Origin: Candidatus Latescibacterota bacterium
GTDB lineage: Bacteria; Latescibacterota; UBA2968; GCA-2709665
Reading direction: 5' to 3'
DNA: 64,000 nt
Assembly: GCA_965222075.1 (NCBI GenBank)
Contig: OZ244937.1
Coordinates: forward strand, 3,200,001 to 3,264,000
Position numbers and translations under genes: made by a program
Notes under the pieces: model-generated
Seen by the model: the letters and a program-made list of their open reading frames with translations, nothing else
The model's database searches: none
Told to the model about the DNA's origin: nothing
Shown: one piece after another, positions 1 to 64,000 of the stretch
Position numbering within the stretch: position 1 is the first letter of the stretch
Layout: each line of letters begins with the position of its first letter

Positions 1-282
1 CGAAAGGATTTTCGGGGCTTGATCCATTTTGGCGGTGTCGAATCCCTCACCCGCTATGAGATGGTGCAGCAGATTTGTGCCTATTTCGGCCTGGATGTCC
101 ATCTGGTGGCGCCTGTGGCCTCTGCGGAACTGGGGCAGATGGCCCGGCGCCCCTTACGGGCAGGCCTCAAGATGGATCGGGCATGGGAGGTTTTCGACGG
201 GCGGGTTGGGTCCTTCGGCGAGAATCTCCGGCGGTTGGCCGCTTCGATTGGGGACCCCGCCGCCCTCCCCTCACAGGCGTGA
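1..282 (+). CDS. C-terminal part of dTDP-4-dehydrorhamnose reductase-like SDR (5' end outside window)
   Basis: IHFGG..S.TRYE and ARRP.RAGL resemble the RmlD substrate-binding C-terminus. Confidence 0.65.
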   Translation, partial: RKDFRGLIHFGGVESLTRYEMVQQICAYFGLDVHLVAPVASAELGQMARRPLRAGLKMDRAWEVFDGRVGSFGENLRRLAASIGDPAALPSQA

Positions 283-312
283 AGGCCCCCGTGCCGGACA
301 TGCGATTTCTCC

Positions 313-341
313 TTGACATCTCGTCTGGCTGAGGTTATGTT
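313..341 (+). promoter_or_regulatory. sigma-70 promoter for the S41 protease
   Basis: TTGACA-17 bp-TATGTT. Confidence 0.55.
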
Positions 342-386
342 AGCTTGGCTTTTCGCTCTGTTTTGAAACCCCTTCCGAGGTCTGTT

Positions 387-2042
387 ATGCCGTCGATTCG
401 TCTCCATTTGATCCTTCCGGTGGTGATCGGCCTCTGTACAGCCTGGTGGCCAAACCCAGGCCGTGCGGAGAGCGGCAGAAAGCCGAACATCTCAATACAG
501 GCCCATACCCTCGTAGAGTTGGGCAATCTGGTCCGAAGGCACTACTACCAGGAGACCGACCCGGTGGAACTCTACCATGGGGCCATTGAGGGATACCTCT
601 CCAGACTGGACCCCCACTCGACGTACATCTCTCCCAAAGAACTTCGGGATACGCAGGAAAAGCTGACGGGCTCTTTTGAAGGCATTGGCATCCATTTCGA
701 TATTATTGGCAATTACTTGACGGTCCTGTCGCCCATCGAAGATGCCCCTGCCGACCGGGTGGGGTTGCTCGCCGGGGATCGGATTGTCAAAATCGACGGC
801 CGTTCTGCGGTGGGCATCAAGAAGGTGTCTGAAGTCACCCGGAGGTTAAAGGGCCCCAAGGGGAGTCGGGTGCGTGTTTCTGTTCAGCGTGAAGGCCAGG
901 ATGACCTCCTTGAATTCGAGATTGTTCGGGACAAAATTGAAGTGCCGAGTGTTCCCTACGAATTTAAGGTTGCGCCCGATATCGGATATGTGAAAATCGA
1001 CCGATTTTCCAGCCATACGGCAACAGAACTGAGAACGGCCTTAGAGCGGCTGAAGAAAGAGCGGATCAGGAAGCTGATCCTCGACCTGCGCGGAAACGGG
1101 GGCGGTTATCTTGAGCAGGCCGTGACGGTGGCGGACCAGTTTATCGAAAAGGACCGGCTGCTGGTTTACACTAAGGGACGCCATACAGATTCGCGAGAAA
1201 ATCACTATACGCAACACAATCCGGTGGTTTCACCCGATATGCCGCTGATGGTCCTGGTGGATAGCTACAGTGCAAGCGCTTCAGAAATTGTCGCTGGGGC
1301 CGTTCAGGATTACGACCGTGGCCTTATTGTGGGTCATACAACATTTGGCAAAGGGCTTGTGCAGAAGCAGTTTCCGCTCAAGAACGGCGGCGCTGTATTG
1401 CTCACCATTGCCCGCTACTTTACCCCCAGCGACCGTCCCATTCAGCGGCCTTTTTTGCAGGACCGGGACGCTTATGTAGATGCGGCGCACGATGATTACG
1501 ACCCCAATGCCGATCCCGACAGCATTGCCACCAAACCGGTTTATTATACCCAGATCCTCCATCGGAAGGTCTACGGCAGCGGCGGGGTAACGCCCGATGT
1601 GGAGTTGAAGCGCGACAGTCTAAATGCCTCTGAACGGCGATTGACCTGGAGCCATTTCTTTGAATTTGCGCATCGGCATGCGGCCGAGATTACCCGGGAC
1701 TACCCCGAATTTGACACTTTCTTCAAACGGTATCAGCCCGACAGGCGCATGCTCTCGGCGTTCAAGCAATTCCTGAGGGATCGAAGGGTTCGATTTACAG
1801 ACCGGGACTTCAAGGGCAGTGTTGGTTTTATTAAGCGAGAGATTCGTCGGCGGGTTGCCCAGATTCGGTGGGGAAGACGGGCTGCGGAGAGGGTTCGCAT
1901 CAGTCAGGATACAGAGGTGATCCAGGCCCTGGCCCTGTTCGATCAAGCAGAGGCGCTGCTGGCCAGCCGAACCTACCACTACAATCGGGGGCGGACCCAT
2001 GTCCCTGCTCCTGCCGCGCCCAGGCAGGGGCAGATCCGGTAG
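387..2042 (+). CDS. ctpA: S41 carboxyl-terminal processing protease (PDZ + peptidase S41)
   Basis: Signal peptide, LDPHS, GIGI (PDZ), DLRGNGGG, SASASEIVAGA, TFGKG; ATG 387 chosen because it lies downstream of the promoter. Confidence 0.93.
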   Translation: MPSIRLHLILPVVIGLCTAWWPNPGRAESGRKPNISIQAHTLVELGNLVRRHYYQETDPVELYHGAIEGYLSRLDPHSTYISPKELRDTQEKLTGSFEGIGIHFDIIGNYLTVLSPIEDAPADRVGLLAGDRIVKIDGRSAVGIKKVSEVTRRLKGPKGSRVRVSVQREGQDDLLEFEIVRDKIEVPSVPYEFKVAPDIGYVKIDRFSSHTATELRTALERLKKERIRKLILDLRGNGGGYLEQAVTVADQFIEKDRLLVYTKGRHTDSRENHYTQHNPVVSPDMPLMVLVDSYSASASEIVAGAVQDYDRGLIVGHTTFGKGLVQKQFPLKNGGAVLLTIARYFTPSDRPIQRPFLQDRDAYVDAAHDDYDPNADPDSIATKPVYYTQILHRKVYGSGGVTPDVELKRDSLNASERRLTWSHFFEFAHRHAAEITRDYPEFDTFFKRYQPDRRMLSAFKQFLRDRRVRFTDRDFKGSVGFIKREIRRRVAQIRWGRRAAERVRISQDTEVIQALALFDQAEALLASRTYHYNRGRTHVPAPAAPRQGQIR

Positions 2043-2101
2043 ACAAAGCCAGTTTCACGTTTCAAATTCCGGGTTCGAAACGGTGTTTTCAGGAGGAATT
2101 C

Positions 2102-2794
2102 ATGGCAAAACATCATCCACGATCGTCGGTACGGAAGGAGATGGGCACCCAGGTTAATCTGCCCCTTTCCAAGGCCGTAGAGATCAGTTTCAACAGCGTC
2201 AAGATCCGGTTCGGGCGGTCGCTGATTACGGTCAGCGGTATTGTCTTAGCCATTGCCTTTTTGATGTCTATCTGGACCAACAACACCATTATCGACAGCC
2301 TCAAGGCTGCACACAATCCGAAGATGAACCTGAAGCTGCAACAGAAAGGGATCGACATCGATCCGGACAGCGCAGCCGCCCGCCAGGAACGGTCCAAGAA
2401 TACTTGGCTTGTGGTGCTGTCGCTGCTGGTCTGTCTGGTGGGTATCACAAACGCCATGTTGATGTCGGTCACCGAGCGTTTTCGGGAGATCGGCACGATG
2501 AAATGTATGGGCGCTCTGGATGGGTTTATTATTAAGCTTTTCCTCTTGGAGTCATCTTTTATGGGTACGGCCGGTACGATCATCGGGGCCGTACTCGGGT
2601 TTGCGCTGGCCCTTTTGCTTTCGTGGGCCAGCTATGGAGCCGAATTCTTCGACTATGTGACCTGGAGTACGATTTTCTGGTACGGTCTTCTGGCTGTGGG
2701 GGTTGGCTCTTTTCTTTCCCTGATGGGCGGTATTCTGCCGGCCTATCGGGCGGCCAAGATGGAGCCGGTGGACGCGATGCGGCTGGAGGTTTGA
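2102..2794 (+). CDS. ABC transporter permease, FtsX/MacB-like
   Basis: NAMLMSVTERFREIGTMKCMGA and PAYRAAKMEPVDAMR; AGGAGG RBS before ATG 2102. Confidence 0.9.
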   Translation: MAKHHPRSSVRKEMGTQVNLPLSKAVEISFNSVKIRFGRSLITVSGIVLAIAFLMSIWTNNTIIDSLKAAHNPKMNLKLQQKGIDIDPDSAAARQERSKNTWLVVLSLLVCLVGITNAMLMSVTERFREIGTMKCMGALDGFIIKLFLLESSFMGTAGTIIGAVLGFALALLLSWASYGAEFFDYVTWSTIFWYGLLAVGVGSFLSLMGGILPAYRAAKMEPVDAMRLEV

Positions 2795-2884
2795 TGTCGT
2801 TTTGAGTTGCGGGTTGTGAGTCCCCCTGCCCTTTCCTTATTTGTTGCTTACGACCCGTTACTCGTTACTTTTCCGGAGGGACCT

Positions 2885-3613
2885 ATGGCGGTTGTGAGAA
2901 CACAGGATGTTAAGAAGGTTTATGAGATGGGGGATGTGACGGTTGATGCGCTCAAAGGGGTCGACTTGGAGGTTGAACAGGGCGAGTACCTCTCGATTAT
3001 GGGGCCTTCCGGATCGGGAAAGAGCACGCTGTTCAACATGGTGGGAGGGCTGGACAAGCCGACCAGCGGGAAGGTCTACATCGACGATGTGGACGTGGCG
3101 CAGCTTGACGCCTACGAGCTGGCCTGGCTGCGCTGCCGGAAGATCGGATATATTTTCCAGACCTTCAACCTGATTCCGGTGATGACCGCACTGGAGAATG
3201 TGACCCTGCCTATGGTTTTTGCCGGGCTGACGAGCGATGAGGCCCGGGATAAGGGCGTGCACCTCCTGGAGCGGGTCGGGCTGGGCGATCGGGTTTCCCA
3301 CAAGCCCTACGAGCTTTCCGGCGGGCAGCAGCAGCGTGTGGCCGTGGCCCGGGCGATGGCCAACGATCCGGCCCTGATCTTGGCCGACGAGCCGACGGGC
3401 AACCTGGACCTGAATACCGGGACCGAGATTATCGACCTGCTCCGGGAGATGAACAAGGAGTCGGGCGTAACGGTGATCTCGGCGACGCACGACCACAAGA
3501 TGCTGAGCGTGTCCGACCGGGTGATCTGGATTCGAGACGGACGCGTGGACCAGATTATGAACCGCGAGGACCTCAAGATCGAGGTGGGCACCATCGACGG
3601 CAAAGCCCCTTAA
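2885..3613 (+). CDS. ABC transporter ATP-binding protein (LolD/MacB-like)
   Basis: GPSGSGKS, LSGGQQQRV, ILADEPTGNLD. Confidence 0.95.
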   Translation: MAVVRTQDVKKVYEMGDVTVDALKGVDLEVEQGEYLSIMGPSGSGKSTLFNMVGGLDKPTSGKVYIDDVDVAQLDAYELAWLRCRKIGYIFQTFNLIPVMTALENVTLPMVFAGLTSDEARDKGVHLLERVGLGDRVSHKPYELSGGQQQRVAVARAMANDPALILADEPTGNLDLNTGTEIIDLLREMNKESGVTVISATHDHKMLSVSDRVIWIRDGRVDQIMNREDLKIEVGTIDGKAP

Positions 3614-3766
3614 AAGGCTTGATACGGGCGTTCCGGTGTCAACGATTTACCCTGATTTTTTATCATATCGCTGTCTTGGAACTGCCCCTGGGAAGAGCAG
3701 GAAGGGTAGCATAGATCCTTCTTTTATATGTGGTTTCGGGCTTGAAAAATAAGCGTTGATAACGAC

Positions 3767-3800
3767 AAAAGGCCCTGGAGGATGCCTCCGGGGCCTCTTT
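3767..3800 (+). terminator. Intrinsic terminator-like hairpin
   Basis: GGCCCTGGAGG-atg-CCTCCGGGGCC flanked by A and T runs. Confidence 0.6.
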
Positions 3801-3906
3801 CTGTTTTCAGCCGAACAAATGGGAAAAGAGCGAGCTCGAGGTCGACCCGGACGGATGGGTCGTGCGGGATTGAACAGCAAATACAAAGCTTACAGGAGAA
3901 AACGCA

Positions 3907-5580
3907 ATGCCTGAGATGACCGGAGCTCGATTTCTTGCTGAAACTGTCCACGGTTTCGGAGTTACCCACGTCTTTTATATGCCCTACATCGCCCCCAGGG
4001 CATTGATGGAAATGGAAAAGCTGGGGATTAAGCGCATTCAGACCCACGGAGAAAAAGCGGCCGCGTATATGGCCGATGCCTACGCCCGGGTGAACCGCAG
4101 CCCCAGCATCTGCATGGCCCAATCGGTGGGTGCGATCAATCTCGCCGCCGGGTTACAGGACGCCTATCTGGCCTGCTCTCCGGTGATTGCCCTGACTGGA
4201 CGGGAGAACCAGATTAACCAACAGCGCCACGCTTATCAGGAAGTCGATCACGTTGACCCTTTCTCGGCAGTCACCAAATATAGCGCGTTTATCGCCACGC
4301 CGGAACAACTTCCCATCTATTTGCGTCAAGCCTTCCGCGCGGCGACGTCGAGCACGCCCGGACCGGTACATCTGGATTTAGAAGGTCTCGCCGGGCAGAT
4401 GGTTGTAGACCATGAGGCAGATCTGGAAGTCATCATCGAAGAGACCTTTGCCCAGATGCCGCCCTTCCGACCGGAAGCGGAGCTAGAAAAAGTGGCGGAA
4501 GCACTCCAGCTGCTCACCAATGCCAAGCGGCCCACCATCGTGGCTGGCGGCGGCGTGACCGCTTCGGGGGCGAGAACCGAACTCGTGGCCCTGGCAGAGA
4601 AGCTCTCCATCCCGGTCGCGACCTCTCTGAATGCCAAAGCCATGTTCCCCTGTGACCATCCGCTGGCGGTGGGCGTCCCCGGTTCATACTCGCGAGCCTG
4701 CGCCAACCAGGTCGTCTGCGAGGCAGATCTGGTCTTCTTCATCGGGAGTCACACCGGGGGACAGGTGACCAACGGATACCGCATCCCGCCGCAGGGAACG
4801 CCGATCATTCAGCTGGATATCAACCCGGATGAACTGGGCCGCAACTACCCAATTAAAGTGGGGCTGCAGGGCGACGTTAGAAACTCACTGCGCAGAATGA
4901 TTGCGCATGCAGAAACCGTCGAGCCACGTACTGAATGGATCAGCCGGGTGCAGGAGTTGGTTGGGACCTGGAAAAAGAGCGTTCGTGAGGTGGTCAACTC
5001 GCACATCACGCCAATGCGACCCGAACGCCTCTGCCGGGAACTGACCGACTACCTGCCCTCCGACGCGATTCTCGTCTCCGACACGGGGCATTCGGGCATC
5101 TGGACCGGCACGATGATCGACCTCAAACATCCCGACCAGATGTTCATTCGCTGCTCCGGCTCGTTGGGCTGGGGTCTACCTGCGGCCATGGGCGCCAAAT
5201 GTGCCCATCCTTCCAGGCCCGTGTTCTGCTTCACCGGCGATGGTGGCATCTGGTATCATATGACAGAGCTGGATACCGCCATGAAATATGGGATTCACAC
5301 GGTGACCCTGATCAACAACAATCACTCCCTGAACCAGGAACAGGGCGGCGTGGAGTCCGTCTATGGCGGGCGAACCCCCGGCTCCGATGAACTCTGGCTC
5401 TTCCCCGACGCCAACTTCGCCAGGATGGCCGAATCGATGGGGTGTTTCGGCATTACAGTCAATAAACCGAGCGAACTTGCCGGTGCGCTCGACCAGGCGG
5501 TTGCCGCGGGAAAACCGGCGGTTGTCGACGTCAAAACGCACATCGAAGGCATTGCGCCTAAAGCGTGGATTCCAGACTGA
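3907..5580 (+). CDS. Thiamine-diphosphate-dependent enzyme, acetolactate synthase large-subunit-like
   Basis: HGEKAAAYMADAYAR, GDGG...NN ThDP motif, three-domain length. Confidence 0.9.
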   Translation: MPEMTGARFLAETVHGFGVTHVFYMPYIAPRALMEMEKLGIKRIQTHGEKAAAYMADAYARVNRSPSICMAQSVGAINLAAGLQDAYLACSPVIALTGRENQINQQRHAYQEVDHVDPFSAVTKYSAFIATPEQLPIYLRQAFRAATSSTPGPVHLDLEGLAGQMVVDHEADLEVIIEETFAQMPPFRPEAELEKVAEALQLLTNAKRPTIVAGGGVTASGARTELVALAEKLSIPVATSLNAKAMFPCDHPLAVGVPGSYSRACANQVVCEADLVFFIGSHTGGQVTNGYRIPPQGTPIIQLDINPDELGRNYPIKVGLQGDVRNSLRRMIAHAETVEPRTEWISRVQELVGTWKKSVREVVNSHITPMRPERLCRELTDYLPSDAILVSDTGHSGIWTGTMIDLKHPDQMFIRCSGSLGWGLPAAMGAKCAHPSRPVFCFTGDGGIWYHMTELDTAMKYGIHTVTLINNNHSLNQEQGGVESVYGGRTPGSDELWLFPDANFARMAESMGCFGITVNKPSELAGALDQAVAAGKPAVVDVKTHIEGIAPKAWIPD

Positions 5581-5654
5581 GTCTTCAGTCTCGCTCCATT
5601 CACGGTCTGCAACGACAACAAGGACTTCAAAGAAGACTACGCAGGAGGAATCAC

Positions 5655-6599
5655 ATGAACCTGGCAGACATTAAAAAAGTAGGCGTTGTTGGCGGTGGAA
5701 CAATGGGTTTTGGTATCACCATAAACTTTGCGCTTAACGGATACCCCACCGTTATGAGTGACCTGAGCGATGAAATCCTGAAGCAGTCAATGAACCATGT
5801 GAAATCTGCCATGCGGCTCTTTGTCGAAGAGGAACTGATAACCCGGGAGCAAGCGGACGGCACAGTCAACAGGATAACCACGACCACCGATCTGGCAGAG
5901 GTCGCTGCCCATACTGATTTCATCACCGAGGCTGTTGTTGAGCGGTTAAAAGACAAGCAAGAAATCTTCAACAAACTGGATAAACTGTGCCCGCCACATA
6001 CCATCATCGTCAGCAACACTTCGGGGCTGGTGCTCAGCGATATAGGCGCCGATGTCAAGCGGCAGGACAAGATCGGGTTAACCCACTACTTTACGCCGCC
6101 GCACATCGTGCCCGGGGTTGAGGTGGCGAAAGGTCCCGGCACGTCAGACACAACCTACACCATCATCTACGACCTGATGAAAAAGATAAAGAAAGTGCCT
6201 ATCCGGGTGCTCAAAGAGTTGCCAGGATACCTGCTGAACCGGATACAGGGCGCCATGAGTCGAGAAGCCAATCGATTGTGGGCAGAAGGCGTGGCGACCG
6301 CCGAAGAGATCGAGCTTGGGGTCAAATCTACATTTGGTTTCCGTATGCCCCATGAAGGTCCGATGGGACACTATGACCTGTCTGGTGTCTGGAAATGGCA
6401 AGCCGATGCGCGGTCGTCTCTGCAAATCGGACAGGCAACCGAATCCCTCGACGAAGAAGTGGCCGAGAAAATCAGGGAGCGTATGACGGAAGGGAGACCG
6501 TGGTTTGTCGACCCGGAAAAGTTTGACAGGGCAATCAAAAAACGGGATCGAGAGTACATACGCCGTCTGAAAGCGCTATACAAGTCGGAAAACCGGTGA
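5655..6599 (+). CDS. 3-hydroxyacyl-CoA dehydrogenase family protein
   Basis: GGGTMG, EAVVE, SNTSG, THYF, PGYLLNRI; AGGAGG RBS. Confidence 0.9.
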   Translation: MNLADIKKVGVVGGGTMGFGITINFALNGYPTVMSDLSDEILKQSMNHVKSAMRLFVEEELITREQADGTVNRITTTTDLAEVAAHTDFITEAVVERLKDKQEIFNKLDKLCPPHTIIVSNTSGLVLSDIGADVKRQDKIGLTHYFTPPHIVPGVEVAKGPGTSDTTYTIIYDLMKKIKKVPIRVLKELPGYLLNRIQGAMSREANRLWAEGVATAEEIELGVKSTFGFRMPHEGPMGHYDLSGVWKWQADARSSLQIGQATESLDEEVAEKIRERMTEGRPWFVDPEKFDRAIKKRDREYIRRLKALYKSENR

Positions 6600-6613
6600 G
6601 AGAAAACCGCAAT

Positions 6614-6700
6614 GCCTTCGCTGCGGGGTTGAAGGGGCTTTTCCGCGCAGGTCCCCCCAGCACCATCGCCCAAAAACGCCCAAAAGGTCCGCAGGGCACC
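6614..6700. repeat. Dispersed structured repeat family A, partial copy
   Basis: Matches 8411-8498 (GCCTTCGCTGCGGGGTTGAAGGGGCTTTTCCGCGC...AAAGGTCCGCAGGGCA). Confidence 0.8.
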
Positions 6701-6898
6701 GGTACGATTGCCGTTAGCCTCCGCGAAACCGGTTTCGATGACAGAGGGTTTTTTTGGTAGGGGCGAGGGTGAAAAAGGCCTCGCCGAAGGCATGGGGACG
6801 GTGGGCGGGGAGGGATTGCGGATGACGGAAACCGCCCGAGACTGAGCGACAAGGCCCCCCCACCGGCGCGCCTGGGGGCTGACGCCCCTGGCTTGCCG

Positions 6899-6919
6899 AC
6901 TCCCCCTCAAGGGGGGAGT
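6899..6919. repeat. REP-like palindrome ACTCCCCCTCAAGGGGGGAGT
   Basis: Near-perfect inverted repeat in a repeat-rich convergent intergenic region. Confidence 0.55.
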
Positions 6920-6950
6920 GATGGGAGCCGCTTTGGCACGGACAGGATCG

Positions 6951-6984
6951 CCTGTCTATCTGCGTGCGAACACGCACAGGCAGG
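6951..6984. repeat. Small CCTG...CAGG palindromic element (reverse orientation)
   Basis: CCTGTCTATCTGCGTGCGAACACGCACAGGCAGG resembles the reverse complement of 8606-8641. Confidence 0.75.
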
Positions 6985-6997
6985 TATCCTGAAGTCA

Positions 6998-8275
6998 TCA
7001 AAACTCCGCAAGGCTCAAGCCGAGCCTGAGCGTGAATCCCCGTCTCAATTGCTCGCCTTCCACGAAACCGTCCGTCTTGTAGCCGATTTCGAGCGCAAGC
7101 TCCGGCGCTGGATTTCTCCGTGCAACCCGATAGCGGATCGTTCCCCACAGGCCCCCACCCCATCCCGATCTCCCGGTTCTCACATTTTGTCCACCGAGAA
7201 GAAGCGCGGGCTGATGCCACAGTTCAGCGCGTGGACTGAAGGTGATGTATTTCCTTGAAGCGAGATTGTCAACGGCGATTCCGAGTCCGCCGAATTGATG
7301 GAAGGCGGGAATCCCATATCGAAAGAACACGTTCATCACGCGCCCTGAGTGGATAATCAGGTTCTCAAAGATGACCTCGGAGCCAAACGGGCTCAATCCA
7401 AGGCGAAAGGACGGCAGATATCCAACCTGGCCGAACCGGACCATGGGGAGTTCGCACTCGTGCTCTCCGTGGTAGAGGTAAGGAACGAGATACGTATACA
7501 CCGCCCAAAACAGCGTGGGATTCAAGAGGTTGACCAGCAGCTGAGAGCTCAGGTCTTCCAGGGTTAATCTGTAAGGACTTCGGGAATGGTAGCCTTCGAG
7601 GGAATTGAGATTTCGCAGATAGTTGGTGATGTCATTTCCCGGCCTGGGACGGCCTGTGAACCTGGTTCGCAGGATGTACCAGCTCAGGTCCAACGATGAG
7701 AACAGATAGATGACGGTTTCCCGTGATTTCACGCGGCCGCGGTGAAGCCATTTGGATCGGACCGACTTCGACAGGATGGTGTTGGCTTCAGATCCTGCAA
7801 TCGTTGAGCTGATTCTTTCGTGCCAGGTCCCCCTTCTCTCCGGGTTGGGTGAGCCGTGGGCCCAACCGTTTCCTCTACCGTAGGGTGGGAACAGGCTGAG
7901 GTGATAGGAGATGTCCTGGTACCCAAACTCTCTGTAGCGGGCACCGTGTCCAAAGATTTCGTGTTGCGTTAAAACCGGCAAATGATCCATCACATTGTCA
8001 AGTAAGAAGGTCTTGCCCAAACGATAAAGCATCCCTGCTGACTTCCGGACTTTTGTCGTTTCATCGAACAGCCTGGATTTGAGGTACCGATCTTCCAGGG
8101 CGTAGACCGCGCGATGGATCGCGATCAGGTTCTCGGCGCCAATTGAGGGTGACCGCCACGCGTCAATCCCCACCATATATCTCACCTGTGCGATCGCCTC
8201 AGGCTGGTGACAGAAGATCGCGATGACAAGCATCCATGGAATTCTGAAAGCCTTCAAGCCTGGCAGGAGAAACAT
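6998..8275 (-). CDS. Hypothetical exported/outer-membrane protein with HEIFGH motif
   Basis: Signal-peptide-like N-terminus, HExxGH, amphipathic C-terminal strands ending in Phe. Confidence 0.65.
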   Translation of the reverse strand: MFLLPGLKAFRIPWMLVIAIFCHQPEAIAQVRYMVGIDAWRSPSIGAENLIAIHRAVYALEDRYLKSRLFDETTKVRKSAGMLYRLGKTFLLDNVMDHLPVLTQHEIFGHGARYREFGYQDISYHLSLFPPYGRGNGWAHGSPNPERRGTWHERISSTIAGSEANTILSKSVRSKWLHRGRVKSRETVIYLFSSLDLSWYILRTRFTGRPRPGNDITNYLRNLNSLEGYHSRSPYRLTLEDLSSQLLVNLLNPTLFWAVYTYLVPYLYHGEHECELPMVRFGQVGYLPSFRLGLSPFGSEVIFENLIIHSGRVMNVFFRYGIPAFHQFGGLGIAVDNLASRKYITFSPRAELWHQPALLLGGQNVRTGRSGWGGGLWGTIRYRVARRNPAPELALEIGYKTDGFVEGEQLRRGFTLRLGLSLAEF

Positions 8276-8335
8276 TTTATTGCCGTCCACGAAGGGATGA
8301 TTGTTGGCCAGGTTCTCCATGAGGGCGACTGCTTC
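8276..8335 (-). pseudogene. Doc/Fic toxin active-site remnant
   Basis: EAVALMENLANNHPFVDGNK matches the Fic motif HPFxDGNKR, cut just before R. Confidence 0.7.
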
Positions 8336-8404
8336 GGGGTGACAGTCAGAAACCGTCTAAAAATTCCGGGTTCGGGGATCAAAGCGCCCTCTCACGCGTC
8401 TCGC

Positions 8405-8770
8405 CTCCCCCGCCTTCGCTGCGGGGTTGAAGGGGCTTTTCCGCGCGGTTCCGTCCAGCACCATCGTCCAGCAACGCCTCAAAGGTCCGCAGGGCAGACC
8501 TGCCTGTGCCGCTTGCCTGCGCGTTGCGCGCAAGCAGGTGCCCGGCACGGCAGACAGGAGCTTCCGCTTCCACCACAGGGGCAATTCGCGGAAAAGCAGC
8601 CCCCGCCTGCCTGTGCGTGCTCTCTCACGCACGCAGACAGGCGGCGTCTGAGCGGCCTGCCTGTGCGCCTGCCTGTGCCGTTGGCACGGCAGACAGGTCG
8701 CACGCAGACAGGCAGGCAGGCGCCCTTCTTTTTCGGCCTTTTTCTTGGGCGAACAAGAAAAAGGCCATAA
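8405..8770. repeat. Repeat family A copy carrying three CCTG...CAGG insertions
   Basis: Collinear with 38885-39085 once 8499-8558, 8606-8641 and 8656-8720 are removed. Confidence 0.85.
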
Positions 8771-8889
8771 GCAAAACGTTGCAGATGAACCCTCACACGT
8801 GTCGGATTTCTTCTTTTCTATGTTTTGTCGTATATTATACCCCGACTGCGTAGTCAGGCACATAAGTCCCTTAAAACGAAACAACGCCC

Positions 8890-10134
8890 ATGACCCCCCT
8901 AAAGAGATTGGATATCGGCTGGCGCGACCTGCTCTTTGGCATGGCCCAATGCCTGGCGGTCGACAAGCGCGCAGAAATCCACGCGGCCTGCCAGGAGAGC
9001 ACGGCTGCACCCGATCAGGGCCTGTTTTTCCTCTCGGTCCGCAGCGGCTTTGACGCCTATCTACAGGCCGCCCAATTCCCCCCGGGGTCGCACATTCTGG
9101 TGTCCGCCATCACCATTCCCGACATGCTCGAAATAATCCGGGCCCACGATCTGGTCCCGGTGCCGGTCGATCTGGACCCGCTGACTCTGCAGCCCGATCC
9201 GGACAGCCTGGAAGGGGGACTCACCGACAAGACCGTCGCCCTGTTGGCGACCCATCTCTTCGGCGCCCGCATACCTGTGGACCCCCTGGTGCGCTTCGCC
9301 CGCCGCAACGGCCTGGTACTGTTGGAAGACTGTGCCCAGGCCTATTGGGGCGACGGCTTTACCGGCCATCCAGCCAGCCAGGTGCGTATGTTCAGTTTCG
9401 GTCCCATCAAGCACAATACCGCACTGGGGGGCGGCCTGCTCTTTGTCCGCGATGCCCTCCTGCGAGAAAAGGTACGGAGGCTCCAGCAAGGGTATCCCGT
9501 ACAGAGCAGGAGGCAGTTTTTCAAGCGCCTGGCCAAATACGGCATTGTTGTCCTGCTCAACAAACCGGGGCCCTATACGGTCCTGTGCGTCCTGTGCCGG
9601 CTGATGGGCAAGTCACACGATATTGTGTGCTACGGCGCCACGCGCAGTTTTATGGGGGGGGGACTGCTTGAGAAACTTCGCCAGCAGCCCTGCCAGGCCT
9701 TGTTGTCGTTGTTGTCGAGGCGCCTGCGCTCGGACGCCCTGGCGAGGACAGAGTGCCGGCAACGGGCGGCGGCGGCTTTTCGCTGCCACGCTCCGGACCT
9801 TTGCTGCCCGGGCCACGGGCCGCAGCACTCCCACTGGCTCTTCGCCGTCCGGGTCGGCAATGCCGAGGGCTTGTGCCAGCAACTCCGGGCTGCCGGCTTC
9901 GACGCCCATTTGTGGCCGCCGTCGCTGTGCGTTGTCCCACCCGACCGGGATCTCCACGACCAGGTGCCCACCGAGGTCTTGGCCCTGCAGCGGCAAATGC
10001 TGTTCCTGCCGGTGTATGCTGAAATGGGACAGGCTCGTCTGGATCTGTTGAGCCTCCTCGTGCGCCAATGGGCACGCTCCGGTGACGGCCGGCTATGTTC
10101 CTCTCACCTTCTCAAGTCTCCATCCGGGTTATGA
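8890..10134 (+). CDS. DegT/DnrJ/EryC1/StrS family PLP-dependent aminotransferase
   Basis: THLFG, EDCAQA, FSFGPIKHNTALGGG (PLP Lys). Confidence 0.85.
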   Translation: MTPLKRLDIGWRDLLFGMAQCLAVDKRAEIHAACQESTAAPDQGLFFLSVRSGFDAYLQAAQFPPGSHILVSAITIPDMLEIIRAHDLVPVPVDLDPLTLQPDPDSLEGGLTDKTVALLATHLFGARIPVDPLVRFARRNGLVLLEDCAQAYWGDGFTGHPASQVRMFSFGPIKHNTALGGGLLFVRDALLREKVRRLQQGYPVQSRRQFFKRLAKYGIVVLLNKPGPYTVLCVLCRLMGKSHDIVCYGATRSFMGGGLLEKLRQQPCQALLSLLSRRLRSDALARTECRQRAAAAFRCHAPDLCCPGHGPQHSHWLFAVRVGNAEGLCQQLRAAGFDAHLWPPSLCVVPPDRDLHDQVPTEVLALQRQMLFLPVYAEMGQARLDLLSLLVRQWARSGDGRLCSSHLLKSPSGL

Positions 10135-10157
10135 CGGGTTTTGGTTCGGTCTTTCCG

Positions 10158-11114
10158 TCAGCGGCCGAGCTCCTCCTGCAATACGGGCAGCAGATAGGCA
10201 AGGGCGACGCTGACGAGAAGGCCGGCGGTGATCTTTGCAAAGTCGGAGAGCAGCAGCCGGGACACCTCCTGACGGCTGCGGTGCCGCTCATTCCAGGCTA
10301 TGGCGATCTCGCGTCCGGCCAGGAGACCGACGAAGACCCAGGTCGTGCTCATCGGGATATGGCTGACCTCCTTGAACAGGAACAGCATGATGCCGTAGAT
10401 CAGGTCTACGAAGGTCGCCGAGCGGATGTCGGTGGTGTTCGTCTTCGTCAGCACCACCTTCTGGATGGCGCCGCCATGCGTATAAAAGATAATGGCGTAC
10501 AAGGCCAGCATAACGACAACGGCCATCCAGAACCATCCCCACGGCAGGTCGCGCGGCAGGAAGACGAAGATGTTGGCCAGATCCTGTACCAGCCACTGGC
10601 TCCAGAGGAAACCGGTGGAGCACCACTGAGCCACGACCCACCACGCACTCGCCGGGGCCTCCGTGGTGCGGCGGAAGCGGGACTCGAGTTCCCGGTTGAC
10701 CAACCTGTAGACGAGGATGGCGACCCCGAAGGCGGTCACATACCCCAGCAACGACTTGACCAGCATGCTCGACAGCGCCTTCGGCGCGAATATCGTCAGG
10801 GTCAGGAAGGTGGTGCTCACAGGGATGCCCGAGCGAGTCAGCAGGAGCAGGACAAAGGGCGGGACGCAGTAGATCCACGTAAAGCGCTCCGGAACGGGAA
10901 TCACCTGAAGTCTGCCGTAGGAGACGTCGCCGTGGGTCACCCACCCATAGGCGAGGACCGTCACCAGGATGGTGCAGGCAAAGATCCAGAGCACCCACCA
11001 CGGACGGTTGGCGTTGGAGCTGAGAAAGGTCCCCAGGGTCTGAATCGCGTCGTTGCCGACGATGGAATACGAGCCGAGCAAAAAGCCGACGATCATCAGG
11101 GCTTCTTGAGCCAC
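10158..11114 (-). CDS. Multi-pass membrane protein, PiT/PHO4-like permease
   Basis: GNDAIQTLGTF, PVSTT and PMSTT internal repeats, many TM helices. Confidence 0.65.
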   Translation of the reverse strand: MAQEALMIVGFLLGSYSIVGNDAIQTLGTFLSSNANRPWWVLWIFACTILVTVLAYGWVTHGDVSYGRLQVIPVPERFTWIYCVPPFVLLLLTRSGIPVSTTFLTLTIFAPKALSSMLVKSLLGYVTAFGVAILVYRLVNRELESRFRRTTEAPASAWWVVAQWCSTGFLWSQWLVQDLANIFVFLPRDLPWGWFWMAVVVMLALYAIIFYTHGGAIQKVVLTKTNTTDIRSATFVDLIYGIMLFLFKEVSHIPMSTTWVFVGLLAGREIAIAWNERHRSRQEVSRLLLSDFAKITAGLLVSVALAYLLPVLQEELGR

Positions 11115-11257
11115 GGTGGGTCTCCTTCGCTTAGTGGGGGTAGCGATTCATGGTGCCAGAGCTGGAGCGCGTCTGTCTCCTACGTGTTGCCGTCATTGTG
11201 AACCCCTTCCCTTACCGAAGCCGTATACAATGGCCGTTTGTATGTGCTTCCGGGGCA

Positions 11258-12508
11258 TCAACTCTCCTGAACCGCAAACTGCCGCCGGACCTGTCCCGTG
11301 CCGACGAATTGGGAGAGCAGGCGATAGTTGCCGCGCTCGTGGCGGACCCGGCCGGCGACGATAGCCGGATGGACCCCTATTTCATGGGCGATGTTGATAA
11401 CAGCCATTCCGGTCGGCGATTCGCGGACGACGCTCTCGTCCCAGGCCGCTTCTGGGACAAGGGCCTCTTCGGCCCATTGGTCGGCCTGGGCCTCCTTTGG
11501 GTTCTGTCCACTGTCCTCAACATCCCGGAGGGTGTGGTCGTCAACGAAGGCGGCCTCCCCGTCGCTGTCCATGTGTAGACCAACGTGGGCCAGCTCGTGC
11601 AGCAGGCAGAACCAGAAGTTGTCGATACGGTCGTACCGCAGGGTGAGGCCGATGACCGGCCTACCGCCAGCGAGACGAAGTGCCGCGCCGTCCAGATGCG
11701 TGCGGGGCAGATGGGGCACAACCTCAAGGGCGATGCCGCGCTTGGCCAAAAAGCCTTTGGCACGCTTGGGGCCGTCTTCGAATGGGCTGAGCTGTGCGAT
11801 CTGCCTTAGGAAATCCTGAGTCACAGTGCCGGGCTTGTAAGCGACGGCCAGCGGGTGATCGTTGGCGGTGGCCATCACCTGCCAACACCAGGCGCTGAGG
11901 GCGTACTCATCCGTCTTGGCGTTGATTCGACGGTGATCGTTCTTGTGATACAGCGGGGTGACAGCGACTTCCCGACCGCCGGCGCGCTCGATCAGACCGC
12001 GAATCAGTTCCTCAGCTCGGTCAGCCAGATCGGGGAGATCCGGAATCCACCCACACTTCGCCATGGCCTTCAAAGGAAACCTGTTTGGCTCGATGTCGTC
12101 GAACGTAAAGTCGAAAGCGGCGCCGGGCTCCTGGAGCAGGATGTCTGCGGATATGCCCAGGTGCTGGTGAAGCGCCCGTGCCATCGACATGGTAATCGCT
12201 CTCTTGCCAGACAGGACCTCCGAGACCTTGGCGCGGCTCCCGATGAAAGGAACGAGGTCGCGGGGAGTCATGCCGGTCTGGTCCATGTGGAATTCGATGG
12301 CCGCGATGGGGCTCGGAAGGCCGATCGGGTAGTGCCTGGACTCGTAGAGCTCGACGAGATCTACGAGGACATCGAGCTCTACTCTGTCGGGATGGTTTTC
12401 GTCCTCTATCTGTCCGTCTGGGCACGACAAGGCATCCATGAGCTCAGAGACCCGAGCCAGCGCTGCCTCGTAATCCTCCTCGGTGCGGATCGGGCTAACG
12501 TTCGCCAC
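11258..12508 (-). CDS. higA: HigA antitoxin (HTH) fused to ImmA/IrrE metallopeptidase
   Basis: PIRTEEDYEAAL, SRAKVSEVLSGKR, DNFWFCLLHELAH; GTG 12508 after GGAGG. Confidence 0.9.
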   Translation of the reverse strand: MANVSPIRTEEDYEAALARVSELMDALSCPDGQIEDENHPDRVELDVLVDLVELYESRHYPIGLPSPIAAIEFHMDQTGMTPRDLVPFIGSRAKVSEVLSGKRAITMSMARALHQHLGISADILLQEPGAAFDFTFDDIEPNRFPLKAMAKCGWIPDLPDLADRAEELIRGLIERAGGREVAVTPLYHKNDHRRINAKTDEYALSAWCWQVMATANDHPLAVAYKPGTVTQDFLRQIAQLSPFEDGPKRAKGFLAKRGIALEVVPHLPRTHLDGAALRLAGGRPVIGLTLRYDRIDNFWFCLLHELAHVGLHMDSDGEAAFVDDHTLRDVEDSGQNPKEAQADQWAEEALVPEAAWDESVVRESPTGMAVINIAHEIGVHPAIVAGRVRHERGNYRLLSQFVGTGQVRRQFAVQES

Positions 12509-12510
12509 TT

Positions 12511-12606
12511 CTAAACCTCCTCTGCGTTTATGCGGTTGTACTCCGCGTGCGTGCCGACGAACCGTATGTAGACCTGACGTCCAGGGTAGAAGATACGCAC
12601 TACCAG
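12511..12606 (-). pseudogene. higB: HigB toxin 3' remnant
   Basis: LVVRIFYPGRQVYIRFVGTHAEYNRINAEEV* directly upstream of higA; N-terminal part not found. Confidence 0.8.
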
Positions 12607-12871
12607 GAGAAACGGTTGAAGGCCGAGAAGGCGAATTAGCCTCTTTACGGGCCAACAGTTTCCGAGTCTTGGCGCCGGCCTGAGCGTTGCGGACGGATAC
12701 TGTCGTACAAAGAAATAGGGGCAACTCCCATTCGATGGTCTGTCGTTGCCCCGTATGTTGCCTCCGCTTGACCTCGGATGCCAATAGATATTCTTGGACC
12801 TCGTGAGACGCCTGATGTCGACTTCATACGTGATTTAAAACGAAAAGTAAGCCGTATAGGACATGATGAAT

Positions 12872-12948
12872 TGGTCGGGGCGGCGGGATTTGAACCCACG
12901 ACCCCCTGCTCCCAAAGCAGGTGCTCTACCGGACTGAGCCACGCCCCG
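12872..12948 (-). tRNA. tRNA-Pro(TGG)
   Basis: Cloverleaf CGGGGCG...CCTGC-TT-TGG-GA-GCAGG...GGTTCAAATCC...CGCCCCGACCA. Confidence 0.97.
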
Positions 12949-13049
12949 ACGTCATCTTGAACAACAGAAAATCAACCTGGATGAAACTGCCGTGGGAGGT
13001 CAAGATAAGCATAGCAGGGTCTGTTTTGCAAGTCTTTTCGGCAAACAGG

Positions 13050-13115
13050 CCTGCCTGCAGCGCCTGCCTGCGCGGCGCACCGCGCTGCAGGCAGGCAGAG
13101 CACTGCGCAGGCAGG
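13050..13115. repeat. Nested CCTG...CAGG palindromic elements
   Basis: CCTGCCTGCAGCG[CCTGCCTG...CAGGCAGG]CAGAGCACTGCGCAGGCAGG. Confidence 0.8.
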
Positions 13116-13179
13116 CGGAAACCGCTATGATCAGCAGGCGAGAGTGAAGCGGGAAGGGGGAAACGGGAAGGGGAAAAGG

Positions 13180-13648
13180 GTCACCCCGGCCCCAGGCCGT
13201 CCAGCGCATTCGCCTGTCCTTCCCGGACACAGGCGTATCCGTTGATACGAAAAAGGAGCTCCTCAACATAAAGTCGCGCATGCTCATGTCCCGGTAGCCA
13301 TAGGTCAGCCCTGCCCGTTCGTCCCACGCCGGGCCGAACAGAGTCGGCGAATGGATGGCGGGACGGCGCCCCGGACCTGCCTGCGGCGGCAGATCGCCGG
13401 ATAGATTCATCCGCTGACCACCCAGCGTCACATGCGAACCCCGCGCGGACGCCCCACCCAGCCGCTTGTCAACCGCTTCCAGAACGTGACTCGCCACTGT
13501 CCGTCCAAACCGCGCAAGCCAGGCCCTCGCGATGGATTGGAGCGAACCTCAGATCCAGTACCTGCCCCTCAAAAGGCTCCTGTTCCGCCGCAACGGTGGA
13601 TGCCAGACTCGTGAATGCAACCAATGAAAGAGACAGAATGCATTTCAT
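13180..13648 (-). pseudogene. Chimeric relic: duplicated signal peptide joined out of frame to an autotransporter-linker fragment
   Basis: MKCILSLSLVAF... as at 21939, then in another frame AWLARFGRTVASHVLEAV...RWTAWGRG. Confidence 0.65.
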
Positions 13649-13700
13649 CGAGATTCTCCTTTTCGTGGGTCGGGTGATGCAATCCCTGGTTTCATGAGAG

Positions 13701-16700
13701 CTACTTGAGATGCAGCACGCGCCGGGTCTGCACCCCGCCCGGATAGTGCAGGCGCACCAGGTACACCCCCGCGGCCACGGCGCCGCCGCGTCCGTCGCGG
13801 GCGTCCCAGGACACCCGGTAGGAGCCGGCGGCCTGCACCTCGTCCACCAGGGTGCGTATGCGCTGCCCGAGGAGGTTGTAGATCTCCAGGCGCACCGATC
13901 CGTCCGTGTCCAGACGATACGGGATGACGGTGTTGGGGTTGAAGGGGTTGGGCACGTTGGGCGCCAGGCCCGGCGGCCCGTCCGCGACCGCCGGCTTGGA
14001 CGCCGGCGTGATGTCGATGACCCGCAGCTCGTAGCCGCCCCACTCGAACGACTCGCCGCTCGCCGCGATGTAATAGGTGCCACCGGCATGGGCGTGAAAC
14101 GTCACCCGGAACAGGTGGTGGGAGCTTGATTCGTCGCGGGAAAACGTGTTGACAAGGAAGTCCCCGTCCGCATCGTAGATCGCGTTGATCTGCGGGAGGC
14201 GCAGGGTGAGATCGTTGGTGGGAGTCTTGCCCTTCATGTCGATCCGGTAGGTCCGGCCCGCCTCCAGCTCCACCGCGAACCAGTCGGTGTCGAAGTCGTA
14301 ACCCCTTTCCACGAAGACCGGCTTATCGATGGTGCCCCGGGCCGCGAGCCCGTCCACCTCGACCACGCCACTTGTGGTCGCGTTGGCGGGCAGGTCGGCG
14401 CCTTCCACGACGAAGATGTAGCCATCGTGGTCCCCGGGCAGAGACGGCTGGCTGGTGAGGTCAATGTCCACGGTCACCGGCGCGGTCGTCCCGGTCGTGC
14501 GGGTCACCGTCACTGGCGTGCCCTCCACCGAGCCGGCCGCCACCCTGAGCGCCGTCGCGCCGCCATCAAGCTCGCCGTTCGCCACCATCACCGGGATATC
14601 GACCGTGAACGGCGCCCCCGCCAGCACCTCCGCCCGCACCTGACGCACCTGATCGGACCCCACATTCTCCAGGGTCACGAGGGTCACGGAAAGCGGCAGC
14701 AGTTTGTCGGTGTTGGGGTTGTCGCCCAGTTTGAGAGTTGTCAGCGCCGTCAGGCCGGAGAACACGCCGTCGGGAAGCGACGTCAGATCGTTGTCGTACA
14801 GCCAGAGGCGCCCCAGCGCCGTCAGGTCGGAGAACACGCCAGCGGGAAGCTCGCCGAGCTTGTTGGACCGCAGACTGAGGTTCGTCAGCGCCGTCAGGCC
14901 GGTGAACACGCCGGCGGGCAGCGAGGTGAGTTTGTTGACGTTCAGATAGAGCCGCTCCAGCTCCGACAGGCCGGAGAACACGTCAGCGCGAAGCTCGCTG
15001 AGCGCGTTGTTGTTCAGCCGGAGCTCCGTCAGCGCCTCCAGGCCGGTGAACACCCCGGCGGGAAGCGAACTGAGCGCGTTCTCGCTCAGCCAGAGCGTGT
15101 CCAGCGCGGTCAGGCCGGAGAACACGTCAGCGCGAAGCTCGCTGAGCGCGTTGCTGTTCAGACTGAGGTTCGTCAGCGCCGACAGGTCGGAGAACAGGCC
15201 GGTGGGAAGCGAGACGAGCGCGTTGCCGTTCAGACTGAGGTCCTGCAGCGCCGACAGGTCGCAGAGCCTCCGGTCGGAGAACGCGCCGGCGGGAAGCTCG
15301 CTGAACTCGTTGCCGCTCAGATAGAGCGTCTCCAGCGCCTCCAGGTCGGAGAACACCCCGGCGGGAAGCGAGACGAGCGCGTTGTTGTTCAGATAGAGCG
15401 TCTCCAGCGCCTCCAGGTCGGAGAAATCACCCGGCTGCAAGGACCGGATGTCCTCATTCGCGAGATAGAGACCCGTCACGCCGGCCAGTTGCGTTGTCGT
15501 CACTTCGGCGCAGTTCTCCGTCACGCCTTTGATCGGTGGCTGCTTCATGATCTCGTTCCGCACCTGCTCCGTGCGGCCGCAGAAACCGGACTTCGGCGTC
15601 GCCGGACCCGCCTCCGCCGCGGCGCCGGCGCCGTCGATGTTCGCCGCGCGCAACTGGAAGGTGTAGGCCGTGTCGTTGGTCAGATTCTCCACCACGACCC
15701 AGTCCTCGTGGGCCTCGCCCGGCGCGCTGTCGTCGATCTCCGTCCACTCGGAGGGGTAGTCGCCCGTGGTCTTGAACCGGTACTCGTGGCGCGTGATGTC
15801 CGCGTCCGGCGCGTCCCAGGTGAGCGTTACCTGCTCGTTGCCGTTCGACGCGTTGAAGCCCTGCCGCGCGGGGGGTACGTCGCGCAGCTCGACCAGCTTG
15901 TCCGTCCCGCCGGGGCCGGACGGCGTGGCATGGCCGGGCGCGCCGACGGGATCGTCCTCCCCGTCCGGGTCGGCCGGGTCGTCGCCTTCGGCGGCCTCGG
16001 GCGCGGCGGGGGTGTCGATGTGGAACCAGCGGGAGCGTTCGCTCGTTCCGGCCCCGTTGATGGCCTTGATGCGGTAGGTGTAAGTGAGGCCGGCCGCCAC
16101 CGTGTCGTCGACGTAGGTGGTCGCGGCGCTTTCCGTGTCCGCCACCAGTTCACTGAAGTCGCCCCCGGTATCGTTCACGCGGACGCGCCGCAGGATGATG
16201 TAGCCGGTGATGCTGTCGTCGCCGGGGTCGTCCCAGGTGAGGACCACCCGGCCGTGGGTTGCCGTGGCGGAGAGGCCCTTGGGCTTATCGGGTACGGGGG
16301 CTGCCGGGGTGTCGATGTGGAACCAGCGCGAGCGTTCACTCGTTCCGGCCCCGTTGATGGCCTTGATGCGGTAGGTGTAAGTGAGGCCGGCCGCCACCGT
16401 GTCGTCGGTGTAGGTGGTCGCGTCGCTGCCCGTGTTCGCCACCAGCACACCGAACTCGCCCCCGGTGTCGTTCACGCGGACGCGGCGCAGGATGACGTAG
16501 CCGGTGATGCTGTCGTCCTGGGGGTCGTCCCAGGTCAGGACCACCTGGCCGTGGGACGCCGTGGCAGACAGCCCCCTGGGCTTGGCGGGCGGCCCCGCCC
16601 CTTGCTCCGGCGTCACGTCGGTCACGCTCAGCGTGTAGGTGCCCGTCTCGTTCCGGTCGCCCGACACCCGCGCGTAATAGGTCCCGCTCTGTGTTGGCGT

Positions 16701-17084
16701 GAACGTCACCCGGCTGTCTCGTCCGCCGTCGAAGTCGTCGTTGTAGCTGCCCGACTGGTAGCGCCCCTCGCTGTTGTAGATCGCCCGGAAATAGGTGTCC
16801 CGAAGCGTGCCGCCCCCGCCCGGGCGGCCCGTCAGGTCGAACCGGTAGGTCCGCCCCGCCACCAGCTCGACCGCGAACCTGTCCTGATCCTCAGGGATCC
16901 CGATGGCGCCCGTGGCCGAGCCCCCGACCGCGACGCGGCCGGGGGTGGTGTTGTCGTTGGGCAGGTCCACCTCGCCCTCCGAGACGCTCTGCAGCACCTC
17001 GTCACGCTCCTGCGCCTGCACCGTGGAGACAAGCATGCCGAGCACGGCCCCTGCCAGGGCCAGGATTGCGATGCCGCGAGTCAT
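13701..17084 (-). CDS. Secreted modular protein: PPC-like, 3x Fn3, LRR array, PPC-like, FlgD-Ig-like CTD
   Basis: Signal peptide, LTWD..Y Fn3 motifs, LxxLxLxxNxL repeats, APNVPNPFNP...YNLLGQ...GVY. Confidence 0.9.
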   Translation of the reverse strand: MTRGIAILALAGAVLGMLVSTVQAQERDEVLQSVSEGEVDLPNDNTTPGRVAVGGSATGAIGIPEDQDRFAVELVAGRTYRFDLTGRPGGGGTLRDTYFRAIYNSEGRYQSGSYNDDFDGGRDSRVTFTPTQSGTYYARVSGDRNETGTYTLSVTDVTPEQGAGPPAKPRGLSATASHGQVVLTWDDPQDDSITGYVILRRVRVNDTGGEFGVLVANTGSDATTYTDDTVAAGLTYTYRIKAINGAGTSERSRWFHIDTPAAPVPDKPKGLSATATHGRVVLTWDDPGDDSITGYIILRRVRVNDTGGDFSELVADTESAATTYVDDTVAAGLTYTYRIKAINGAGTSERSRWFHIDTPAAPEAAEGDDPADPDGEDDPVGAPGHATPSGPGGTDKLVELRDVPPARQGFNASNGNEQVTLTWDAPDADITRHEYRFKTTGDYPSEWTEIDDSAPGEAHEDWVVVENLTNDTAYTFQLRAANIDGAGAAAEAGPATPKSGFCGRTEQVRNEIMKQPPIKGVTENCAEVTTTQLAGVTGLYLANEDIRSLQPGDFSDLEALETLYLNNNALVSLPAGVFSDLEALETLYLSGNEFSELPAGAFSDRRLCDLSALQDLSLNGNALVSLPTGLFSDLSALTNLSLNSNALSELRADVFSGLTALDTLWLSENALSSLPAGVFTGLEALTELRLNNNALSELRADVFSGLSELERLYLNVNKLTSLPAGVFTGLTALTNLSLRSNKLGELPAGVFSDLTALGRLWLYDNDLTSLPDGVFSGLTALTTLKLGDNPNTDKLLPLSVTLVTLENVGSDQVRQVRAEVLAGAPFTVDIPVMVANGELDGGATALRVAAGSVEGTPVTVTRTTGTTAPVTVDIDLTSQPSLPGDHDGYIFVVEGADLPANATTSGVVEVDGLAARGTIDKPVFVERGYDFDTDWFAVELEAGRTYRIDMKGKTPTNDLTLRLPQINAIYDADGDFLVNTFSRDESSSHHLFRVTFHAHAGGTYYIAASGESFEWGGYELRVIDITPASKPAVADGPPGLAPNVPNPFNPNTVIPYRLDTDGSVRLEIYNLLGQRIRTLVDEVQAAGSYRVSWDARDGRGGAVAAGVYLVRLHYPGGVQTRRVLHLK
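16011..16585. repeat. Tandem 297-bp Fn3 duplication
   Basis: GGTGTCGATGTGGAACCAGCG at 16011 and 16308; near-identical domains. Confidence 0.85.
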
Positions 17085-17237
17085 CGCCGCGGCTCCGTTG
17101 CGGCCCCGAAAAAATCGGGGGGGGTGAACATTTGTGCCGGGAGCGGTTGCCCGGCCGGTGGTCGGTCGATTTCAAATGCATGTGAAATTCTCCTTTCATG
17201 AATGGCGGTTGAGGGCCGCCGCCGGCCGGCTCGGTCA

Positions 17238-17310
17238 CGGCCGAGAGGATGCGGTCGGTGGTGATCTCCTCGATCCCGGCCGAGAGGATGCGGTCGGCGG
17301 TGATCTCCAT
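17238..17310. repeat. 39-bp tandem repeat (2 copies), intergenic
   Basis: GGCCGAGAGGATGCGGTCGGYGGTGATCTCC twice. Confidence 0.75.
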
Positions 17311-17317
17311 GCAGGGC

Positions 17318-20300
17318 CTATTCCAGGTAGAGCATCCTCCGCGTCTGCACCCCGCCCGGATAGCGCAGGCGGATAAAATACACCCCCGTGGCCACGGCGC
17401 CGCCCCGTCCGTCGCGCGCGTCCCACTGCACCCGGTAGACGCCGGCCGATTGCGCCTCGTCCACCAGGGTGCGTACGTGCTGCCCGAGGAGATTGTAAAC
17501 GACCAGGCGCACCGGACCGTCCACGTCCAGGCGATAGGGGATGACGGTGCTGGGGTTGAAGGGGTTGGGCGCATTCGGCGCCAGGCCCGGCGGCTCCGGC
17601 CCGTCCGCGACCACCGGCTTGGACGCCGGGCCCGTGACGTCGGTCACGGACAGCGTGTAGGTCCCGGTCTCGTTCCGGTCGCCCGACACCCGCGCGTAAT
17701 AGGTCCCGCTCGCGGGCGCCGTGAACGTCACCCGGCTGTCTCGTCCGCCGTCGAAGTCGTCGTTGTAGCTGCCCGACTGGTAGCGCCCCTCGCTGTTGTA
17801 GATCGCCCGGAAATAGGTGTCCCGAAGGGTGCCGCCCCCGCCCGGGCGGCCCGTCAGGTCGAACCGGTAGGTCCGCCCCGCTTCGAGATCGACCGCGAAC
17901 CTGTCCTGATCCTTGGGGATCCCGATGGCGCCCGTGGCCGAGCCCCCGACCGCGACGCGGCCGGGGGTGGTGTTGTCGTTGGGCAGGTCCTTGCCGCCCT
18001 CCGAGACGCTTCGTCCCGTATCCTGGTCCTGTTCCTGAGACTCCTGCGCTTCTTCCGCCCGACCCCGCACCGTCGTCGAGATACCCTGCGACAGCGCCCG
18101 CCCGTCCTTCGTGCAGACCGCCGCCGGAGAGTCGCAGGCCGCCCCGGCCGCCAGCGTCACCGTCACGTCCGCCGGCGAGTCCGGCTCGACCGTCAGCTGC
18201 CACAGATCCCTGCGCCGGTTCACCCGACTGGCCTTCGTCGCCCGGCCCCCGGCCACCGCCACGACGTCCTCCCGCAACCGCCGGCCGTTCATCCAGCTGA
18301 GCGGCTCGCTGAACGCCATCCTGAGCGTGAACGCCGTCTGCCCGTCATGCTCCGACGGCACGCCCTCGAACGACGCCGTCAGCGGCTCTTGCTCCTCGCC
18401 ACCCGAATCGTCCGACGATTCCTCCGACACCTGTTCCTCGGAGGGCTCACCGCCACCCGAATCGTCCGACGATTCCTCCGACACCTGTTCCTCGGAGGGC
18501 TCACCGCCACCCGGATCGCCCGACGATTCCTCCGGCCCCGACACCACCGTCGAGATCCCCTGCGACAGCACCCGCCCGTCCGCCGTGCAAATCGCGCCCG
18601 TCTCGTCGCACGGGCGCCACGCCGCCAGCGACACCGTCACGTCCGCCAGCGAGTCCGGCTCGATCTCGATCTCCCACGCGACGGTCTTCCGGCCCTTCGT
18701 CCTGACCGCCCACCGAGCGAGCCCCCTTTCGCTCCGCACTGCCGCCCGACGGCACTGCCGTCCACCGGGCGCACCGACGTCACTTCGCCGCCCTCGACTT
18801 CCACGCCGCGCGCGCCCACGTTTTCGACCGCGTCGCTGAATCCCACACGGACCTTGATCGCCTTCGAACCGTCGTGCTGATCCGGCGGCGACGCGAACCA
18901 CGCCCGCAGCGGCATCCGCACCCCCTGCAGTTGGCTGGACGAAAGCTCCAGGAGATTAACCGCGTAGGTGCCAACGCGGTACGGCCGCGTGTCGGGGCGC
19001 TGGGTCCCAGAGACGTCGATGTGCCACGTCTGCTGCGCCCCGGTAAGCCCGCGCAGGTCGATGACGAAAGCCTGGAATTCTTCGCAGTCCCTGCCTTTGC
19101 TGGCCGTGTTCTGGGCAGATCTCCGACATGGTCACGCCGTCCACCCACGGCTTGCCCATGTTGTGATCGGTGTGGATCGACGGCGGATTTGCGCGCTTGA
19201 TTCGTGGCGTCGCGGCGGTCAGGACAGGGGCGGTTTCCTTGCCCACGACCCGCACTCGATAAGCCTTGCCCGGCTGCACCCGCAATCCGAACCGGTCTAC
19301 GTCTCCGTAGGTGTTGAGTACGACGTCGTCTGGCCCTTCGCCGGGACCAAAAGTAAGTTCCGACAGCCCGGGTTCGCTCTCCGGCACGAGTATGAAGTGG
19401 AATCGTCCCGCGCTCAGGTTCCCGCCATGCGAGATCTTGACCTGGTATTCGCCCTCGGCCTGCGTCGTGAATCTCGGTTTGAGCCCGTTGTTCGGTTCCA
19501 GCACTTCGTTCATGACCTCCGTGCTGAACGGGCCGGTCACGATCACCCGCGTCCCCCCTGAGATTCTGAACCGATAGCTCTCGTTCGCGTCCAGGTCGAA
19601 TCGGAACACCTTCTGGTCGGTGAACGAGTCGAGTGTCGAAACCACCGCGCCAAAATCGAACTCGCCCTGATCGGACTCCACCAGCCCCGGCGTCGTGGCG
19701 CTGACCACGTCGGACCAGGCGCTCTCCTCCTCGTCGTCCACCGCCTTGACCCGGTAGTGGCGCGTGGTCCCGGGCGTGATGGTGTCGTCGTTGAATCGCG
19801 TGGGGTAGCACGTGCACCAGATGTCGCTATCGGTCACGTACTGGTTCGTGACGTTCACGAGCGAGGTCCACGGCGCGTTGCCATCGGCGGACCATTCGAT
19901 CTTGTAGCCGTCGTCCCTATCGATTGTGCCTTTTGGAGACGGTAAGGTCCTGTCCCATCTGAGCGTGACCCGCATCGGCGCAACTGCGCGAGCGCTCGGA
20001 TTGGTCGGCGGGTCCAGGAGCACCTCACCCTTGACGTCGATTCGCATCGACTGATTGCTTGCTTGCCATGCACCGATCGAAGGCCTGTTTGTCCACGAAT
20101 CATTGTCGATGGTCCAATTCTCGCGGCCCCGTCGTCTTCGGCGTTGCCGCCGGAAAGGGGTCCGGTTACGGAAACGGCTACCCTGTCGCTCGAGGTCGTT
20201 TTGACCTGCACGAAGTAGGTTTTCGATGCCTCCAGCACGATGCCGCCGTCGGGAACGGTGAACACGTTGACTGCATCCTCAGTGATGCTCCCCGGGTTCT

Positions 20301-21001
20301 CCAGAGTCTTCAGTCTGCGGCCGGGATTGTCTTCCCCGCCCTCGTGCAATGTGACCTCCACGTCGTCATCGACTTCATCTCCAATCCCGATTCCGATTAA
20401 TGTGACCCGCGCCCAGGTCCCGGCCGTGAATGCTTGCGCACTTCGATGGCCATTTTCAAAAAGGTTCCTTTCGTTATCATCCAGGGAGGTGTTCTTTACC
20501 AGGGACGGCCCGCTGGCGTCCGTGATGCTGAGGTCCACGTCGTCGCCCAAAGACCAGGAGGGGCTGGACGACCAGGTGTAACGCCTGGAATTGGAACTGA
20601 CGCTGGCGTCCTCGAAGGCCAGCTCGGTATCATCGCCCACGTGCAGGGTCAGAAAGCTCGCGTACGTTCGCGGGAAGGGCGGTATCCAGAGTCAGTTCCA
20701 GCTCGCTGCCGTCGTCTTCGATCCTCGTGATTGTGTACGTGTTGCCGTGCAAGCTGATTTCGTCGTCGGATAGAACATTGGAGTTGGCGCACTGCCCATT
20801 AAAGGGGGTAGTGTGGGAACAACCGAATTCGTCCTGGGCGGCATTGAGGGTTTTCACCTCCAGGTCGGCGGACCAGATCGTCACGTCTTCCGCGGAGGCC
20901 GGCGGCGCGATGACGAGCGAGGCCGCGAAGAGGACGCCGCAGAGGGCCGCGGCGAGGGCGAGGCATCGCGGGAGCCGGGCCGGTTTGATGGCGCGAGTCA
21001 T
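17318..21001 (-). pseudogene. Multiply frameshifted secreted modular protein (signal peptide, Fn3, PPC-like, Ig-like repeats, FlgD-Ig-like CTD)
   Basis: Coding sense continues across shifts near 20654, 20122, 19114 and probably ~18750 and ~18680. Confidence 0.8.
18395..18532. repeat. 54-bp coding tandem repeat (~2.5 copies, EESSDDSGGGEPSEEQVS)
   Basis: Seen directly in DNA and protein. Confidence 0.85.
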
Positions 21002-21151
21002 GGCTGCGGCTCCGGTGCGATCCCAAAAAAAATCGGGGGATAGTGAACATTTATGCCGGTTGGTCGGATGTGCTTCGAGGCCATGGTCATGTCTCCATTC
21101 ATAGATGGCGAACAGCAGACAGCGGCGATTTCGATTGACCGATGACACGGG

Positions 21152-21939
21152 TCACGGTGTTTCTTCAGGGGTGGTTCGCGAACCGCCCCTACCGTACGCG
21201 GAAACAACCTGGATGATCGAGGCGAGGCTGGTGCCTGAGAAGGGATTGGACCCCGTTTCGGGATCCGCGACCTCGGGCGGAAGGACGTCGTCTATGCGTC
21301 TCACCTCCGCCACCATGGACCCCATGCCGGGGCGCCAGGTGAAGGTTTCCGGCAATATTCCCTCGCCCGTGATCCTCACGCCGAACGTGTGAGCCTTTTC
21401 TTCGCTGAAATTCACGGCCCCACCGCCCGAACGTCCCGATGCGCCGTCAAGCAGCATCAATTTCCGCGCGTCGCGCCAGTTCCCGGTGCTGAGCCGGTAG
21501 ATGTAGACCCCCGCGCTCACGCCCCGACCGACTGCGTCCGTGCCGTCCCACTGCGCCCTGTGAAACCCGGCCGGGCGCTCTTCGTCGATCAGCGTGACCA
21601 CGCGCTGGCCCAGAATGTTGAACACGTCCAGGCGAACGTGTCCTCCCTCCGAGATCTCGAAGGGTATGAGGGTGGAGGGATTGAACGGATTGGGATGATT
21701 CTGCAGCAGCGCGTTGGGTCGCGCGAGGTCTCCAGGGGCAGCGAGAAGGCGCCGTTTTCGTCCGTGATGGTCGTCACCCGGGCGCGCGGATTGTCGAGCC
21801 TGTAAAGCACGACCCGCGCCCGATGGATTGGAAGGGACTTCGGATTCACGACCCGTCCCTCAAACGGCTGCCGTTCCGCGGCAACGGTGGACGCCAGACT
21901 CGTGAACGCAACCAATGAAAGAGACAGAATGCATTTCAT
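21152..21939 (-). pseudogene. Frameshifted, probably truncated secreted protein with internal FlgD-Ig-like domain
   Basis: Signal peptide, TTITDENGAF, shift near 21720, then LLQNHPNPFNP...VFNILGQ; ORF ends just past a REP. Confidence 0.75.
21167..21192 (-). repeat. GTAG-type REP (GTAGGGGCGGTTCGCGAACCGCCCC family)
   Basis: Copies at 27421, 32685 and 36132. Confidence 0.85.
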
Positions 21940-21991
21940 CGGGATTCTCCTTTTCGTGGGTCGGGCGATGCAATTCCTGGTTTCATGAGAG

Positions 21992-23242
21992 CTACTTGAG
22001 ATAGAGCATCCTCCGGGTGTGCACGCCGCCCGGGTGGTGCAGGCGGATGAAATACACCCCCGTGGCCACGCCCGCGCCGCGTCCGTCGCGGGCGTCCCAG
22101 CGCACCCGGTAGGCGCCGGCGGCCTGCACCTCGTCCACCAGTGTGCGTATGTGCTGCCCGAGGAGGTTGTAAATGTCCAGGCGCACCGGGCCGTCCGTGT
22201 CCAGACGATAGGGGATGACGGTGCTGGGGTTGAAGGGGTTGGGCACATTGGGCGCCAGACCCGGCGGCTCCGGCTCGGACGCGACCGCCACCCTGGACGT
22301 GTCCAGCCGTTCGCTGGACACCACCCGCGCGCCACCGCCCAGAGTCAGCTCCAGGACCTGGCGCCGGTCGCGGTTGAGGGGAATGCTGTGCCATCGGCCC
22401 ACGATCGTACCCGCGCCGTTGCGGGCGCGGGCTTTGTAATAGCCGCTGGCTCCGCGCGGCTCCAGGCTGGAGATGGTCAGTGCCAGGCGGCCTTCGCTGT
22501 CGGTGACCTCGCTCCAGGCGTAGTGGGTCCAGCGGCCGGCGATGGCGCGCGCGAACTCGACGGTCAGGCCTTCGACCGCGTCGCCCAGCACCGTGGCCTC
22601 CACCACGGTCGACGACGACGCTGGTGGGGCTCCGGCTCTTTGCAGCTCCCACACGACTCCAGCCGCCGGGTCCCCCGCTCCGGCGGCGAATCGGCTCCGC
22701 CCGGGCAGCAGGAACACCAGCCTGTCGCCGGACTCGTAAGCGTACAGGTCGTTGAACAGTTCCAGGAAGAGACCGTTCACGAAGGAAAGGACGAGCTTGT
22801 ATTCCTCCAGCGCCCTGGCGTCACCGGAGCGCTGGAGGATCTCTTCCAAATCCTCGCCGTCTGCGAACAGCCTCAGGAAGTGGGCATTGAACCGCAGGGT
22901 ATCGGATTGCATGCTGTAATATCCGAACCCCGCGGCAGCCTTCGATGAAGGGAGAGGACTGGGAGCGGGCGGGCCGGGCAGGAAATGAGGAAAGGAATAC
23001 CCCTCCGCTGCCTCGGTGATGATGGACAGCTTGTAGTAGTTGCCTGCGTACAGCTCCAGGGTGACGGAGGACTCCGTGGGTATGGGTTCACCCCCTTCTC
23101 CCGCCTGGGACAGGATGGTTCCGACGTCGAACTTCAAACTGTTCCACACCAGCTCCCAGGTATCGAGAGGCCGGGGGTCGCCGGAGCCGGCCCACAGCGA
23201 AAGGGGATACATCACGGCAAGAGCGAGTATCAGTGGTTTCAT
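21992..23242 (-). CDS. Secreted protein with FlgD-Ig-like CTD
   Basis: Signal peptide, AGGAG RBS, APNVPNPFNPST...YNLLGQ CTD. Confidence 0.85.
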   Translation of the reverse strand: MKPLILALAVMYPLSLWAGSGDPRPLDTWELVWNSLKFDVGTILSQAGEGGEPIPTESSVTLELYAGNYYKLSIITEAAEGYSFPHFLPGPPAPSPLPSSKAAAGFGYYSMQSDTLRFNAHFLRLFADGEDLEEILQRSGDARALEEYKLVLSFVNGLFLELFNDLYAYESGDRLVFLLPGRSRFAAGAGDPAAGVVWELQRAGAPPASSSTVVEATVLGDAVEGLTVEFARAIAGRWTHYAWSEVTDSEGRLALTISSLEPRGASGYYKARARNGAGTIVGRWHSIPLNRDRRQVLELTLGGGARVVSSERLDTSRVAVASEPEPPGLAPNVPNPFNPSTVIPYRLDTDGPVRLDIYNLLGQHIRTLVDEVQAAGAYRVRWDARDGRGAGVATGVYFIRLHHPGGVHTRRMLYLK

Positions 23243-23253
23243 TTTAACTCCTG

Positions 23254-26200
23254 CTATTCGTCGTCGTCGATGACCACGTACACATTCGCCACTGACGCGT
23301 CGTAGCCCCCGCCGCTGGCCGTGTGGGTCACCCTCACCCAGTAGTTCAGGGCGTCGTCGTCCTGGTCGGCCGCAAGCGTCACCGTCTGCGCGTCGTTCCA
23401 GTTTTCCGTGGTGAACGAGAGATTTTCGGGACTGACCGAAAGCTTGCTTGAAGAGCTCGCGATCGCAACGGTCACCGCGGCCGTGGGCTGGCTCCCCAGG
23501 GCCACGGTGTAGGTGGCGTTCTCCCCCTCGGTGACCGTGAGCTCCGTCGCACTCAGCGTCAGATCCGGGGTGGTGTCCTCCTCCCCGGAGTCGGCCACCG
23601 TGGACCGGTTGGCGACCGCCTGGGACGGGAAGTTCTGCAGGGCATTGCCCGCTTCGTCGATGAAAATGCCGACGGCGTCGCGGGCGAAGATGTTGTCGTA
23701 AGCCACGGCGACCTCCTGACCCCGGCTCACCGGCTCTCGCAAGGTGAAGATGAGGTTGGTCCAGGAAATGCCGGCGGTGAAGGGGATCACCTCGTCGCCG
23801 TCCACGGTCACGCCGACCACCGCAATGAAGAACCGGGCCAGGCCCACGTTGACGAGCCTGGCGATCGAGCGCAGCAGCGCCGGTACGGTGATCCTTTCGC
23901 TGAAGGTGAGGACGACCTGCCCGCCGTCCGTGGAGGTCGCGGCGCTGACGAAGACCGGCGCCGTCACGTCCGGAGGGTTCACCTTGTGGCCGGGGTTGGC
24001 GGGCACCGCGTCGTGGGTCACGTCGGCCCTGTTCCCCGGCACGCCCGTGTCCCAGATGGACGCGCGGTCCAGGCTCAGCTTGTTCGCGCCGATGGCGATG
24101 CCGTCGGCGTCCACGTCGGCTGTTCTCACCCTGTAGCTGAAGACCGCCGTTGTGGCCGTTCCGCCGCGGTACGTCGCCCTTTTGGCCACGCCGTCGAAGT
24201 CCAGCTCCAGTTGCGGCCTTCCGGTCACCTGCACCTCCTCGCTGAAGGTCACCGTCACGTCGATCAGGTTGCCGGAGGCGTAGGCGTTGTCCCGCCCCGG
24301 GTCGCTGGTGAAGGCGATCGACACGATGGTCGCCGCAGTCCCGTCCTCGTCGGGGTCCGGCGGGGGTTCCGGCGCCGGAACCGCCGCCCCTTGCAGCCCC
24401 CCCGATCCCCGCGTGAGGATCAGGCCGGCGCCGGTGCGGATGTCGAGGCCCTCGTAGTCTTCCGGGTCGCGTTGGAAAGCGGCTGACGCCACGGTGATCG
24501 TGCCCCGCGCCGACCTGCCGTCGCGCAGCGTCACGGCGATCGCCCCGCTGGTCGTGGCGCCGGCCGGGATGGTTGCCGCCGTACTTGCCAGATTGGCGCC
24601 CTCCGCCGACAGCGTCACGTTCATGGGGAAGGGCGCGCCTTCCGCGACCCTCACCGCGACGCCCCCGCCCTCCAGCAGCAGCCCGGGGATCAGGGTGACG
24701 CCGTCCAGATGCACCCGGGTCAGCTTCGAGAGGCCCTCGAACGCGCCCTCGGGCAGGGCGGTCAGCTTGTTGCCTTTCAGGTTCAACCTCTTCAGGTCCC
24801 GCGTACCGTCGAAGACGCCGTCGGGCAGGGACGTAAGGTCATTGTCGCCCAGGTCCAGGTCTTGCAGAGCGGCGAGACGGTCGAACGCGCCAACGGGCAC
24901 GGCGGTCAGCTCGTTGTTCGTGAGATACAGATGCAGGAGGCCGCGGAGGTCGTCGAAGACGCCGCCGGGCAGGGACGTAAGGTCGTTGCTGCCCAGGTAC
25001 AGGTATTCCAGGGTGCCGACGTCGTCGAAGACGCCGTCGGGCAGCGAGGTCAGGTCGTTGTTCTCCAGGTTGATTGTCCTCAGTCGCTCGAAATCTTCGA
25101 AGGCGTCGTCCGGCAGTGAGCTCAGGTCGTTGAACCCCAGGTCCAGGCCCGTGAGGTTGGCGTCGAGGTCGTCCAGCGCCTCACCTGGAAACGCGGTGAA
25201 TTCGTTCCCGCCCATATTGATCCACAGCGGCCCGGTAAGGCCTCTGAAGGCGCCGTCGGGCAGGGAGCTCAGGCCGTTGGTCTGCAGGGACAGCTCCCGC
25301 ACCGCGGAAAGGCCGTCGAACACGCCGGCCGGGAGGGTGCTCAGTCTGTTCCCGGACAGTTTCAGGAATTCCAGCCCGTTCAACCCGGAGAAGTCCCCGG
25401 CCTTGAGGGAAGAGATGCCCCTGCCGTGGAGATTCATCTCGCCATCGATGTTCCGGAGGTTGTAGGCGGTGACGTCAGCGCAGTTATTGATCCCGGGCAG
25501 CCTGGCGAGAATCGCGTTGCGCACCCTGGAGGTGCGGCTGCAGACGGGCAGGGTTGCCGCCGTCGCCGCGTCGCTCGTTTCCCCCCCCGTGCTCACGGCC
25601 CTTACCTGGAAGGTATACGCCACGCCTGCGCGCAGCCCCGTCACCGTCACGCCCGCCGCGTTGGCGCCGCCGGGCGCGCTGTCTTCGATCCGCGTCCACG
25701 TTGAGGGATAGCTCCCCCCCGTCCTGTAGCGGTACTCGTGGCGCCTGACGTCGGCCGTTGCCGCCGGCGCGCGCCAGCTCAGCGTTGCCGCCGCGTTACC
25801 CAACGTCGCCGTCAGATTCGCCGGCGTCCCGAACGGGGCGTCGGCGTCGTCCACCGGTACGTTGTCCGCCGGTTCGTCGTTCGCGGGTATGGTGATCCGC
25901 GCCCGGGCGCGCCCGATGACCGCATGGGTCGGGCCGTGGAGTTCCAGGAAGAAGTACTCCTCGTCCTCCGGCGCATCGTCATTCGTGACGTCGAAGTTGA
26001 TCCATGCCGTCGTCTGTCCGGCCCCGATCGTGACCATCGGCTGTCCATCGTGACCGTAGTCGCTCCCGGTGGCGGTCCCTCCCGTGCCCCGGAAAGAGAC
26101 GGACACCGCCCGCGTGCTCGTTTCCGACAGCGTCACCGAAACGTCGAAATTGCTCCCCTCGCGCTCCGTGCGGTCGGCGCCGATATCGAGCACCCGATCG

Positions 26201-27351
26201 GGTATCGCTTCCGTGCGCCGCTTGCCGTAGACCCTCATCTTCAGCGCCCGGGTATTCGAGTTCCACGACGCGCCGTCCGTGGATTTGTAGACCTCGTTTC
26301 TGATCCACCATTCGTCCTGGCCGTCCTGGCCGTCGTCGCGGGTGCGCCGGATATATACCCACGCTCCGGTCGTCCGGCGAAAGACGAACGCGTATTGCGC
26401 GTCGCGCTTGAGCGTCGATCCTTCCGGCGCGACGAACTCGTTGAGGTCTATGCCTTCTCTGAACACGGTGGGACTCACGAAGTCAAACAGCTTTCGGTCC
26501 GGAAGCCGTTCGCCGCCGACCGTTCTGGTCGTATACAGAGACGCGGTCACGTGATCGCCGTCCGTGGGAATACCCCGACCCGATTTTTTTTCCAACGCCA
26601 ATGCGATGCTGTGCAGGTCGTAGCCTTCGTTGTCGTGTCCCGTGGTGAAGACCTGCGCCAGCCAGTTGACGCTGGAATTGTCTCCCACCACGTGGTATCC
26701 ATCCGTACTCTCGCCGGTGTTGTAGACCAGACGGTCCAGCTCGTAGCCCTTGATCGCGATCATCGGGACTCTGCTGAGCGTGGTGACGTCGTCCGGCCAG
26801 GCCCCTGAACCGGCGTATCGCAACGTCTGGTTTGCGATCCACCAATCGTTATCGATGCGGTCGCTCTGTCCGTCCGAGTCCGTGGTGGCGAACCACCACT
26901 GCGTGCTCTCGTCGCCGGCCTGGAATCCGGGGGCTCTGCCGACGATGAAATAGGTCCAGCCGTCGTTCAGATAAAAAGGCCGTGGCAGGGTAAACGCGTT
27001 GTCTCCTTCGGTGATGCGGTCCGGATTGTCAAAGACCAGCAGCTTTGCATAGGGTCGATCACCGTTGCTCTCCGGATAACCGGAGGACCAGAGCTCGAGC
27101 CGGACTTCGTCCCCGGTCCCCTGGTCCTGATGAAATTTGACATCGAGCCCGGTAAGCGCGTAGCCGCCATTGTCGTCGCCGGTGCCGAAACGGATGGCGG
27201 CCATCGATTCGCCGGCGACAAGGCGGGCGCCGGGACCGGTCTTCCGGGTCTTGTCGATGTTGGAGACCAGAAGGATGGGGTCCTGCTGCGCTTCCGCGTT
27301 CGTCAAAACGACAAACGTGAGCAGGATTGGCACAACGAAAAACCTGGACAT
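23254..27351 (-). CDS. Large secreted protein: N-terminal beta domains, Calx-beta, Fn3, LRR array, SwmB-like and Ig-like domains
   Basis: AGGAGG RBS, signal peptide MSRFF..AEA, EDEEYFFLEL, LRRs, TAPVFVSAATSTDG; no PNPFNP CTD. Confidence 0.88.
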   Translation of the reverse strand: MSRFFVVPILLTFVVLTNAEAQQDPILLVSNIDKTRKTGPGARLVAGESMAAIRFGTGDDNGGYALTGLDVKFHQDQGTGDEVRLELWSSGYPESNGDRPYAKLLVFDNPDRITEGDNAFTLPRPFYLNDGWTYFIVGRAPGFQAGDESTQWWFATTDSDGQSDRIDNDWWIANQTLRYAGSGAWPDDVTTLSRVPMIAIKGYELDRLVYNTGESTDGYHVVGDNSSVNWLAQVFTTGHDNEGYDLHSIALALEKKSGRGIPTDGDHVTASLYTTRTVGGERLPDRKLFDFVSPTVFREGIDLNEFVAPEGSTLKRDAQYAFVFRRTTGAWVYIRRTRDDGQDGQDEWWIRNEVYKSTDGASWNSNTRALKMRVYGKRRTEAIPDRVLDIGADRTEREGSNFDVSVTLSETSTRAVSVSFRGTGGTATGSDYGHDGQPMVTIGAGQTTAWINFDVTNDDAPEDEEYFFLELHGPTHAVIGRARARITIPANDEPADNVPVDDADAPFGTPANLTATLGNAAATLSWRAPAATADVRRHEYRYRTGGSYPSTWTRIEDSAPGGANAAGVTVTGLRAGVAYTFQVRAVSTGGETSDAATAATLPVCSRTSRVRNAILARLPGINNCADVTAYNLRNIDGEMNLHGRGISSLKAGDFSGLNGLEFLKLSGNRLSTLPAGVFDGLSAVRELSLQTNGLSSLPDGAFRGLTGPLWINMGGNEFTAFPGEALDDLDANLTGLDLGFNDLSSLPDDAFEDFERLRTINLENNDLTSLPDGVFDDVGTLEYLYLGSNDLTSLPGGVFDDLRGLLHLYLTNNELTAVPVGAFDRLAALQDLDLGDNDLTSLPDGVFDGTRDLKRLNLKGNKLTALPEGAFEGLSKLTRVHLDGVTLIPGLLLEGGGVAVRVAEGAPFPMNVTLSAEGANLASTAATIPAGATTSGAIAVTLRDGRSARGTITVASAAFQRDPEDYEGLDIRTGAGLILTRGSGGLQGAAVPAPEPPPDPDEDGTAATIVSIAFTSDPGRDNAYASGNLIDVTVTFSEEVQVTGRPQLELDFDGVAKRATYRGGTATTAVFSYRVRTADVDADGIAIGANKLSLDRASIWDTGVPGNRADVTHDAVPANPGHKVNPPDVTAPVFVSAATSTDGGQVVLTFSERITVPALLRSIARLVNVGLARFFIAVVGVTVDGDEVIPFTAGISWTNLIFTLREPVSRGQEVAVAYDNIFARDAVGIFIDEAGNALQNFPSQAVANRSTVADSGEEDTTPDLTLSATELTVTEGENATYTVALGSQPTAAVTVAIASSSSKLSVSPENLSFTTENWNDAQTVTLAADQDDDALNYWVRVTHTASGGGYDASVANVYVVIDDDE

Positions 27352-27420
27352 AATATTCTTCCTCCTTATCCGATTGCCGGTTTTGACCAACTCGCAAGCA
27401 CGGTGGTCACGGTGTTTTGC

Positions 27421-27446
27421 AGGAGCGGTTCCCGAACCGCCCCTAC
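27421..27446 (-). repeat. GTAG-type REP supplying the bEBP stop codon
   Basis: AGGAGCGGTTCCCGAACCGCCCCTAC. Confidence 0.8.
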
Positions 27447-29326
27447 ACCTGGCCGAGGTTGTATTTTTTCAACTTCCGGTGCAGGGTCGATCGGTTGATG
27501 CCCAGCGCGCCCGCGGCCTCCTTCACGTTGTTCCCCTTGGCTTCGAGGGCGCGCAGCAGGGCCTGTCGCTCGACCTCCGCCAGCGGCAGGACCACCGCCG
27601 GACGATCGGTTGCGGAAGCGAGGACCGGCGACAACTGGGGCGGCAGGCTGCCCGCCTGCAGCACGGCGTCCGTCTCCAGCAGCACGGCGCGCTCGATGGC
27701 GTTCTCCAGTTCGCGCACGTTGCCCGGCCAGTCGTACTGGAGCAGCAGGCGCAGGGCGGCGGTGGAGATGCCGTCTATGGACTTGCCGGCGCGTGCGGCG
27801 CATTTCTTCAGGAAATGTTCGGCGAGCAGGGGAATATCCTCTCGCCGCTCTCTCAGCGGCGGAATCAGGATGGGGAAGGCCGCGACGCGATAGAACAGGT
27901 CTTCGCGGAGCGCGCCCTCCCTTACGGCGCGCTCGAGGTCCTTGTTGGTCGCCGTTATCACCCGGATGCCGACGGATATCGGGGTGGTTCCTCCGATCCG
28001 CTGGACTTCCCGCTCCTGCAGGACCCGCAGCAGCTTCCCCTGCAGGACATACGGCAGGTCGCCGATCTCGTCGATGAAAATGGTGCCCCCATCGGCGCGC
28101 TCGAAAGCTCCGATTCTCCGCTGCGTCGCCCCTGTGAAGGCCCCTCGTTCATGTCCGAACAGCTCGCTTTCGATGAGCGTTGCGGGGATGGCGACGCAAT
28201 CGAGGGCAACGAACGGCCCCTTCTTTCGCGAACTGTTGAAGTGAAACGACTTGGCCACCAACTCCTTGCCGGTGCCGCTTTCGCCCCGGATAAGCACTGT
28301 GATATCGCTTTCAGCGGCCTGTTTCATCAGCGCGTATACCCGCTGCATTCCGGGGCTGGCGCCCACCATGCCGGCAAACGAGTAGGTCGTCTCCAGTGCG
28401 GTGCGCAGACGCAGCACCTCGGCCTTCATCTGCTCGGCCTCGATCTCCTTGGACACGTCCCGGTACACGACGAGGCCGCCGATCGTCTCTCCGCGCCCGT
28501 CGCGCACCGGCGCGGTGGAGCGGTAGAACAGCCGCTGCTCCGGCACCTTCCCGGCGCCGGTCGTCTCCACCACGTTGCCGCCGTCGAGGAGAAATCTTCC
28601 CTCCAGGTCGCCGAGATCGGGTTCCCGGAACCGCGCTTCCAGGCGCGCCTTCAGATCCCGCGCCGACGCTTTCTTGAGTTCGCTCTCCTTCAGACCCATC
28701 AGCTTCTCGTACACCTGGTTGGCGAAGACCAGGCGTCCGGAGACGTCGTGCATCGCAATGGCATCTCCGGTGGCATTGAGCACGGCTTCCAGTCTTCGAT
28801 GACCGATGGCGAGTTGCCGCCGTTTTTGCGCCAGATCCCGCTCGATGTTCCACTTCCCCACCAGGGAAAGGGTGATCTGCTGTATCTCCTCGTGCGTGAA
28901 AGGTTTCCTGATATAGAGCAGCTTGTGCAGCAACTCCATGTTGTGGACGATCTCGGGCAGCGACCTGTCTGTGTACGCCGTCATGATGACAATCTCGATG
29001 TCGCGATCGATTTCTCTCACCCGGCGGATCGTCTCGATGCCATCAATGCCCGGAGGCATTCGGATATCGATATAGGCCGCGGCGACGGGGTGGTTCGATT
29101 TCCTTCCTGCCTGGATGATTTCGCATGCTTCCACCCCGTTGCTCGCGTGCAGCAACTCGAACTCGGGGAGAAAGCTCACCTCTTTCTCGCTTAAGAACGC
29201 CGCCGCCAGATCGTCCGCCGACGGCTTCGCCATATTTGGCCTCAACATCTCCGCAAAGTCGTCGTGAATCTCAGGCTGATCATCCACGATCAGCACACGG
29301 TTGTTTTCGTAATTTTCGGTTTTCAT
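27443..29326 (-). CDS. Sigma-54-dependent activator (REC-PAS-AAA+-Fis HTH)
   Basis: LIVDD, GESGTGKE, GAFTGA, WPGNVREL, HTH. Confidence 0.95.
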   Translation of the reverse strand: MKTENYENNRVLIVDDQPEIHDDFAEMLRPNMAKPSADDLAAAFLSEKEVSFLPEFELLHASNGVEACEIIQAGRKSNHPVAAAYIDIRMPPGIDGIETIRRVREIDRDIEIVIMTAYTDRSLPEIVHNMELLHKLLYIRKPFTHEEIQQITLSLVGKWNIERDLAQKRRQLAIGHRRLEAVLNATGDAIAMHDVSGRLVFANQVYEKLMGLKESELKKASARDLKARLEARFREPDLGDLEGRFLLDGGNVVETTGAGKVPEQRLFYRSTAPVRDGRGETIGGLVVYRDVSKEIEAEQMKAEVLRLRTALETTYSFAGMVGASPGMQRVYALMKQAAESDITVLIRGESGTGKELVAKSFHFNSSRKKGPFVALDCVAIPATLIESELFGHERGAFTGATQRRIGAFERADGGTIFIDEIGDLPYVLQGKLLRVLQEREVQRIGGTTPISVGIRVITATNKDLERAVREGALREDLFYRVAAFPILIPPLRERREDIPLLAEHFLKKCAARAGKSIDGISTAALRLLLQYDWPGNVRELENAIERAVLLETDAVLQAGSLPPQLSPVLASATDRPAVVLPLAEVERQALLRALEAKGNNVKEAAGALGINRSTLHRKLKKYNLGQV

Positions 29327-29495
29327 CGACTATTTTCCATTTCATGTGGTTGACAGACTGGTCGCCCTGCGCTCATTTGGGGTTCGGCCGAGGAAAGCGG
29401 CAGCATGACGCGTATGGTCGTTCCCTTGCCGATGTCCTTGCGGTCCACACTGGCGCTGTTCAGTGCCTTCTGCGTGCGGATGATATCGGCGATGG
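29323..29495 (-). pseudogene. Internally deleted histidine kinase remnant
   Basis: IADIIRTQKAL..DRKD joined to GKGTTIRVMLPLSS; both match the kinase at 30013-32541. Confidence 0.75.
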
Positions 29496-29568
29496 CAATG
29501 CAATGTCGGCGTATTCCTCGAATAACCGCCTCGCCAGCGGGGAACTCTGGTAATTTCCAAACAGACAA

Positions 29569-29584
29569 CGCAAAATTCGTGCCA
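29569..29584 (-). promoter_or_regulatory. Sigma-54 (-24/-12) promoter
   Basis: TGGCACGAATTTTGCG matches TGGCACG-N4-TTGC. Confidence 0.85.
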
Positions 29585-29659
29585 CCTTTCCAATTAAACA
29601 CCTAACTGATTGTGTATAAGGGAGTTAGAATATATGCAACGACGGGGGAATTTCTCGGC

Positions 29660-29825
29660 GTGTTGCAAAATGCTCCATGGCAAGCCGCCGGAACGGCCGC
29701 GTTTCCACCGTAACAGGAGCTATAAATGGATGTTTATGAAGGACTTATGGGAAATATACGAGAGGGAAGTAGAGGATTTGGTGCAATTTGCAACGGAAGG
29801 CGCGTTTTGCAACACGTTTGCAGCG
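29660..29825. promoter_or_regulatory. Candidate bEBP upstream activating sequences
   Basis: TGTTGCAAAATGCTCCA, GTGCAATTTGCAAC and GTTTTGCAACAC about 80-240 bp upstream of the sigma-54 site. Confidence 0.5.
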
Positions 29826-30012
29826 GCACGCCGGATTCGGGAGCCCCTTGCGAGGCGTATGGAACCTGCATCGGTCCGACGGTGCCCGTGGGAGGGCGAG
29901 ACCTGCCGGCGTCCGCGTTACAGCCAGACGCCCGCGGTTCGATCCGGCGGCTTTTTTCGGGCGCGGACGTTCAGTCTCGAAAGGCCGACAAGACGCGGAT
30001 CGAACCGTTTTG

Positions 30013-32541
30013 TCATTGGTTATTCTGTCGTTGCGTGGGGGCGACCGAGGAAAGCGGCAGGGTCACGCGCATGGTCGCTCCCCTTCCGGTTCCCTCGCTC
30101 AACGGCTGAATGCTCCCTCCGAGGGCAATGACAAAATTGGCCGCGGAATGGAGACCAAGCCCGCTCCCCGATTCTTTCGTCGTGTAACCGGGTGAAAAAA
30201 GCACCCTGGTGTCCTGGTTGCCGATGCCGATGCCGTTGTCGATCACCTCAAGGTAGAGAGATTCCGATCCGGCGCTGGCCCTGATCCGGATGCGGGGCGT
30301 TTCGTCGAGTCCCTGCGCGGCGGCAAGTTCATCGATGGCTTCGAGCGAATTTTTGACCAGGTTGACCAGCATCTGGTGAAACTGGCTCTCCTGGATGCAA
30401 ATCTCCCGCGGCGCATCTTCACAGTCGACGGTTACCTGGATGCCCCTCTTGTTGATGGAGTCCCTCAACACCCTGACGGCGCCCGAGAGCGCGTCGTGCA
30501 GGTCCACATCCTTGCGATCCATGCTGCTGGGACTGGCGAGCGCCTTCTGCGTGCGGACGATATCGGCGATATGGTTGGCCCGGTCCCGGACGCGGGCCAC
30601 GGTCTTCATCAGCTCTTCGTTCCGGCTGGAGAGGCTTTCCGCGAGTTCGACGATGAACGGCATCACCTTGCGGCCCTGAGGGTCGTTCGCGATATAGTCG
30701 ATCCAGTCCTCCCGGTGCGCCCGCACCGCCGCGGCCAGCGCGAAGAGACGGCGTACCACCGGGTCGTTCACCAGGTTGCGGCGCACGGTCTCGATGCCCG
30801 TGGTGACGCTGTTGATCGCGTTGCCGATGTTGTGGAGAATGGTATCCACGATCTCCAGCCGCCCCTGCGCGAAGGCTTGCGCCAGCGCCTCCTCGGCCAG
30901 CACGCGCTCGGTGACGTCGCGGAAAATGATCACCCCGCCCCCGACCCCGCCGATCTTGTCGAGCAGCGGCCGGGCGCTCACCCGGATATACACGCCGGCC
31001 GGTCGGTTGCGGTTGCGGATGAACACGTCCTCCTCGTCCACCGATTCGCCGTGGTGGATGGCGCGGACCAGCGGCAGATCCTCCGTTTTCATCGGTGTTT
31101 TACGGTTGGGATGGTAAACGCCGTATTTTTCGGCCCACTCATCCAGCGGCCCATCCTTTATGCCCATACCGACGATCTGTTCGGCGCCGGGATTGACGTA
31201 GAGGAATTCCCCTTCCGCATTGGCGACGATGATGCCGTCGCTGATGCTGCTGAAAATGGTCTCGATGAGCCGGGCCTGTTCCTGCTGCAGGGCGCGCGTC
31301 CGTTCCAGCTCGGCCTCCGCCTGCTTGAGCCTGGTGACGTCGCGGATGACGACCATGCCCCCCCCCGGAGCGCCCGGACTGCTCACCAGGGGCCTGCCGG
31401 TGACAGTGATGTAAACCCCTTCCGGCCTCTGCTCGTTGCGTATGAACAGCTCGACCCCGTCGGTGGCCTGGCCCTTCACCGCCAGCAGCAGCGGATTCAG
31501 CTCTTCGCTGAGCACCGTCTTCCCATCGGATTGAAAAACGCCGTAGGTCAGGGGCCAACGGGCGATATCTTTCTCCAGCGGATGATCGCCGCCGATCCGG
31601 CGCCCGCTCGAATTGTGAAACAGAAGCGACCCGTCTTCTCCCATGGCGACCACGCCCTCGCCCATGCTGTTCAGCAAGGTGCCCAGGAGCTGGGTCTGGT
31701 TCCGCTGCAGGGCGAGCGTCTGTTCCAGCTCGGCCTCGGCCCGCTTGAGCCTGGTGACGTCGCGGGCCACCATCAGGGCCTTCGCAGAACCCGCTCCATC
31801 CGGCAGGGGACTGCAGCGGAGGCTGAGATAAAAGCCTTCCGGCTTCTGCTCGTTGCGTATGAACAGCTCGATCTCGTCAGGGGTCTTGCCTTCCAGGGCA
31901 GGGATCAGCGGAAGATCCTCCACGGTGCAAAGCGTTTTTCCATCGGATTTGAAGATGCCGTATTTTTCGGCCCATTTGTGGATGTCCTTTTCCCTCGGGT
32001 CGCCGCCCATCCGCACCACGCGCGAATTGTAGAAAAAGGGCATCTTGTTCTCGTCGAAGGCGATCACGGCCTCGTTCATGCTGTTGAACATGGCTTTCAG
32101 GAGCCGGGTGAGATCTTTGTACTTGCCGATGATGCGTTTCAACCTGGCCTGCGTCCCCCTGTGCCTGCGGTCCCTCTCGTGCATGGAGACGGCGGTTTTG
32201 ATGTTCAGGTGCAGTTGGCGCGGGTCGAACGGCCTCAGCACGTAGCCGAACGGGTGGGTCGCCTGCGCCCGCTGCAACAGATCCCCCTCAACTTCGTCGG
32301 TCAGGTACACCACCGGAACATCGAATCGGCTGCCGAGACGCTCGGCCACTTCCGGGCCGGTCACCTCCCCTCCCAGCCCGAGATCCACCAGGGCCAGGTC
32401 GGGACGCTGGTCCCCGGCTATTTCAACAGCCTCACGCCCGCTCGAGACCGCAGCGCATACCGTATATCCCAGGTTTTTCAGGCATGCTTCCAGGTGTGCG
32501 GCGCCGTCGTCTTCCACAATCAGTATCTTTGTGCTGGTCAT
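30013..32541 (-). CDS. Hybrid sensor histidine kinase (REC, 3x PAS, HisKA-like, HATPase)
   Basis: LIVEDD, three PAS repeats, LHNIGN, NLVKNS, DNGIG, GSGLGL. Confidence 0.93.
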   Translation of the reverse strand: MTSTKILIVEDDGAAHLEACLKNLGYTVCAAVSSGREAVEIAGDQRPDLALVDLGLGGEVTGPEVAERLGSRFDVPVVYLTDEVEGDLLQRAQATHPFGYVLRPFDPRQLHLNIKTAVSMHERDRRHRGTQARLKRIIGKYKDLTRLLKAMFNSMNEAVIAFDENKMPFFYNSRVVRMGGDPREKDIHKWAEKYGIFKSDGKTLCTVEDLPLIPALEGKTPDEIELFIRNEQKPEGFYLSLRCSPLPDGAGSAKALMVARDVTRLKRAEAELEQTLALQRNQTQLLGTLLNSMGEGVVAMGEDGSLLFHNSSGRRIGGDHPLEKDIARWPLTYGVFQSDGKTVLSEELNPLLLAVKGQATDGVELFIRNEQRPEGVYITVTGRPLVSSPGAPGGGMVVIRDVTRLKQAEAELERTRALQQEQARLIETIFSSISDGIIVANAEGEFLYVNPGAEQIVGMGIKDGPLDEWAEKYGVYHPNRKTPMKTEDLPLVRAIHHGESVDEEDVFIRNRNRPAGVYIRVSARPLLDKIGGVGGGVIIFRDVTERVLAEEALAQAFAQGRLEIVDTILHNIGNAINSVTTGIETVRRNLVNDPVVRRLFALAAAVRAHREDWIDYIANDPQGRKVMPFIVELAESLSSRNEELMKTVARVRDRANHIADIVRTQKALASPSSMDRKDVDLHDALSGAVRVLRDSINKRGIQVTVDCEDAPREICIQESQFHQMLVNLVKNSLEAIDELAAAQGLDETPRIRIRASAGSESLYLEVIDNGIGIGNQDTRVLFSPGYTTKESGSGLGLHSAANFVIALGGSIQPLSEGTGRGATMRVTLPLSSVAPTQRQNNQ

Positions 32542-32684
32542 CCTGTTCGCGTCCTTTCCGGGCTTCTCACGGAAGCGGGTGTACTGTCATCTGTCTCATT
32601 GCCAAACAAAAATAAGGAAATTCAGGCTTTGGACAAGGGAAATCAACCGATTCATGGATTGACCAGAGTTCACGGGTTTTTTTG

Positions 32685-32708
32685 GTAGGGGCGGTTCGCG
32701 AACCGCTC
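32685..32708 (+). repeat. GTAG-type REP
   Basis: GTAGGGGCGGTTCGCGAACCGCTC. Confidence 0.8.
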
Positions 32709-32739
32709 ACCCCGGAAAGCCCGGATTTGGGAAAAAACC

Positions 32740-32768
32740 TTGACAGAGGTGTCGGAATTTGTTAATCT
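32740..32768 (+). promoter_or_regulatory. Sigma-70 promoter P1 of the aromatic operon leader
   Basis: TTGACA-17 bp-TAATCT. Confidence 0.75.
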
Positions 32769-32814
32769 TCAGTATCCGGCCGATTGCTGAGCACCCTGTT
32801 TCCGGAGACGGAAC

Positions 32815-32910
32815 GTGATTCTCGCGGCATACGACAGCTTTTTCTGGCGCAGTTTTCGGTACTACCGGTATTACCGGCAGGCACAGGAGCGTTGTATGCC
32901 CACACTGTAG
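32815..32910 (+). CDS. Aromatic-rich attenuator leader peptide MILAAYDSFFWRSFRYYRYYRQAQERCMPTL
   Basis: GGAG 7 nt before GTG; 5 Tyr, 3 Phe and 1 Trp within codons 6-20; upstream of trpE. Confidence 0.82.
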   Translation: MILAAYDSFFWRSFRYYRYYRQAQERCMPTL

Positions 32911-32936
32911 GCGATCTTTTTCCAGACGATGAAACC

Positions 32937-32967
32937 AGGCCGTGGGCACTTGCTCACGGCCTTTTTG
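32937..32967 (+). terminator. Attenuator terminator hairpin
   Basis: AGGCCGTGGGCA-ct-TGCTCACGGCCT followed by TTTT. Confidence 0.85.
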
Positions 32968-32983
32968 CTTGAACCGAAATCGC

Positions 32984-33013
32984 TTGACAAATCCTGAAAA
33001 AGCCGCTTATTAT
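32984..33013 (+). promoter_or_regulatory. Second sigma-70 promoter P2 downstream of the attenuator
   Basis: TTGACA-18 bp-TATTAT. Confidence 0.55.
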
Positions 33014-33063
33014 AGCGACTTATGTCGATAGAATTCTTACAGTTATCCACATAGAGAACATCC

Positions 33064-34539
33064 GTGATCCAGCCCGATTTCAAGGCCGTGCGCAGGCTCT
33101 CCGAAGCGGGAGGGCTTGTCCCGATCTTCAGAGATATCCTGGGCGATACCAAAACGCCGGTCTCGGCTTATCTCAAAATCCGTTCGAAAAGCCCGCTCAC
33201 CTTCCTTCTGGAGAGCGTGGAGGGCGGTGAGAAGATCGGCCGGTACTCCTTTCTGGGCATCGAGCCTTTTCTGGTCTTTCGATCCCGTGGAAAACACGTC
33301 CGGGTTGAAGATCTGAAGCGGGGCGAAGTGAAAGCGTTTGAAAGCGACCCCATCGTTGAACTCCGTCGGCTTCTGGCGCAGTATCGTTCCGTGCACGTCA
33401 AGGGGCTTCCCCCCTTTACGGGAGGCGCGGTGGGATATGTGGGCTACGATGCGATCCGTCTGATCGAGGAGATTCCGGATCGCACGCAGGACGACCTGGG
33501 GCTGGACGATATTGTCCTCCTCTTTTTCGACACCCTCCTGGCTTTTGACAATATTCGGCACAAAATCCACCTGATCTCCAACGTCCACACGGATGGGGAC
33601 TTGAAGGCCAATTACCAGGAGGCCGCCGACCGCATCACCTCTCTGGAGGAGATCCTGAAGCGCCCGGCGGATATCGCTCCGAAGCGGGGCACGAGCGCCT
33701 GTGAGGTGCGGTCCAATACGGTGGTGGAAGACTACCTGGAGCAGGTGCGGCGCTGCAAGGACTATATTGTGGCAGGCGACATCTTCCAGGCGGTGCTTTC
33801 GCAGCGTTTTGAAACGGATGTGACCGTGGATTCGCTCGACATCTACCGGATGCTGCGGGTGGTGAACCCGTCGCCTTACATGTTTCACCTGGACCTGGAA
33901 GATCTGCAGCTTGTGGGGGCCTCTCCGGAACTGCTGGTGCGGGTGGAGGACGGCATCGTTCAGGTGCGCCCGATTGCGGGCACCCGCCCGCGCGGGGAGA
34001 CCGAAGAGGAAGACCGGGTGCTGGAGAAGGAACTGCTGGCGGACGAAAAAGAGCGCGCCGAGCATATTATGCTGGTGGACCTGGGGCGCAACGACGTGGG
34101 GCGGGTCTCGGACTACGATACCGTCCGGGTGACGGAGCGGATGGAGATAGAGCGCTATTCCCATGTGATGCATATTGTCTCCAACGTCAAGGGCAAGCTC
34201 CGAAAGGGTGTCGACGCCCTGGACGCCCTGTTCGCCTGCTACCCCGCGGGCACGGTTTCCGGGGCACCCAAGATCCGGGCGATGGAGATTATTGACGAAT
34301 TGGAGCCCACCCGGCGCGGGCCCTATGCCGGGGCGGTGGGCTACATCGATTTTTCGGGCAACATGGACACCTGCATTGCCATCCGGACAATGGTGGTCAA
34401 AGGAAGCAGGGTCTACGTGCAGGCGGGCGGCGGAATCGTGTTCGATTCGGTGCCGGAGAATGAGTACGAAGAGACGGTGAACAAGGCGAAAGCGCTGTTC
34501 CGGGCCGTGCAGGCGGCCGAACGGGGGGAACTACGGTGA
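33064..34539 (+). CDS. trpE: Anthranilate synthase component I
   Basis: [48 protein letters not shown]. Confidence 0.96.
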
Positions 34540-34549
34540 GGGTGTGCCG

Positions 34550-35113
34550 ATGATTCTGGTGATCGACAATTACGATTCGTTTACCTACAATCTGGTCCAG
34601 TACCTGGGGGAGTTGGGGGCCGATCTGGAGGTCTACCGGAACGATCGGATCACGCTGGAAGAAGTTGAGGGACTTGCGCCTGAGAAGATCGTGGTCTCGC
34701 CGGGACCCTGTACGCCCAACGAGGCGGGAATTTCGGTGGACCTGATCCGGACCTTTGCCGACAGGATTCCGATCCTGGGGGTCTGTCTGGGACACCAGGC
34801 GGTCGGCCAGGCCTTCGGGGGAAAGGTGGTGGGCGCGCCGACGATTATGCACGGCAAGGTCTCGGAGATCCAGCACGACGGCCGGACCATCTTCAAGGGG
34901 ATGTCCCAACCCTTTATTGCCACCCGCTACCACTCTCTGATCGTCGAGCGGGAGTGCTTGCCGGACTGTCTGGAGGTCTCCGCAGAGACCGAGGACGGAA
35001 CGGTCATGGGGCTGCGCCATCTGGAACTTCCCGTGGAGGGCGTCCAGTTCCATCCGGAGTCGATTTTGACCGTGGAGGGGAAACATCTCCTCAAGAATTT
35101 TCTGGACGCTTAA
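34550..35113 (+). CDS. trpG: Anthranilate synthase component II
   Basis: [26 protein letters not shown]. Confidence 0.95.
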
Positions 35114-35126
35114 GCAGGAGCCGGAT

Positions 35127-36176
35127 ATGACCATACAGGATGCGATTGCAAAGCTGATCGAGGGTGAGGATCTGACCCGCGAGGAGACCGTTGGGGCGAT
35201 GGACCGGATCATGTCGGGAGACGCCACGGATGCGCAGATCGGGGCATTTCTGGTCGCTTTGCGCCTCAAAGGAGAGACCGTGGAAGAGATTGCGGGGGCG
35301 GCGGAGGTGATGTGCCAGAAGGCGACCCGTATTGATACGCGGCATGAGGTGGTGGTGGATACCTGCGGCACCGGCGGAGACCATTCGGGCACGTTCAACA
35401 TTTCCACGGCGGCCGCTTTTGTGGTTTCCGGCGCGGGGCTGTGCGTGGCCAAGCACGGCAACCGGGCCATATCGAGTCTGTGCGGCAGCGCAGATGTGCT
35501 GAAGGCCTTAGGCGTGAATATCGAGGCTTCGCCCGAGACCGTGGGCCGCTGTTTGGACGAAGTGGGCATCGGCTTCCTGTTTGCTCCGGCGCTGCACGGC
35601 GCGATGAAATATGCGATCGGCCCAAGGCGTGAGCTTGGCATCCGCACCATCTTTAACGTGCTTGGCCCCCTGACCAACCCGGCGGGCGCCCGGAGACAGG
35701 TGGTCGGTGTGTACAGCGGAGGGTTGACCGAGCCCCTGGCCGAGGTCCTGGGGCGCCTCGGAGCGGAGCGGGCCTTTGTCGTGCACGGCTCGGACGGTCT
35801 GGATGAAATCACGCTGACCGGCGCCACACGGGTGAGCGAATTGCGCGATGGCTCGGCTTCCACGTATGAAATCACCCCCGAAGATTTCGGATTCTCCAGG
35901 GCCGATGCAGGAGACCTGAAGGGGGGAGATGCAAAGACGAACGCCGAGATCGTGCGCTCTGTTCTCAGCGGGGAGCCGGGAGCCAGGCGGGATATTGTGC
36001 TGCTCAATGCGGCTGCGGGCATTGTCGCCGGCGGCCTGGCCGGGGATATGTCAGGAGGGGTTGAGGCGGCCCGGCAGGCGGTGGATTCGGGGCGGGCGAT
36101 GGAGAAACTGGAAGGATTGAGAACAGCGAGCAGGGGCGGTTCGCGAACCGCCCCTACTTACCGGGGTAGAACCTGA
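35127..36176 (+). CDS. trpD: Anthranilate phosphoribosyltransferase
   Basis: [22 protein letters not shown]. Confidence 0.96.
36132..36157 (-). repeat. GTAG-type REP inside the trpD 3' end
   Basis: AGGGGCGGTTCGCGAACCGCCCCTAC, read as RGGSRTAPT. Confidence 0.85.
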
Positions 36177-36210
36177 AATGGCAACCCGGAACGGGATAAA
36201 GGAGGGGTCG

Positions 36211-37020
36211 GTGGGCACGATTCTGGATGAGATTGTGGCCTACAAGCGGCAGTTTGTGGCGAAAAGACGCGCGCGGGCGCCCCTTGAGGAGGTGCAGCAG
36301 CTTGATGAATCGGCCCCAACGCCTCCCTCTTTTTTTGAGAGCCTCATTGAAGGGGACGATGTTGCGATCATCGCCGAGGTGAAGAAGGCTTCTCCGTCCA
36401 AAGGGATCATTCGGGCGGATTTCGATCCGGTGGCTATCGCAGAGATTTACGAGCGCAACGGGGCCTCGACGATTTCCGTGCTGACGGATGAGAAGTACTT
36501 TCAGGGGGCGGATGCGTATCTGACCCGGGTGAGCAGCGCGGTGGACCTTCCGGTTCTTCGGAAGGATTTTGTGATTGATGCCTACCAGATCTACGAGGCA
36601 AGGGCCATCGGCGCTGCGGCCGTGCTCCTGATTGCGGCGATTCTTTCACGCGTTGAACTGGAAGATTACCTCGAGCTCTGCCGTGAGGTCGGCCTGGATG
36701 CCCTGGTGGAGGTCCATACCGGGGACGAGGTTCGAACCGCGCTTGACTCCGGGGCCGATATTGTGGGGGTTAACAATCGGGATCTCAGGACGTTTCAGGC
36801 CGATTTGCAGACGACGCTGAGGCTGATGGACGATCTTCCCGAGGATCTGGTCATTGTCAGTGAAAGCGGCATACATACACGGGACGATGTGGTTCGGCTG
36901 CGCGATGCCGGCGCCGATGCCGTTCTGGTGGGCGAAAGCCTGATGCGTGAGCCGGATATCGGCCTCAAGCTACGAGAATTGCTGGGGAAGGAAGGCCCTG
37001 ATTCGCCATGGTTCGGGTGA
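36211..37020 (+). CDS. trpC: Indole-3-glycerol phosphate synthase
   Basis: IAEVKKASPSKG, LRKDF, GVNNRDL, SESGI; alternative start 36178. Confidence 0.95.
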   Translation: MGTILDEIVAYKRQFVAKRRARAPLEEVQQLDESAPTPPSFFESLIEGDDVAIIAEVKKASPSKGIIRADFDPVAIAEIYERNGASTISVLTDEKYFQGADAYLTRVSSAVDLPVLRKDFVIDAYQIYEARAIGAAAVLLIAAILSRVELEDYLELCREVGLDALVEVHTGDEVRTALDSGADIVGVNNRDLRTFQADLQTTLRLMDDLPEDLVIVSESGIHTRDDVVRLRDAGADAVLVGESLMREPDIGLKLRELLGKEGPDSPWFG

Positions 37021-37625
37021 AGATCTGCGGGATTACGAACCGGGAGGACGCGCGCTGTGCGGTCGAACACGGGACAGACGCCCTCGGATTTATCTTTTTC
37101 CCGCCAAGCCCGCGCTACATTCGGCCCGAACAGGCCCGGGAGATTATCCGCGGCCTGCCGCCGTTCGTGACGCCAGTGGGGGTTTTTGTGAACGAAGACC
37201 GGGAGCGGATCGCGTCTGTCGCAACCTCCACCGGCCTGCGGGCGATCCAGCTCCACGGAGATGAATCCCCCGAAGAGTGTCGGGGGCATGCGGTGCCGGT
37301 GATCCGGGCGCTGCGGGTGGGCAGGGGGTTCGACCCTGCCGCGATGGAAGCTTACCCGGTTGAAACCTTTTTGCTGGACACGGCCAGGCCCGGACTTTAC
37401 GGCGGGACAGGCGAGACGTTCGACTGGACATTTGCCAGGGCGGGGGCTGCTTACGGTCGGATCATCCTCTCAGGCGGCATCAATCCCGAAAACGTGACCG
37501 AAGCGATTCGCTCTGTAAGCCCCTATGCAGTGGATTGCGGCAGCGGGGTTGAGGCCGAGCCTGGGCGAAAGGATCACGAAAAGGTGGCGGCGTTTTTCCA
37601 GGCGGTTAGATTGTTTGAGGAATGA
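37008..37625 (+). CDS. trpF: Phosphoribosylanthranilate isomerase
   Basis: VKICGIT, QLHGDE, GGTGETFDW. Confidence 0.95.
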   Translation: MVRVKICGITNREDARCAVEHGTDALGFIFFPPSPRYIRPEQAREIIRGLPPFVTPVGVFVNEDRERIASVATSTGLRAIQLHGDESPEECRGHAVPVIRALRVGRGFDPAAMEAYPVETFLLDTARPGLYGGTGETFDWTFARAGAAYGRIILSGGINPENVTEAIRSVSPYAVDCGSGVEAEPGRKDHEKVAAFFQAVRLFEE

Positions 37626-38845
37626 ATATGTCGAAGTCGATCGCTGAACAGGTCGCTATTTTGATGCACGGCGTAAAATATGGGGATCAGCAGCTTGCGG
37701 AACGGATGACCGAGGAACTCCGGGAACGCCTGGCCGAGGGGCGTCCTCTGAAGGTTTACTGCGGCTACGATCCCACAGCTCCCGATATCCACTTAGGGCA
37801 TACGGTGACGATGCGGAAGCTGCGCCAGTTCCAGGAGTTGGGGCACGAAGTGACCTTTCTCATCGGGACCTTCACCGGCCAGATCGGGGGAGATCCTTCG
37901 GATAAGGACAGTGTCCGGTCCCAGCAGACCCCGGAGCAGGTCGCTGAAAATACCCGGACGTATGCGGAGCAGGCGTTCAAGATTCTGGACCGGGAACGGA
38001 CGATCGTGCGTTACAATGCCGACTGGTTGAGCGGGCTTTCTTTTGAGGAGGTGATCCGGCTTGCTTCCTACTTTACCGTGCAGCAGTTTCTGGCCCGGGA
38101 CAATTTCCGCAAACGGTGGGACGCCAAAGACCCGATCTGGATGCACGAGTTTTTTTATGCGCTGATGCAGAGCTACGACGCGGTGATGCTGGAGACTGAT
38201 GTACAGCTTGGCGGTACGGAGCAGCTTTTTAATCTGATGGCAGGGCGAAAGTTGCAGGAGGCTTTCGGTCAGCGCCCTCAGGTCTGTATCGTTATGCCGA
38301 TCCTGGTCGGCACGGACGGCCACATGCGGATGAGCAAGTCTACCGGGAACTATATCGGCGTGGATGAGCCGCCCGGGGAGCAGTACGGGAAGGTGATGAG
38401 CCTGCCCGACGAGGCGATGTCGAGCTATTTCAATCTGGTGACGCCCTGGTCGCTTGAGGAGATTGCCGGCCTGGAGAAGGATCTGGCCGAGGGGCGCCTG
38501 CACCCGATGGAGGCCAAGCACCGACTTGCCCGGGAGGTTGTGGAGATTTTCCACGGCGGAGAGGCTGCGGACCGGGCCAGGGCACGCTTCGAACAGCTAC
38601 ACCAGAAGCGGGATCTCCCCCAGGATATGCCAAGCTTTGCGCTGAGTGAACCGATGAAGTTGCTGGACCTGATGGTCGCATCCGGCCTGGCGCCCAGCAA
38701 GAGCGAAGGCCGGCGGCTGATCCAGCAAGGGGGCGTGCAACTCGACGGCCAGCGCATCTCTGATTTGAACTCCGTGGTGAAAATAGACGGGGCTTCCGTA
38801 CTTCGGGTGGGAAAGCGCCGGTTCCTCCGGCTGGAGAGGGCATAA
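37622..38845 (+). CDS. tyrS: Tyrosine--tRNA ligase
   Basis: YCGYDPTAPDIHLGH, MSKS, C-terminal S4 domain (VGKRRF). Confidence 0.95.
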   Translation: MNMSKSIAEQVAILMHGVKYGDQQLAERMTEELRERLAEGRPLKVYCGYDPTAPDIHLGHTVTMRKLRQFQELGHEVTFLIGTFTGQIGGDPSDKDSVRSQQTPEQVAENTRTYAEQAFKILDRERTIVRYNADWLSGLSFEEVIRLASYFTVQQFLARDNFRKRWDAKDPIWMHEFFYALMQSYDAVMLETDVQLGGTEQLFNLMAGRKLQEAFGQRPQVCIVMPILVGTDGHMRMSKSTGNYIGVDEPPGEQYGKVMSLPDEAMSSYFNLVTPWSLEEIAGLEKDLAEGRLHPMEAKHRLAREVVEIFHGGEAADRARARFEQLHQKRDLPQDMPSFALSEPMKLLDLMVASGLAPSKSEGRRLIQQGGVQLDGQRISDLNSVVKIDGASVLRVGKRRFLRLERA

Positions 38846-38884
38846 TTGGAAGATAGAACGCGTTTGCCGGCTCGGCTTCTGCGA

Positions 38885-39085
38885 CTCCCCCGCTTTGGTG
38901 TGGGGGGAAGGGGCTTTTCCGCGCGGTTCCGTCCACCGCCTTCGCCGCGTGAATCCATAAACGCTCGCAGGGCAGAAGCTTCCGCTTACACCCCAGGGGC
39001 TATTCGCGGAAAAGCAGCCCCCGCGGCGTTTGAGCGGCGCCCTTCTTTTTCGGCCTTTTTCTTGGGCGAACAAGAAAAAGGCCAA
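38885..39085. repeat. Repeat family A, uninterrupted copy
   Basis: GGGGCTTTTCCGCG...CGCGGAAAAGCAGCCCC long-range IR and GGCCTTTTTCTTG-GGCGAA-CAAGAAAAAGGCC hairpin shared with 8405-8770. Confidence 0.85.
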
Positions 39086-39169
39086 GAACAAAAGAACAGT
39101 TGAACCTGAGTATCTTACCGAAAGGCTATTTTCTAAACAGCAGTAGCTTCTATGGGAAAGGGTAGACGC

Positions 39170-40393
39170 ATGCCAGAGGTCAACCCGACAGAAGCAACAG
39201 GGACTCTCCCCGACGGGGGCGGACATTTTGGGCCCTACGGAGGGCGCTATGTACCCGAGACGTTGATGGCCCTCCTGGAGGATCTGGAGGCGGCCTACCG
39301 GGAGGCAAAAGACGATCCGGCGTTTCAGGCCGAGCTTGAGTATTACCTGCGGGAATTCGTGGGCCGGCCCACGCCGCTTTACTTCGCGCGGCGGCTGACC
39401 GGGGAGCTGGGAGGCGCCAGGATCTACCTGAAGCGGGAGGACCTGGCGCATACCGGGGCGCACAAGATCAACAACACGATGGGGCAGATCCTGCTGGCGA
39501 AGCGGATGGGGAAGACGCGGATTATCGCAGAGACGGGCGCGGGGCAGCACGGGGTGGCCACGGCGACGGTGGCGGCCATGTTCGGGCTGGAGTGCGAGAT
39601 CTTTATGGGGACCGAAGATATGGAGCGGCAGGCGCTCAATGTCTTCCGGATGCGCCTGCTGGGGGCGAAGGTAACCGGGGTGGCGTCGGGCAGCCGGACA
39701 CTCAAGGACGCCATCAACGAGGCGATTCGGGACTGGGTAACCCATGTGGAGACGACCTTCTATATCTTCGGATCGGTGCTGGGACCGCACCCCTATCCGA
39801 TGATCGTCCGGGATTTCCAGCGGGTGATCGGCGTGGAGGCCCGGGTGCAGGTACTGGAGGCGGAGGGGAGTCTGCCCGCCTGCCTGATCGCCTGCGTGGG
39901 GGGAGGGAGCAATTCGATCGGACTCTTCCACGCCTTCCTGGAGGATTCGGGTGTCCGGATGATCGGCGTGGAGGCCGGGGGACGGGGGATCGCCACCGGC
40001 GACCATGCGGCCCGGTTCCAGGGGGGGGACCTGGGGGTATTGCACGGGGCGCGCATCTACCTGCTCCAGGACGGCGACGGGCAGATTGCCCTGACCCACT
40101 CGGTGTCGGCCGGGCTGGACTATTCGGGGGTGGGGCCGGAGCACTGCTACCTGCGGGACCGGGAGCGGATCGACTATACCTATGCCACGGACGAGGAGGC
40201 CCTGGAGGCCTTCCAGATGCTGAGCCGGACGGAGGGAATCATTCCGGCGCTGGAAAGCGCGCACGCGGTCGCCCACGCCTGCAAGGTGGCGGCGCAGATG
40301 GACAGGGAGGAGGTCCTGGTCGTCAACCTCTCCGGGCGGGGAGACAAGGACGTGCAGCAGGCGGCCGGCTTTATCAAAGAGAGTGAAGGGTAG
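39170..40393 (+). CDS. trpB: Tryptophan synthase beta chain
   Basis: [32 protein letters not shown]. Confidence 0.97.
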
Positions 40394-40398
40394 ATTCC

Positions 40399-41214
40399 AT
40401 GTCACGAATTTCGGATGCGTTTGCCCGTCTGAAGCAGCGGGGGCAAACCGGGTTCGTCGCCTATATCACGGCCGGCGATCCCGACCTGGAAACCACCCGG
40501 GCACTGGTTCTGGAACTGGAGCGTTGCGGGGTGGATATTCTCGAACTCGGGGTTCCGTTTTCCGATCCCTTAGCGGACGGACCCGAGATCCAGAGGGCCT
40601 ACCAGCGGGCGCTGAGGCACGGGATATCTCTTGCAGACGTTCTGGACCTGGTAAGCGACCTCAGAAAAGAGACCCGCATCCCGATCGTTCTGTTTACCTA
40701 TTACAACCCGGTCCACCGTTACGGGCTGGAACGCCTGGTGGACCGGGCGGCGGAGGTGGACATCGACGGGATTCTGGCGCTGGACCTCCCTCCTGAAGAG
40801 GCGGGGGATTACAAGCGGTTGATGGACGCGCGCGGCCTGGATACGATCTTTCTGATTGCGCCGACCAGCCGGGACGACCGGATTCGCTTGATTTCGTCCT
40901 GCACCACCGGATTTGTCTATTATATCTCTCGCACGGGGGTCACCGGAGAGCGGGAGCGGCTTGCGGATACGGTTCGGCCGATGGTGGAAAAGATCCGAAG
41001 CCATACCGCACACCCGATCGCCGTCGGCTTCGGGATTTCAAAGCCCGAGCATGCGAAAGAAATCGCCGGATACGCCGATGCGGTGGTAGTCGGCAGCGCC
41101 ATTGTCCGCCGCATCGGGGAGAAAGAAGGAGACACGGACCTGGTCTCCCACGTCGGCGACTTTGTGAAGAACCTGGTCCGGCCGCTGAAGGAGGAAAGGC
41201 ATGGAAATCGATGA
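40399..41214 (+). CDS. trpA: Tryptophan synthase alpha chain
   Basis: ELGVPFSDPLADGP, GVTG, VGFGIS. Confidence 0.97.
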   Translation: MSRISDAFARLKQRGQTGFVAYITAGDPDLETTRALVLELERCGVDILELGVPFSDPLADGPEIQRAYQRALRHGISLADVLDLVSDLRKETRIPIVLFTYYNPVHRYGLERLVDRAAEVDIDGILALDLPPEEAGDYKRLMDARGLDTIFLIAPTSRDDRIRLISSCTTGFVYYISRTGVTGERERLADTVRPMVEKIRSHTAHPIAVGFGISKPEHAKEIAGYADAVVVGSAIVRRIGEKEGDTDLVSHVGDFVKNLVRPLKEERHGNR

Positions 41215-41473
41215 CTGGCGAAAAAAAATTGATGAACTGAATGGCAAGCTGCTGGCGCTCCTGAACCAGAGAGCGCAATGTGCCCTGGAGATCGGGAAGA
41301 TCAAGCAGGCTACAGGCCAGCCGGTCTACGCCCCGGACCGGGAGACCGCGGTGCTCAACCACATCCGGGAGATGAATACGGGGCCGTTGAGCAACGACGC
41401 TGTTCAGCGGATCTTTCGACAGATCATCGATGAGTCCCTGCGCCTGGAACGGGAACACGGGGAGGGTGGATAG
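41201..41473 (+). CDS. Chorismate mutase (AroQ type)
   Basis: RKKIDEL..LLNQR..IGKIK..PDRE. Confidence 0.88.
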   Translation: MEIDDWRKKIDELNGKLLALLNQRAQCALEIGKIKQATGQPVYAPDRETAVLNHIREMNTGPLSNDAVQRIFRQIIDESLRLEREHGEGG

Positions 41474-41492
41474 GGTGTTGGCCCGCTTCCGG

Positions 41493-41643
41493 GCCTCCGA
41501 CTGTAGCGCAAACTGTTCGTTTGCGCAATAAGAACACGGGGGAATAGATATCACGTTCTTCTCACCCCCCCACAAACTGACAGTTTGTGCTACGACACCC
41601 CTCCCATAAACGGACAGCTTGTACTACGACCCGCTCGCTTTTT
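41493..41643. repeat. 151-bp direct repeat DR1 containing three GTAG REPs
   Basis: 3 mismatches versus 42833-42983. Confidence 0.95.
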
Positions 41644-41699
41644 GGAGGGTGTAACCGGCCCCGTTTTGGTCGATATATTCAGGGCAAGGAGTACGAGAA

Positions 41700-41900
41700 A
41701 TGACAAGTGTCACGGAAATTCAGCAAGCGATTCTATCCCTTCCCGAAGACGATTATCTTCAATTGAAACAATGGTTTAGCGAGCTGGACTGGGAAAAGTG
41801 GGACCGGCGGATTGAAGCGGATTCAAAAGGCGGAAAATTGGATTTCCTGACTGCCGAAGCCTTTGAAGCCAAAGAGAAGGGCAGGCTCAAGGAACTTTAG
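41700..41900 (+). CDS. Putative antitoxin
   Basis: 66 aa, EIQQAILSLP...WDRRIEAD..GKLD, directly upstream of a RelE-like toxin. Confidence 0.7.
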   Translation: MTSVTEIQQAILSLPEDDYLQLKQWFSELDWEKWDRRIEADSKGGKLDFLTAEAFEAKEKGRLKEL

Positions 41901-42107
41901 ATGCACCGGACAACACCCCGCTTCCGGGCCCACTTTGAGCGACTCCCGGAATCTGTCCGAAGGGTTGCGAGACGGAATTTCCGCCTGCTCAAGGCAAACC
42001 CAAGGCATCCCTCTCTTCACTTCAGGAAAGTCGGCAAGTTTTGGTCGGTCCGCACGGGACTTTCTCACCGGGCGCTCGCCGTTGAAGTAGAACGAAATGA
42101 CAGATGA
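41901..42107 (+). pseudogene. RelE/ParE-like toxin, apparently 3'-truncated
   Basis: NPRHPSLHFRKVGKFWSVR..HRALAV; the usual terminal WIG.H..Y segment is absent. Confidence 0.65.
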
Positions 42108-42871
42108 GCCACTTTGACTACAAACCGTTCTATCGCCGCAACCTGCCACATATACAGCCGCCCGGTGCAACCTTCTTCGTCACGTTCCATCTTGCAGGTT
42201 CCCTACCGCGGACAGTCTTGCAACAATGGGCAACGGAGAAAGACCAGCTCGAAACAGAAAAATTGCGCCTTGCTAAGTTGCGAAGTAACATTCGTTTTGC
42301 CTCAGCAGAACACATTACACTTGAGAAAGAACGTGAACATCGTGAGTGGGAATGGCAACGACGGTGGTTCCGGAAATTTGAAACAACGCTAGACAAAGCG
42401 CAAAGTGGGCCCGTGTGGCTCAAAGATGAGCGAATTGCTAAAGAGGTGGCAGAGAGCCTACGCTACCGGGACGGAAAAGTGTATCGCCTGGATGCCTACT
42501 GTATCATGGCCAATCACGTACACATTGTGTTTGCACCCCTTGTGATGCAACCTTCCGTAACGCAACCTGACAGCTTGCAGGACAATGCGACCAAAGCGGA
42601 CAATTTGTGCTACAACTCGCTTTCCTCGATTATGCAATCGCTCAAAGGCTATACAGCGTGGAAAGCAAATACGCTATTGGGGCGACATGGGCCATTTTGG
42701 CAGCACGAAAGTTACGATCGAAGTATTCGGCATGCAAGTGAATGGGAGCGGATTATAACCTATGTTCTCAACAACCCGGCAAAAGCGGGTTTGGTGGATC
42801 ATTGGGAAAAGTGGCGTTGGAGTTATTACCGAGCCTCCGACTGTAGCGCAAACGGTTCGTTTGCGCAATAA
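42104..42871 (+). mobile_element. REP-associated tyrosine (Y1/HUH) transposase, RAYT
   Basis: RRNLPH, FFVTF, IMANHVH (HUH), FWQHESYDRSIR, YVLNNPAKAGLV; flanked by REPs. Confidence 0.9.
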
Positions 42872-42983
42872 GAACACGGGGGAATAGATATCACGTTCTT
42901 CTCACCCCCCCACAAACTGACAGTTTGTGCTACGACACCCCTCCCATAAACGGACAGCTTGTACTACAACTCGCTCGCTTTTT
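42833..42983. repeat. 151-bp direct repeat DR2
   Basis: Copy of DR1; contains the RAYT stop codon. Confidence 0.95.
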
Positions 42984-43002
42984 TACGGAGACGATTGAAA
43001 CC

Positions 43003-44031
43003 ATGGGTTTTCAGCGCATCAAAACGCTTCCGAGCCCCGATGAGATTCGGGAAGCGATCCCCCTCTCCGGTGAGATCGCAAAGGTGAAGCAGAGGCGGGA
43101 CCGGGAGATCCAGGCCATTTTCGAGCGAAAAAGCGACAAATTCCTCGTTGTGATCGGACCGTGTTCGGCACACAATGAAGATGCGGTTTGCGAATACGTG
43201 GCGCGGCTGGCCAGGTTGCAGGAGGTGGTCGAAGAGCGGCTTCTGCTTGTGCCGAGGATTTATACCAACAAGCCCCGGACGACCGGGGAAGGCTACAAAG
43301 GGATGGGGCACCAGCCGGATCACCAGAAGGAACCCAACATTGCCGAAGGGATCTATGCGATTCGACAGATGCACCTCCGGACGATTCGAGAGTCCCACCT
43401 GACAGCGGCCGACGAGATGCTTTATCCCACCAACCTCCCCTATGTGGAGGACGTGCTGAGCTACATCGCAGTGGGCGCCCGGTCGGTGGAAAACCAGCAG
43501 CACCGTTTAACCTGCAGCGGCGTGGATGTCCCTGTGGGAATGAAGAATCCCACCGGCGGGGATATATCGGTGATGCTGAACGCAATTTATGCCTCACAGA
43601 TCCCTCACGTGTTTATCTACAATGGGTGGGAGGTGAGTACGTCCGGGAATCCCCATACCCACGGGATCTTGCGGGGAGCCGTGGATTCCTACGGCCGGAG
43701 TATTCCGAATTACCATTATGAAGATCTGATTTATATGGCGGAGGCGTATCTGGAGCACGAACTGGCGCATCCCGCGCTGATTGTGGATTGCAACCACAAC
43801 AATTCGAACAAACACTACGCCGAGCAGCCCCGGATCGGCATGGAGGTGATGCAGAGCCGCCGGAGATCCGACATCTTAAATGGGATGATCCGGGGGCTGA
43901 TGGTCGAGAGCTATCTGGTGGAAGGGTCGCAGAGCGTGGACGAAAACGTGTACGGGAAATCGATTACCGATCCCTGTCTGGGCTGGGAGGACTCCGAGGC
44001 GTTTGTGAAAGAGCTGGCGGAGGCGGTATAA
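43003..44031 (+). CDS. aroF: DAHP synthase, class I-alpha
   Basis: GPCS, KPRTT, GARS, GMKN, MVES, SITDPCLGW. Confidence 0.93.
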   Translation: MGFQRIKTLPSPDEIREAIPLSGEIAKVKQRRDREIQAIFERKSDKFLVVIGPCSAHNEDAVCEYVARLARLQEVVEERLLLVPRIYTNKPRTTGEGYKGMGHQPDHQKEPNIAEGIYAIRQMHLRTIRESHLTAADEMLYPTNLPYVEDVLSYIAVGARSVENQQHRLTCSGVDVPVGMKNPTGGDISVMLNAIYASQIPHVFIYNGWEVSTSGNPHTHGILRGAVDSYGRSIPNYHYEDLIYMAEAYLEHELAHPALIVDCNHNNSNKHYAEQPRIGMEVMQSRRRSDILNGMIRGLMVESYLVEGSQSVDENVYGKSITDPCLGWEDSEAFVKELAEAV

Positions 44032-44073
44032 TCGGGGGTCGGATAACAGATAGAGGTAACAGGGTAGCCCCAA

Positions 44074-45186
44074 ATGTCCAGTGATCAACCATTCTCACCG
44101 GAGCGAATCGCCATCGTCGGCGTTGGGCTGATTGGCGGGTCTCTCGGTCTGGCCTTCAAACGCCTCGGGATCGGGCGGGAGATTGTTGGGATCAGTCGGA
44201 TGGAGACTCTGGAGACGGCACAGGGGCTGGGCGTGATCGATGTCGGCTATCCGTATGAAGCGCTGGAGAGGGGTGTGCAGGCGGCCGATCTGGTTTTGCT
44301 GTGCACGCCGATTTCCCGCATCTTAAGCCTGCTTCCAGAGGTGCTGGCGAGCGTTCCCCAGGGTGCACTGGTCAGCGATGTGGGCAGCACCAAACGGGAG
44401 ATCGTTTCCCGGGCAACCTCGCTGGGACGCGGTGGGGTGCACTTTATCGGCGGACACCCGATGGCGGGTTCGGAACGAACGGGGGTTTCCGCGGCTGATC
44501 CCTTTCTTTTTCAAAATGCGATTTATGTGCTTACCCCAACTCCGGAGGTTCCCGAGGCGGTGTGCGACCACTTTGTGGATCTGGCCAAGCGGCTCGGCGC
44601 TCGGCCGATGCGTATGCACCCGGCGACACACGACCGGATCGCTGCGGCCGTCAGTCACCTGCCCCAGTTAATGGCCACGGCGCTGGTAGGCGAGATCGGC
44701 CGGCTGAACGAGGCGGACAGGCTGCCCTTGCAGATGGCCGCGGGAGGGTTCCGGGACATGACGCGGATCGCATCGAGCCCCTATGAGATGTGGCGGGATA
44801 TCTGCCAGACCAATGCAGAACCGATCCGCGAGATGATCGACCGATACATCGAAGCGCTCTGCGGCCTCCGGGAGAAGGTGGACGAGGGTGGGCTTGCAGA
44901 GGATTTCGCGTTTGCCAACCGGATTCGGAGCAGTATCCCGAAGGACTCCAAGGGGTTTTTGCATCCGCTGCACGAGATCCTGCTGGTTGTGGAGGACCGG
45001 CCGGGGGTGATTGCAAAGGTGGCGGACGCGCTGGCCGAGGCCGACATGAATATTGACGATATTGAGGTGCTCAAGGTGCGCGAGGGGGAGGGCGGGACGA
45101 TTCGTATGGGGTTTGATTCGCGGGAGACGGCAGAGCGGGCGGTCAGGATTCTGGAGAGGGTGGGATACCGGGTGCGGATGCGGTAG
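44074..45186 (+). CDS. tyrA: Prephenate dehydrogenase with C-terminal ACT domain
   Basis: GVGLIGGS, DVGSTK, GHPMAG, SHLP, DRPG. Confidence 0.93.
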   Translation: MSSDQPFSPERIAIVGVGLIGGSLGLAFKRLGIGREIVGISRMETLETAQGLGVIDVGYPYEALERGVQAADLVLLCTPISRILSLLPEVLASVPQGALVSDVGSTKREIVSRATSLGRGGVHFIGGHPMAGSERTGVSAADPFLFQNAIYVLTPTPEVPEAVCDHFVDLAKRLGARPMRMHPATHDRIAAAVSHLPQLMATALVGEIGRLNEADRLPLQMAAGGFRDMTRIASSPYEMWRDICQTNAEPIREMIDRYIEALCGLREKVDEGGLAEDFAFANRIRSSIPKDSKGFLHPLHEILLVVEDRPGVIAKVADALAEADMNIDDIEVLKVREGEGGTIRMGFDSRETAERAVRILERVGYRVRMR

Positions 45187-45206
45187 GGAATTGAAAATTG
45201 GGGACA

Positions 45207-46535
45207 ATGCGTAACGCGGGAGACTTGAAGACGGTGGCAGTGACAGGGCAGACGATGGAGGCAATACAGGGGCTTTCCGGAGAGGGTGACCTTCCCGGAA
45301 ATCCGGAGATTTCGCTGATGGCGCTTGCGCTTGCGGCAAAGGCGGAGGGAGTGTCGGAGATTTGCCGGTGTTCACGGCGGCCCGATGTGGATGCCCTGGT
45401 GGACGCTCTGACGCGGTTCGGCCTGGCGGTTGAGCGGGGGGAAGAGGGGGTGAGGGTTACCGGTGGGGAGCTACAGGCGCTGGAGGGACCGCTCGATGCG
45501 GGGCGGTCGGAGGTCCTTTTCGCCTGTCTGACCGGGCTGCTGGCGGACGCGCCCTTCCAGTCGCAACTGGACGGGAATGCCGCCTGCGCTGCCCGGATCG
45601 AGCCCGTACTGGAGGCGCTGCGCGCCCTGGATGCCCCGATTTTTACACCGGCCGAAGGCATTTTTCCACTCAAGGTGGGCGGCCGTGCGTTAAAGCCGGG
45701 GCGGCACCAGGGCGGGGTGCCCAGTACGGCGGTTAAGTGCGCGGTGTTCCTGGCCGGGCTGGGGATCGAAGGTGCGGTCGAGTTGATTCAGGAGGCCCCG
45801 GGCGACGAGGACCTGGAGGTCCTGTTCAGGGCGGCGGGGGCGACGCTGGAGAAGGGGCGGGTTGAAGGAGGAATGGGGCACCGGATTGCCCTGGAAGGCC
45901 CTGTGCGCGTGCAGCCGGCCTGCCACGACGTTCCGGGAGATCCGACCGCGGCCCTGTTTTTGCTTCTTACGGCGGCGATGCTGAAGGGGTCGGAACTGAC
46001 GCTGAACGGGATGGGCAACAATTGGAAGGCCCGCCGGATGCTGGACCTGCTCCGCCGGCTGAACGTCCAGCTTGAGGTCCAGGTGACCCGGTCCGCGTCG
46101 GGTTTCTCCACGCGCCGGGTGCGCGTGGTGGGCTCCGAACTCCGGCCGATCAAGATCTCGGACCCGCAGGCGGCCCTCTTTCTAAACGAGCTTCCTTTCC
46201 TGGCGGTTGTGGGTGCCTGCGCCGGGGGGGAGACCATTATCCGGGACGCTCAGGCCCTGCGGCAGGGAAAGACCGATTGCATTGCCCTTGTGGTGGAAAA
46301 TCTCCGGAAGATGCAGGCGCACGTAGGTGAAATTCCCGATGGTCTGGTGGTGCAGGGAGGGCTTCGGCTGCAGGGGGCCGAGGTGGATGCCGGCGGGGAT
46401 TCCCGGATTGCCATGGCGTTCACGCTGGCAGGACTGGTTGCCGAAGGGGAGACGACGGTTTTGAATCGAGGGCAGATGGACCGGGATTTTTTCGGGGTTA
46501 TGGAAGCGCTGTTATCCGTTGCGCAAATCACATAA
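45207..46535 (+). CDS. EPSP synthase (AroA) homologue with degenerate active site
   Basis: AroA-like length, VPGDP and GDSRIAM, operon position; most catalytic residues substituted. Confidence 0.8.
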   Translation: MRNAGDLKTVAVTGQTMEAIQGLSGEGDLPGNPEISLMALALAAKAEGVSEICRCSRRPDVDALVDALTRFGLAVERGEEGVRVTGGELQALEGPLDAGRSEVLFACLTGLLADAPFQSQLDGNAACAARIEPVLEALRALDAPIFTPAEGIFPLKVGGRALKPGRHQGGVPSTAVKCAVFLAGLGIEGAVELIQEAPGDEDLEVLFRAAGATLEKGRVEGGMGHRIALEGPVRVQPACHDVPGDPTAALFLLLTAAMLKGSELTLNGMGNNWKARRMLDLLRRLNVQLEVQVTRSASGFSTRRVRVVGSELRPIKISDPQAALFLNELPFLAVVGACAGGETIIRDAQALRQGKTDCIALVVENLRKMQAHVGEIPDGLVVQGGLRLQGAEVDAGGDSRIAMAFTLAGLVAEGETTVLNRGQMDRDFFGVMEALLSVAQIT

Positions 46536-46565
46536 GAAGCTTCTTACAAAACAGAGGAGAAGACC

Positions 46566-46706
46566 ATGAGGCTGATGATCCGACTTGCCCTCCTGACGGC
46601 CCTGTTTTTACTGGGAGGCGTTGTGTTCATCCGGTATACCTACGGCTGTTCGTGGAAGGAAAGTTTCGGAATTGCGAACCAGTTTGTGTCTGATCTCGTC
46701 GGTTAG
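46566..46706 (+). CDS. Small 46-aa single-TM protein
   Basis: GAGGAG RBS, MRLMIRLALLTALFLLGGVVFIRYTYGCSWKESF...; fills the gap before aroE. Confidence 0.65.
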   Translation: MRLMIRLALLTALFLLGGVVFIRYTYGCSWKESFGIANQFVSDLVG

Positions 46707-46718
46707 GGAGCAGGGCCT

Positions 46719-47579
46719 TTGAATATCCGCGCAACCACCAGGGTACTGGGGGTTATCGGACATCCGATCACCCATTCTTTTTCCCCCGATATGCACAACG
46801 CCGCAATTGACGCCCTCGGCGTCGATTTCTGCTATGTGGCGTTCCACGTGCTGCCTTCTGGGGTTGGCGCGGCCCTGCAGGGCCTGCGAGGGCTCAATAT
46901 CCGGGGGTTGAACGTGACCATCCCCCACAAGCTGGCCGTGATGACGCACTTAGACCGGATTTCCGAGGAGGCCTTAGCGGTGGGGGCTGTGAATACCATC
47001 TCCCACGAGGAGGGAGAACTGGTCGGGTACAATACCGACGTTTACGGGGTGCTCACCGCCCTGGAGAAGGCGCTACAGGCCTTCCCGGATCACTGTGTGG
47101 TTCTGGGTGCAGGGGGGGCGGCTCGGGCGGCTGTGTATGCCCTGGGGAGCCGCGCAGAGGTCCGGAGGCTGACGGTTCTCAACCGAACCGTGGCGCGGGC
47201 CGAGGCGCTTGCCCGGGATATGGAGAAGATGACCGGCAAATCCATATCGGTGGGGGCGATGGAGGCCGATACACAGGCCCGGGCGTTCGCCGATGCCGGG
47301 CTGGTGGTGAACACCACATCTTTGGGGATGCATCCGAACGTGGAGGCCTCTCCCCTGCTGGATGAGCATGCGGTGCATGCCGATCTGGTCCTCTACGATA
47401 CGGTGTTCAATCCTGCACAGACGCGGCTGATGGCGCAGTTTCGGGCGGGGGGCGCTCCGGCATACGGAGGGCTGGATATGCTGGTCTACCAGGGGGCCCG
47501 GTCCTTCGCCATCTGGACCGGCATCGAGCCGCCCACCGATGTGATGAAACAGGCCATTGCGGGCCGGTTCCCGTCCTAG
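46719..47579 (+). CDS. aroE: Shikimate dehydrogenase
   Basis: HSFSP, NVTIPHK, AVNT, NTD, GAGGAARA, MLVYQG. Confidence 0.95.
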   Translation: MNIRATTRVLGVIGHPITHSFSPDMHNAAIDALGVDFCYVAFHVLPSGVGAALQGLRGLNIRGLNVTIPHKLAVMTHLDRISEEALAVGAVNTISHEEGELVGYNTDVYGVLTALEKALQAFPDHCVVLGAGGAARAAVYALGSRAEVRRLTVLNRTVARAEALARDMEKMTGKSISVGAMEADTQARAFADAGLVVNTTSLGMHPNVEASPLLDEHAVHADLVLYDTVFNPAQTRLMAQFRAGGAPAYGGLDMLVYQGARSFAIWTGIEPPTDVMKQAIAGRFPS

Positions 47580-47581
47580 CC

Positions 47582-48319
47582 GTGAAACCGGACGTCTTTT
47601 TTCGACCCGAGGCAAAGCGGGCCTTTGTCCGGCAGATGTTCGACGGAATTGCCGGCACGTACGACCTGCTCAACCACCTGCTCAGCGCCGGCGTTGACAT
47701 CCTGTGGCGCCGGCAGACGGTCGACGGGCTGCGTCCGGTATCCGGCTGGCGCGTTCTGGATCTGGCAACGGGTACCGGAGACCTCGGGTTTGAGGCTGCA
47801 GGCCGCAACCCCGAGATCTGTGTTGTGGGTGTGGACCTTTCCCTGCCGATGCTCCGGCGGGGAGCGGGTAAGGCCGCAACCCGATCGGGTCGGATGGCCT
47901 TTTTGTGTGGCGACGCCGAACACCTTCCCTTCCCGGACCGGATATTTGAAGGGATTACCATCGGCTTCGGGGTTCGGAACCTGGCCGATCTTCACGCCGG
48001 CATCCAGGAGATGTACCGCGTCCTTTGCCCCGGAGGCAGGGTTGCCATCCTCGAATTTTCTCGTCCCCGCGCCTTCCTCTTAAGGGGGCTCTACCTCTTC
48101 TACTTCAAACATGCCCTCCCTCTGATGGGTCGGATCGTTTCCCGCGACCCTCTCGCCTATCGCTACCTTTATGAGTCCGTGATGCGGTTTCCCGAAGGCG
48201 ATGATTTCTGTCGGCATCTCCTCGATGCAGGATTTGTCGATGTTGTTGAACGTCGCTTGACATTCGGTATTGCCACCCTATATTTAGCTTCTAAGACCGT
48301 TGAAGAGGACCGGGTTTGA
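47582..48319 (+). CDS. menG: UbiE/MenG methyltransferase
   Basis: MFDGIA..YDLLN, LDLATGTGD, FGVRN, LEFS. Confidence 0.9.
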   Translation: MKPDVFFRPEAKRAFVRQMFDGIAGTYDLLNHLLSAGVDILWRRQTVDGLRPVSGWRVLDLATGTGDLGFEAAGRNPEICVVGVDLSLPMLRRGAGKAATRSGRMAFLCGDAEHLPFPDRIFEGITIGFGVRNLADLHAGIQEMYRVLCPGGRVAILEFSRPRAFLLRGLYLFYFKHALPLMGRIVSRDPLAYRYLYESVMRFPEGDDFCRHLLDAGFVDVVERRLTFGIATLYLASKTVEEDRV

Positions 48320-48367
48320 TCGGGAAGCGAGGGGGGGAGTCATTCGCTTTCGAGGGCCACGCACAGT

Positions 48368-48853
48368 ATGCCGGATGTGATACCAGTCGGACTCATACAA
48401 GCCGTTCTGATTCTTGCGCCTTTGATCCTGGCCCTGTCGATTGGGGCGCACCGCCGCCTTCGGCGACATGTGTATTCCAGCCCGGAGCCGATCGCTTTTT
48501 TTCGGAATTTCCGGTGGAACTCCTGTCTGATCCTGATCGGGAGCATTTTTCTGCTGAGGGGGGCCGCAGGCGCGTATGCGCTGGGGCGCGTGGCTCAGGT
48601 TTGCGGGTTGATTCTGGCGCTGGAATTCTTCTATGTGGCCTATGCGAACCTCCACATGGTGATGAGCGCGAAGGGGCTGCTGATGGGCATGAGTTTTTCT
48701 CCCTGGCGTCGCTTTGCCGGTTATACCTGGCTTTCGGACCACGATTTGGAACTGCACTCCCGCTCCCGGCGCCGGTACCGCCTTCGCGTACCGGCGCACA
48801 TGAAGGCGTATGTGCAGGAGATCGTGGATCTGAACATTCTGAAGGAAAGATAA
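48368..48853 (+). CDS. Hypothetical membrane protein (3 TM + small soluble domain)
   Basis: Hydrophobic helices; in operon. Confidence 0.65.
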   Translation: MPDVIPVGLIQAVLILAPLILALSIGAHRRLRRHVYSSPEPIAFFRNFRWNSCLILIGSIFLLRGAAGAYALGRVAQVCGLILALEFFYVAYANLHMVMSAKGLLMGMSFSPWRRFAGYTWLSDHDLELHSRSRRRYRLRVPAHMKAYVQEIVDLNILKER

Positions 48854-48892
48854 GGCAGATCGTCTTCCCGTTACACGCTCTGGAGATATGCC

Positions 48893-50596
48893 GTGTCCAA
48901 CTCTTTTATTGAAGAGATTGCGCAGCAGGTTTCGGATGCCGCAGGGATGGCGCCCGATGCGCTGACAGACCTGATTGAAGTTCCCCCCGATCCGGAGATG
49001 GGGGACTACGCCCTGCCCTGTTTTGCGCTTGCAAAGACGCTCCGGAAGGCGCCGAACCAGATCGCTGAGGAATTGGCGCAGAAGGTGGCGCCAGGTGAGC
49101 GTATTTCCAGGGTTCGGGCTGTTGGCCCCTACCTGAATTTTTTCGTGAGCCGGGCCGATTTTGTGCAGGAGACACTTTCGGAGATTCTCGCAAAGGGGAG
49201 GGACTACGGGCGAGGCGAGGAGGGCGCAGGAAAGACCGTTGTGATCGATTTTTCTCATCCGAATATTGCCAAGCCTTTTGGAATTCATCACCTGCGTTCA
49301 ACCGTAATAGGCAATGCGCTTCGCAACCTCTTTCGGGCCCTGGGTTACACGGTGGTTGGCATTAACCACTTAGGCGATTGGGGGTCTCAGTTTGCGAAAC
49401 TCATTGTGGCCTGGAAGCGCTGGGGAGGTGGAGAATTCACAGAGGATATTTCCATAGAGACGCTTTTGGAGCTTTATGTTCGGATACATGAGGAAATTGA
49501 AAACGATCCCCAGGTGGAATCGGAGGCAGGTGAGTGGTTCCGCCGTCTTGAGAACCAGGACCCCGAAGCGCGAAGGATGTGGAAGGTGTGCTGTAACATC
49601 AGTTATAAAGAGTTCGACCGGGTTTACAAGATGCTTGGTATCGAGTTTGAATCGATCGCCGGCGAGAGTTTCTACCTGGATAAGATGGCCGATACGGTCG
49701 GGCGACTGGAGGAGAAGGGGTTGACGCAAATCAGTGAGGGGGCAACGATCGTGGACCTGTCAAAATGGGATATGCCACCAGTGATCGTGCGCCGCAGCGA
49801 CGAGGCCTCGCTTTATGCCACTCGTGACATAGCCGCGGCCGAGTACCGCTGGCAGACCTACACATTCGATCAGATGCTTTATGTGGTGGATGTCGCACAG
49901 ACCCTGTACTTCAAGCAGCTTTTCAAGGCCCTGGAATTGATGAGGTATGACTGGAGCCGGAAGTGCACGCATGTGGTTTTCGGTCGTTTGCGGTTTAAAG
50001 ACGGAGGGATGTCCACGCGCAGGGGGAAGATTATCTTTCTGGAGGATGTGCTGAACCGGGCGGTTGAACTGACCCGGAAGATTATTGAGAAGAAGAACCC
50101 CGACCTTCCCGACAAAGATGAGGTCGCCCGGGATGTTGGCATTGGCGCGGTAATCTATGCGGATCTGGATTCCCGACGGATGCGGGACGTGGTGTTCGAC
50201 TGGGACGAGGTCCTGAACTTTAACGGCGAGACAGGCCCCTACGTCCAGTACACCCATGCGCGCTACTGCAGCGTGCTGCGCAAGTATGGCAAAGCGATAC
50301 CACCGTCCGATGTGGACCTTTCTCTGCTGACCGAGCCGGAGACGATCGCCGTGGTGAAGCATCTGGAACAGTTCCCGTCACAGATTCGGAGCGCTGCCGA
50401 GACCTATGAGCCTTCGCTTATCGCGTCCTATCTGATCGAACTCTGCACGGAGGCCAACCGTTTTTACAATGCCCACCGGGTTGTTTCGGAGGATGAGGCC
50501 CTGACCACAGCCCGCATTGCCTTGGTCTACGCGATTACCCTCGTACTGGCGGGCGGCCTGCGCCTGCTGGGGATGAAGGCGCCGGAACAGATGTAG
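48893..50596 (+). CDS. argS: Arginine--tRNA ligase
   Basis: FSHPNIAKPFGIHHLRST, NHLGDWG, MSTRRG, GPYVQYTHAR. Confidence 0.96.
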   Translation: MSNSFIEEIAQQVSDAAGMAPDALTDLIEVPPDPEMGDYALPCFALAKTLRKAPNQIAEELAQKVAPGERISRVRAVGPYLNFFVSRADFVQETLSEILAKGRDYGRGEEGAGKTVVIDFSHPNIAKPFGIHHLRSTVIGNALRNLFRALGYTVVGINHLGDWGSQFAKLIVAWKRWGGGEFTEDISIETLLELYVRIHEEIENDPQVESEAGEWFRRLENQDPEARRMWKVCCNISYKEFDRVYKMLGIEFESIAGESFYLDKMADTVGRLEEKGLTQISEGATIVDLSKWDMPPVIVRRSDEASLYATRDIAAAEYRWQTYTFDQMLYVVDVAQTLYFKQLFKALELMRYDWSRKCTHVVFGRLRFKDGGMSTRRGKIIFLEDVLNRAVELTRKIIEKKNPDLPDKDEVARDVGIGAVIYADLDSRRMRDVVFDWDEVLNFNGETGPYVQYTHARYCSVLRKYGKAIPPSDVDLSLLTEPETIAVVKHLEQFPSQIRSAAETYEPSLIASYLIELCTEANRFYNAHRVVSEDEALTTARIALVYAITLVLAGGLRLLGMKAPEQM

Positions 50597-50717
50597 AAGC
50601 AGGGGGCAGAATTTCGGATTTCGGACCGCAATCCGCTTGATGAAACCGCCGCTGTGGAGCTTGCGAGGAATGCTACCAGAAGAAACGTGCGGAGCGGCTG
50701 GCGAAGAGGCAGGGGCC

Positions 50718-51311
50718 ATGAGCCTCCTGGCCGGCAGGCAGATTTTTCTGACCGGGTTTATGGCCACGGGCAAAAGCAAGATCGGATCCCTTTTGGCCGA
50801 GCGCCTCGGCCGCCTTTTTGTGGATACGGACGAGTTGATTGTGCAGGCGGCCGGGAAGACGGTTCCGGAGATTTTCGAGCAGGACGGGGAGGCGGTTTTC
50901 CGGCGGATTGAACACGACTGCGTGGTGCGGGCCTCGCAGATGCCCGATGCGGTTATTGCCTTGGGCGGGGGGGCGATTACGCAGGAGGCGAACTGGGAGG
51001 TGATCCGGGAGACCGGGGTGTGCGTCTGTTTGCGGGCGTCGGCCGAGACGATTTTTGAACGGGTGAGCCGAACCGAGGGCGAGCGGCCGCTGATGGCCGG
51101 ACTGGACGACGCGGGACGCCTGGCGAAGATAAAAGAGATGCTGGTCGAACGGGAGGCCTATTACAGCCGGGCGGATCTGTTTGTGACGTCGGCCTCGGAC
51201 GGGCTACCGGAGGAGACCGCCGAGGCGGCAATCGCAGAGCTGAGGAAGCGGGAAAAGCAACCACGGATGAAGGCGAGTAATTCGAGCCTGAACACGGATG
51301 AACACGGATAA
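50718..51311 (+). CDS. aroK: Shikimate kinase
   Basis: GFMATGKS, DTD, FRRIE, GGG, RPL. Confidence 0.94.
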   Translation: MSLLAGRQIFLTGFMATGKSKIGSLLAERLGRLFVDTDELIVQAAGKTVPEIFEQDGEAVFRRIEHDCVVRASQMPDAVIALGGGAITQEANWEVIRETGVCVCLRASAETIFERVSRTEGERPLMAGLDDAGRLAKIKEMLVEREAYYSRADLFVTSASDGLPEETAEAAIAELRKREKQPRMKASNSSLNTDEHG

Positions 51312-51416
51312 ATGGCGACCCGCTCCATCTGTAACCCCCTGATTGACTTGAACCCATACGCAGAAAAACGGTTCAAAGTATTGCTGTGGTTCCATGACGG
51401 GCTGGAGGGTTAGGTA

Positions 51417-52535
51417 GTGGAGACGGTTAGGGTCAACCTGGGCAGCCGGAGTTATCCGATTCGGATCGGACACGGGGTTCTGGCGAATTTCGGAGCGGCA
51501 TACGTGGAGCGGGGGCTGGGGAAGTCCGCTGCGATTGTGACGAATCCGACGGTGGCAGCGCATTATCTGGAGCCGGTGCAGAACAGTTTGTCGGCGGCGG
51601 AGGTTAAGGTGGCGGTGGTGACGATGCCCGACGGAGAGGCTTACAAGACGCTGGAGACGGCGGGGACTATTTGCGGCGACCTGATCCGGGCGGGGTTGGA
51701 CCGGGGGTCCTGCATTGTGGCGTTGGGCGGGGGCGTGGTGGGCGATACGGCGGGGTTTGTGGCGGCGACCTACCTGCGGGGGATCGATTTCGTGCAGGCG
51801 CCGACCACGCTGGAGGCGCAGGTGGATGCGAGTGTGGGGGGAAAGACGGCGGTGGACCACCCACTGGGGAAGAATATGATTGGGGCCTTTCACCAGCCCC
51901 GGATGGTGTACATCGATACGGATACGCTGCGCAGCCTGCCCCGGCGGGAGGTGGCCGCAGGGATGACCGAGGTGATCAAGCACGGGCTGATTCGGGACCC
52001 GGGGCTGGTTGCCTTCTTAGAGGAGAAGCTCGAAGCACTTGTGGACCTGAAGGTGGCGCCGGAGGAGATCGACTGGTTGATCGCTCAAAACTGCCGGATC
52101 AAGGCGAGGGTCGTGGAGGCGGACGAGACGGAGGCGGGACTGCGGGAGATTCTGAACTACGGGCATACGGTGGGGCACGCGATTGAGGTGGTGACGGACT
52201 ATCAGGTCTACAAGCACGGGGAGGCGGTGCGTCTGGGGATGCTGGCGGCGGGGAAGGTCGCGCTGGACAAGGGGTTTTGGGGTGAGGCCGATTTCGAGCG
52301 GCAGAACGGGCTGATCCAGCGGCTGGGGGTTCCAGAGGGGGCAGAGAATCTGGATGTGAACAGGCTGCTGGAGCGGATGGAGAGCGACAAAAAGGCCCGG
52401 GGCGGGGTGATCCGGTTCGTGCTGCCCGAAGCGATAGGTCGCGCCGTTTCCTGCGATACGGTAACGCGCTGCGAGATGGGGGCGGGGATTCGCTATATGC
52501 AGCGGTGTTCGGCGGGGGAGGGTCAGAAGCCCTGA
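51417..52535 (+). CDS. aroB: 3-dehydroquinate synthase
   Basis: GGGVVGD, PTT, DASVGGKT, KNMIGAF, LNYGHTVGHAIE. Confidence 0.96.
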   Translation: METVRVNLGSRSYPIRIGHGVLANFGAAYVERGLGKSAAIVTNPTVAAHYLEPVQNSLSAAEVKVAVVTMPDGEAYKTLETAGTICGDLIRAGLDRGSCIVALGGGVVGDTAGFVAATYLRGIDFVQAPTTLEAQVDASVGGKTAVDHPLGKNMIGAFHQPRMVYIDTDTLRSLPRREVAAGMTEVIKHGLIRDPGLVAFLEEKLEALVDLKVAPEEIDWLIAQNCRIKARVVEADETEAGLREILNYGHTVGHAIEVVTDYQVYKHGEAVRLGMLAAGKVALDKGFWGEADFERQNGLIQRLGVPEGAENLDVNRLLERMESDKKARGGVIRFVLPEAIGRAVSCDTVTRCEMGAGIRYMQRCSAGEGQKP

Positions 52536-52607
52536 CAGATTCGAGGGTCCGCTACGCGTGCATCTCGCTAAATTGGCCTTTCATAAACCGCGATTGCAGG
52601 AGTTGAC

Positions 52608-53855
52608 ATGAGCGAGAGAAAGATCCGGGTAGGGGTTATCGGGGTTGGCCGGGGAAAAAGCTTTATGAAAGGCGCGGGCGAGGCCGTGGGGATGGAGCTT
52701 GTGGCCCTGTGCGATATCTGGGAAGAACGCCTCTTAGAGGTTGGCAAGGACTACGGGGTTACGACCTATACCGACTACAACGCTTTTCTCGAACACGACA
52801 TGGACGCGGTCATACTCGCCAATTATTTCCACGAGCACGCGCCTTTCGCCATCCAGGCCTTAGAGGCGGGCAAACACGTGATGAGCGAGACCGCATCGAA
52901 CACGACTCTGGCCGAAGGGGTGGCCCTCTGCCGGGCCGTGGAGAAGACGGGAAAGACCTACATGCTCGCCGAGAACTATCCGTATACAGTCTTCAACCAG
53001 GAGATGCGTCGGGTGTACCGGGCCGGAGAGATCGGCGAGGTTACCTATGCGGAGGGCGAGTACAACCACCCGATGGCGCCGAAAGACCGGCTGCGTATTT
53101 CACCGGGCATAACACACTGGCGCGCATGGCTGCCCTCGACCTATTACTGCACCCACGCCCTGGCGCCACTGATGTATGTCACCGACACGATGCCGGTGAA
53201 GGTGAACGGGCTGTCGATTGCCTGCCGGGAGGTGGATAAACTGACCGTGCGCGTGGCCGATCCCGGTTCGGTTATCCTCTGCCGCATGGACAACGGGGCG
53301 GTGTTCCGCATCTTCGGCCTGCTGCTGCCGGGACACAGCAACTGGTATCGGGTGCACGGTTCGCGGGGGGCGATGGAGATCGCGCGGGGGCCGGGATATT
53401 TCGGGCCGGGGCAGATCCGGGTGTGGCACGAGGCGTGGGACCTCAAACCGGGCGAAGAAGCAGAGCGGGTCTATACGCCGGACTGGTCCGAGCACGGCGA
53501 CCTGGCCCGCAGGGCCGGCCACGGGGGCGGGGACTTCTGGACCAGCCTCCATTTTGCCAATGCCATCCGTTCGGGAGAGCCGCCGTTCCTGGATGTGTAT
53601 CGCGGGGTGGCGATGTCCTCGGTGGGCATTCTCGCCTGGAAGAGCGCCTTAGAAGACGGAAGGCCGTTTGATATGCCGGACTTCAAAGATGAGGAGGACC
53701 GCAGGGGAGTCGAAAACGACCACTGGTCGCCCTGGCCGCAACACGCCGGCCCGGGCCAGCCGCTCCCCAGTATTTTGGGCAGGGTACGGCCGACGTCTGA
53801 AGGGATCGCCCACGCGCGGAAGGTATGGGAGGAGATCGGGTATAGGGGGGAGTAG
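52608..53855 (+). CDS. Gfo/Idh/MocA family oxidoreductase
   Basis: GVIGVGRG, AGKHVMSE, YCTH, GHGGGD. Confidence 0.88.
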   Translation: MSERKIRVGVIGVGRGKSFMKGAGEAVGMELVALCDIWEERLLEVGKDYGVTTYTDYNAFLEHDMDAVILANYFHEHAPFAIQALEAGKHVMSETASNTTLAEGVALCRAVEKTGKTYMLAENYPYTVFNQEMRRVYRAGEIGEVTYAEGEYNHPMAPKDRLRISPGITHWRAWLPSTYYCTHALAPLMYVTDTMPVKVNGLSIACREVDKLTVRVADPGSVILCRMDNGAVFRIFGLLLPGHSNWYRVHGSRGAMEIARGPGYFGPGQIRVWHEAWDLKPGEEAERVYTPDWSEHGDLARRAGHGGGDFWTSLHFANAIRSGEPPFLDVYRGVAMSSVGILAWKSALEDGRPFDMPDFKDEEDRRGVENDHWSPWPQHAGPGQPLPSILGRVRPTSEGIAHARKVWEEIGYRGE

Positions 53856-53928
53856 TCTCCTGTCGATGGCTGAGTCAGCCCTATAATTTTTTTGACCGAT
53901 GCCGGCTGTCAACATGGAGGGGCGGGTT

Positions 53929-55356
53929 CTAAACCCGCCCCTGTTTCTTTTTGGGGATGTAGAGGTCGGTTGCCGTGCCGAGGTAGATTTCCGCGGCGAT
54001 GCCGATCGATTCGGAGAGAGAGGGGTGGGGGTGGATGCTTTCAGCGAGGTCCTCGGCCACGGCGGCCATTTCGACGGCGAGCACCCCTTCAGCGATGAGT
54101 TCGCCCGCGTTGAGGCCGACGATGCCCACGCCGAGAATGCGGCCGGTGTCGGGGTCAATGACCAGTTTGGTGAGTCCCTCGGTGCGGCCGAGGGTGGCGG
54201 CACGTCCGGAAGCGGCCCAGGGGAAACGGGCGACTTCGATCCGCCGGTTTTCCTGTTTGGCCCGGGTTTCGGTGAGGCCGCACCAGGCCACTTCGGGGTC
54301 GGTGTAGACGACGGCGGGAATGACTTTGTCGAAGGCGACGGGTTCGGAGGCCAAAACTTCGGCGGCGATTTTGCCTTCGTGTGCGGCTTTGTGGGCCAGT
54401 CCGGGGCCTTCGACCACATCGCCGATGGCGAAGATGCGTTCGTCCTTTGTGCGCATTTGAGAATCGACCGTGATGAACCCCCGTTTGTTTACTTCGACCC
54501 GCGTGTTTTCAAGGCCGAGGGTTTCGCTGTTGGGGCGCCGGCCTACGGAGAGCAGGAGTTTGTCGAAGGTCTGCTGTTTTTTTTCGATCTCGCCTTCGAA
54601 GGTGACGGCGATGCCCTTCTGTGTCTCTTTTAGGGCGGTGACGCTGGTGTTGAGGTGGATGCCCTCACAGATCTTTTTCATCCGGCCGTGCAGGGGTTTA
54701 ACCAGGTCCCGGTCGGTGCCCGGGAGCAGGCCATCGGTGATTTCGACAACAGTGACCCTGCTGCCCAGTTCGGCGTAGACGGTGCTGAGCTCCAGGCCGA
54801 TGATGCCGCCGCCGACGCTCAGGAGGCGTTTGGGGATGTCTCTTAGTTCGAGGGCCGAGGTGGAGTCCAGCAGGCGGGGGCTGTTGATGTCGAATACGGG
54901 GAGGGTACCAGGCCGTGATCCGGTGGCGACGACGGCATGGTTGAATTCGATGTGGGAAAGGGTGTCGCTGCCTTCGATGCGAACGCGCTGCGAGCTTTCA
55001 AAAGCGGCGCGGCCCTGGATACGCGTGACTTTGCGCTTTTTGCAGAGGCCGGAGAGGCCGCTGGATAGGCGGCCGATGATGCCGTCTTTCCAATCCCGCA
55101 TCCTGTCCAGGTCGAGCCTGGGTTTCTGGAAGATGAGGCCCCAGTCTTCCGCCTCCCGGGATTCTGCAATCAGGCCGGCCGCGTGCAGGAGAGCCTTGGA
55201 AGGGATACACCCCCGAAGGAGACAGGTGCCGCCGAGGCGGTCGTCGGCTTCAACAAGCGCGACCTCCATACCCAGGTCGGCGGCCCGAAAGGCTGCGGCA
55301 TATCCGCCGGGGCCGCCACCGATGACGAGGAGGTCGGTTTTGTGGGTGGTGGACAT
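53929..55356 (-). CDS. lpdA: Dihydrolipoyl dehydrogenase (E3)
   Basis: GGGPGGY, CLLRGCIPSK, HPHPSLSE. Confidence 0.96.
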   Translation of the reverse strand: MSTTHKTDLLVIGGGPGGYAAAFRAADLGMEVALVEADDRLGGTCLLRGCIPSKALLHAAGLIAESREAEDWGLIFQKPRLDLDRMRDWKDGIIGRLSSGLSGLCKKRKVTRIQGRAAFESSQRVRIEGSDTLSHIEFNHAVVATGSRPGTLPVFDINSPRLLDSTSALELRDIPKRLLSVGGGIIGLELSTVYAELGSRVTVVEITDGLLPGTDRDLVKPLHGRMKKICEGIHLNTSVTALKETQKGIAVTFEGEIEKKQQTFDKLLLSVGRRPNSETLGLENTRVEVNKRGFITVDSQMRTKDERIFAIGDVVEGPGLAHKAAHEGKIAAEVLASEPVAFDKVIPAVVYTDPEVAWCGLTETRAKQENRRIEVARFPWAASGRAATLGRTEGLTKLVIDPDTGRILGVGIVGLNAGELIAEGVLAVEMAAVAEDLAESIHPHPSLSESIGIAAEIYLGTATDLYIPKKKQGRV

Positions 55357-55426
55357 TGAGAGAGGCTTGATCGGTAATCCTGTGTAGGGGCAAAGCATGC
55401 GTCGCCCCTGCGGCAGTGGGGTTTGT

Positions 55427-56671
55427 TTATCCTCCCAGCAGCATGCGTCCGGGGTTTTCGAGGGACTCGACCAGGTGTTTGGTGAAGCGGGCGCCGTCTG
55501 CGCCGTCGATGACGCGGTGGTCGTAGGAAAGGCAGATGGGCATGATCAGACGGGGTTCGACCCGCCCGTTGCGGACGACCGGCTCTTGCCGGCTCTGGCT
55601 GATGCCCAGGATGCCGACTTCCGGGAAGTTGATGATGGGGGTGAAGGCGGTGCCGCTGATGCTACCGAGGTTGGTGATGGTGAAGGTGCCGCCCTGCAGT
55701 TCTTCGAGGTCGGCTTTGCCCTGACGCGCGCGCTCGGCGAGTTCGGCGAGTTCGGCGGCGAGTTCGAAGATGTCTTTTCGGTCTACGTCCCGGATGACGG
55801 GGACGAGCAGCCCCCGCTCGGTGTCTACGGCGATGCCGATGTGGTAGTAGCGCTTGAGGATGAGTTCGCCTGCGGCCGAATCGAGGCTGGCGTTGAACCG
55901 GGGGAAGGCCTTCAATGCGGTGATGACGGCTTTGAGGGTGAGGGCAGTGGGGGTGAGTTTCCCGCCCCGGGCTTCGGCTTCGGCCTTGTGCCGCTGCCGG
56001 AAGGCCTCTAAGTCGGTGACGTCGGCACGGTCGAACTGGGTGACGTGGGGGGCCTGGGTCCAGGCGATGCTCAAATTTTCGGCGATTTTTCGGCGGACGG
56101 CGCGGAGGGGCTGCCGATCGACTTCGCCCCATCTGGTGAAGTCAGGCAGGGGGGGTGCCGTTAGAGGCGCACCGGCTGCGGGTCTGTCCGACATCGTTTT
56201 CTGAACGTAGGCCTTGACGTCTTCACGGGTGATCCGCCCCCCTGCGCCGGTGCCTGTGACCCGGTGCAGGTCGATGCCGAGCTCGCGGGCAAACCGCCGG
56301 ACGGACGGGGCGGCCGGTAAGGGGGCTTCGGGCTTCTCCGGTAGAGACGGCGGCGCCGGGGCTTCAGGGGGGGGCGCCTTTTCAGGTTCGGGGGATGGCT
56401 CCGGTTCGGCGAGGGCCGCCGCCGGAACCGCCCCGGTCTCTTCAACGGCAATCAGGACGGTGCCGACGGGCACGCTGTCTCCCTCTTTGACGTTTATCGA
56501 TACGATCTTTCCGGCGAAGGAAGAAGGGACTTCGATGAGCGCCTTGTCGGTTTCCAGCTCAAGGACCGGCTGGTCCACATGGATCTGGTCGCCTTCGGAG
56601 ACGAGTACGCGCGCCACGTCTCCGGATTCGATTCCTTCCCCCAGGTCGGGGAGTTTGAACTCTTTGGCCAC
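55427..56671 (-). CDS. aceF: Dihydrolipoamide acetyltransferase (E2), single lipoyl domain
   Basis: ETDKA, PSVRRFARELG, DHRVIDG. Confidence 0.93.
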   Translation of the reverse strand: MAKEFKLPDLGEGIESGDVARVLVSEGDQIHVDQPVLELETDKALIEVPSSFAGKIVSINVKEGDSVPVGTVLIAVEETGAVPAAALAEPEPSPEPEKAPPPEAPAPPSLPEKPEAPLPAAPSVRRFARELGIDLHRVTGTGAGGRITREDVKAYVQKTMSDRPAAGAPLTAPPLPDFTRWGEVDRQPLRAVRRKIAENLSIAWTQAPHVTQFDRADVTDLEAFRQRHKAEAEARGGKLTPTALTLKAVITALKAFPRFNASLDSAAGELILKRYYHIGIAVDTERGLLVPVIRDVDRKDIFELAAELAELAERARQGKADLEELQGGTFTITNLGSISGTAFTPIINFPEVGILGISQSRQEPVVRNGRVEPRLIMPICLSYDHRVIDGADGARFTKHLVESLENPGRMLLGG

Positions 56672-56772
56672 GTTCCCTCCTCTGTGAAACGTGAAACGTG
56701 CCATCCCACCTCACCACCCAAATCCGGAAGCCACGGTTCCGGAGAAGGGCCGTTTGCCGTTTCACCTATTCC

Positions 56773-59478
56773 TTACTTGTAACTGATGACCGGTCCGGCC
56801 GCCACGGGGTCGACCTTTTCTGGGTCAATGCCGAGGTCCTGAATGGCTTTTTTCACCTGTTCTTTCTCTACTTTGCACTGTTTTGACAGTGCGTAGAGGG
56901 CCCCGACCGCGATCGATTCGGCATCAACCTCGAAGTGCCGGCGCAGGGCCTCCCGGGAGTCGCTCCTGCCAAAGCCGTCGGCACCCAGAGCGTGCAGGTC
57001 TCCCGGTATCCAGGGGCGGATCATATCGGGCAGGGTTTTCATGTAGTCGGACGCGGCCACGATAGGTCCCTCCGCCTTTTCAAGCACTTTAGTAATATAG
57101 GGTTTTCGGGGGCGTCTGGCGGCGGGATGGAGCATGTTCCACCGTTCGACCTCCAGGGCCTCCCGCCGCAGTTCTTTGTAGCTGGTGACGCTCCAGACAT
57201 CGGCCGATACCCTGAACCGATCGGCCAGGATCTCCTGCGCTCGCAGCGCTTCCCGGAGGATGGAGCCGCTGCCAAAGAGTTGTAATTTGAGCTGGCCCTT
57301 TTTCCGTTCACCGGCTTTGAGTTTGTAGATGCCCTTGAGGATGCCTTCGGTTGCGCCTTCGGGCATGGAGGGCATGGCATAAGGCTCGTTTCCGAACGTA
57401 AGGTAGTAGAAGATGTCTTCCTGCTCCCGGTACATCCGCCGGATGCCGTCCTGGACGATGACGGCGATTTCATAGGCGTAGGCGGGATCGTAGGCCAGCA
57501 GGTTGGGGACGGTGCTGGCCAGGACGTGACTGTGCCCGTCTTCGTGCTGCAGCCCCTCGCCGCTGAGGGTGGTTCGCCCGGCCGTGCCCCCCAGCAGGAA
57601 GCCTCTGCAGCGCATGTCGGCGGCGGCCCAGATGAGGTCTCCGATCCGCTGGAATCCGAACATGGAGTAGTAGATGAAGAAGGGGATGGTATTGACGCCG
57701 TGCGTGGCGTAGGCAGTGCCGGCCGCGATGAAGGAAGACATAGCGCCCGCCTCGTTGATCCCCTCTTCCAGGATCTGTCCGTCTCTGGCCTCGCGGTAGT
57801 AGAGGAGGGTATCCGCATCCACCGGTTCGTAGAGCTGGCCGACGTGGGAATAGATGCCGCACTGCCGGAAGAGAGGCTCCATACCGAAGGTCCGGGACTC
57901 GTCGGGGATGATGGGGACGATCCGGCTGCCGATCTCGGGATCCCGCAGGAGTTTGGAGAACATGCGGACGAAGGCCATGGTGGTGGAGACCTCTCGACCG
58001 CCGGTCCCCTTCAGGAACTCATCGAAAGTATCTATCGAAGGGGTCTTCAGGGGTTTGGTGCGTATCTCCCGGATGGGCAGATAACCGCCCAGTTCCTCCC
58101 TCTGCTTTTTCATGTACTGGATTTCCAAGCTGTCTTCCGGAGGGCGGTAGAAGGGGGCCTCGGCTACTTTTTCATCCGAGATGGGGATGCCGAAGCGGGA
58201 GCGGAATTCCCGGAGTTCATCTTCGTTGAGCTTTTTCTGCTGATGGGTCACGTTTCGCCCTTCACCGTGCTCGCCCATGCCGTATCCCTTGACGGTTTTG
58301 GCCAGGATGACGGTGGGCGAGCCCTTGTGTTCCACAGCGGCCCTGTAAGCCGCGTAGACTTTCTCGGGGTCGTGCCCACCGCGCCGGAGTTTGCGGAGCT
58401 GCTCGTCGGAGTAGTGTTCGACTATTTTGAGCAGTTCGGGATGGGTGCCAAAGAAGTCTTTGCGGATGTAGTCCCCCGATTCGACGGTGTATTTCTGGTA
58501 CTGGCCGTCCACCACTTCGTTCATACGCTGCATCAGGATCCCACCGTCGTCCTGGGCCAGGAGGGGGTCCCAGTCGTCACCCCAGATAACTTTGATGGCG
58601 TTCCAGCCGGCCCCCCGGAAGATGGTCTCTAACTCCTGGATGATCTTGCCATTGCCCCGCACCGGGCCGTCCAGCCGCTGCAGGTTGCAGTTGATCACAA
58701 AGATCAGGTTGTCCAGCTTTTCTCTGGCCGCCAGGGTGATGGCCCCCAGGGATTCGGGTTCGTCGGCCTCTCCATCCCCCATAAAGACCCAGACGTGCGA
58801 CCCGGAAGTATCCTTCAGGCTCCGGTCTTCCAGGTAGCGGTTGAACCGCGCCTGGTAGATGCCCATAATCGGGGCCAGGCCCATCGAGACGGTCGGATAC
58901 TCCCAGAAGTCGGGCATAAGCCAGGGGTGGGGGTAGGAGGAGAGTCCGCCAGGGTGTCTCAGTTCCCGCCGGAAGTTCTCAAGGTGTTCCTCATCGATTC
59001 GGCCCTCTAAGAAGGCCCGGGCATAGATCCCCGGGGAGGCGTGCCCCTGGAAGTAGACCTGGTCCCCGGAGAAGCCTTCTTCCTTTCCCCGAAAGAAATG
59101 GCCGAACCCCACCTCCAGCAGGGTGGCCGCAGAGGCGTAGGTGGAGATGTGTCCGCCGATGCCGTCGTACTCCCGGTTGGCCCGAACGACCATGGCCATG
59201 GCGTTCCACCGGATCATGCTTTTGATGCGCCGTTCGATCTCCCGGTTTCCCGGATAGGGGAGCTGCTGTTCGGCCGGAATGGTGTTGATATAGGGCGTGT
59301 TTGCGCTGAAGGGGATCTCCACCCCTGCCCTGTGCGTCCACTCTTCCAGTCTCTCAAGCAGGAAACGGACCCGGTCGGGACCGCGGTGCTCTAAGGCATA
59401 GTCGAGCGATTCTATCCATTCCCAGGTTTCGGCAGGATCGACATCATGCGTTGGTGTTCTGAGTACTTTATCTGACAT
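56773..59478 (-). CDS. aceE: Pyruvate dehydrogenase E1, homodimeric type
   Basis: GGHIS, PTVSMGL, GDGE..E..N, GEGLQHEDG. Confidence 0.97.
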   Translation of the reverse strand: MSDKVLRTPTHDVDPAETWEWIESLDYALEHRGPDRVRFLLERLEEWTHRAGVEIPFSANTPYINTIPAEQQLPYPGNREIERRIKSMIRWNAMAMVVRANREYDGIGGHISTYASAATLLEVGFGHFFRGKEEGFSGDQVYFQGHASPGIYARAFLEGRIDEEHLENFRRELRHPGGLSSYPHPWLMPDFWEYPTVSMGLAPIMGIYQARFNRYLEDRSLKDTSGSHVWVFMGDGEADEPESLGAITLAAREKLDNLIFVINCNLQRLDGPVRGNGKIIQELETIFRGAGWNAIKVIWGDDWDPLLAQDDGGILMQRMNEVVDGQYQKYTVESGDYIRKDFFGTHPELLKIVEHYSDEQLRKLRRGGHDPEKVYAAYRAAVEHKGSPTVILAKTVKGYGMGEHGEGRNVTHQQKKLNEDELREFRSRFGIPISDEKVAEAPFYRPPEDSLEIQYMKKQREELGGYLPIREIRTKPLKTPSIDTFDEFLKGTGGREVSTTMAFVRMFSKLLRDPEIGSRIVPIIPDESRTFGMEPLFRQCGIYSHVGQLYEPVDADTLLYYREARDGQILEEGINEAGAMSSFIAAGTAYATHGVNTIPFFIYYSMFGFQRIGDLIWAAADMRCRGFLLGGTAGRTTLSGEGLQHEDGHSHVLASTVPNLLAYDPAYAYEIAVIVQDGIRRMYREQEDIFYYLTFGNEPYAMPSMPEGATEGILKGIYKLKAGERKKGQLKLQLFGSGSILREALRAQEILADRFRVSADVWSVTSYKELRREALEVERWNMLHPAARRPRKPYITKVLEKAEGPIVAASDYMKTLPDMIRPWIPGDLHALGADGFGRSDSREALRRHFEVDAESIAVGALYALSKQCKVEKEQVKKAIQDLGIDPEKVDPVAAGPVISYK

Positions 59479-59605
59479 GGAACGCTCTCTTTTTAAATTG
59501 AATATTGCCAGAGTTGAATAATGGACGATTCACTCAGATCGTCTCCCCACCCTGGTTCAAACAAGGGTGTATGCCTGCAACGTAGAATGGTTGTAACAAT
59601 CTCTC

Positions 59606-59634
59606 AATTTACCAGTAGATGAGCAAAATGTCAA
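59606..59634 (-). promoter_or_regulatory. Sigma-70 promoter of the PDH operon
   Basis: TTGACA-17 bp-TAAATT on the minus strand. Confidence 0.65.
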
Positions 59635-59654
59635 CCGTACGTAGAGCATCAGAT

Positions 59655-59690
59655 AAAAAAGGCCCCCGGGGGATGCTATTCCCAGGGGCC
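59655..59690 (-). terminator. Intrinsic terminator after the PFOR remnant
   Basis: GGCCCCTGGGA...CCCCGGGGGCC-TTTTTT. Confidence 0.75.
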
Positions 59691-59716
59691 TGAAGGTAAG
59701 AGAATTACGTTCGCAA

Positions 59717-60126
59717 TTAGATGATGCCGGCCATCTCCTGCAGCATGCGCCAGTTTTCCAACCGGTCTTCCTGCGCCGCCAGCAGCGTCTCCGAGGTGTT
59801 GCCCTCAGCGTCGAAATGCTTGGCAAACCGGCCCTCGGTGCGGGCGAAGTAGATAAAGTCGATCGTCTCGCCCGTTTTGCGGATGGTGTACCAGTCGTCT
59901 TTTACCGCCGGGTTGCCCTTTAGGCTGAGCCGGTCTTTGATGCGGGGGCCCTCACGCGGGTCGTAGATGAAGATGGGGAACGCCCGGGATTCCATTGCGA
60001 GTTTGGCTGGCTGATGTGTTTTTCGACCCAGATGACGGCATCGCCGCCGTCGCCCACGTCCGGGATGCCCGGAAACGGGAACTCAACTGCCTGTTCGGAT
60101 ACAAGCGATTGGACAGCTTGTGCCAT
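59717..60126 (-). pseudogene. 2-oxoacid:ferredoxin oxidoreductase (PFOR-like) deletion scar
   Basis: N-terminus FPGIPDVGDGGDAVIWVEKHISQ joined out of frame to C-terminus AKLAMESRAFP..YDP..RTEGRF..W..LQEMAG. Confidence 0.78.
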
Positions 60127-60616
60127 CCTGCCTCTCCTTATCTTATGGAAACACGGCGGATCTGGGCCTGTGCAGGCTGAGGCTTGCAGATCCGGAGTGA
60201 CCGAATGCGAAACAGATCCAATAGTAGGGTGTCACATTTTTCGACAGCATAAAATAAGTTTCACTAAAACATTGAATTAACAACAACTATAATATAGGAG
60301 AAATCGTTCTCTTCCGCAAGTGATTTAAAGCCCGGGCAGACAGGAGGCCTCCGCAGAACCATCGCACGCAAGGGCAGGAGCCCAGGGAGCAGATGGCGGC
60401 ACAAAATCCAACGGTTTCGAATTTCGCTTGCGTCCCGCCACGGCACCTGCCATATTTAGTCTTATGAGATCACGTCGAATATTTCAGGAGATTGACGATG
60501 CCCAAACTGCGGTATAGCGACGGAGGCCCTGCTCAAGCTGGCCGGAGCGTCCTACAATCCGGCCACCCTGCACGAACCGCCTCGCGGCCGGAGCCAGACC
60601 AAGGAATTCGAGGTTG

Positions 60617-61732
60617 TCAAACAAGATCCCTGGGGGCAGGACCGTGTGCTGTAGAGCCGGGGCTCCGGACCCGGGACACATCTATCGGCCGGCGCCGCTC
60701 TTCCAGCCACTGGAGCTGTTGAATGCTTGGGAAAGAGCAGATCGTGTTCTCCAGGGCGCCGATGCCCCCGCCGAAGCGCATGCGGACGGTGTCGCCTTCC
60801 TGAAGGCCGTTTTTCAGGTCTCCCTCCGCAAAGACGATGGGCGTTCCCCAGTAGAAAATTTGCAGGGCGTCCGCCTTCAGGGGGAGGCGACTGAAGAGGG
60901 ACCGCTCTAGGTGGTAGAGGCCGTCGGGCATGTTGAGGTTGGCCCGGCCTGTGTTCCCCTCTTTGAATGCGATCCGGCGGCCGCTGCGGATGACTTCGCA
61001 GGAGACGGGGATGTGGGTGTCGTCGAATTCCGAGCCGGTGACCAAGACCGGGCCCAGGCTGGCGCAGCCGCCGTGCCAGTTTTTGGCCTGGGGCAGGTTG
61101 AGGGGGTTTTGGGCCTCTATGCCGTTGTCGGTGTAGTCGTTCCCGCCGGTGTATCCGAGGCGTTCGACCTGCCCATCGGCGTTGAGGCCGTAAACCGTGA
61201 CCAGTTCGGTTTCGGGGACGAGGCGAATTGTGTCGGGCGGGCGGGCGATGCAACCGCCGTGTCCGACCAGGTCCTCGGGATCGGTTTTGGCGAAGAGTTC
61301 CGGGATGCCACCCTGTGCGCATTCCCGGTATTTTTGTTCGTAGACGTTGACAGATTCTCCGGTGGCCTGCTTGGCCTCGATCTCGCGGAGTTGGGCGCTG
61401 TCTGCATGGGTCACGCCGGCCAGCCAGATACGGAGTTTGTGAGGGGCGTCGGACGGGGGGCTGACCGGTATTGTGAGATAGGGCCGTTCGGGATCGGACG
61501 TGTTGTTGAGGAGGCCATCCAGGCTCAGGCGCGGGGCGTCTTTAGCGTCGAAGCCCTCCACCGCCTTTTCCAGGCCTTTGGACCGCCCGCCATGGGCGTA
61601 ATAGATCTCGTAGATGGAGGTGGGATAGGGCGGGCAGGCGGTGAGGTCGATGACGGTTTGCCCCTGGATGAGGCCGACGCGGTGAGCGCTTTCGAGGGCG
61701 GTTTTCGGGTGAATGAACTGGAGTATTTTCAC
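60617..61732 (-). CDS. Fumarylacetoacetate hydrolase superfamily protein (keto-deoxy-sugar acid dehydratase-like)
   Basis: AGVTH, PELFAK, PETEL, GNDY..IEAQNPLNLPQAK, SLGP. Confidence 0.8.
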   Translation of the reverse strand: MKILQFIHPKTALESAHRVGLIQGQTVIDLTACPPYPTSIYEIYYAHGGRSKGLEKAVEGFDAKDAPRLSLDGLLNNTSDPERPYLTIPVSPPSDAPHKLRIWLAGVTHADSAQLREIEAKQATGESVNVYEQKYRECAQGGIPELFAKTDPEDLVGHGGCIARPPDTIRLVPETELVTVYGLNADGQVERLGYTGGNDYTDNGIEAQNPLNLPQAKNWHGGCASLGPVLVTGSEFDDTHIPVSCEVIRSGRRIAFKEGNTGRANLNMPDGLYHLERSLFSRLPLKADALQIFYWGTPIVFAEGDLKNGLQEGDTVRMRFGGGIGALENTICSFPSIQQLQWLEERRRPIDVSRVRSPGSTAHGPAPRDLV

Positions 61733-61813
61733 AATCGACTTCCTCAGAAAATGGGTCCCTGTTGCTTGATTCTTTAATTCTGGTGATGAAAGAATAAAAC
61801 GAAAGAGGCGGAT

Positions 61814-62341
61814 ATGTTGATGCAGAATGAAATTCCCGGCATGGGGCGCCGGTTGGTTGGGCTGGTTGTAGACCTGTTTATGCTGCTCCTGGCCCATGTG
61901 CCCATCTCGCTCGCCCTTCGGGAGATGACCCCGTCCCCTGTTGCGGTGCTGGTGCTGGATTACTGTATTTTGCTGGTCTATTCCACGGTCTTTTTGAGTC
62001 GGAGGGGGCAGACGCCGGGGAAGGTGATGACGAGTCTGCGGGTGATCAGCGCAGACGGGGGTGTGGTGACCCAGCAGCAGGCATTTATCCGAGCCCTGGT
62101 AAAGTGGACGCCGATCCTGGGGGTTGTGGTCCTCCAGGCGCTTATTGCGCCTCCCTCTCTGGATCCCCAGGTGGCCCCAGAACCGGACGTTGGTCTGGGA
62201 GATGTGGGTCTGAAAGGGGCGCTGGTCGAAGTGATCCAACTGGGGATATGGCTGGCCCTGGTTCTGATCACCCGGCGACATCCGGACCGGCAGGCACCCC
62301 ACGACCGGGTGGCGGCTACGCTTGTAATGCGATTACCCTGA
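61814..62341 (+). CDS. RDD family membrane protein
   Basis: RRLVGLVVD, GQTPGK, RQAPHDRVAAT. Confidence 0.88.
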   Translation: MLMQNEIPGMGRRLVGLVVDLFMLLLAHVPISLALREMTPSPVAVLVLDYCILLVYSTVFLSRRGQTPGKVMTSLRVISADGGVVTQQQAFIRALVKWTPILGVVVLQALIAPPSLDPQVAPEPDVGLGDVGLKGALVEVIQLGIWLALVLITRRHPDRQAPHDRVAATLVMRLP

Positions 62342-62391
62342 AGGGAATTCGGTTGAAGGTCTTCCGCAATCCCCAATCCGCATTCCGCAAT

Positions 62392-64000
62392 TTACCTGGG
62401 GGGTGCGGCGATTTTGAACTTGCTTTTCCCGCTGGTCGTCTGTTCGCTGTTGAGGTCTTTGACGTTCATCAGGAGGGTGTAGGGTCCGGGTTTTGCCCCG
62501 GCAATGTCCAGTTCCACGTAGTCGTAGACGGAGGGTTCGGTGCCGGTCTGCTCGAAGCGGACTTCGATGGTTTCTCCCGTCTTTTTCCGGATCCCGGGCA
62601 GGATGGTGCTCAGGATGGAGCCGGCGGCGTCTGCCCGTGTCTGGACTTCGTAGGCGATCTCGTAGCGTGTTGCTCCAAACTCGTCCCGCGTGAGGTTGTA
62701 GATTTCGAAGTAGACAAAGAGCGGCTCGGTTGCCAGAAAGGCCACCGGGGGCCAGGGCAGGATGTTCCACTTCCCCCGAACAAAGGTGGAGTCGGAGGCT
62801 TCGGAGGCTTCGGTGATCCGCTTTGCAATCTGGATATCGCTCAGCATGAGCTGGTCGCTGTTGTAATTTGGAAGGGTGAGCGTTGGCTGCCGGTAGACCC
62901 CGGTCAGGTCGGTAAACCGGCGCGTTGCCTGTACAGCGAGTTCGTATCTGCCCGGGTCCGCTTCGAGATTGACCCGGTCCATCGCCAGTTGGCCCCGGCG
63001 TCTGTTCCAGTCGGAGATTGGGATCGCGATGGCCTGCTTTACTTTCTGCAATCCGGAGGAAAGGCCGCCGATAAGGGCGATCCGGCGCTCCACGATGATG
63101 AGGGTATCGGGGTCGGTGGGCAGGGCCACATTGTCGATGGGGAGGCCGATGTTGATCTGAAGGTCGGTCTTTCCGTTCTGGCCCCGGAAGGAGAGCGTCT
63201 GGTAATAAAAATGGAGCGGTTCCAGGTGTGAAAATTTGAAACGCTCCGGCTGTGTTGTCGCCGTAGAGGCCATCCGGACCGCGGGGGCATACCGGGTCAG
63301 GCGCTGAAGAAATTGGAGGAGGTCCTCCGGGGGTTCTTCGCCGGGCCTTACCGCGGGGAGAGGCGCGAAGTTATAGTTGTCGGAATTGAATTCGTCGGTA
63401 AACGCGATTTCGATGCCGTTGTCCACATCGGTATAGACCCAGACCTCCCAGGGGACGGCCGACCAGTCGTAGGTGGTTGTGACCGGGCGCCATCCGACGA
63501 TCCCAATAGAGCCGGCCCCCGCATCCAGGGAACGGTCCTGATTGTCGGTTCCCCGGATGGTTCGAATCGGAAAGACCGGGCCGGCAAAGGAGGCCTGGAG
63601 ACCCTCCTCGCCGTAGAGCTGTTTGGCCATCATCTCCTGGATGCGCTGCACGGGGAGGGGCACTTTGGGGTTGGGCAGGTCCGACGTGGAGCGGTAGTCG
63701 GGCTCCCCGTAGCGGATGTAGACGTCCCCCCGCCGGTCCCAGGTTTTTTTTCTTTTGCCGAAGAAGGTCAGGGCGTGCCAGACCCGGCGGTAGTGTTCGG
63801 TCCGGCGCATGGCGCCCCCGGAGGTCTTAAAGGGGTCCTTGCGAAGCCAGAAGCTCCTCAAGAAGGCCTCCTTGTTTTGAGGCGTTGTGGACTGATAGGC
63901 GCGGGCTTCCCGTTTGAGGCCTACCAATGAGATGTCCTCGTAGAGGGCCTGCGTTTCAGGATCGAGGGTGGCGATATAGCGCTGGAAGATCTCCAGGGCA
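62392..64000 (-). CDS. GWxTD domain protein (5' end outside window)
   Basis: FWLRKDP, EHYRRV, WDRRGDVYIRYGEPD, WEVWVY. Confidence 0.85.
   Translation of the reverse strand, partial: ALEIFQRYIATLDPETQALYEDISLVGLKREARAYQSTTPQNKEAFLRSFWLRKDPFKTSGGAMRRTEHYRRVWHALTFFGKRKKTWDRRGDVYIRYGEPDYRSTSDLPNPKVPLPVQRIQEMMAKQLYGEEGLQASFAGPVFPIRTIRGTDNQDRSLDAGAGSIGIVGWRPVTTTYDWSAVPWEVWVYTDVDNGIEIAFTDEFNSDNYNFAPLPAVRPGEEPPEDLLQFLQRLTRYAPAVRMASTATTQPERFKFSHLEPLHFYYQTLSFRGQNGKTDLQINIGLPIDNVALPTDPDTLIIVERRIALIGGLSSGLQKVKQAIAIPISDWNRRRGQLAMDRVNLEADPGRYELAVQATRRFTDLTGVYRQPTLTLPNYNSDQLMLSDIQIAKRITEASEASDSTFVRGKWNILPWPPVAFLATEPLFVYFEIYNLTRDEFGATRYEIAYEVQTRADAAGSILSTILPGIRKKTGETIEVRFEQTGTEPSVYDYVELDIAGAKPGPYTLLMNVKDLNSEQTTSGKSKFKIAAPPR

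Follow-up and report, generated by a model that had tools for sequence, protein, structure and literature searches.

A minimal bulged DNA hairpin inserts without target duplication between purine and pyrimidine in repeats, genes and its own copies

The window analyzed here comprises 64,000 nucleotides of Candidatus Latescibacterota bacterium (contig OZ244937.1, positions 3,200,001 to 3,264,000), and all coordinates refer to this stretch. It harbors a filled, an empty and a partial copy of a host repeat, designated repeat A, a series of short hairpin units inside and near the filled copy, and a RAYT gene:

6614–6698, plus strand: partial third copy of repeat A, 89% identical to 8412–8496, ending just short of insertion site 1
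6951–6984, minus strand: single 34-bp unit (30-bp type with 4 additional nt in the right arm)
8402–8776, plus strand: filled copy of repeat A, intergenic, with three insertions (self-BLAST and alignments with 38882–39093)
8499–8558, plus strand: insertion 1, 60 bp, outer 33-bp unit (8499–8511 and 8539–8558) around an inner 27-bp unit; junction A|A
8512–8538, plus strand: 27-bp unit with variant arms, nested at G|T in the outer unit of insertion 1; DNA fold −9.4 kcal/mol, z −2.0
8606–8641, plus strand: insertion 2, single 36-bp unit at G|C (alignment and pattern match)
8656–8720, plus strand: insertion 3, 65 bp at G|C, outer 27-bp unit (8656–8667 and 8698–8712), inner 30-bp unit and 8 extra bases (8713–8720)
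8668–8697, plus strand: inner 30-bp unit of insertion 3, at G|T; fold z −3.7
13050–13115, no strand assigned: nested pair beside tRNA-Pro, outer 33-bp unit with symmetric arms (13050–13062 and 13096–13115)
13063–13095, no strand assigned: inner 33-bp unit of this pair, at G|C; fold z −3.3
38882–39093, plus strand: empty copy of repeat A between tyrS and trpB, reference for all three empty sites
42104–42871: RAYT gene, flanked by its own GTAG REPs, about 29 kb from the nearest unit

Alignment of 8395–8790 with 38875–39105 revealed three internal gaps, i.e., insertions of 60, 36 and 65 bp at 8499–8558, 8606–8641 and 8656–8720, and the corresponding junctions of the empty copy are 38976|38977, 39023|39024 and 39037|39038. 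Thus, the three clean insertions of the original prediction were confirmed with all coordinates. Their ends are precise as claimed, except for the 8 additional terminal bases of insertion 3. Site 1, with the junction A|A, has boundaries that cannot slide and is the sole unambiguous site within the window. At sites 2 and 3 the junction is G|C, and, taken alone, each could therefore formally be read as a shorter unit flanked by a 2-bp GC duplication; the position of their gaps shifts in the MAFFT alignment. The protein record P0004 carries the outer unit alone at site 1, with sites 2 and 3 empty, and site 1 is unfilled in P0002, P0011 and P0012. The fill of repeat A accumulates stepwise, and these records are intermediates.

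Peeling of nested copies resulted in eight units in the window, and for four of them identical units occur in other genomes. The peeled outer unit of insertion 1 is identical to a unit in locus L017, that of insertion 3 to units in at least 11 loci, and the inner unit at 8668–8697 to the peeled outer unit in L066. The outer unit at 13050–13115 equals that of L039, in which the place of the inner unit is taken by a different one. Insertion 2 differs by one base from units in the Latescibacterota loci L040 and L116, and no identical copy of the 8512–8538 unit was present among the loci fetched from the matches listed. As predicted, nested units are present at 8512–8538, 8668–8697 and 13063–13095, the first with variant arms (CTTG.../...CAAG) rather than those originally described. 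The further copy expected at 6951 exists as well, albeit in minus orientation and with 4 nt more than its closest relatives. The pattern CCTGYCTG N5-30 CAGRCAGG matched five times in the window, compared with a shuffle mean of 0.01, and five or more matches occurred in 0 of 100 shuffles. In Rfam searches, the sole family in the window was tRNA; one chance match had E 0.88, and the unit matched no family at the gathering threshold.

The unit is one bulged DNA hairpin of 27–36 bases in this family, with an 8-bp basal stem (CCTGCCTG with CAGRCAGG), a one-sided bulge of 2–3 nt and a short upper stem-loop of variable size. A minimal mobile hairpin with precise insertion and self-nesting had been anticipated, while a multiple-of-three length rule had been missed. 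Among the matches listed, 104 of 122 units are 27, 30, 33, 36 or 39 bp long, and lengths divisible by three were found for 45 of 55 distinct sequences and, with one unit per locus, for 98 of 116; this excess is weaker in the subtype with a 3-nt bulge (10 of 16, same matches). The terminal base was G in all 30 pattern matches outside the scan selection, including those preceded by A.

Some units lie in frame inside genes, which had likewise escaped the first reading. Gaps of exactly 10 residues in an IS1380 transposase and 9 residues in an IS256 transposase match unit insertions, and in-frame unit peptides occur in HemL, RecJ, transposases and an outer-membrane protein. At IS256 site 1 in L121 the gap is only 4 residues, relative to a homologue of 37% identity, and a PDB search with the L098 frame gave no match. 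IS91-type genes appear solely as targets of units (L037, L042, L106). The multiple-of-three length, together with few stop triplets, would persist through tolerance of in-frame hits in genes; selection for frame is no more than a possible cause, since most sampled units among the matches listed are intergenic.

The original prediction suggested searching the pattern beyond the window. A GTDB scan yielded at least 121 loci, a small sample, in at least about 18 phylum-level groups plus one archaeal bin, and thereby revealed a spread across phyla not noticed before; 122 units outside the window were examined from the matches listed. One identical 27-mer occurs in at least 21 loci from many phyla and the archaeal bin, with the proviso that individual contigs may be misbinned. 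The 55 distinct sequences among the matches listed include lineage-typical variants with compensating stem changes, and nested and decayed copies occur in other genomes. Nearly all matches stem from metagenome-assembled genomes; the projects behind the contigs are numerous and unrelated, and some contigs are chromosomes of several megabases. In plasmid and phage collections, the window cluster and a common 30-mer were matched by chance only, with no exact copy. A profile-free search of the translated cluster against 1.84 billion representatives returned five unrelated repeat proteins only. No description of the unit family was found in the literature searched.

The unit inserts between a purine, mostly G, and a pyrimidine without target duplication, and its targets include other repeats, genes and copies of itself. 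Testing of the 122 sites among the matches listed gave 23 filled/empty matches, i.e., 20 independent pairs after removal of 3 self-hits. The inserted blocks are single hairpins of 19–36 bp, and the offset was zero in 19 of these 20 pairs, the empty site of L020 fitting best at −1. Deletion and ordinary target duplication are therefore rejected. Neither target duplications nor ragged ends, which had been named as evidence against the prediction, were found, and insertion without duplication was also borne out by the flanks: among the 122 listed sites, none had a duplication of at least 5 bp, and matches of 1, 2, 3 and 4 bp occurred at 17, 8, 3 and 2 sites.

The base before the unit is G in 103 of the 122 listed units (TG 44, CG 34, GG 17, AG 8). 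A preceding G is thus the rule, whereas the earlier "usually just after CG" was too narrow. The base after the unit is C in 67 of 122 of the matches listed, the target being strand-asymmetric (p = 1e-5), and 86 of these 122 units lie at G|C or G|T. G|C junctions account for 58 of the 122 listed units; the other 64 keep full CCTG and CAGG ends. Among the same matches, target information is largely confined to positions −1 (1.12 bits) and +1 (0.43 bits), and the commonest target 4-mer accounts for 7 of 125, so that a fixed target of 4–5 nt is not apparent. On one strand, the left junction reads G|C and the right one G|Y; on the other strand, they read R|C and G|C. Pyrimidines are enriched before the target junction and purines after it, which makes the target loosely symmetric; no palindromy was found past the central pair. 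When reconstituted, empty sites showed no advantage in folding over G|Y controls nearby (−5.5 versus −5.2 kcal/mol). Among the matches listed, orientation followed neither local GC skew, a proxy for the lagging-strand template favored by IS200/IS605 elements (30 of 54 loci, p 0.5; noisy when taken over 8–20 kb), nor gene direction (9 same, 8 opposite). Guide pairing by bases of the right arm was dropped as an idea because A|C and A|T sites likewise harbor units with symmetric arms.

Several systems resemble the unit, as they are described in the portions of the cited sources considered here. Like REPs, it is an imperfect hairpin of 20–40 nt with a one-sided bulge, present in many copies, mostly intergenic and sometimes in frame within genes (PMC6006769, PMC8266576, PMC3333891). 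In contrast to REPs, units start with CCTG and have no GT(A/G)G foot, and the flanks carry no conserved tetranucleotide; the composition around the 122 listed units agrees with the predicted absence of a GTAG/GT(A/G)G tetranucleotide. Moreover, no flanking RAYT was found among the listed neighbors, and a single hairpin rather than a pair is inserted. A motif search of REP Table S1, the part of PMC6006769 concerned, gave no such unit. REPINs are likewise non-autonomous palindromic replicators relying on an enzyme in trans, but excerpts of 10.1101/2021.07.10.451892 and 10.1101/2022.05.22.493013 describe them as paired inverted REPs that are lineage-bound, vertically inherited and reportedly absent from archaea, and REP singlets as immobile remnants. 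Here, singlets are the mobile form, and one 27-mer is identical across many phyla, misbinning being possible. Precise insertion without duplication, strand asymmetry and an element 3' end resembling the target 5' flank are shared with IS200/IS605 elements, whereas the unit has one terminal hairpin instead of two subterminal ones with guide sequences, is cut at the foot, has a target of about 2 bases rather than 4–5 and has no autonomous partner that was found (PMC3333891, PMC6006769, in part). CGTC repeats and Rickettsia palindromic elements are also palindromic, occur inside protein-coding genes and have no known dedicated transposase; the unit differs from CGTC repeats in sequence and in having no unpaired CGTC tag at its end, and its arm motifs are absent from the text and supplements seen of PMC3733652. 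The unit is neither a REP nor a REPIN nor a MITE by the tests that define them. In Helitron/IS91-type rolling-circle elements, an HUH enzyme inserts between two specific bases without target duplication; the unit is far smaller and has no distinct origin and terminator ends.

A mobilizing gene was sought in the surroundings of the units. Pfam scans covered 213 of 225 ORFs within 500 bp of units in long loci among the matches listed. These 213 neighbors contained no recurring family, no Y1_Tnp or GIY-YIG family, no recombinase, no reverse transcriptase and, in this small sample of loci, no flanking tnpA-REP (RAYT); PD-(D/E)xK was matched twice. The enrichment near a nuclease or transposase gene that the original prediction proposed to look for was thus not observed among these listed neighbors. 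Clustering of 4632 locus ORFs from the matches listed, all against all, gave no family close to units, and a motif search of the same ORFs gave no GIY-YIG motif and a sole Y1 motif, that of the window's RAYT. A further 561 more distant small ORFs were examined by motif and with the RAYT as query rather than by Pfam. The RAYT was rejected as the cognate enzyme on account of its own GTAG REPs and its distance from the units; its best 120 relatives contained only isolated 5-mers of unit-derived peptide. ORF 6998–8320, adjoining the unit cluster, matched unnamed clusters only.

With modest confidence, we regard the unit as a lone, non-autonomous hairpin that an enzyme in trans mobilizes by cutting and joining single strands, probably with HUH-type chemistry. 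An enzyme encoded elsewhere in the genome would recognize the folded strand and cut G|C at both hairpin feet. Since the unit starts with C and ends in G, both junctions and the joint of an excised circle would read G|C, and identical cutting and joining at a G|Y target would therefore insert the unit without loss or gain. This would resemble the action of IS200/IS605 transposases, HUH enzymes that generate a single-stranded circular intermediate, and an HUH (Y1-like) single-strand transesterase appears the most likely enzyme class. Excerpts of the literature state that IS200/IS605 elements make no flanking repeats (PMC3333891) and that the one-sided hairpin bulge lets REP and IS200/IS605 enzymes distinguish strands (PMC8266576). 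The same partial sources also count against an HUH enzyme: the TnpA-REP enzymes that have been assayed cleave at C|T or C|A (PMC8266576), whereas unit junctions are G|Y, and IS608-type enzymes cut away from the hairpin, guided by sequence 5' of the foot (PMC3333891), whereas the unit ends at the foot. The originally proposed HUH/Y1 link is compatible with the junction logic and the bulged, strand-asymmetric hairpin, but not accompanied by a cognate enzyme beside the units or by a strand bias with GC skew.

A mobile unit served by another enzyme is a lesser, still serious possibility: a tyrosine recombinase with a bulged single-strand hairpin as its substrate, similar to integron attC, or a small nuclease (GIY-YIG, PD-(D/E)xK) with repair off an existing copy. 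A site-specific recombinase leaves a shared G or GC core, as at both unit junctions, the loose symmetry of the target fits, and many host repeats are of types that we take to occur beside small nucleases. However, the 213 listed neighbors offered no recombinase or GIY-YIG and PD-(D/E)xK only twice, and the rarity of T at the second base after the junction in the listed units (8 of 122) contrasts with the GNT secondary sites of integron integrases. Copying by repair would rarely result in such exact ends. Spread through an RNA copy and reverse transcriptase is improbable. The unit does fold as a hairpin, and many of its copies are located within or close to transcribed DNA, but orientation is unbiased relative to neighboring genes, junctions show no truncated 5' ends or tails, no reverse transcriptase was found among the 213 listed neighbors, and no Rfam family was matched.

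A classical MITE, i.e., a shorter CTG...CAG element with terminal inverted repeats and a DDE transposase duplicating GC or G, is formally identical at the 58 of 122 listed G|C junctions, window sites 2 and 3 included. Yet the 64 others contradict it with their full CCTG and CAGG ends, empty sites whose junction is G|T, G|G or A|C still agree with an offset of zero, site 1 of the window has the junction A|A, and the terminal G is retained after a preceding A. The DDE class was rejected, as target-site duplication is absent, and this reading is very improbable. Least credible of all is an artefact of library adapter or assembly, or loss of the blocks from the 38885 copy by deletion. The predominance of metagenome-assembled genomes and the lack of an exact copy in the plasmid and phage collections would suit an artefact, but the 55 listed sequences with lineage-typical, compensated variants, the nested and decayed copies and the many unrelated projects with multi-megabase chromosomes argue against it. 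Deletion, which the original prediction had itself raised, is opposed by empty hosts in other genomes and intermediate fill states, and three exact losses of self-contained units in one 210-bp repeat would be unparsimonious.

The origin and spread of short palindromic repeats is an open question, and the insertion step of REPs has so far been inferred rather than read off clean filled/empty pairs. In this unit family, the junctions are exact, the target rule comprises two bases, intermediates of stepwise filling exist and the substrate is clear. Its mobilizer can therefore be searched for by co-occurrence and tested with oligonucleotides of 30–40 nt. An enzyme capable of scarless insertion of a short hairpin at G|Y would be interesting for its mechanism and possibly as a tool, and in-frame unit peptides as well as spurious ORFs arising from units are relevant to the annotation of uncultured lineages. 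Tentatively, the unit may rank among the smallest prokaryotic mobile DNA units: a single codon-phased hairpin of 27–36 bp that a family of enzymes so far not recognized as transposases excises and inserts at G|Y, that is near-unchanged over about 18 bacterial phyla and possibly archaea, and that adds peptides of 9–12 residues without breaking the frame.

Alignment of the two full copies of the host repeat A, the filled one at 8402-8776 and the empty one at 38882-39093, yielded gaps of 60, 36 and 65 bp. These lay exactly where the original prediction had placed three insertions, here termed sites 1 to 3. Both copies are intergenic, and self-BLAST added a partial copy at 6614-6698. The arm pattern (CCTGYCTG...CAGRCAGG) had five matches in the window, compared to a shuffle mean of 0.01. 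After removal of inner units, eight units were counted in total:

8499-8558 (site 1): 33-bp unit and 27-bp unit
8606-8641 (site 2): 36-bp unit
8656-8720 (site 3): 27-bp unit and 30-bp unit, plus 8 extra bases
13050-13115: nested pair, 33 bp and 33 bp
6951-6984, minus strand: single 34-bp unit

Fold z-scores were -2.0 to -3.7 in all ten strands folded. The window comes from a GC-rich bacterial chromosome; it carries trp, aro and pdh genes and encodes LRR/fn3 proteins. All eight units lie within a 6-kb stretch (6951-13115) beside tRNA-Pro (12872-12948, minus), which also holds a HigA-like HTH/IrrE gene (11258-12784); the other 58 kb hold none. Just before the 6951 unit (6890-6950), another palindromic repeat and an apparent decayed right half of a unit were seen. 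Repeat A is a multi-copy intergenic element of about 210 bp that contains inverted repeats and ends in an A/T-rich hairpin.

Translated copies of repeat A were present in the protein-database records P0002, P0004, P0011 and P0012, and none was found among the 121 loci listed from a GTDB scan. Their fill states, read from translations alone, were intermediate. In P0004, the site 1 insert measured 11 residues, the 9 of the inner unit being exactly what was missing, and sites 2 and 3 were empty. In P0002, P0011 and P0012, site 1 was absent and units were present in the site 2-3 region. Given these intermediates and the empty hosts in other genomes, deletion is a much less parsimonious explanation than stepwise insertion. 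Peeling revealed 15 outer units among 157 units in the listed loci. The outer unit at 13050 recurred in L039, L077 and L017, where it holds different inner units, all at one position, pointing to a hot spot. The outer and inner pair of site 3 was also found inside an outer-membrane protein (P0003), which raises the possibility that a composite is mobilised as a whole. Eight extra right-arm bases follow the third insertion (8713-8720) and recur in P0003, P0011 and P0012; they may be left over from an older outer unit or result from a register slip of 4 bases.

At site 1, the junction reads A|A and the boundaries are unable to slide. Sites 2 and 3 read G|C, and there a shorter unit flanked by a 2-bp GC duplication would give the very same sequence; therefore, target duplication is not decided from the window by itself. 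The joined flanks of 122 sites, none inside another unit, were searched against all loci and the window at offsets of -4 to +4. Matches reaching 24/28 numbered 23, and 20 were left after self-hits (L024, L053 and window 6951) were dropped. Offset zero fitted best in 19 of these 20 empty sites, and L020 fitted -1. The GC-duplication reading fails at those members of the set that have G|T, G|G or A|C at the junction. Of the 122 pattern-matched units, 58 sat at a G|C junction, 28 at G|T, 13 at G|G, 6 at A|C, 5 at A|T, 4 at G|A and 8 at others; none was seen with flanks duplicated over 5 bp or more. With the terminal bases left free, the final G was kept in 30/30 matches outside the scan-pattern selection, some of them longer parses of selected units. 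As it was retained even after a preceding A, a 1-bp duplication was ruled out. Target information was limited to positions -1 and +1, and the target was strand-asymmetric (p 1e-5).

A single GTDB scan, its pattern written for the subtype seen most often, returned at least 121 loci, so that derived counts describe a pattern-selected sample. By record titles, these span about 18 phylum-level groups and one Methanosarcinales bin; nearly all listed loci are metagenome-assembled, and misbinning of single contigs is possible. The listed groups include Latescibacterota, Thermodesulfobacteriota, Planctomycetota, Verrucomicrobiota, Nitrospirota, Pseudomonadota, Bacillota, Spirochaetota and Patescibacteria. 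Units of putative bin membership were seen in L119 (301-327, Methanosarcinales bin) and L111 (301-333, Kaiserbacteria bin). One identical 27-mer occurred in at least 21 loci. Four of the eight window units were identical to units in the listed loci: the outer unit of site 3 in at least 11, and three others in one each (L017, L066 and L039). Among the matches listed, the closest 33- and 36-bp variants were in Latescibacterota loci; together with the relatives of the RAYT-like protein described below, this makes such a lineage the probable source of the window. No exact copy turned up in the plasmid and phage collections.

Unit length was a multiple of three in 104 of 122 units (27 bp, 57; 30 bp, 36; 33 bp, 7; 36 bp, 3; and one 39-bp match, a degenerate nest), in 45/55 distinct sequences and in 98/116 with one unit per locus. 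The remaining 18 measured 26, 28 or 29 bp. Each unit consists of an 8-bp basal stem, a 2- or 3-nt bulge and an upper stem-loop whose growth steps keep the rule. The excess was strong with a 2-nt bulge (94/106) and weaker with a 3-nt bulge (10/16). A stop triplet on either strand was present in only 8/55 distinct units. Several units lie in frame within genes:

L105: IS1380 transposase, exact 10-residue gap
L121: IS256 transposase, exact 9-residue gap
L014: HemL, 9-residue N-terminal addition
L071: RecJ (958 residues), nested block between OB and helicase domains
L037 and L042: tails of two IS91-type transposases

A further in-frame host, in L118, is presumably a RAYT remnant. A second IS256 site in L121 showed a 4-residue gap only, relative to a 37% identical homologue, and a 29-bp unit shifted the frame of an IS91-type gene in L106. 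Many genic matches were in transposase genes (L037, L042, L106, L105, L121, L118; three IS91-type), perhaps because such DNA is dispensable or becomes exposed as a single strand. Tolerance of in-frame insertion would be the simplest explanation of the length rule, although the copies sampled lie mostly between genes. Five relatives that share the arms are shorter, at 19-24 bp: L011 1067-1087, L027 3095-3113, L029 30-49, L066 4701-4721 and L075 2051-2074. Two of the five deviate from multiples of three, so a short class without phasing may belong to the family.

No candidate mobiliser was found in the listed loci: ORF clustering, motif scans and Pfam scans, the last covering 213 of the 225 ORFs closest to units, picked out no family that recurs beside them. 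A single enzyme gene per genome would usually escape 0.94 Mb of scattered flanks; therefore, this negative is weak. The window encodes a RAYT-like Y1 protein (42104-42871; NF047646, E 5e-15, under the curated cut-off), with relatives named from Latescibacteria and Poribacteria. It was rejected as the units' enzyme, since seven GTAG REPs of its own accompany it, the nearest unit is about 29 kb away and none of its best 120 relatives contains a unit-derived peptide longer than isolated 5-mers. Its neighbourhood (41489-42983) places the gene between two 155-bp direct repeats (97% identical) with three GTAG REPs each; the seventh REP is in frame within the gene, an arrangement known from subclass 2.4. 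A small toxin-antitoxin-like pair apparently lies between the left repeat and the gene. A second short palindromic family with a GTAG/CTAC foot has four intergenic copies (21150-21192, 27405-27446, 32684-32708 and 36129-36158). The 440-aa ORF at 6998-8320 (minus) had no Pfam or NCBIfam match; by motif, we take its start to resemble a Fic fragment, and in the Atlas it neighbours unnamed Acidobacteriota and Bacteroidota clusters. Several paralogous repeats of 300-480 bp occur at 13530-22299 among LRR/fn3/FlgD-Ig surface-protein genes.

Units begin with C, end with G and are flanked by G and Y. A single cut-and-join specificity would account for excision and scarless insertion, because G|C or G|Y would be read at both junctions and also where the ends meet in an excised circle. 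By analogy, HUH chemistry is somewhat probable for the mobiliser: in the available parts of PMC3333891, PMC8266576 and PMC6006769, single-strand transposition of IS200/IS605 and TnpA-REP has like junction logic, no duplication and a one-sided bulge. Against it, the enzymes characterised there cut C|T or C|A, or past a 4-5-base target, away from the hairpin. Also against it, no replication-strand bias of units was seen by local GC skew, a noisy proxy (30 of 54 listed loci, p 0.5). Another recombinase or nuclease is a possible, rather unlikely enzyme, and spread by an RNA route is improbable. A DDE MITE, compatible with a duplication at G|C sites, fails at the other empty sites and is very improbable; an artefact or deletion is hardly credible, deletion being opposed by the fill states.

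The arm motifs matched no such unit in the REP tables of PMC6006769 or in the text and supplements of PMC3733652. No prior description was found in the accessible literature searched. Units differ from REPs in the missing GTAG foot and in the junction, and from MITEs in having no target duplication. It differs from REPINs in being a single hairpin with identical copies across phyla, and from IS200/IS605 derivatives in having one hairpin and a two-base target. The mobiliser might, tentatively, represent a new class. In its way of working, the unit resembles a non-autonomous IS200/IS605- or REP-type hairpin.

Follow-up and report, generated by a model that had tools for sequence, protein, structure and literature searches.

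What controls expression of the aromatic amino acid genes that follow trpE in a Candidatus Latescibacterota bacterium, and to which amino acids does that control respond? A first-pass annotation of this DNA, made from the sequence alone, had proposed that a ribosome-mediated attenuator trivalent for Phe, Trp and Tyr precedes trpE and governs an aromatic supraoperon. Here we follow up that proposal in the 64,000-nucleotide stretch of contig OZ244937.1 in which the locus lies (hereafter the window, in whose coordinates all positions are given), and in related genomes. We conclude, with a probability of about 0.62, that the leader is a classical ribosome-mediated transcription attenuator that responds to scarce charged tRNA-Tyr, tRNA-Trp or tRNA-Phe; summed over its variants, a ribosome-mediated attenuator is highly probable.

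Anatomy and predicted switching of the trpE leader

Between positions 32740 and 33013 there lie, in this order, a promoter, a Shine-Dalgarno (SD) site, a 31-codon open reading frame (ORF), a 1:2 hairpin, an antiterminator, an intrinsic terminator and a second promoter, after which comes trpE. Direct reading, translation and a minimum free energy (MFE) fold established this anatomy and placed the features named in the first-pass annotation where it had put them. The parts are as follows.

32740–32768, + strand: promoter P1, read directly, with a −35 element TTGACA (32740–32745), a 17-nt spacer, TG at 32760–32761 and a −10 element TAATCT (32763–32768)
32804–32807, + strand: SD site GGAG, 7 nt ahead of the GTG start
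32815–32910, + strand: leader ORF with a GTG start, 31 codons (5 Tyr, 3 Phe, 1 Trp and 5 Arg among them) and a TAG stop at 32908–32910
32826–32842, + strand: segment 1, the 5' strand of the 1:2 hairpin in the MFE fold, spanning codons 4–10
32885–32903, + strand: segment 2, spanning codons 24–30, in which 32885–32900 pairs with segment 1 and 32897–32903 pairs with segment 3
32937–32967, + strand: intrinsic terminator (3:4), with its stem at 32937–32962, its U-tract at 32963–32967 and segment 3 (32942–32948) in its 5' arm
32984–33013, + strand: promoter-like site P2, 3' of the terminator and ahead of trpE, with a match to sigma-70 at 11 of 12 consensus positions
33027–33045, + strand: conserved untranslated motif, 3' of P2, which includes an 8-bp palindrome

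Nine of the 15 codons from 6 to 20 are aromatic (Tyr6, Phe9, Phe10, Trp11, Phe14, Tyr16, Tyr17, Tyr19 and Tyr20), and the five Arg codons are interspersed among them. Aromatic residues account for 8.2% of amino-acid usage in this genome (Phe 3.94%, Trp 1.46%, Tyr 2.80%), and with that usage the chance of finding at least 9 of them among 31 residues is P = 6.4 × 10−4. Stop-free spans of 15 codons with at least 8 aromatic codons number only 83 in the six frames of the 5.36-Mb genome; 45 of the 83 fall in frames of at most 90 codons, and the 7 that were inspected had neither an attenuator layout nor aromatic genes behind them.

The gene upstream of the leader encodes a hybrid histidine kinase (30013–32541) and is divergent, on the minus strand, so the leader terminator does not end an upstream gene. 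In a cmscan search of positions 30000–50000 at E values up to 1, the leader matched no riboswitch, T-box or known leader family in Rfam; the sole two matches in that interval were chance hits to microRNA models at 38892–39096. A search of the bacterium's own genome (97.6% complete) for the gene encoding TRAP (TrpBP, PF02081) gave 0 matches, with a B. subtilis control that was positive. A simple signal scan found 1 promoter where 0.4 were expected and 1 terminator where 1.0 was expected, and P1, though readable directly, was missed by the consensus scan; these counts are not significant alone, and the weight of the case comes from conservation.

The MFE fold of 32790–32975 contains the 1:2 helix (32826–32842 with 32885–32900) together with the terminator, and has a free energy of −68.6 kcal/mol (z = −3.15), which 0 of 200 shuffles equalled. 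The terminator stem (32937–32962), whose 11 pairs include 8 G-C, closes a loop of 4 and is followed by a T-run; the terminator folded alone (32925–32975) reaches −22.6 kcal/mol (z = −5.1). Positions 32897–32903 are exactly complementary to 32942–32948, giving an antiterminator of 7 bp, and the leader stop codon (32908–32910) is placed 5 nt past this antiterminator strand. As modelled, the leader thus combines the structural features of the attenuator class, namely a translatable ORF, enrichment of end-product codons, a terminator, an antiterminator and a suitably placed stop codon.

We infer that the ORF is translated and that ribosomes stall within it. In the mechanism that we propose, transcription would begin at P1 and a ribosome would load onto the leader ORF. 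When charged tRNA-Tyr, tRNA-Trp or tRNA-Phe is scarce, the ribosome would stall within aromatic codons 6–20 and hold the 1:2 hairpin open, so that 32897–32903 could pair with 32942–32948 once the latter had been made; with the terminator 5' arm occupied by the antiterminator, RNA polymerase would continue into trpE and the genes that follow. Under good supply the ribosome would reach the stop codon at 32908–32910, where its footprint would mask 32897–32903; with segment 2 masked, the terminator at 32937–32962 would form and transcription would end in the U-tract. Were the leader not translated, the 1:2 hairpin would sequester segment 2, likewise leading to termination.

Folding the window's leader with a ribosome in place produced such a switch at part of the aromatic codons. 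In particular, when a 30-nt footprint was placed on codon 6, 9, 10 or 11, the RNA cut before the terminator 3' arm folded as the antiterminator, and when the footprint was placed on the stop codon, constrained folding left the terminator 5' arm unpaired. For footprints on Phe14 and Tyr16–20, naive constrained folding retained the outer 1:2 stem around the ribosome, and antitermination from stalls at these codons may depend on a steric argument. The earlier claim that a stalled ribosome covers segment 1 consequently applies to codons 6–11, but not to the Tyr16–20 block, which belongs to the loop that separates segment 1 from segment 2.

Counting any upstream partner of the terminator 5' arm in cut transcripts did not discriminate the states, and was replaced by folding just the RNA 3' of the stalled ribosome in 29 relatives. 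By the latter measure, 24 of the 29 relatives show, for stalls at most of their aromatic codons, pairing of the terminator 5' arm (over 7–13 nt) to the final leader codons. Four g6 loci and locus L019 (we designate genera by g, families by f and loci by L) gave this pairing at no codon under the strict criterion, a farther-upstream partner or a wider span being preferred. With the ribosome at the stop codon, merely 0–5 nt of the terminator 5' arm are paired across the 29 relatives. Sequestration of segment 2 by the 1:2 helix in untranslated RNA is clear in the window and is predicted in 22 of the 29 relatives, at a position that differs between genera.

Conservation of the leader and of its codons

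All 41 related genomes (two families, nine genera) have trpE, and an aromatic-rich in-frame leader precedes it at 29 of the 30 loci with 1.5 kb of flank; at the one exception, the contig end cuts the locus 140 nt upstream. Five additional genomes also carry the leader, so that it is present in 34 of the 35 related genomes inspected. The comparison of trpE upstream regions that the first-pass annotation had proposed as a check showed the aromatic-rich frame to be conserved, and the attenuator with mutually exclusive helices that it had described ahead of trpE is well supported by the anatomy and by conservation throughout the order.

We ran a covariance model built from 29 leaders on 151 genomes sampled across the phylum. 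The model matched 18 of 18 genomes of f1 (the family of the window), 29 of 30 of f2 (the sister family) and 2 of 2 of f4, and 47 of the 48 other genomes of the window's order were positive. The f4 matches are genuine leaders that lie before trpE-trpG and have P1, a terminator and a P2-like site. Weak matches were obtained in 2 of 64 f3 genomes and 1 of 6 f9 genomes. Among weak matches, L188, L189 and L190 proved on inspection not to be leaders; L187 and L191 hold separate aromatic or Phe-rich short frames. A pattern scan of contigs returned at least 120 stretches, and of the 80 loci analysed 14 carry this leader family and the rest are mostly unrelated. Two of these 80 loci, in Desulfacinum and Desulfosoma genomes, have a different type of aromatic leader.

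In an alignment of 29 sequences, 96.9% of the cells of the terminator are paired, as compared with 31–54% in slid controls, and 4 terminator pairs are changed on both sides (14 cells), which was seen in 0 of 500 shuffles. The antiterminator is paired in 91.6% of cells, and 0 of its pairs are changed on both sides, no better than shuffles. The first-pass annotation had called for compensatory changes, and these are established for the terminator but absent from the antiterminator; the predicted antiterminator is supported by conservation that includes wobble positions, with no covariation. Indeed, the nucleotides of segment 2 are conserved across the order at wobble positions as well as elsewhere. 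In segment 1, a G-U pair has turned into A-U in the sister genus, and in the sister family the antiterminator register is one base off, alongside a longer terminator loop.

An automatic rule that requires an SD-like 4-mer 4–16 nt ahead of an in-frame ATG, GTG or TTG identified both an SD site and a start at 34 of 38 loci, and the resulting leaders have 25–35 codons; of the remaining 4 loci, 3 have weaker SD sites and 1 is truncated. The leader frame is retained throughout, and the one alignment gap that was checked comprises 9 columns, a multiple of three. In the genus g2 (12 sequences) the N-terminal third is free to vary and the aromatic core is fixed. Codons have changed at 4 of the 6 always-aromatic columns of g2 with aromatic identity retained, and Phe-to-Tyr swaps at aligned leader positions also preserve it. 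A Cys-Pro pair near the C-terminus is retained in nearly all leaders, and Tyr19, Tyr20 and the next Arg codon form a run that is conserved down to its wobble positions.

Every one of the 34 called leaders contains Phe (1–5 codons), Trp (1–2), Tyr (3–6) and Arg (3–9). Tyr is the most enriched, in every leader, with a median of 5 codons or about six-fold above the 2.8% background. Phe reaches its minimum, 1 of 35 codons, in four members of g2, a background level that represents no enrichment. Trp codons are present at the 1–2 level in trpL of E. coli too. What survives of the description of this leader as trivalent is that all three codon types are always present; strong enrichment is confined to Tyr, and Phe goes down to a single codon. 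We judge that Tyr and Trp are likely to be sensed and that Phe is possibly sensed.

Promoters, downstream genes and the reach of control

Among the 15 relatives whose loci were printed, 14 have a P1 −35 element at the matching place (12 of them the exact TTGACA) with a similar TG-extended −10 element. A P2-type −35 element lies at the matching place in 8 of the 15, one of which has one base changed; the 8 belong to genera g1, g3, g4, g5 and g9. Loci L060, L185 and L186 also have a P2-type −35 element, and the printed loci of g2 (four) and g6 (three) show no P2. In L016 the end of the terminator is only a few tens of bases from trpE. The motif at 33027–33045 is nearly identical in g1 and g5 loci, in which TrpE is ~75% identical. 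Searching the genome for a second exact copy of 33031–33053, 33034–33047 or P2 found none, and no regulon is thus inferable.

We also considered contigs from four metatranscriptome runs (X1–X4) of one study, in which DNA may be included. One RNA-library contig (32787–33100) crosses the terminator, P2 and the start of trpE, and further contigs cover 32809–32996, 32860–33026, 32905–33067 and 32988–33224. No contig lies upstream of 32787; since the contigs show no ends, strand or level, this absence is not evidence. The leader contig had the higher figure, 10 versus 2.8, contig depth not being usable as evidence. The contigs thus show no more than that the leader and the start of trpE can share one assembled contig of an RNA library.

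Downstream of the leader, the following features were assigned.

33064–34539, + strand: trpE (Pfam)
34544–35113, + strand: trpG (Pfam)
35127–36176, + strand: trpD (Pfam)
36178–37020, + strand: trpC (Pfam)
37008–37625, + strand: trpF (Pfam)
37622–38845, + strand: tyrS (Pfam and TIGR00234)
38846–39151: structured gap of 306 nt between tyrS and trpB, which in the window contains nothing but hairpins
39152–40393, + strand: trpB (profile match)
40399–41214, + strand: trpA (profile match)
41201–41473, + strand: chorismate mutase gene (profile match)
42925–47579, + strand: genes for DAHP synthase (AroFGH type) and for TyrA with an ACT domain, then aroA and aroE (profile matches), followed by ubiE

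The cluster comprises Trp-specific genes, Tyr-specific genes (tyrA and tyrS) and genes of the common pathway. It has no pheA, which lies elsewhere in the genome, immediately after another gene and with no leader preceding it. Apart from the tyrS of the cluster, the genome has no tyrS that passes the family cut-off. Ahead of the DAHP synthase gene is a 1.5-kb mobile insertion that is bounded by a direct repeat of ~130 nt and contains small ORFs and a REP-associated tyrosine transposase; the start of the DAHP synthase ORF at 42925 is inside a copy of the repeat and is probably too far upstream.

Of 14 long loci in relatives, 9 have the order trpEGDCF-tyrS-(gap)-trpBA-chorismate mutase-DAHP synthase-tyrA-aroA-aroE-ubiE on a single strand, with no aroA match in two of the 9; in the other 5, some of the distal genes are missing. 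The gene order is largely shared by the two f4 loci, in which DAHP synthase gave no match. The tyrS gene retains its place even though different lineages have two types of TyrRS there, only ~30% identical to each other, both of which match TIGR00234. The junction between tyrS and trpB varies, with an HMGL-like gene in g2 and g6 and a restriction-modification pair in g4. Conserved gene order makes co-transcription of the cluster plausible, but with the 306-nt gap, the mobile insertion and the position of P2 after the attenuator, the supraoperon control claimed earlier, from one site over the whole cluster, would be an extrapolation from that order. Situated downstream of the attenuator, P2 could bypass attenuation. 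As an essential gene with no second copy, tyrS must be expressed to some extent irrespective of attenuation, and this basal expression could come from P2, from internal promoters or from leaky termination.

Two genomes of family f3 have the order trpEGDC-(1 kb)-chorismate mutase-tyrA-aroA-aroE, without tyrS, and their leaders, which have their own terminator, are dominated by Trp (3–4 Trp, 1 Phe and 1–2 Tyr codons). Lineages with tyrS in the cluster have 3–6 Tyr codons per leader, as against 1–2 in the f3 pair without tyrS. The codon mix of the leader therefore appears to fit the gene content, in a comparison of three families with two genomes of one family that carries no statistics. These findings lead us to suggest, tentatively and with rather less than even confidence, that one leader integrates the charging of tRNA-Tyr, tRNA-Trp and tRNA-Phe for the Trp, Tyr and common branches and for the sole tyrS, and that its codon mix co-evolved with gene content, with a Tyr block where tyrS is present and Trp dominance where it is not. 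Were this so, a single ribosome-based sensor would integrate several aminoacyl-tRNA pools, and the sole tyrS behind the leader would carry the logic of attenuation from biosynthesis into tRNA charging. The shift of codon mix with gene content (the Tyr block accompanying tyrS) would also provide a natural comparative test case. Latescibacterota have, to our knowledge, no cultured members, and the leader would be the first regulatory element for the phylum.

Alternative explanations and known attenuators

Sensing by the same attenuator might be limited to Trp, to Tyr or to both, with the Phe codons, and possibly some of those for Tyr, kept as passengers by constraints on RNA structure or composition. 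Phe numbers just 1–5 codons per leader, and is at background in the four g2 members with 1 of 35; pheA, as noted above, is not a cluster gene and is not preceded by a leader; and the run Tyr19-Tyr20-Arg is conserved at wobble positions too, as an RNA constraint predicts. In C. glutamicum, moreover, the aroR leader contains Phe-Tyr-Phe and yet is reported not to respond to Tyr (PMC11802643), so that the presence of a codon is no proof of sensing. Against passenger status, all three codon types occur in every one of the 34 called leaders, and Phe-to-Tyr exchanges retain aromatic identity. Furthermore, Tyr6, Phe9, Phe10 and Trp11 are positioned on segment 1, where the in silico switch is clearest, and the cluster's DAHP synthase, chorismate mutase, aroA and aroE also serve Phe. 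On balance we consider this narrower sensing unlikely, though it deserves serious weight.

The remaining explanations would take the leader out of the classical scheme. P1, the leader and the terminator could constitute a separate unit that yields either a small RNA acting in trans or a small protein, with a constitutive terminator and with trpE transcribed from P2. P2, a near-consensus promoter, does lie beyond the terminator and ahead of trpE, and several genera have it; rhizobia, moreover, are known to make small RNAs that derive from attenuators and function in trans. Yet in the 7 of 15 printed loci, from g2 and g6, that lack a visible P2 the leader unit has the only visible promoter, the L016 terminator leaves no more than a few tens of bases before trpE, both the antiterminator complementarity and the placement of the stop codon are conserved, and one RNA-library contig spans the terminator. 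Such a unit is improbable. We give still less credence to arrest of the TnaC type, in which an aromatic-rich nascent peptide with Cys-Pro would stall the ribosome on a free amino acid. TnaC has a Trp plus a conserved Pro 2–3 codons before the stop, a likeness that the retention of Cys-Pro in nearly all leaders reinforces. The antiterminator strand, however, consists of exactly these Cys-Pro codons, whose wobble positions are conserved as well, so that RNA pairing explains them; the N-terminal half of the peptide is variable, and the terminator and antiterminator suit the classical scheme without arrest. That a chance ORF happens to lie beside the ordinary terminator of an upstream transcript is hardly credible: although the terminator scan equals shuffles (1 versus 1.0), the neighbouring gene upstream is transcribed away from the leader, on the minus strand, the ORF, SD site, frame and helices are conserved over ~50 genomes, and the aromatic content alone has the low chance probability given above. 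We therefore retain the attenuator that responds to charged tRNA-Tyr, tRNA-Trp or tRNA-Phe as the preferred reading.

The characterised aromatic leaders trpL and pheL each read one amino acid. We found no report of a mixed Phe/Tyr/Trp leader in a literature search outside of which key older comparative studies fall, and the same search returned no report of an attenuator in Latescibacterota; no trpE leader appears in the part covered of a listing of conserved 5' elements for G. metallireducens, which has no direct bearing on the present leader. In its layout the leader is like trpL-trpEDCBA of E. coli and Salmonella (the Yanofsky model), with a promoter, an SD site, a short ORF, mutually exclusive 1:2, 2:3 and 3:4 helices and a terminator before trpE, and with a stop codon placed so that a terminating ribosome hides segment 2. 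Unlike trpL, it has 1 Trp, 5 Tyr and 3 Phe codons and no match to Trp_leader (RF00513), and most of its regulatory codons are in the 1:2 loop, not on segment 1. It further differs from trpL in being followed by a second promoter after the terminator, and by tyrS, tyrA and genes of the common pathway.

Multivalency has been shown experimentally for the enterobacterial leaders ilvL (Leu/Val/Ile) and thrL (Thr/Ile). The present leader resembles these in carrying codons for several amino acids that depend on the same regulated genes, and differs in that they cover the branched-chain or aspartate family, and in that its own multivalency is deduced from its codons. The aroR leader of C. glutamicum, the one mixed aromatic case that has been studied, was reportedly described by Neshat et al. 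in 2014. It precedes the aroF (DAHP synthase) operon and reads Phe-Tyr-Phe; according to a review, transcription rises under Phe limitation and the availability of Tyr has no effect (PMC11802643). As reported there, aroR is like the present leader in that mixed aromatic codons attenuate a gene of the common aromatic pathway, and is unlike it in having just three regulatory codons and no Trp, in heading aroF instead of trpE, and in having no sequence kinship with it. Attenuators rich in codons for the cognate amino acid also precede synthetase genes, as is reported for pheM-pheST of E. coli and for trpS and leuS of Streptomyces (PMC11802643, PMC1262725). These systems resemble the present one, in which tyrS is behind a leader rich in Tyr codons; their leaders are dedicated ones, whereas in the present locus tyrS comes sixth among the genes of a biosynthetic cluster, through which it would come under the leader's control. 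What the trpE leader very probably represents, then, is a known mechanism in a multi-amino-acid form and not a new mechanism.

Gene exchange and insertion within the aromatic cluster

The slot that follows trpF is occupied in different lineages by one or the other of two types of tyrosyl-tRNA synthetase (TyrRS), both of which match TIGR00234 even though they share only ~30% identity with each other. The TyrRS genes that we compared lie at the following positions.

37622-38845, window, TyrRS gene
12628-13809, locus L031 of another genome, TyrRS gene
11666-12865, locus L037 of another genome, TyrRS gene

The type present in the window is shared with genus g5, and the second type is found in most other lineages. 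Because the two types occupy the same slot according to lineage, tyrS has been replaced with its position retained. The junction between tyrS and trpB is also variable. In the window it is a gap (38846-39151) with hairpins rich in G+C and, near 39052-39083, a perfect inverted repeat of 13 bp; genera g2 and g6 have an HMGL-like gene there, and genus g4 has a DNA methylase gene together with one encoding an MjaI-type restriction endonuclease. This junction looks like a hot spot for insertion and deletion within the cluster.

Further downstream, the chorismate mutase gene is separated from the DAHP synthase gene by a mobile insertion (41480-42960 in the window), the parts of which are as follows.

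near 41488 and near 42836, starts of the two copies of a direct repeat of ~130 nt
41700-41900, small ORF enclosed by the repeat
from 41901, second small ORF enclosed by the repeat
42104-42871, gene for a REP-associated tyrosine transposase (NF047646, score below the cut-off), inside the repeat-bounded stretch

For the DAHP synthase ORF, the start codon listed, a TTG at 42925, falls within the second copy of the repeat, and the insertion may break co-transcription of the cluster.

Sequence elements in and near the leader

Directly downstream of the -10 element of P2, the promoter-like site between the leader terminator and trpE, lies a motif of 19 nt (33027-33045) that contains an 8-bp palindrome and is near-identical between genera g1 and g5 despite differing flanks. 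No second exact copy of the overlapping stretches 33031-33053 and 33034-33047 was found in the genome of the window. The motif may be an operator or an element of the 5' untranslated region.

Within the leader itself (stretch 32885-32910), a strong Shine-Dalgarno-like AGGAG (32885-32889) is followed after 6 nt by an in-frame ATG (32896), creating a mini-frame of four codons. This arrangement was seen in genera g1 and g4 only and probably arises incidentally from segment 2 of the leader. One RNA-library contig, from metatranscriptome set X1, carries A instead of G at 32859; the change is synonymous (Arg15) and probably reflects a strain difference.

Aromatic leaders and leader-like frames in other genomes and gene contexts

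In two loci of family f3 (L193 and L194) the trpE leaders are dominated by Trp codons, three in a row at one locus and two in a row at the other, and the clusters are without tyrS and trpFBA.

Public labels of leader-carrying genomes are inconsistent. Two loci with a leader of the g2 type (L059 and L109) come from genomes whose public titles name Gemmatimonadota, and among the scan matches listed the remaining 12 genomes with the family leader have titles naming Latescibacterota (11) or an uncultured bacterium (1).

Aromatic or Phe-rich frames were also observed ahead of genes other than trpE. At about 130-420 of locus L187, from a genome (G054) of another class of the phylum, a leader-like ORF that includes four codons for Trp and two each for Tyr and Phe, accompanied by a terminator, precedes the gene for a DUF4139/DUF4140 protein and that for an ABC permease of the branched-chain type; this element may be an aromatic-sensing attenuator acting on a transporter. 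Locus L191 (G028:C25) contains a Phe-rich frame of 41 codons whose last codons are Val-Cys-Pro, as in the family leader. A terminator follows, with a methyltransferase gene and a PhyH-family gene downstream, and the frame may be either a paralogue of the leader or a match by chance.

An aromatic-rich leader of a different type, with Phe/Tyr runs and one Trp, was observed in metagenome-assembled genomes of Desulfacinum (L050) and Desulfosoma (L121), in 8-kb loci where no homologue of the 15 cluster proteins of the window was detected (E 1e-8). This leader is followed by two tandem terminators, the stems of which are similar to the terminator arm of the window.
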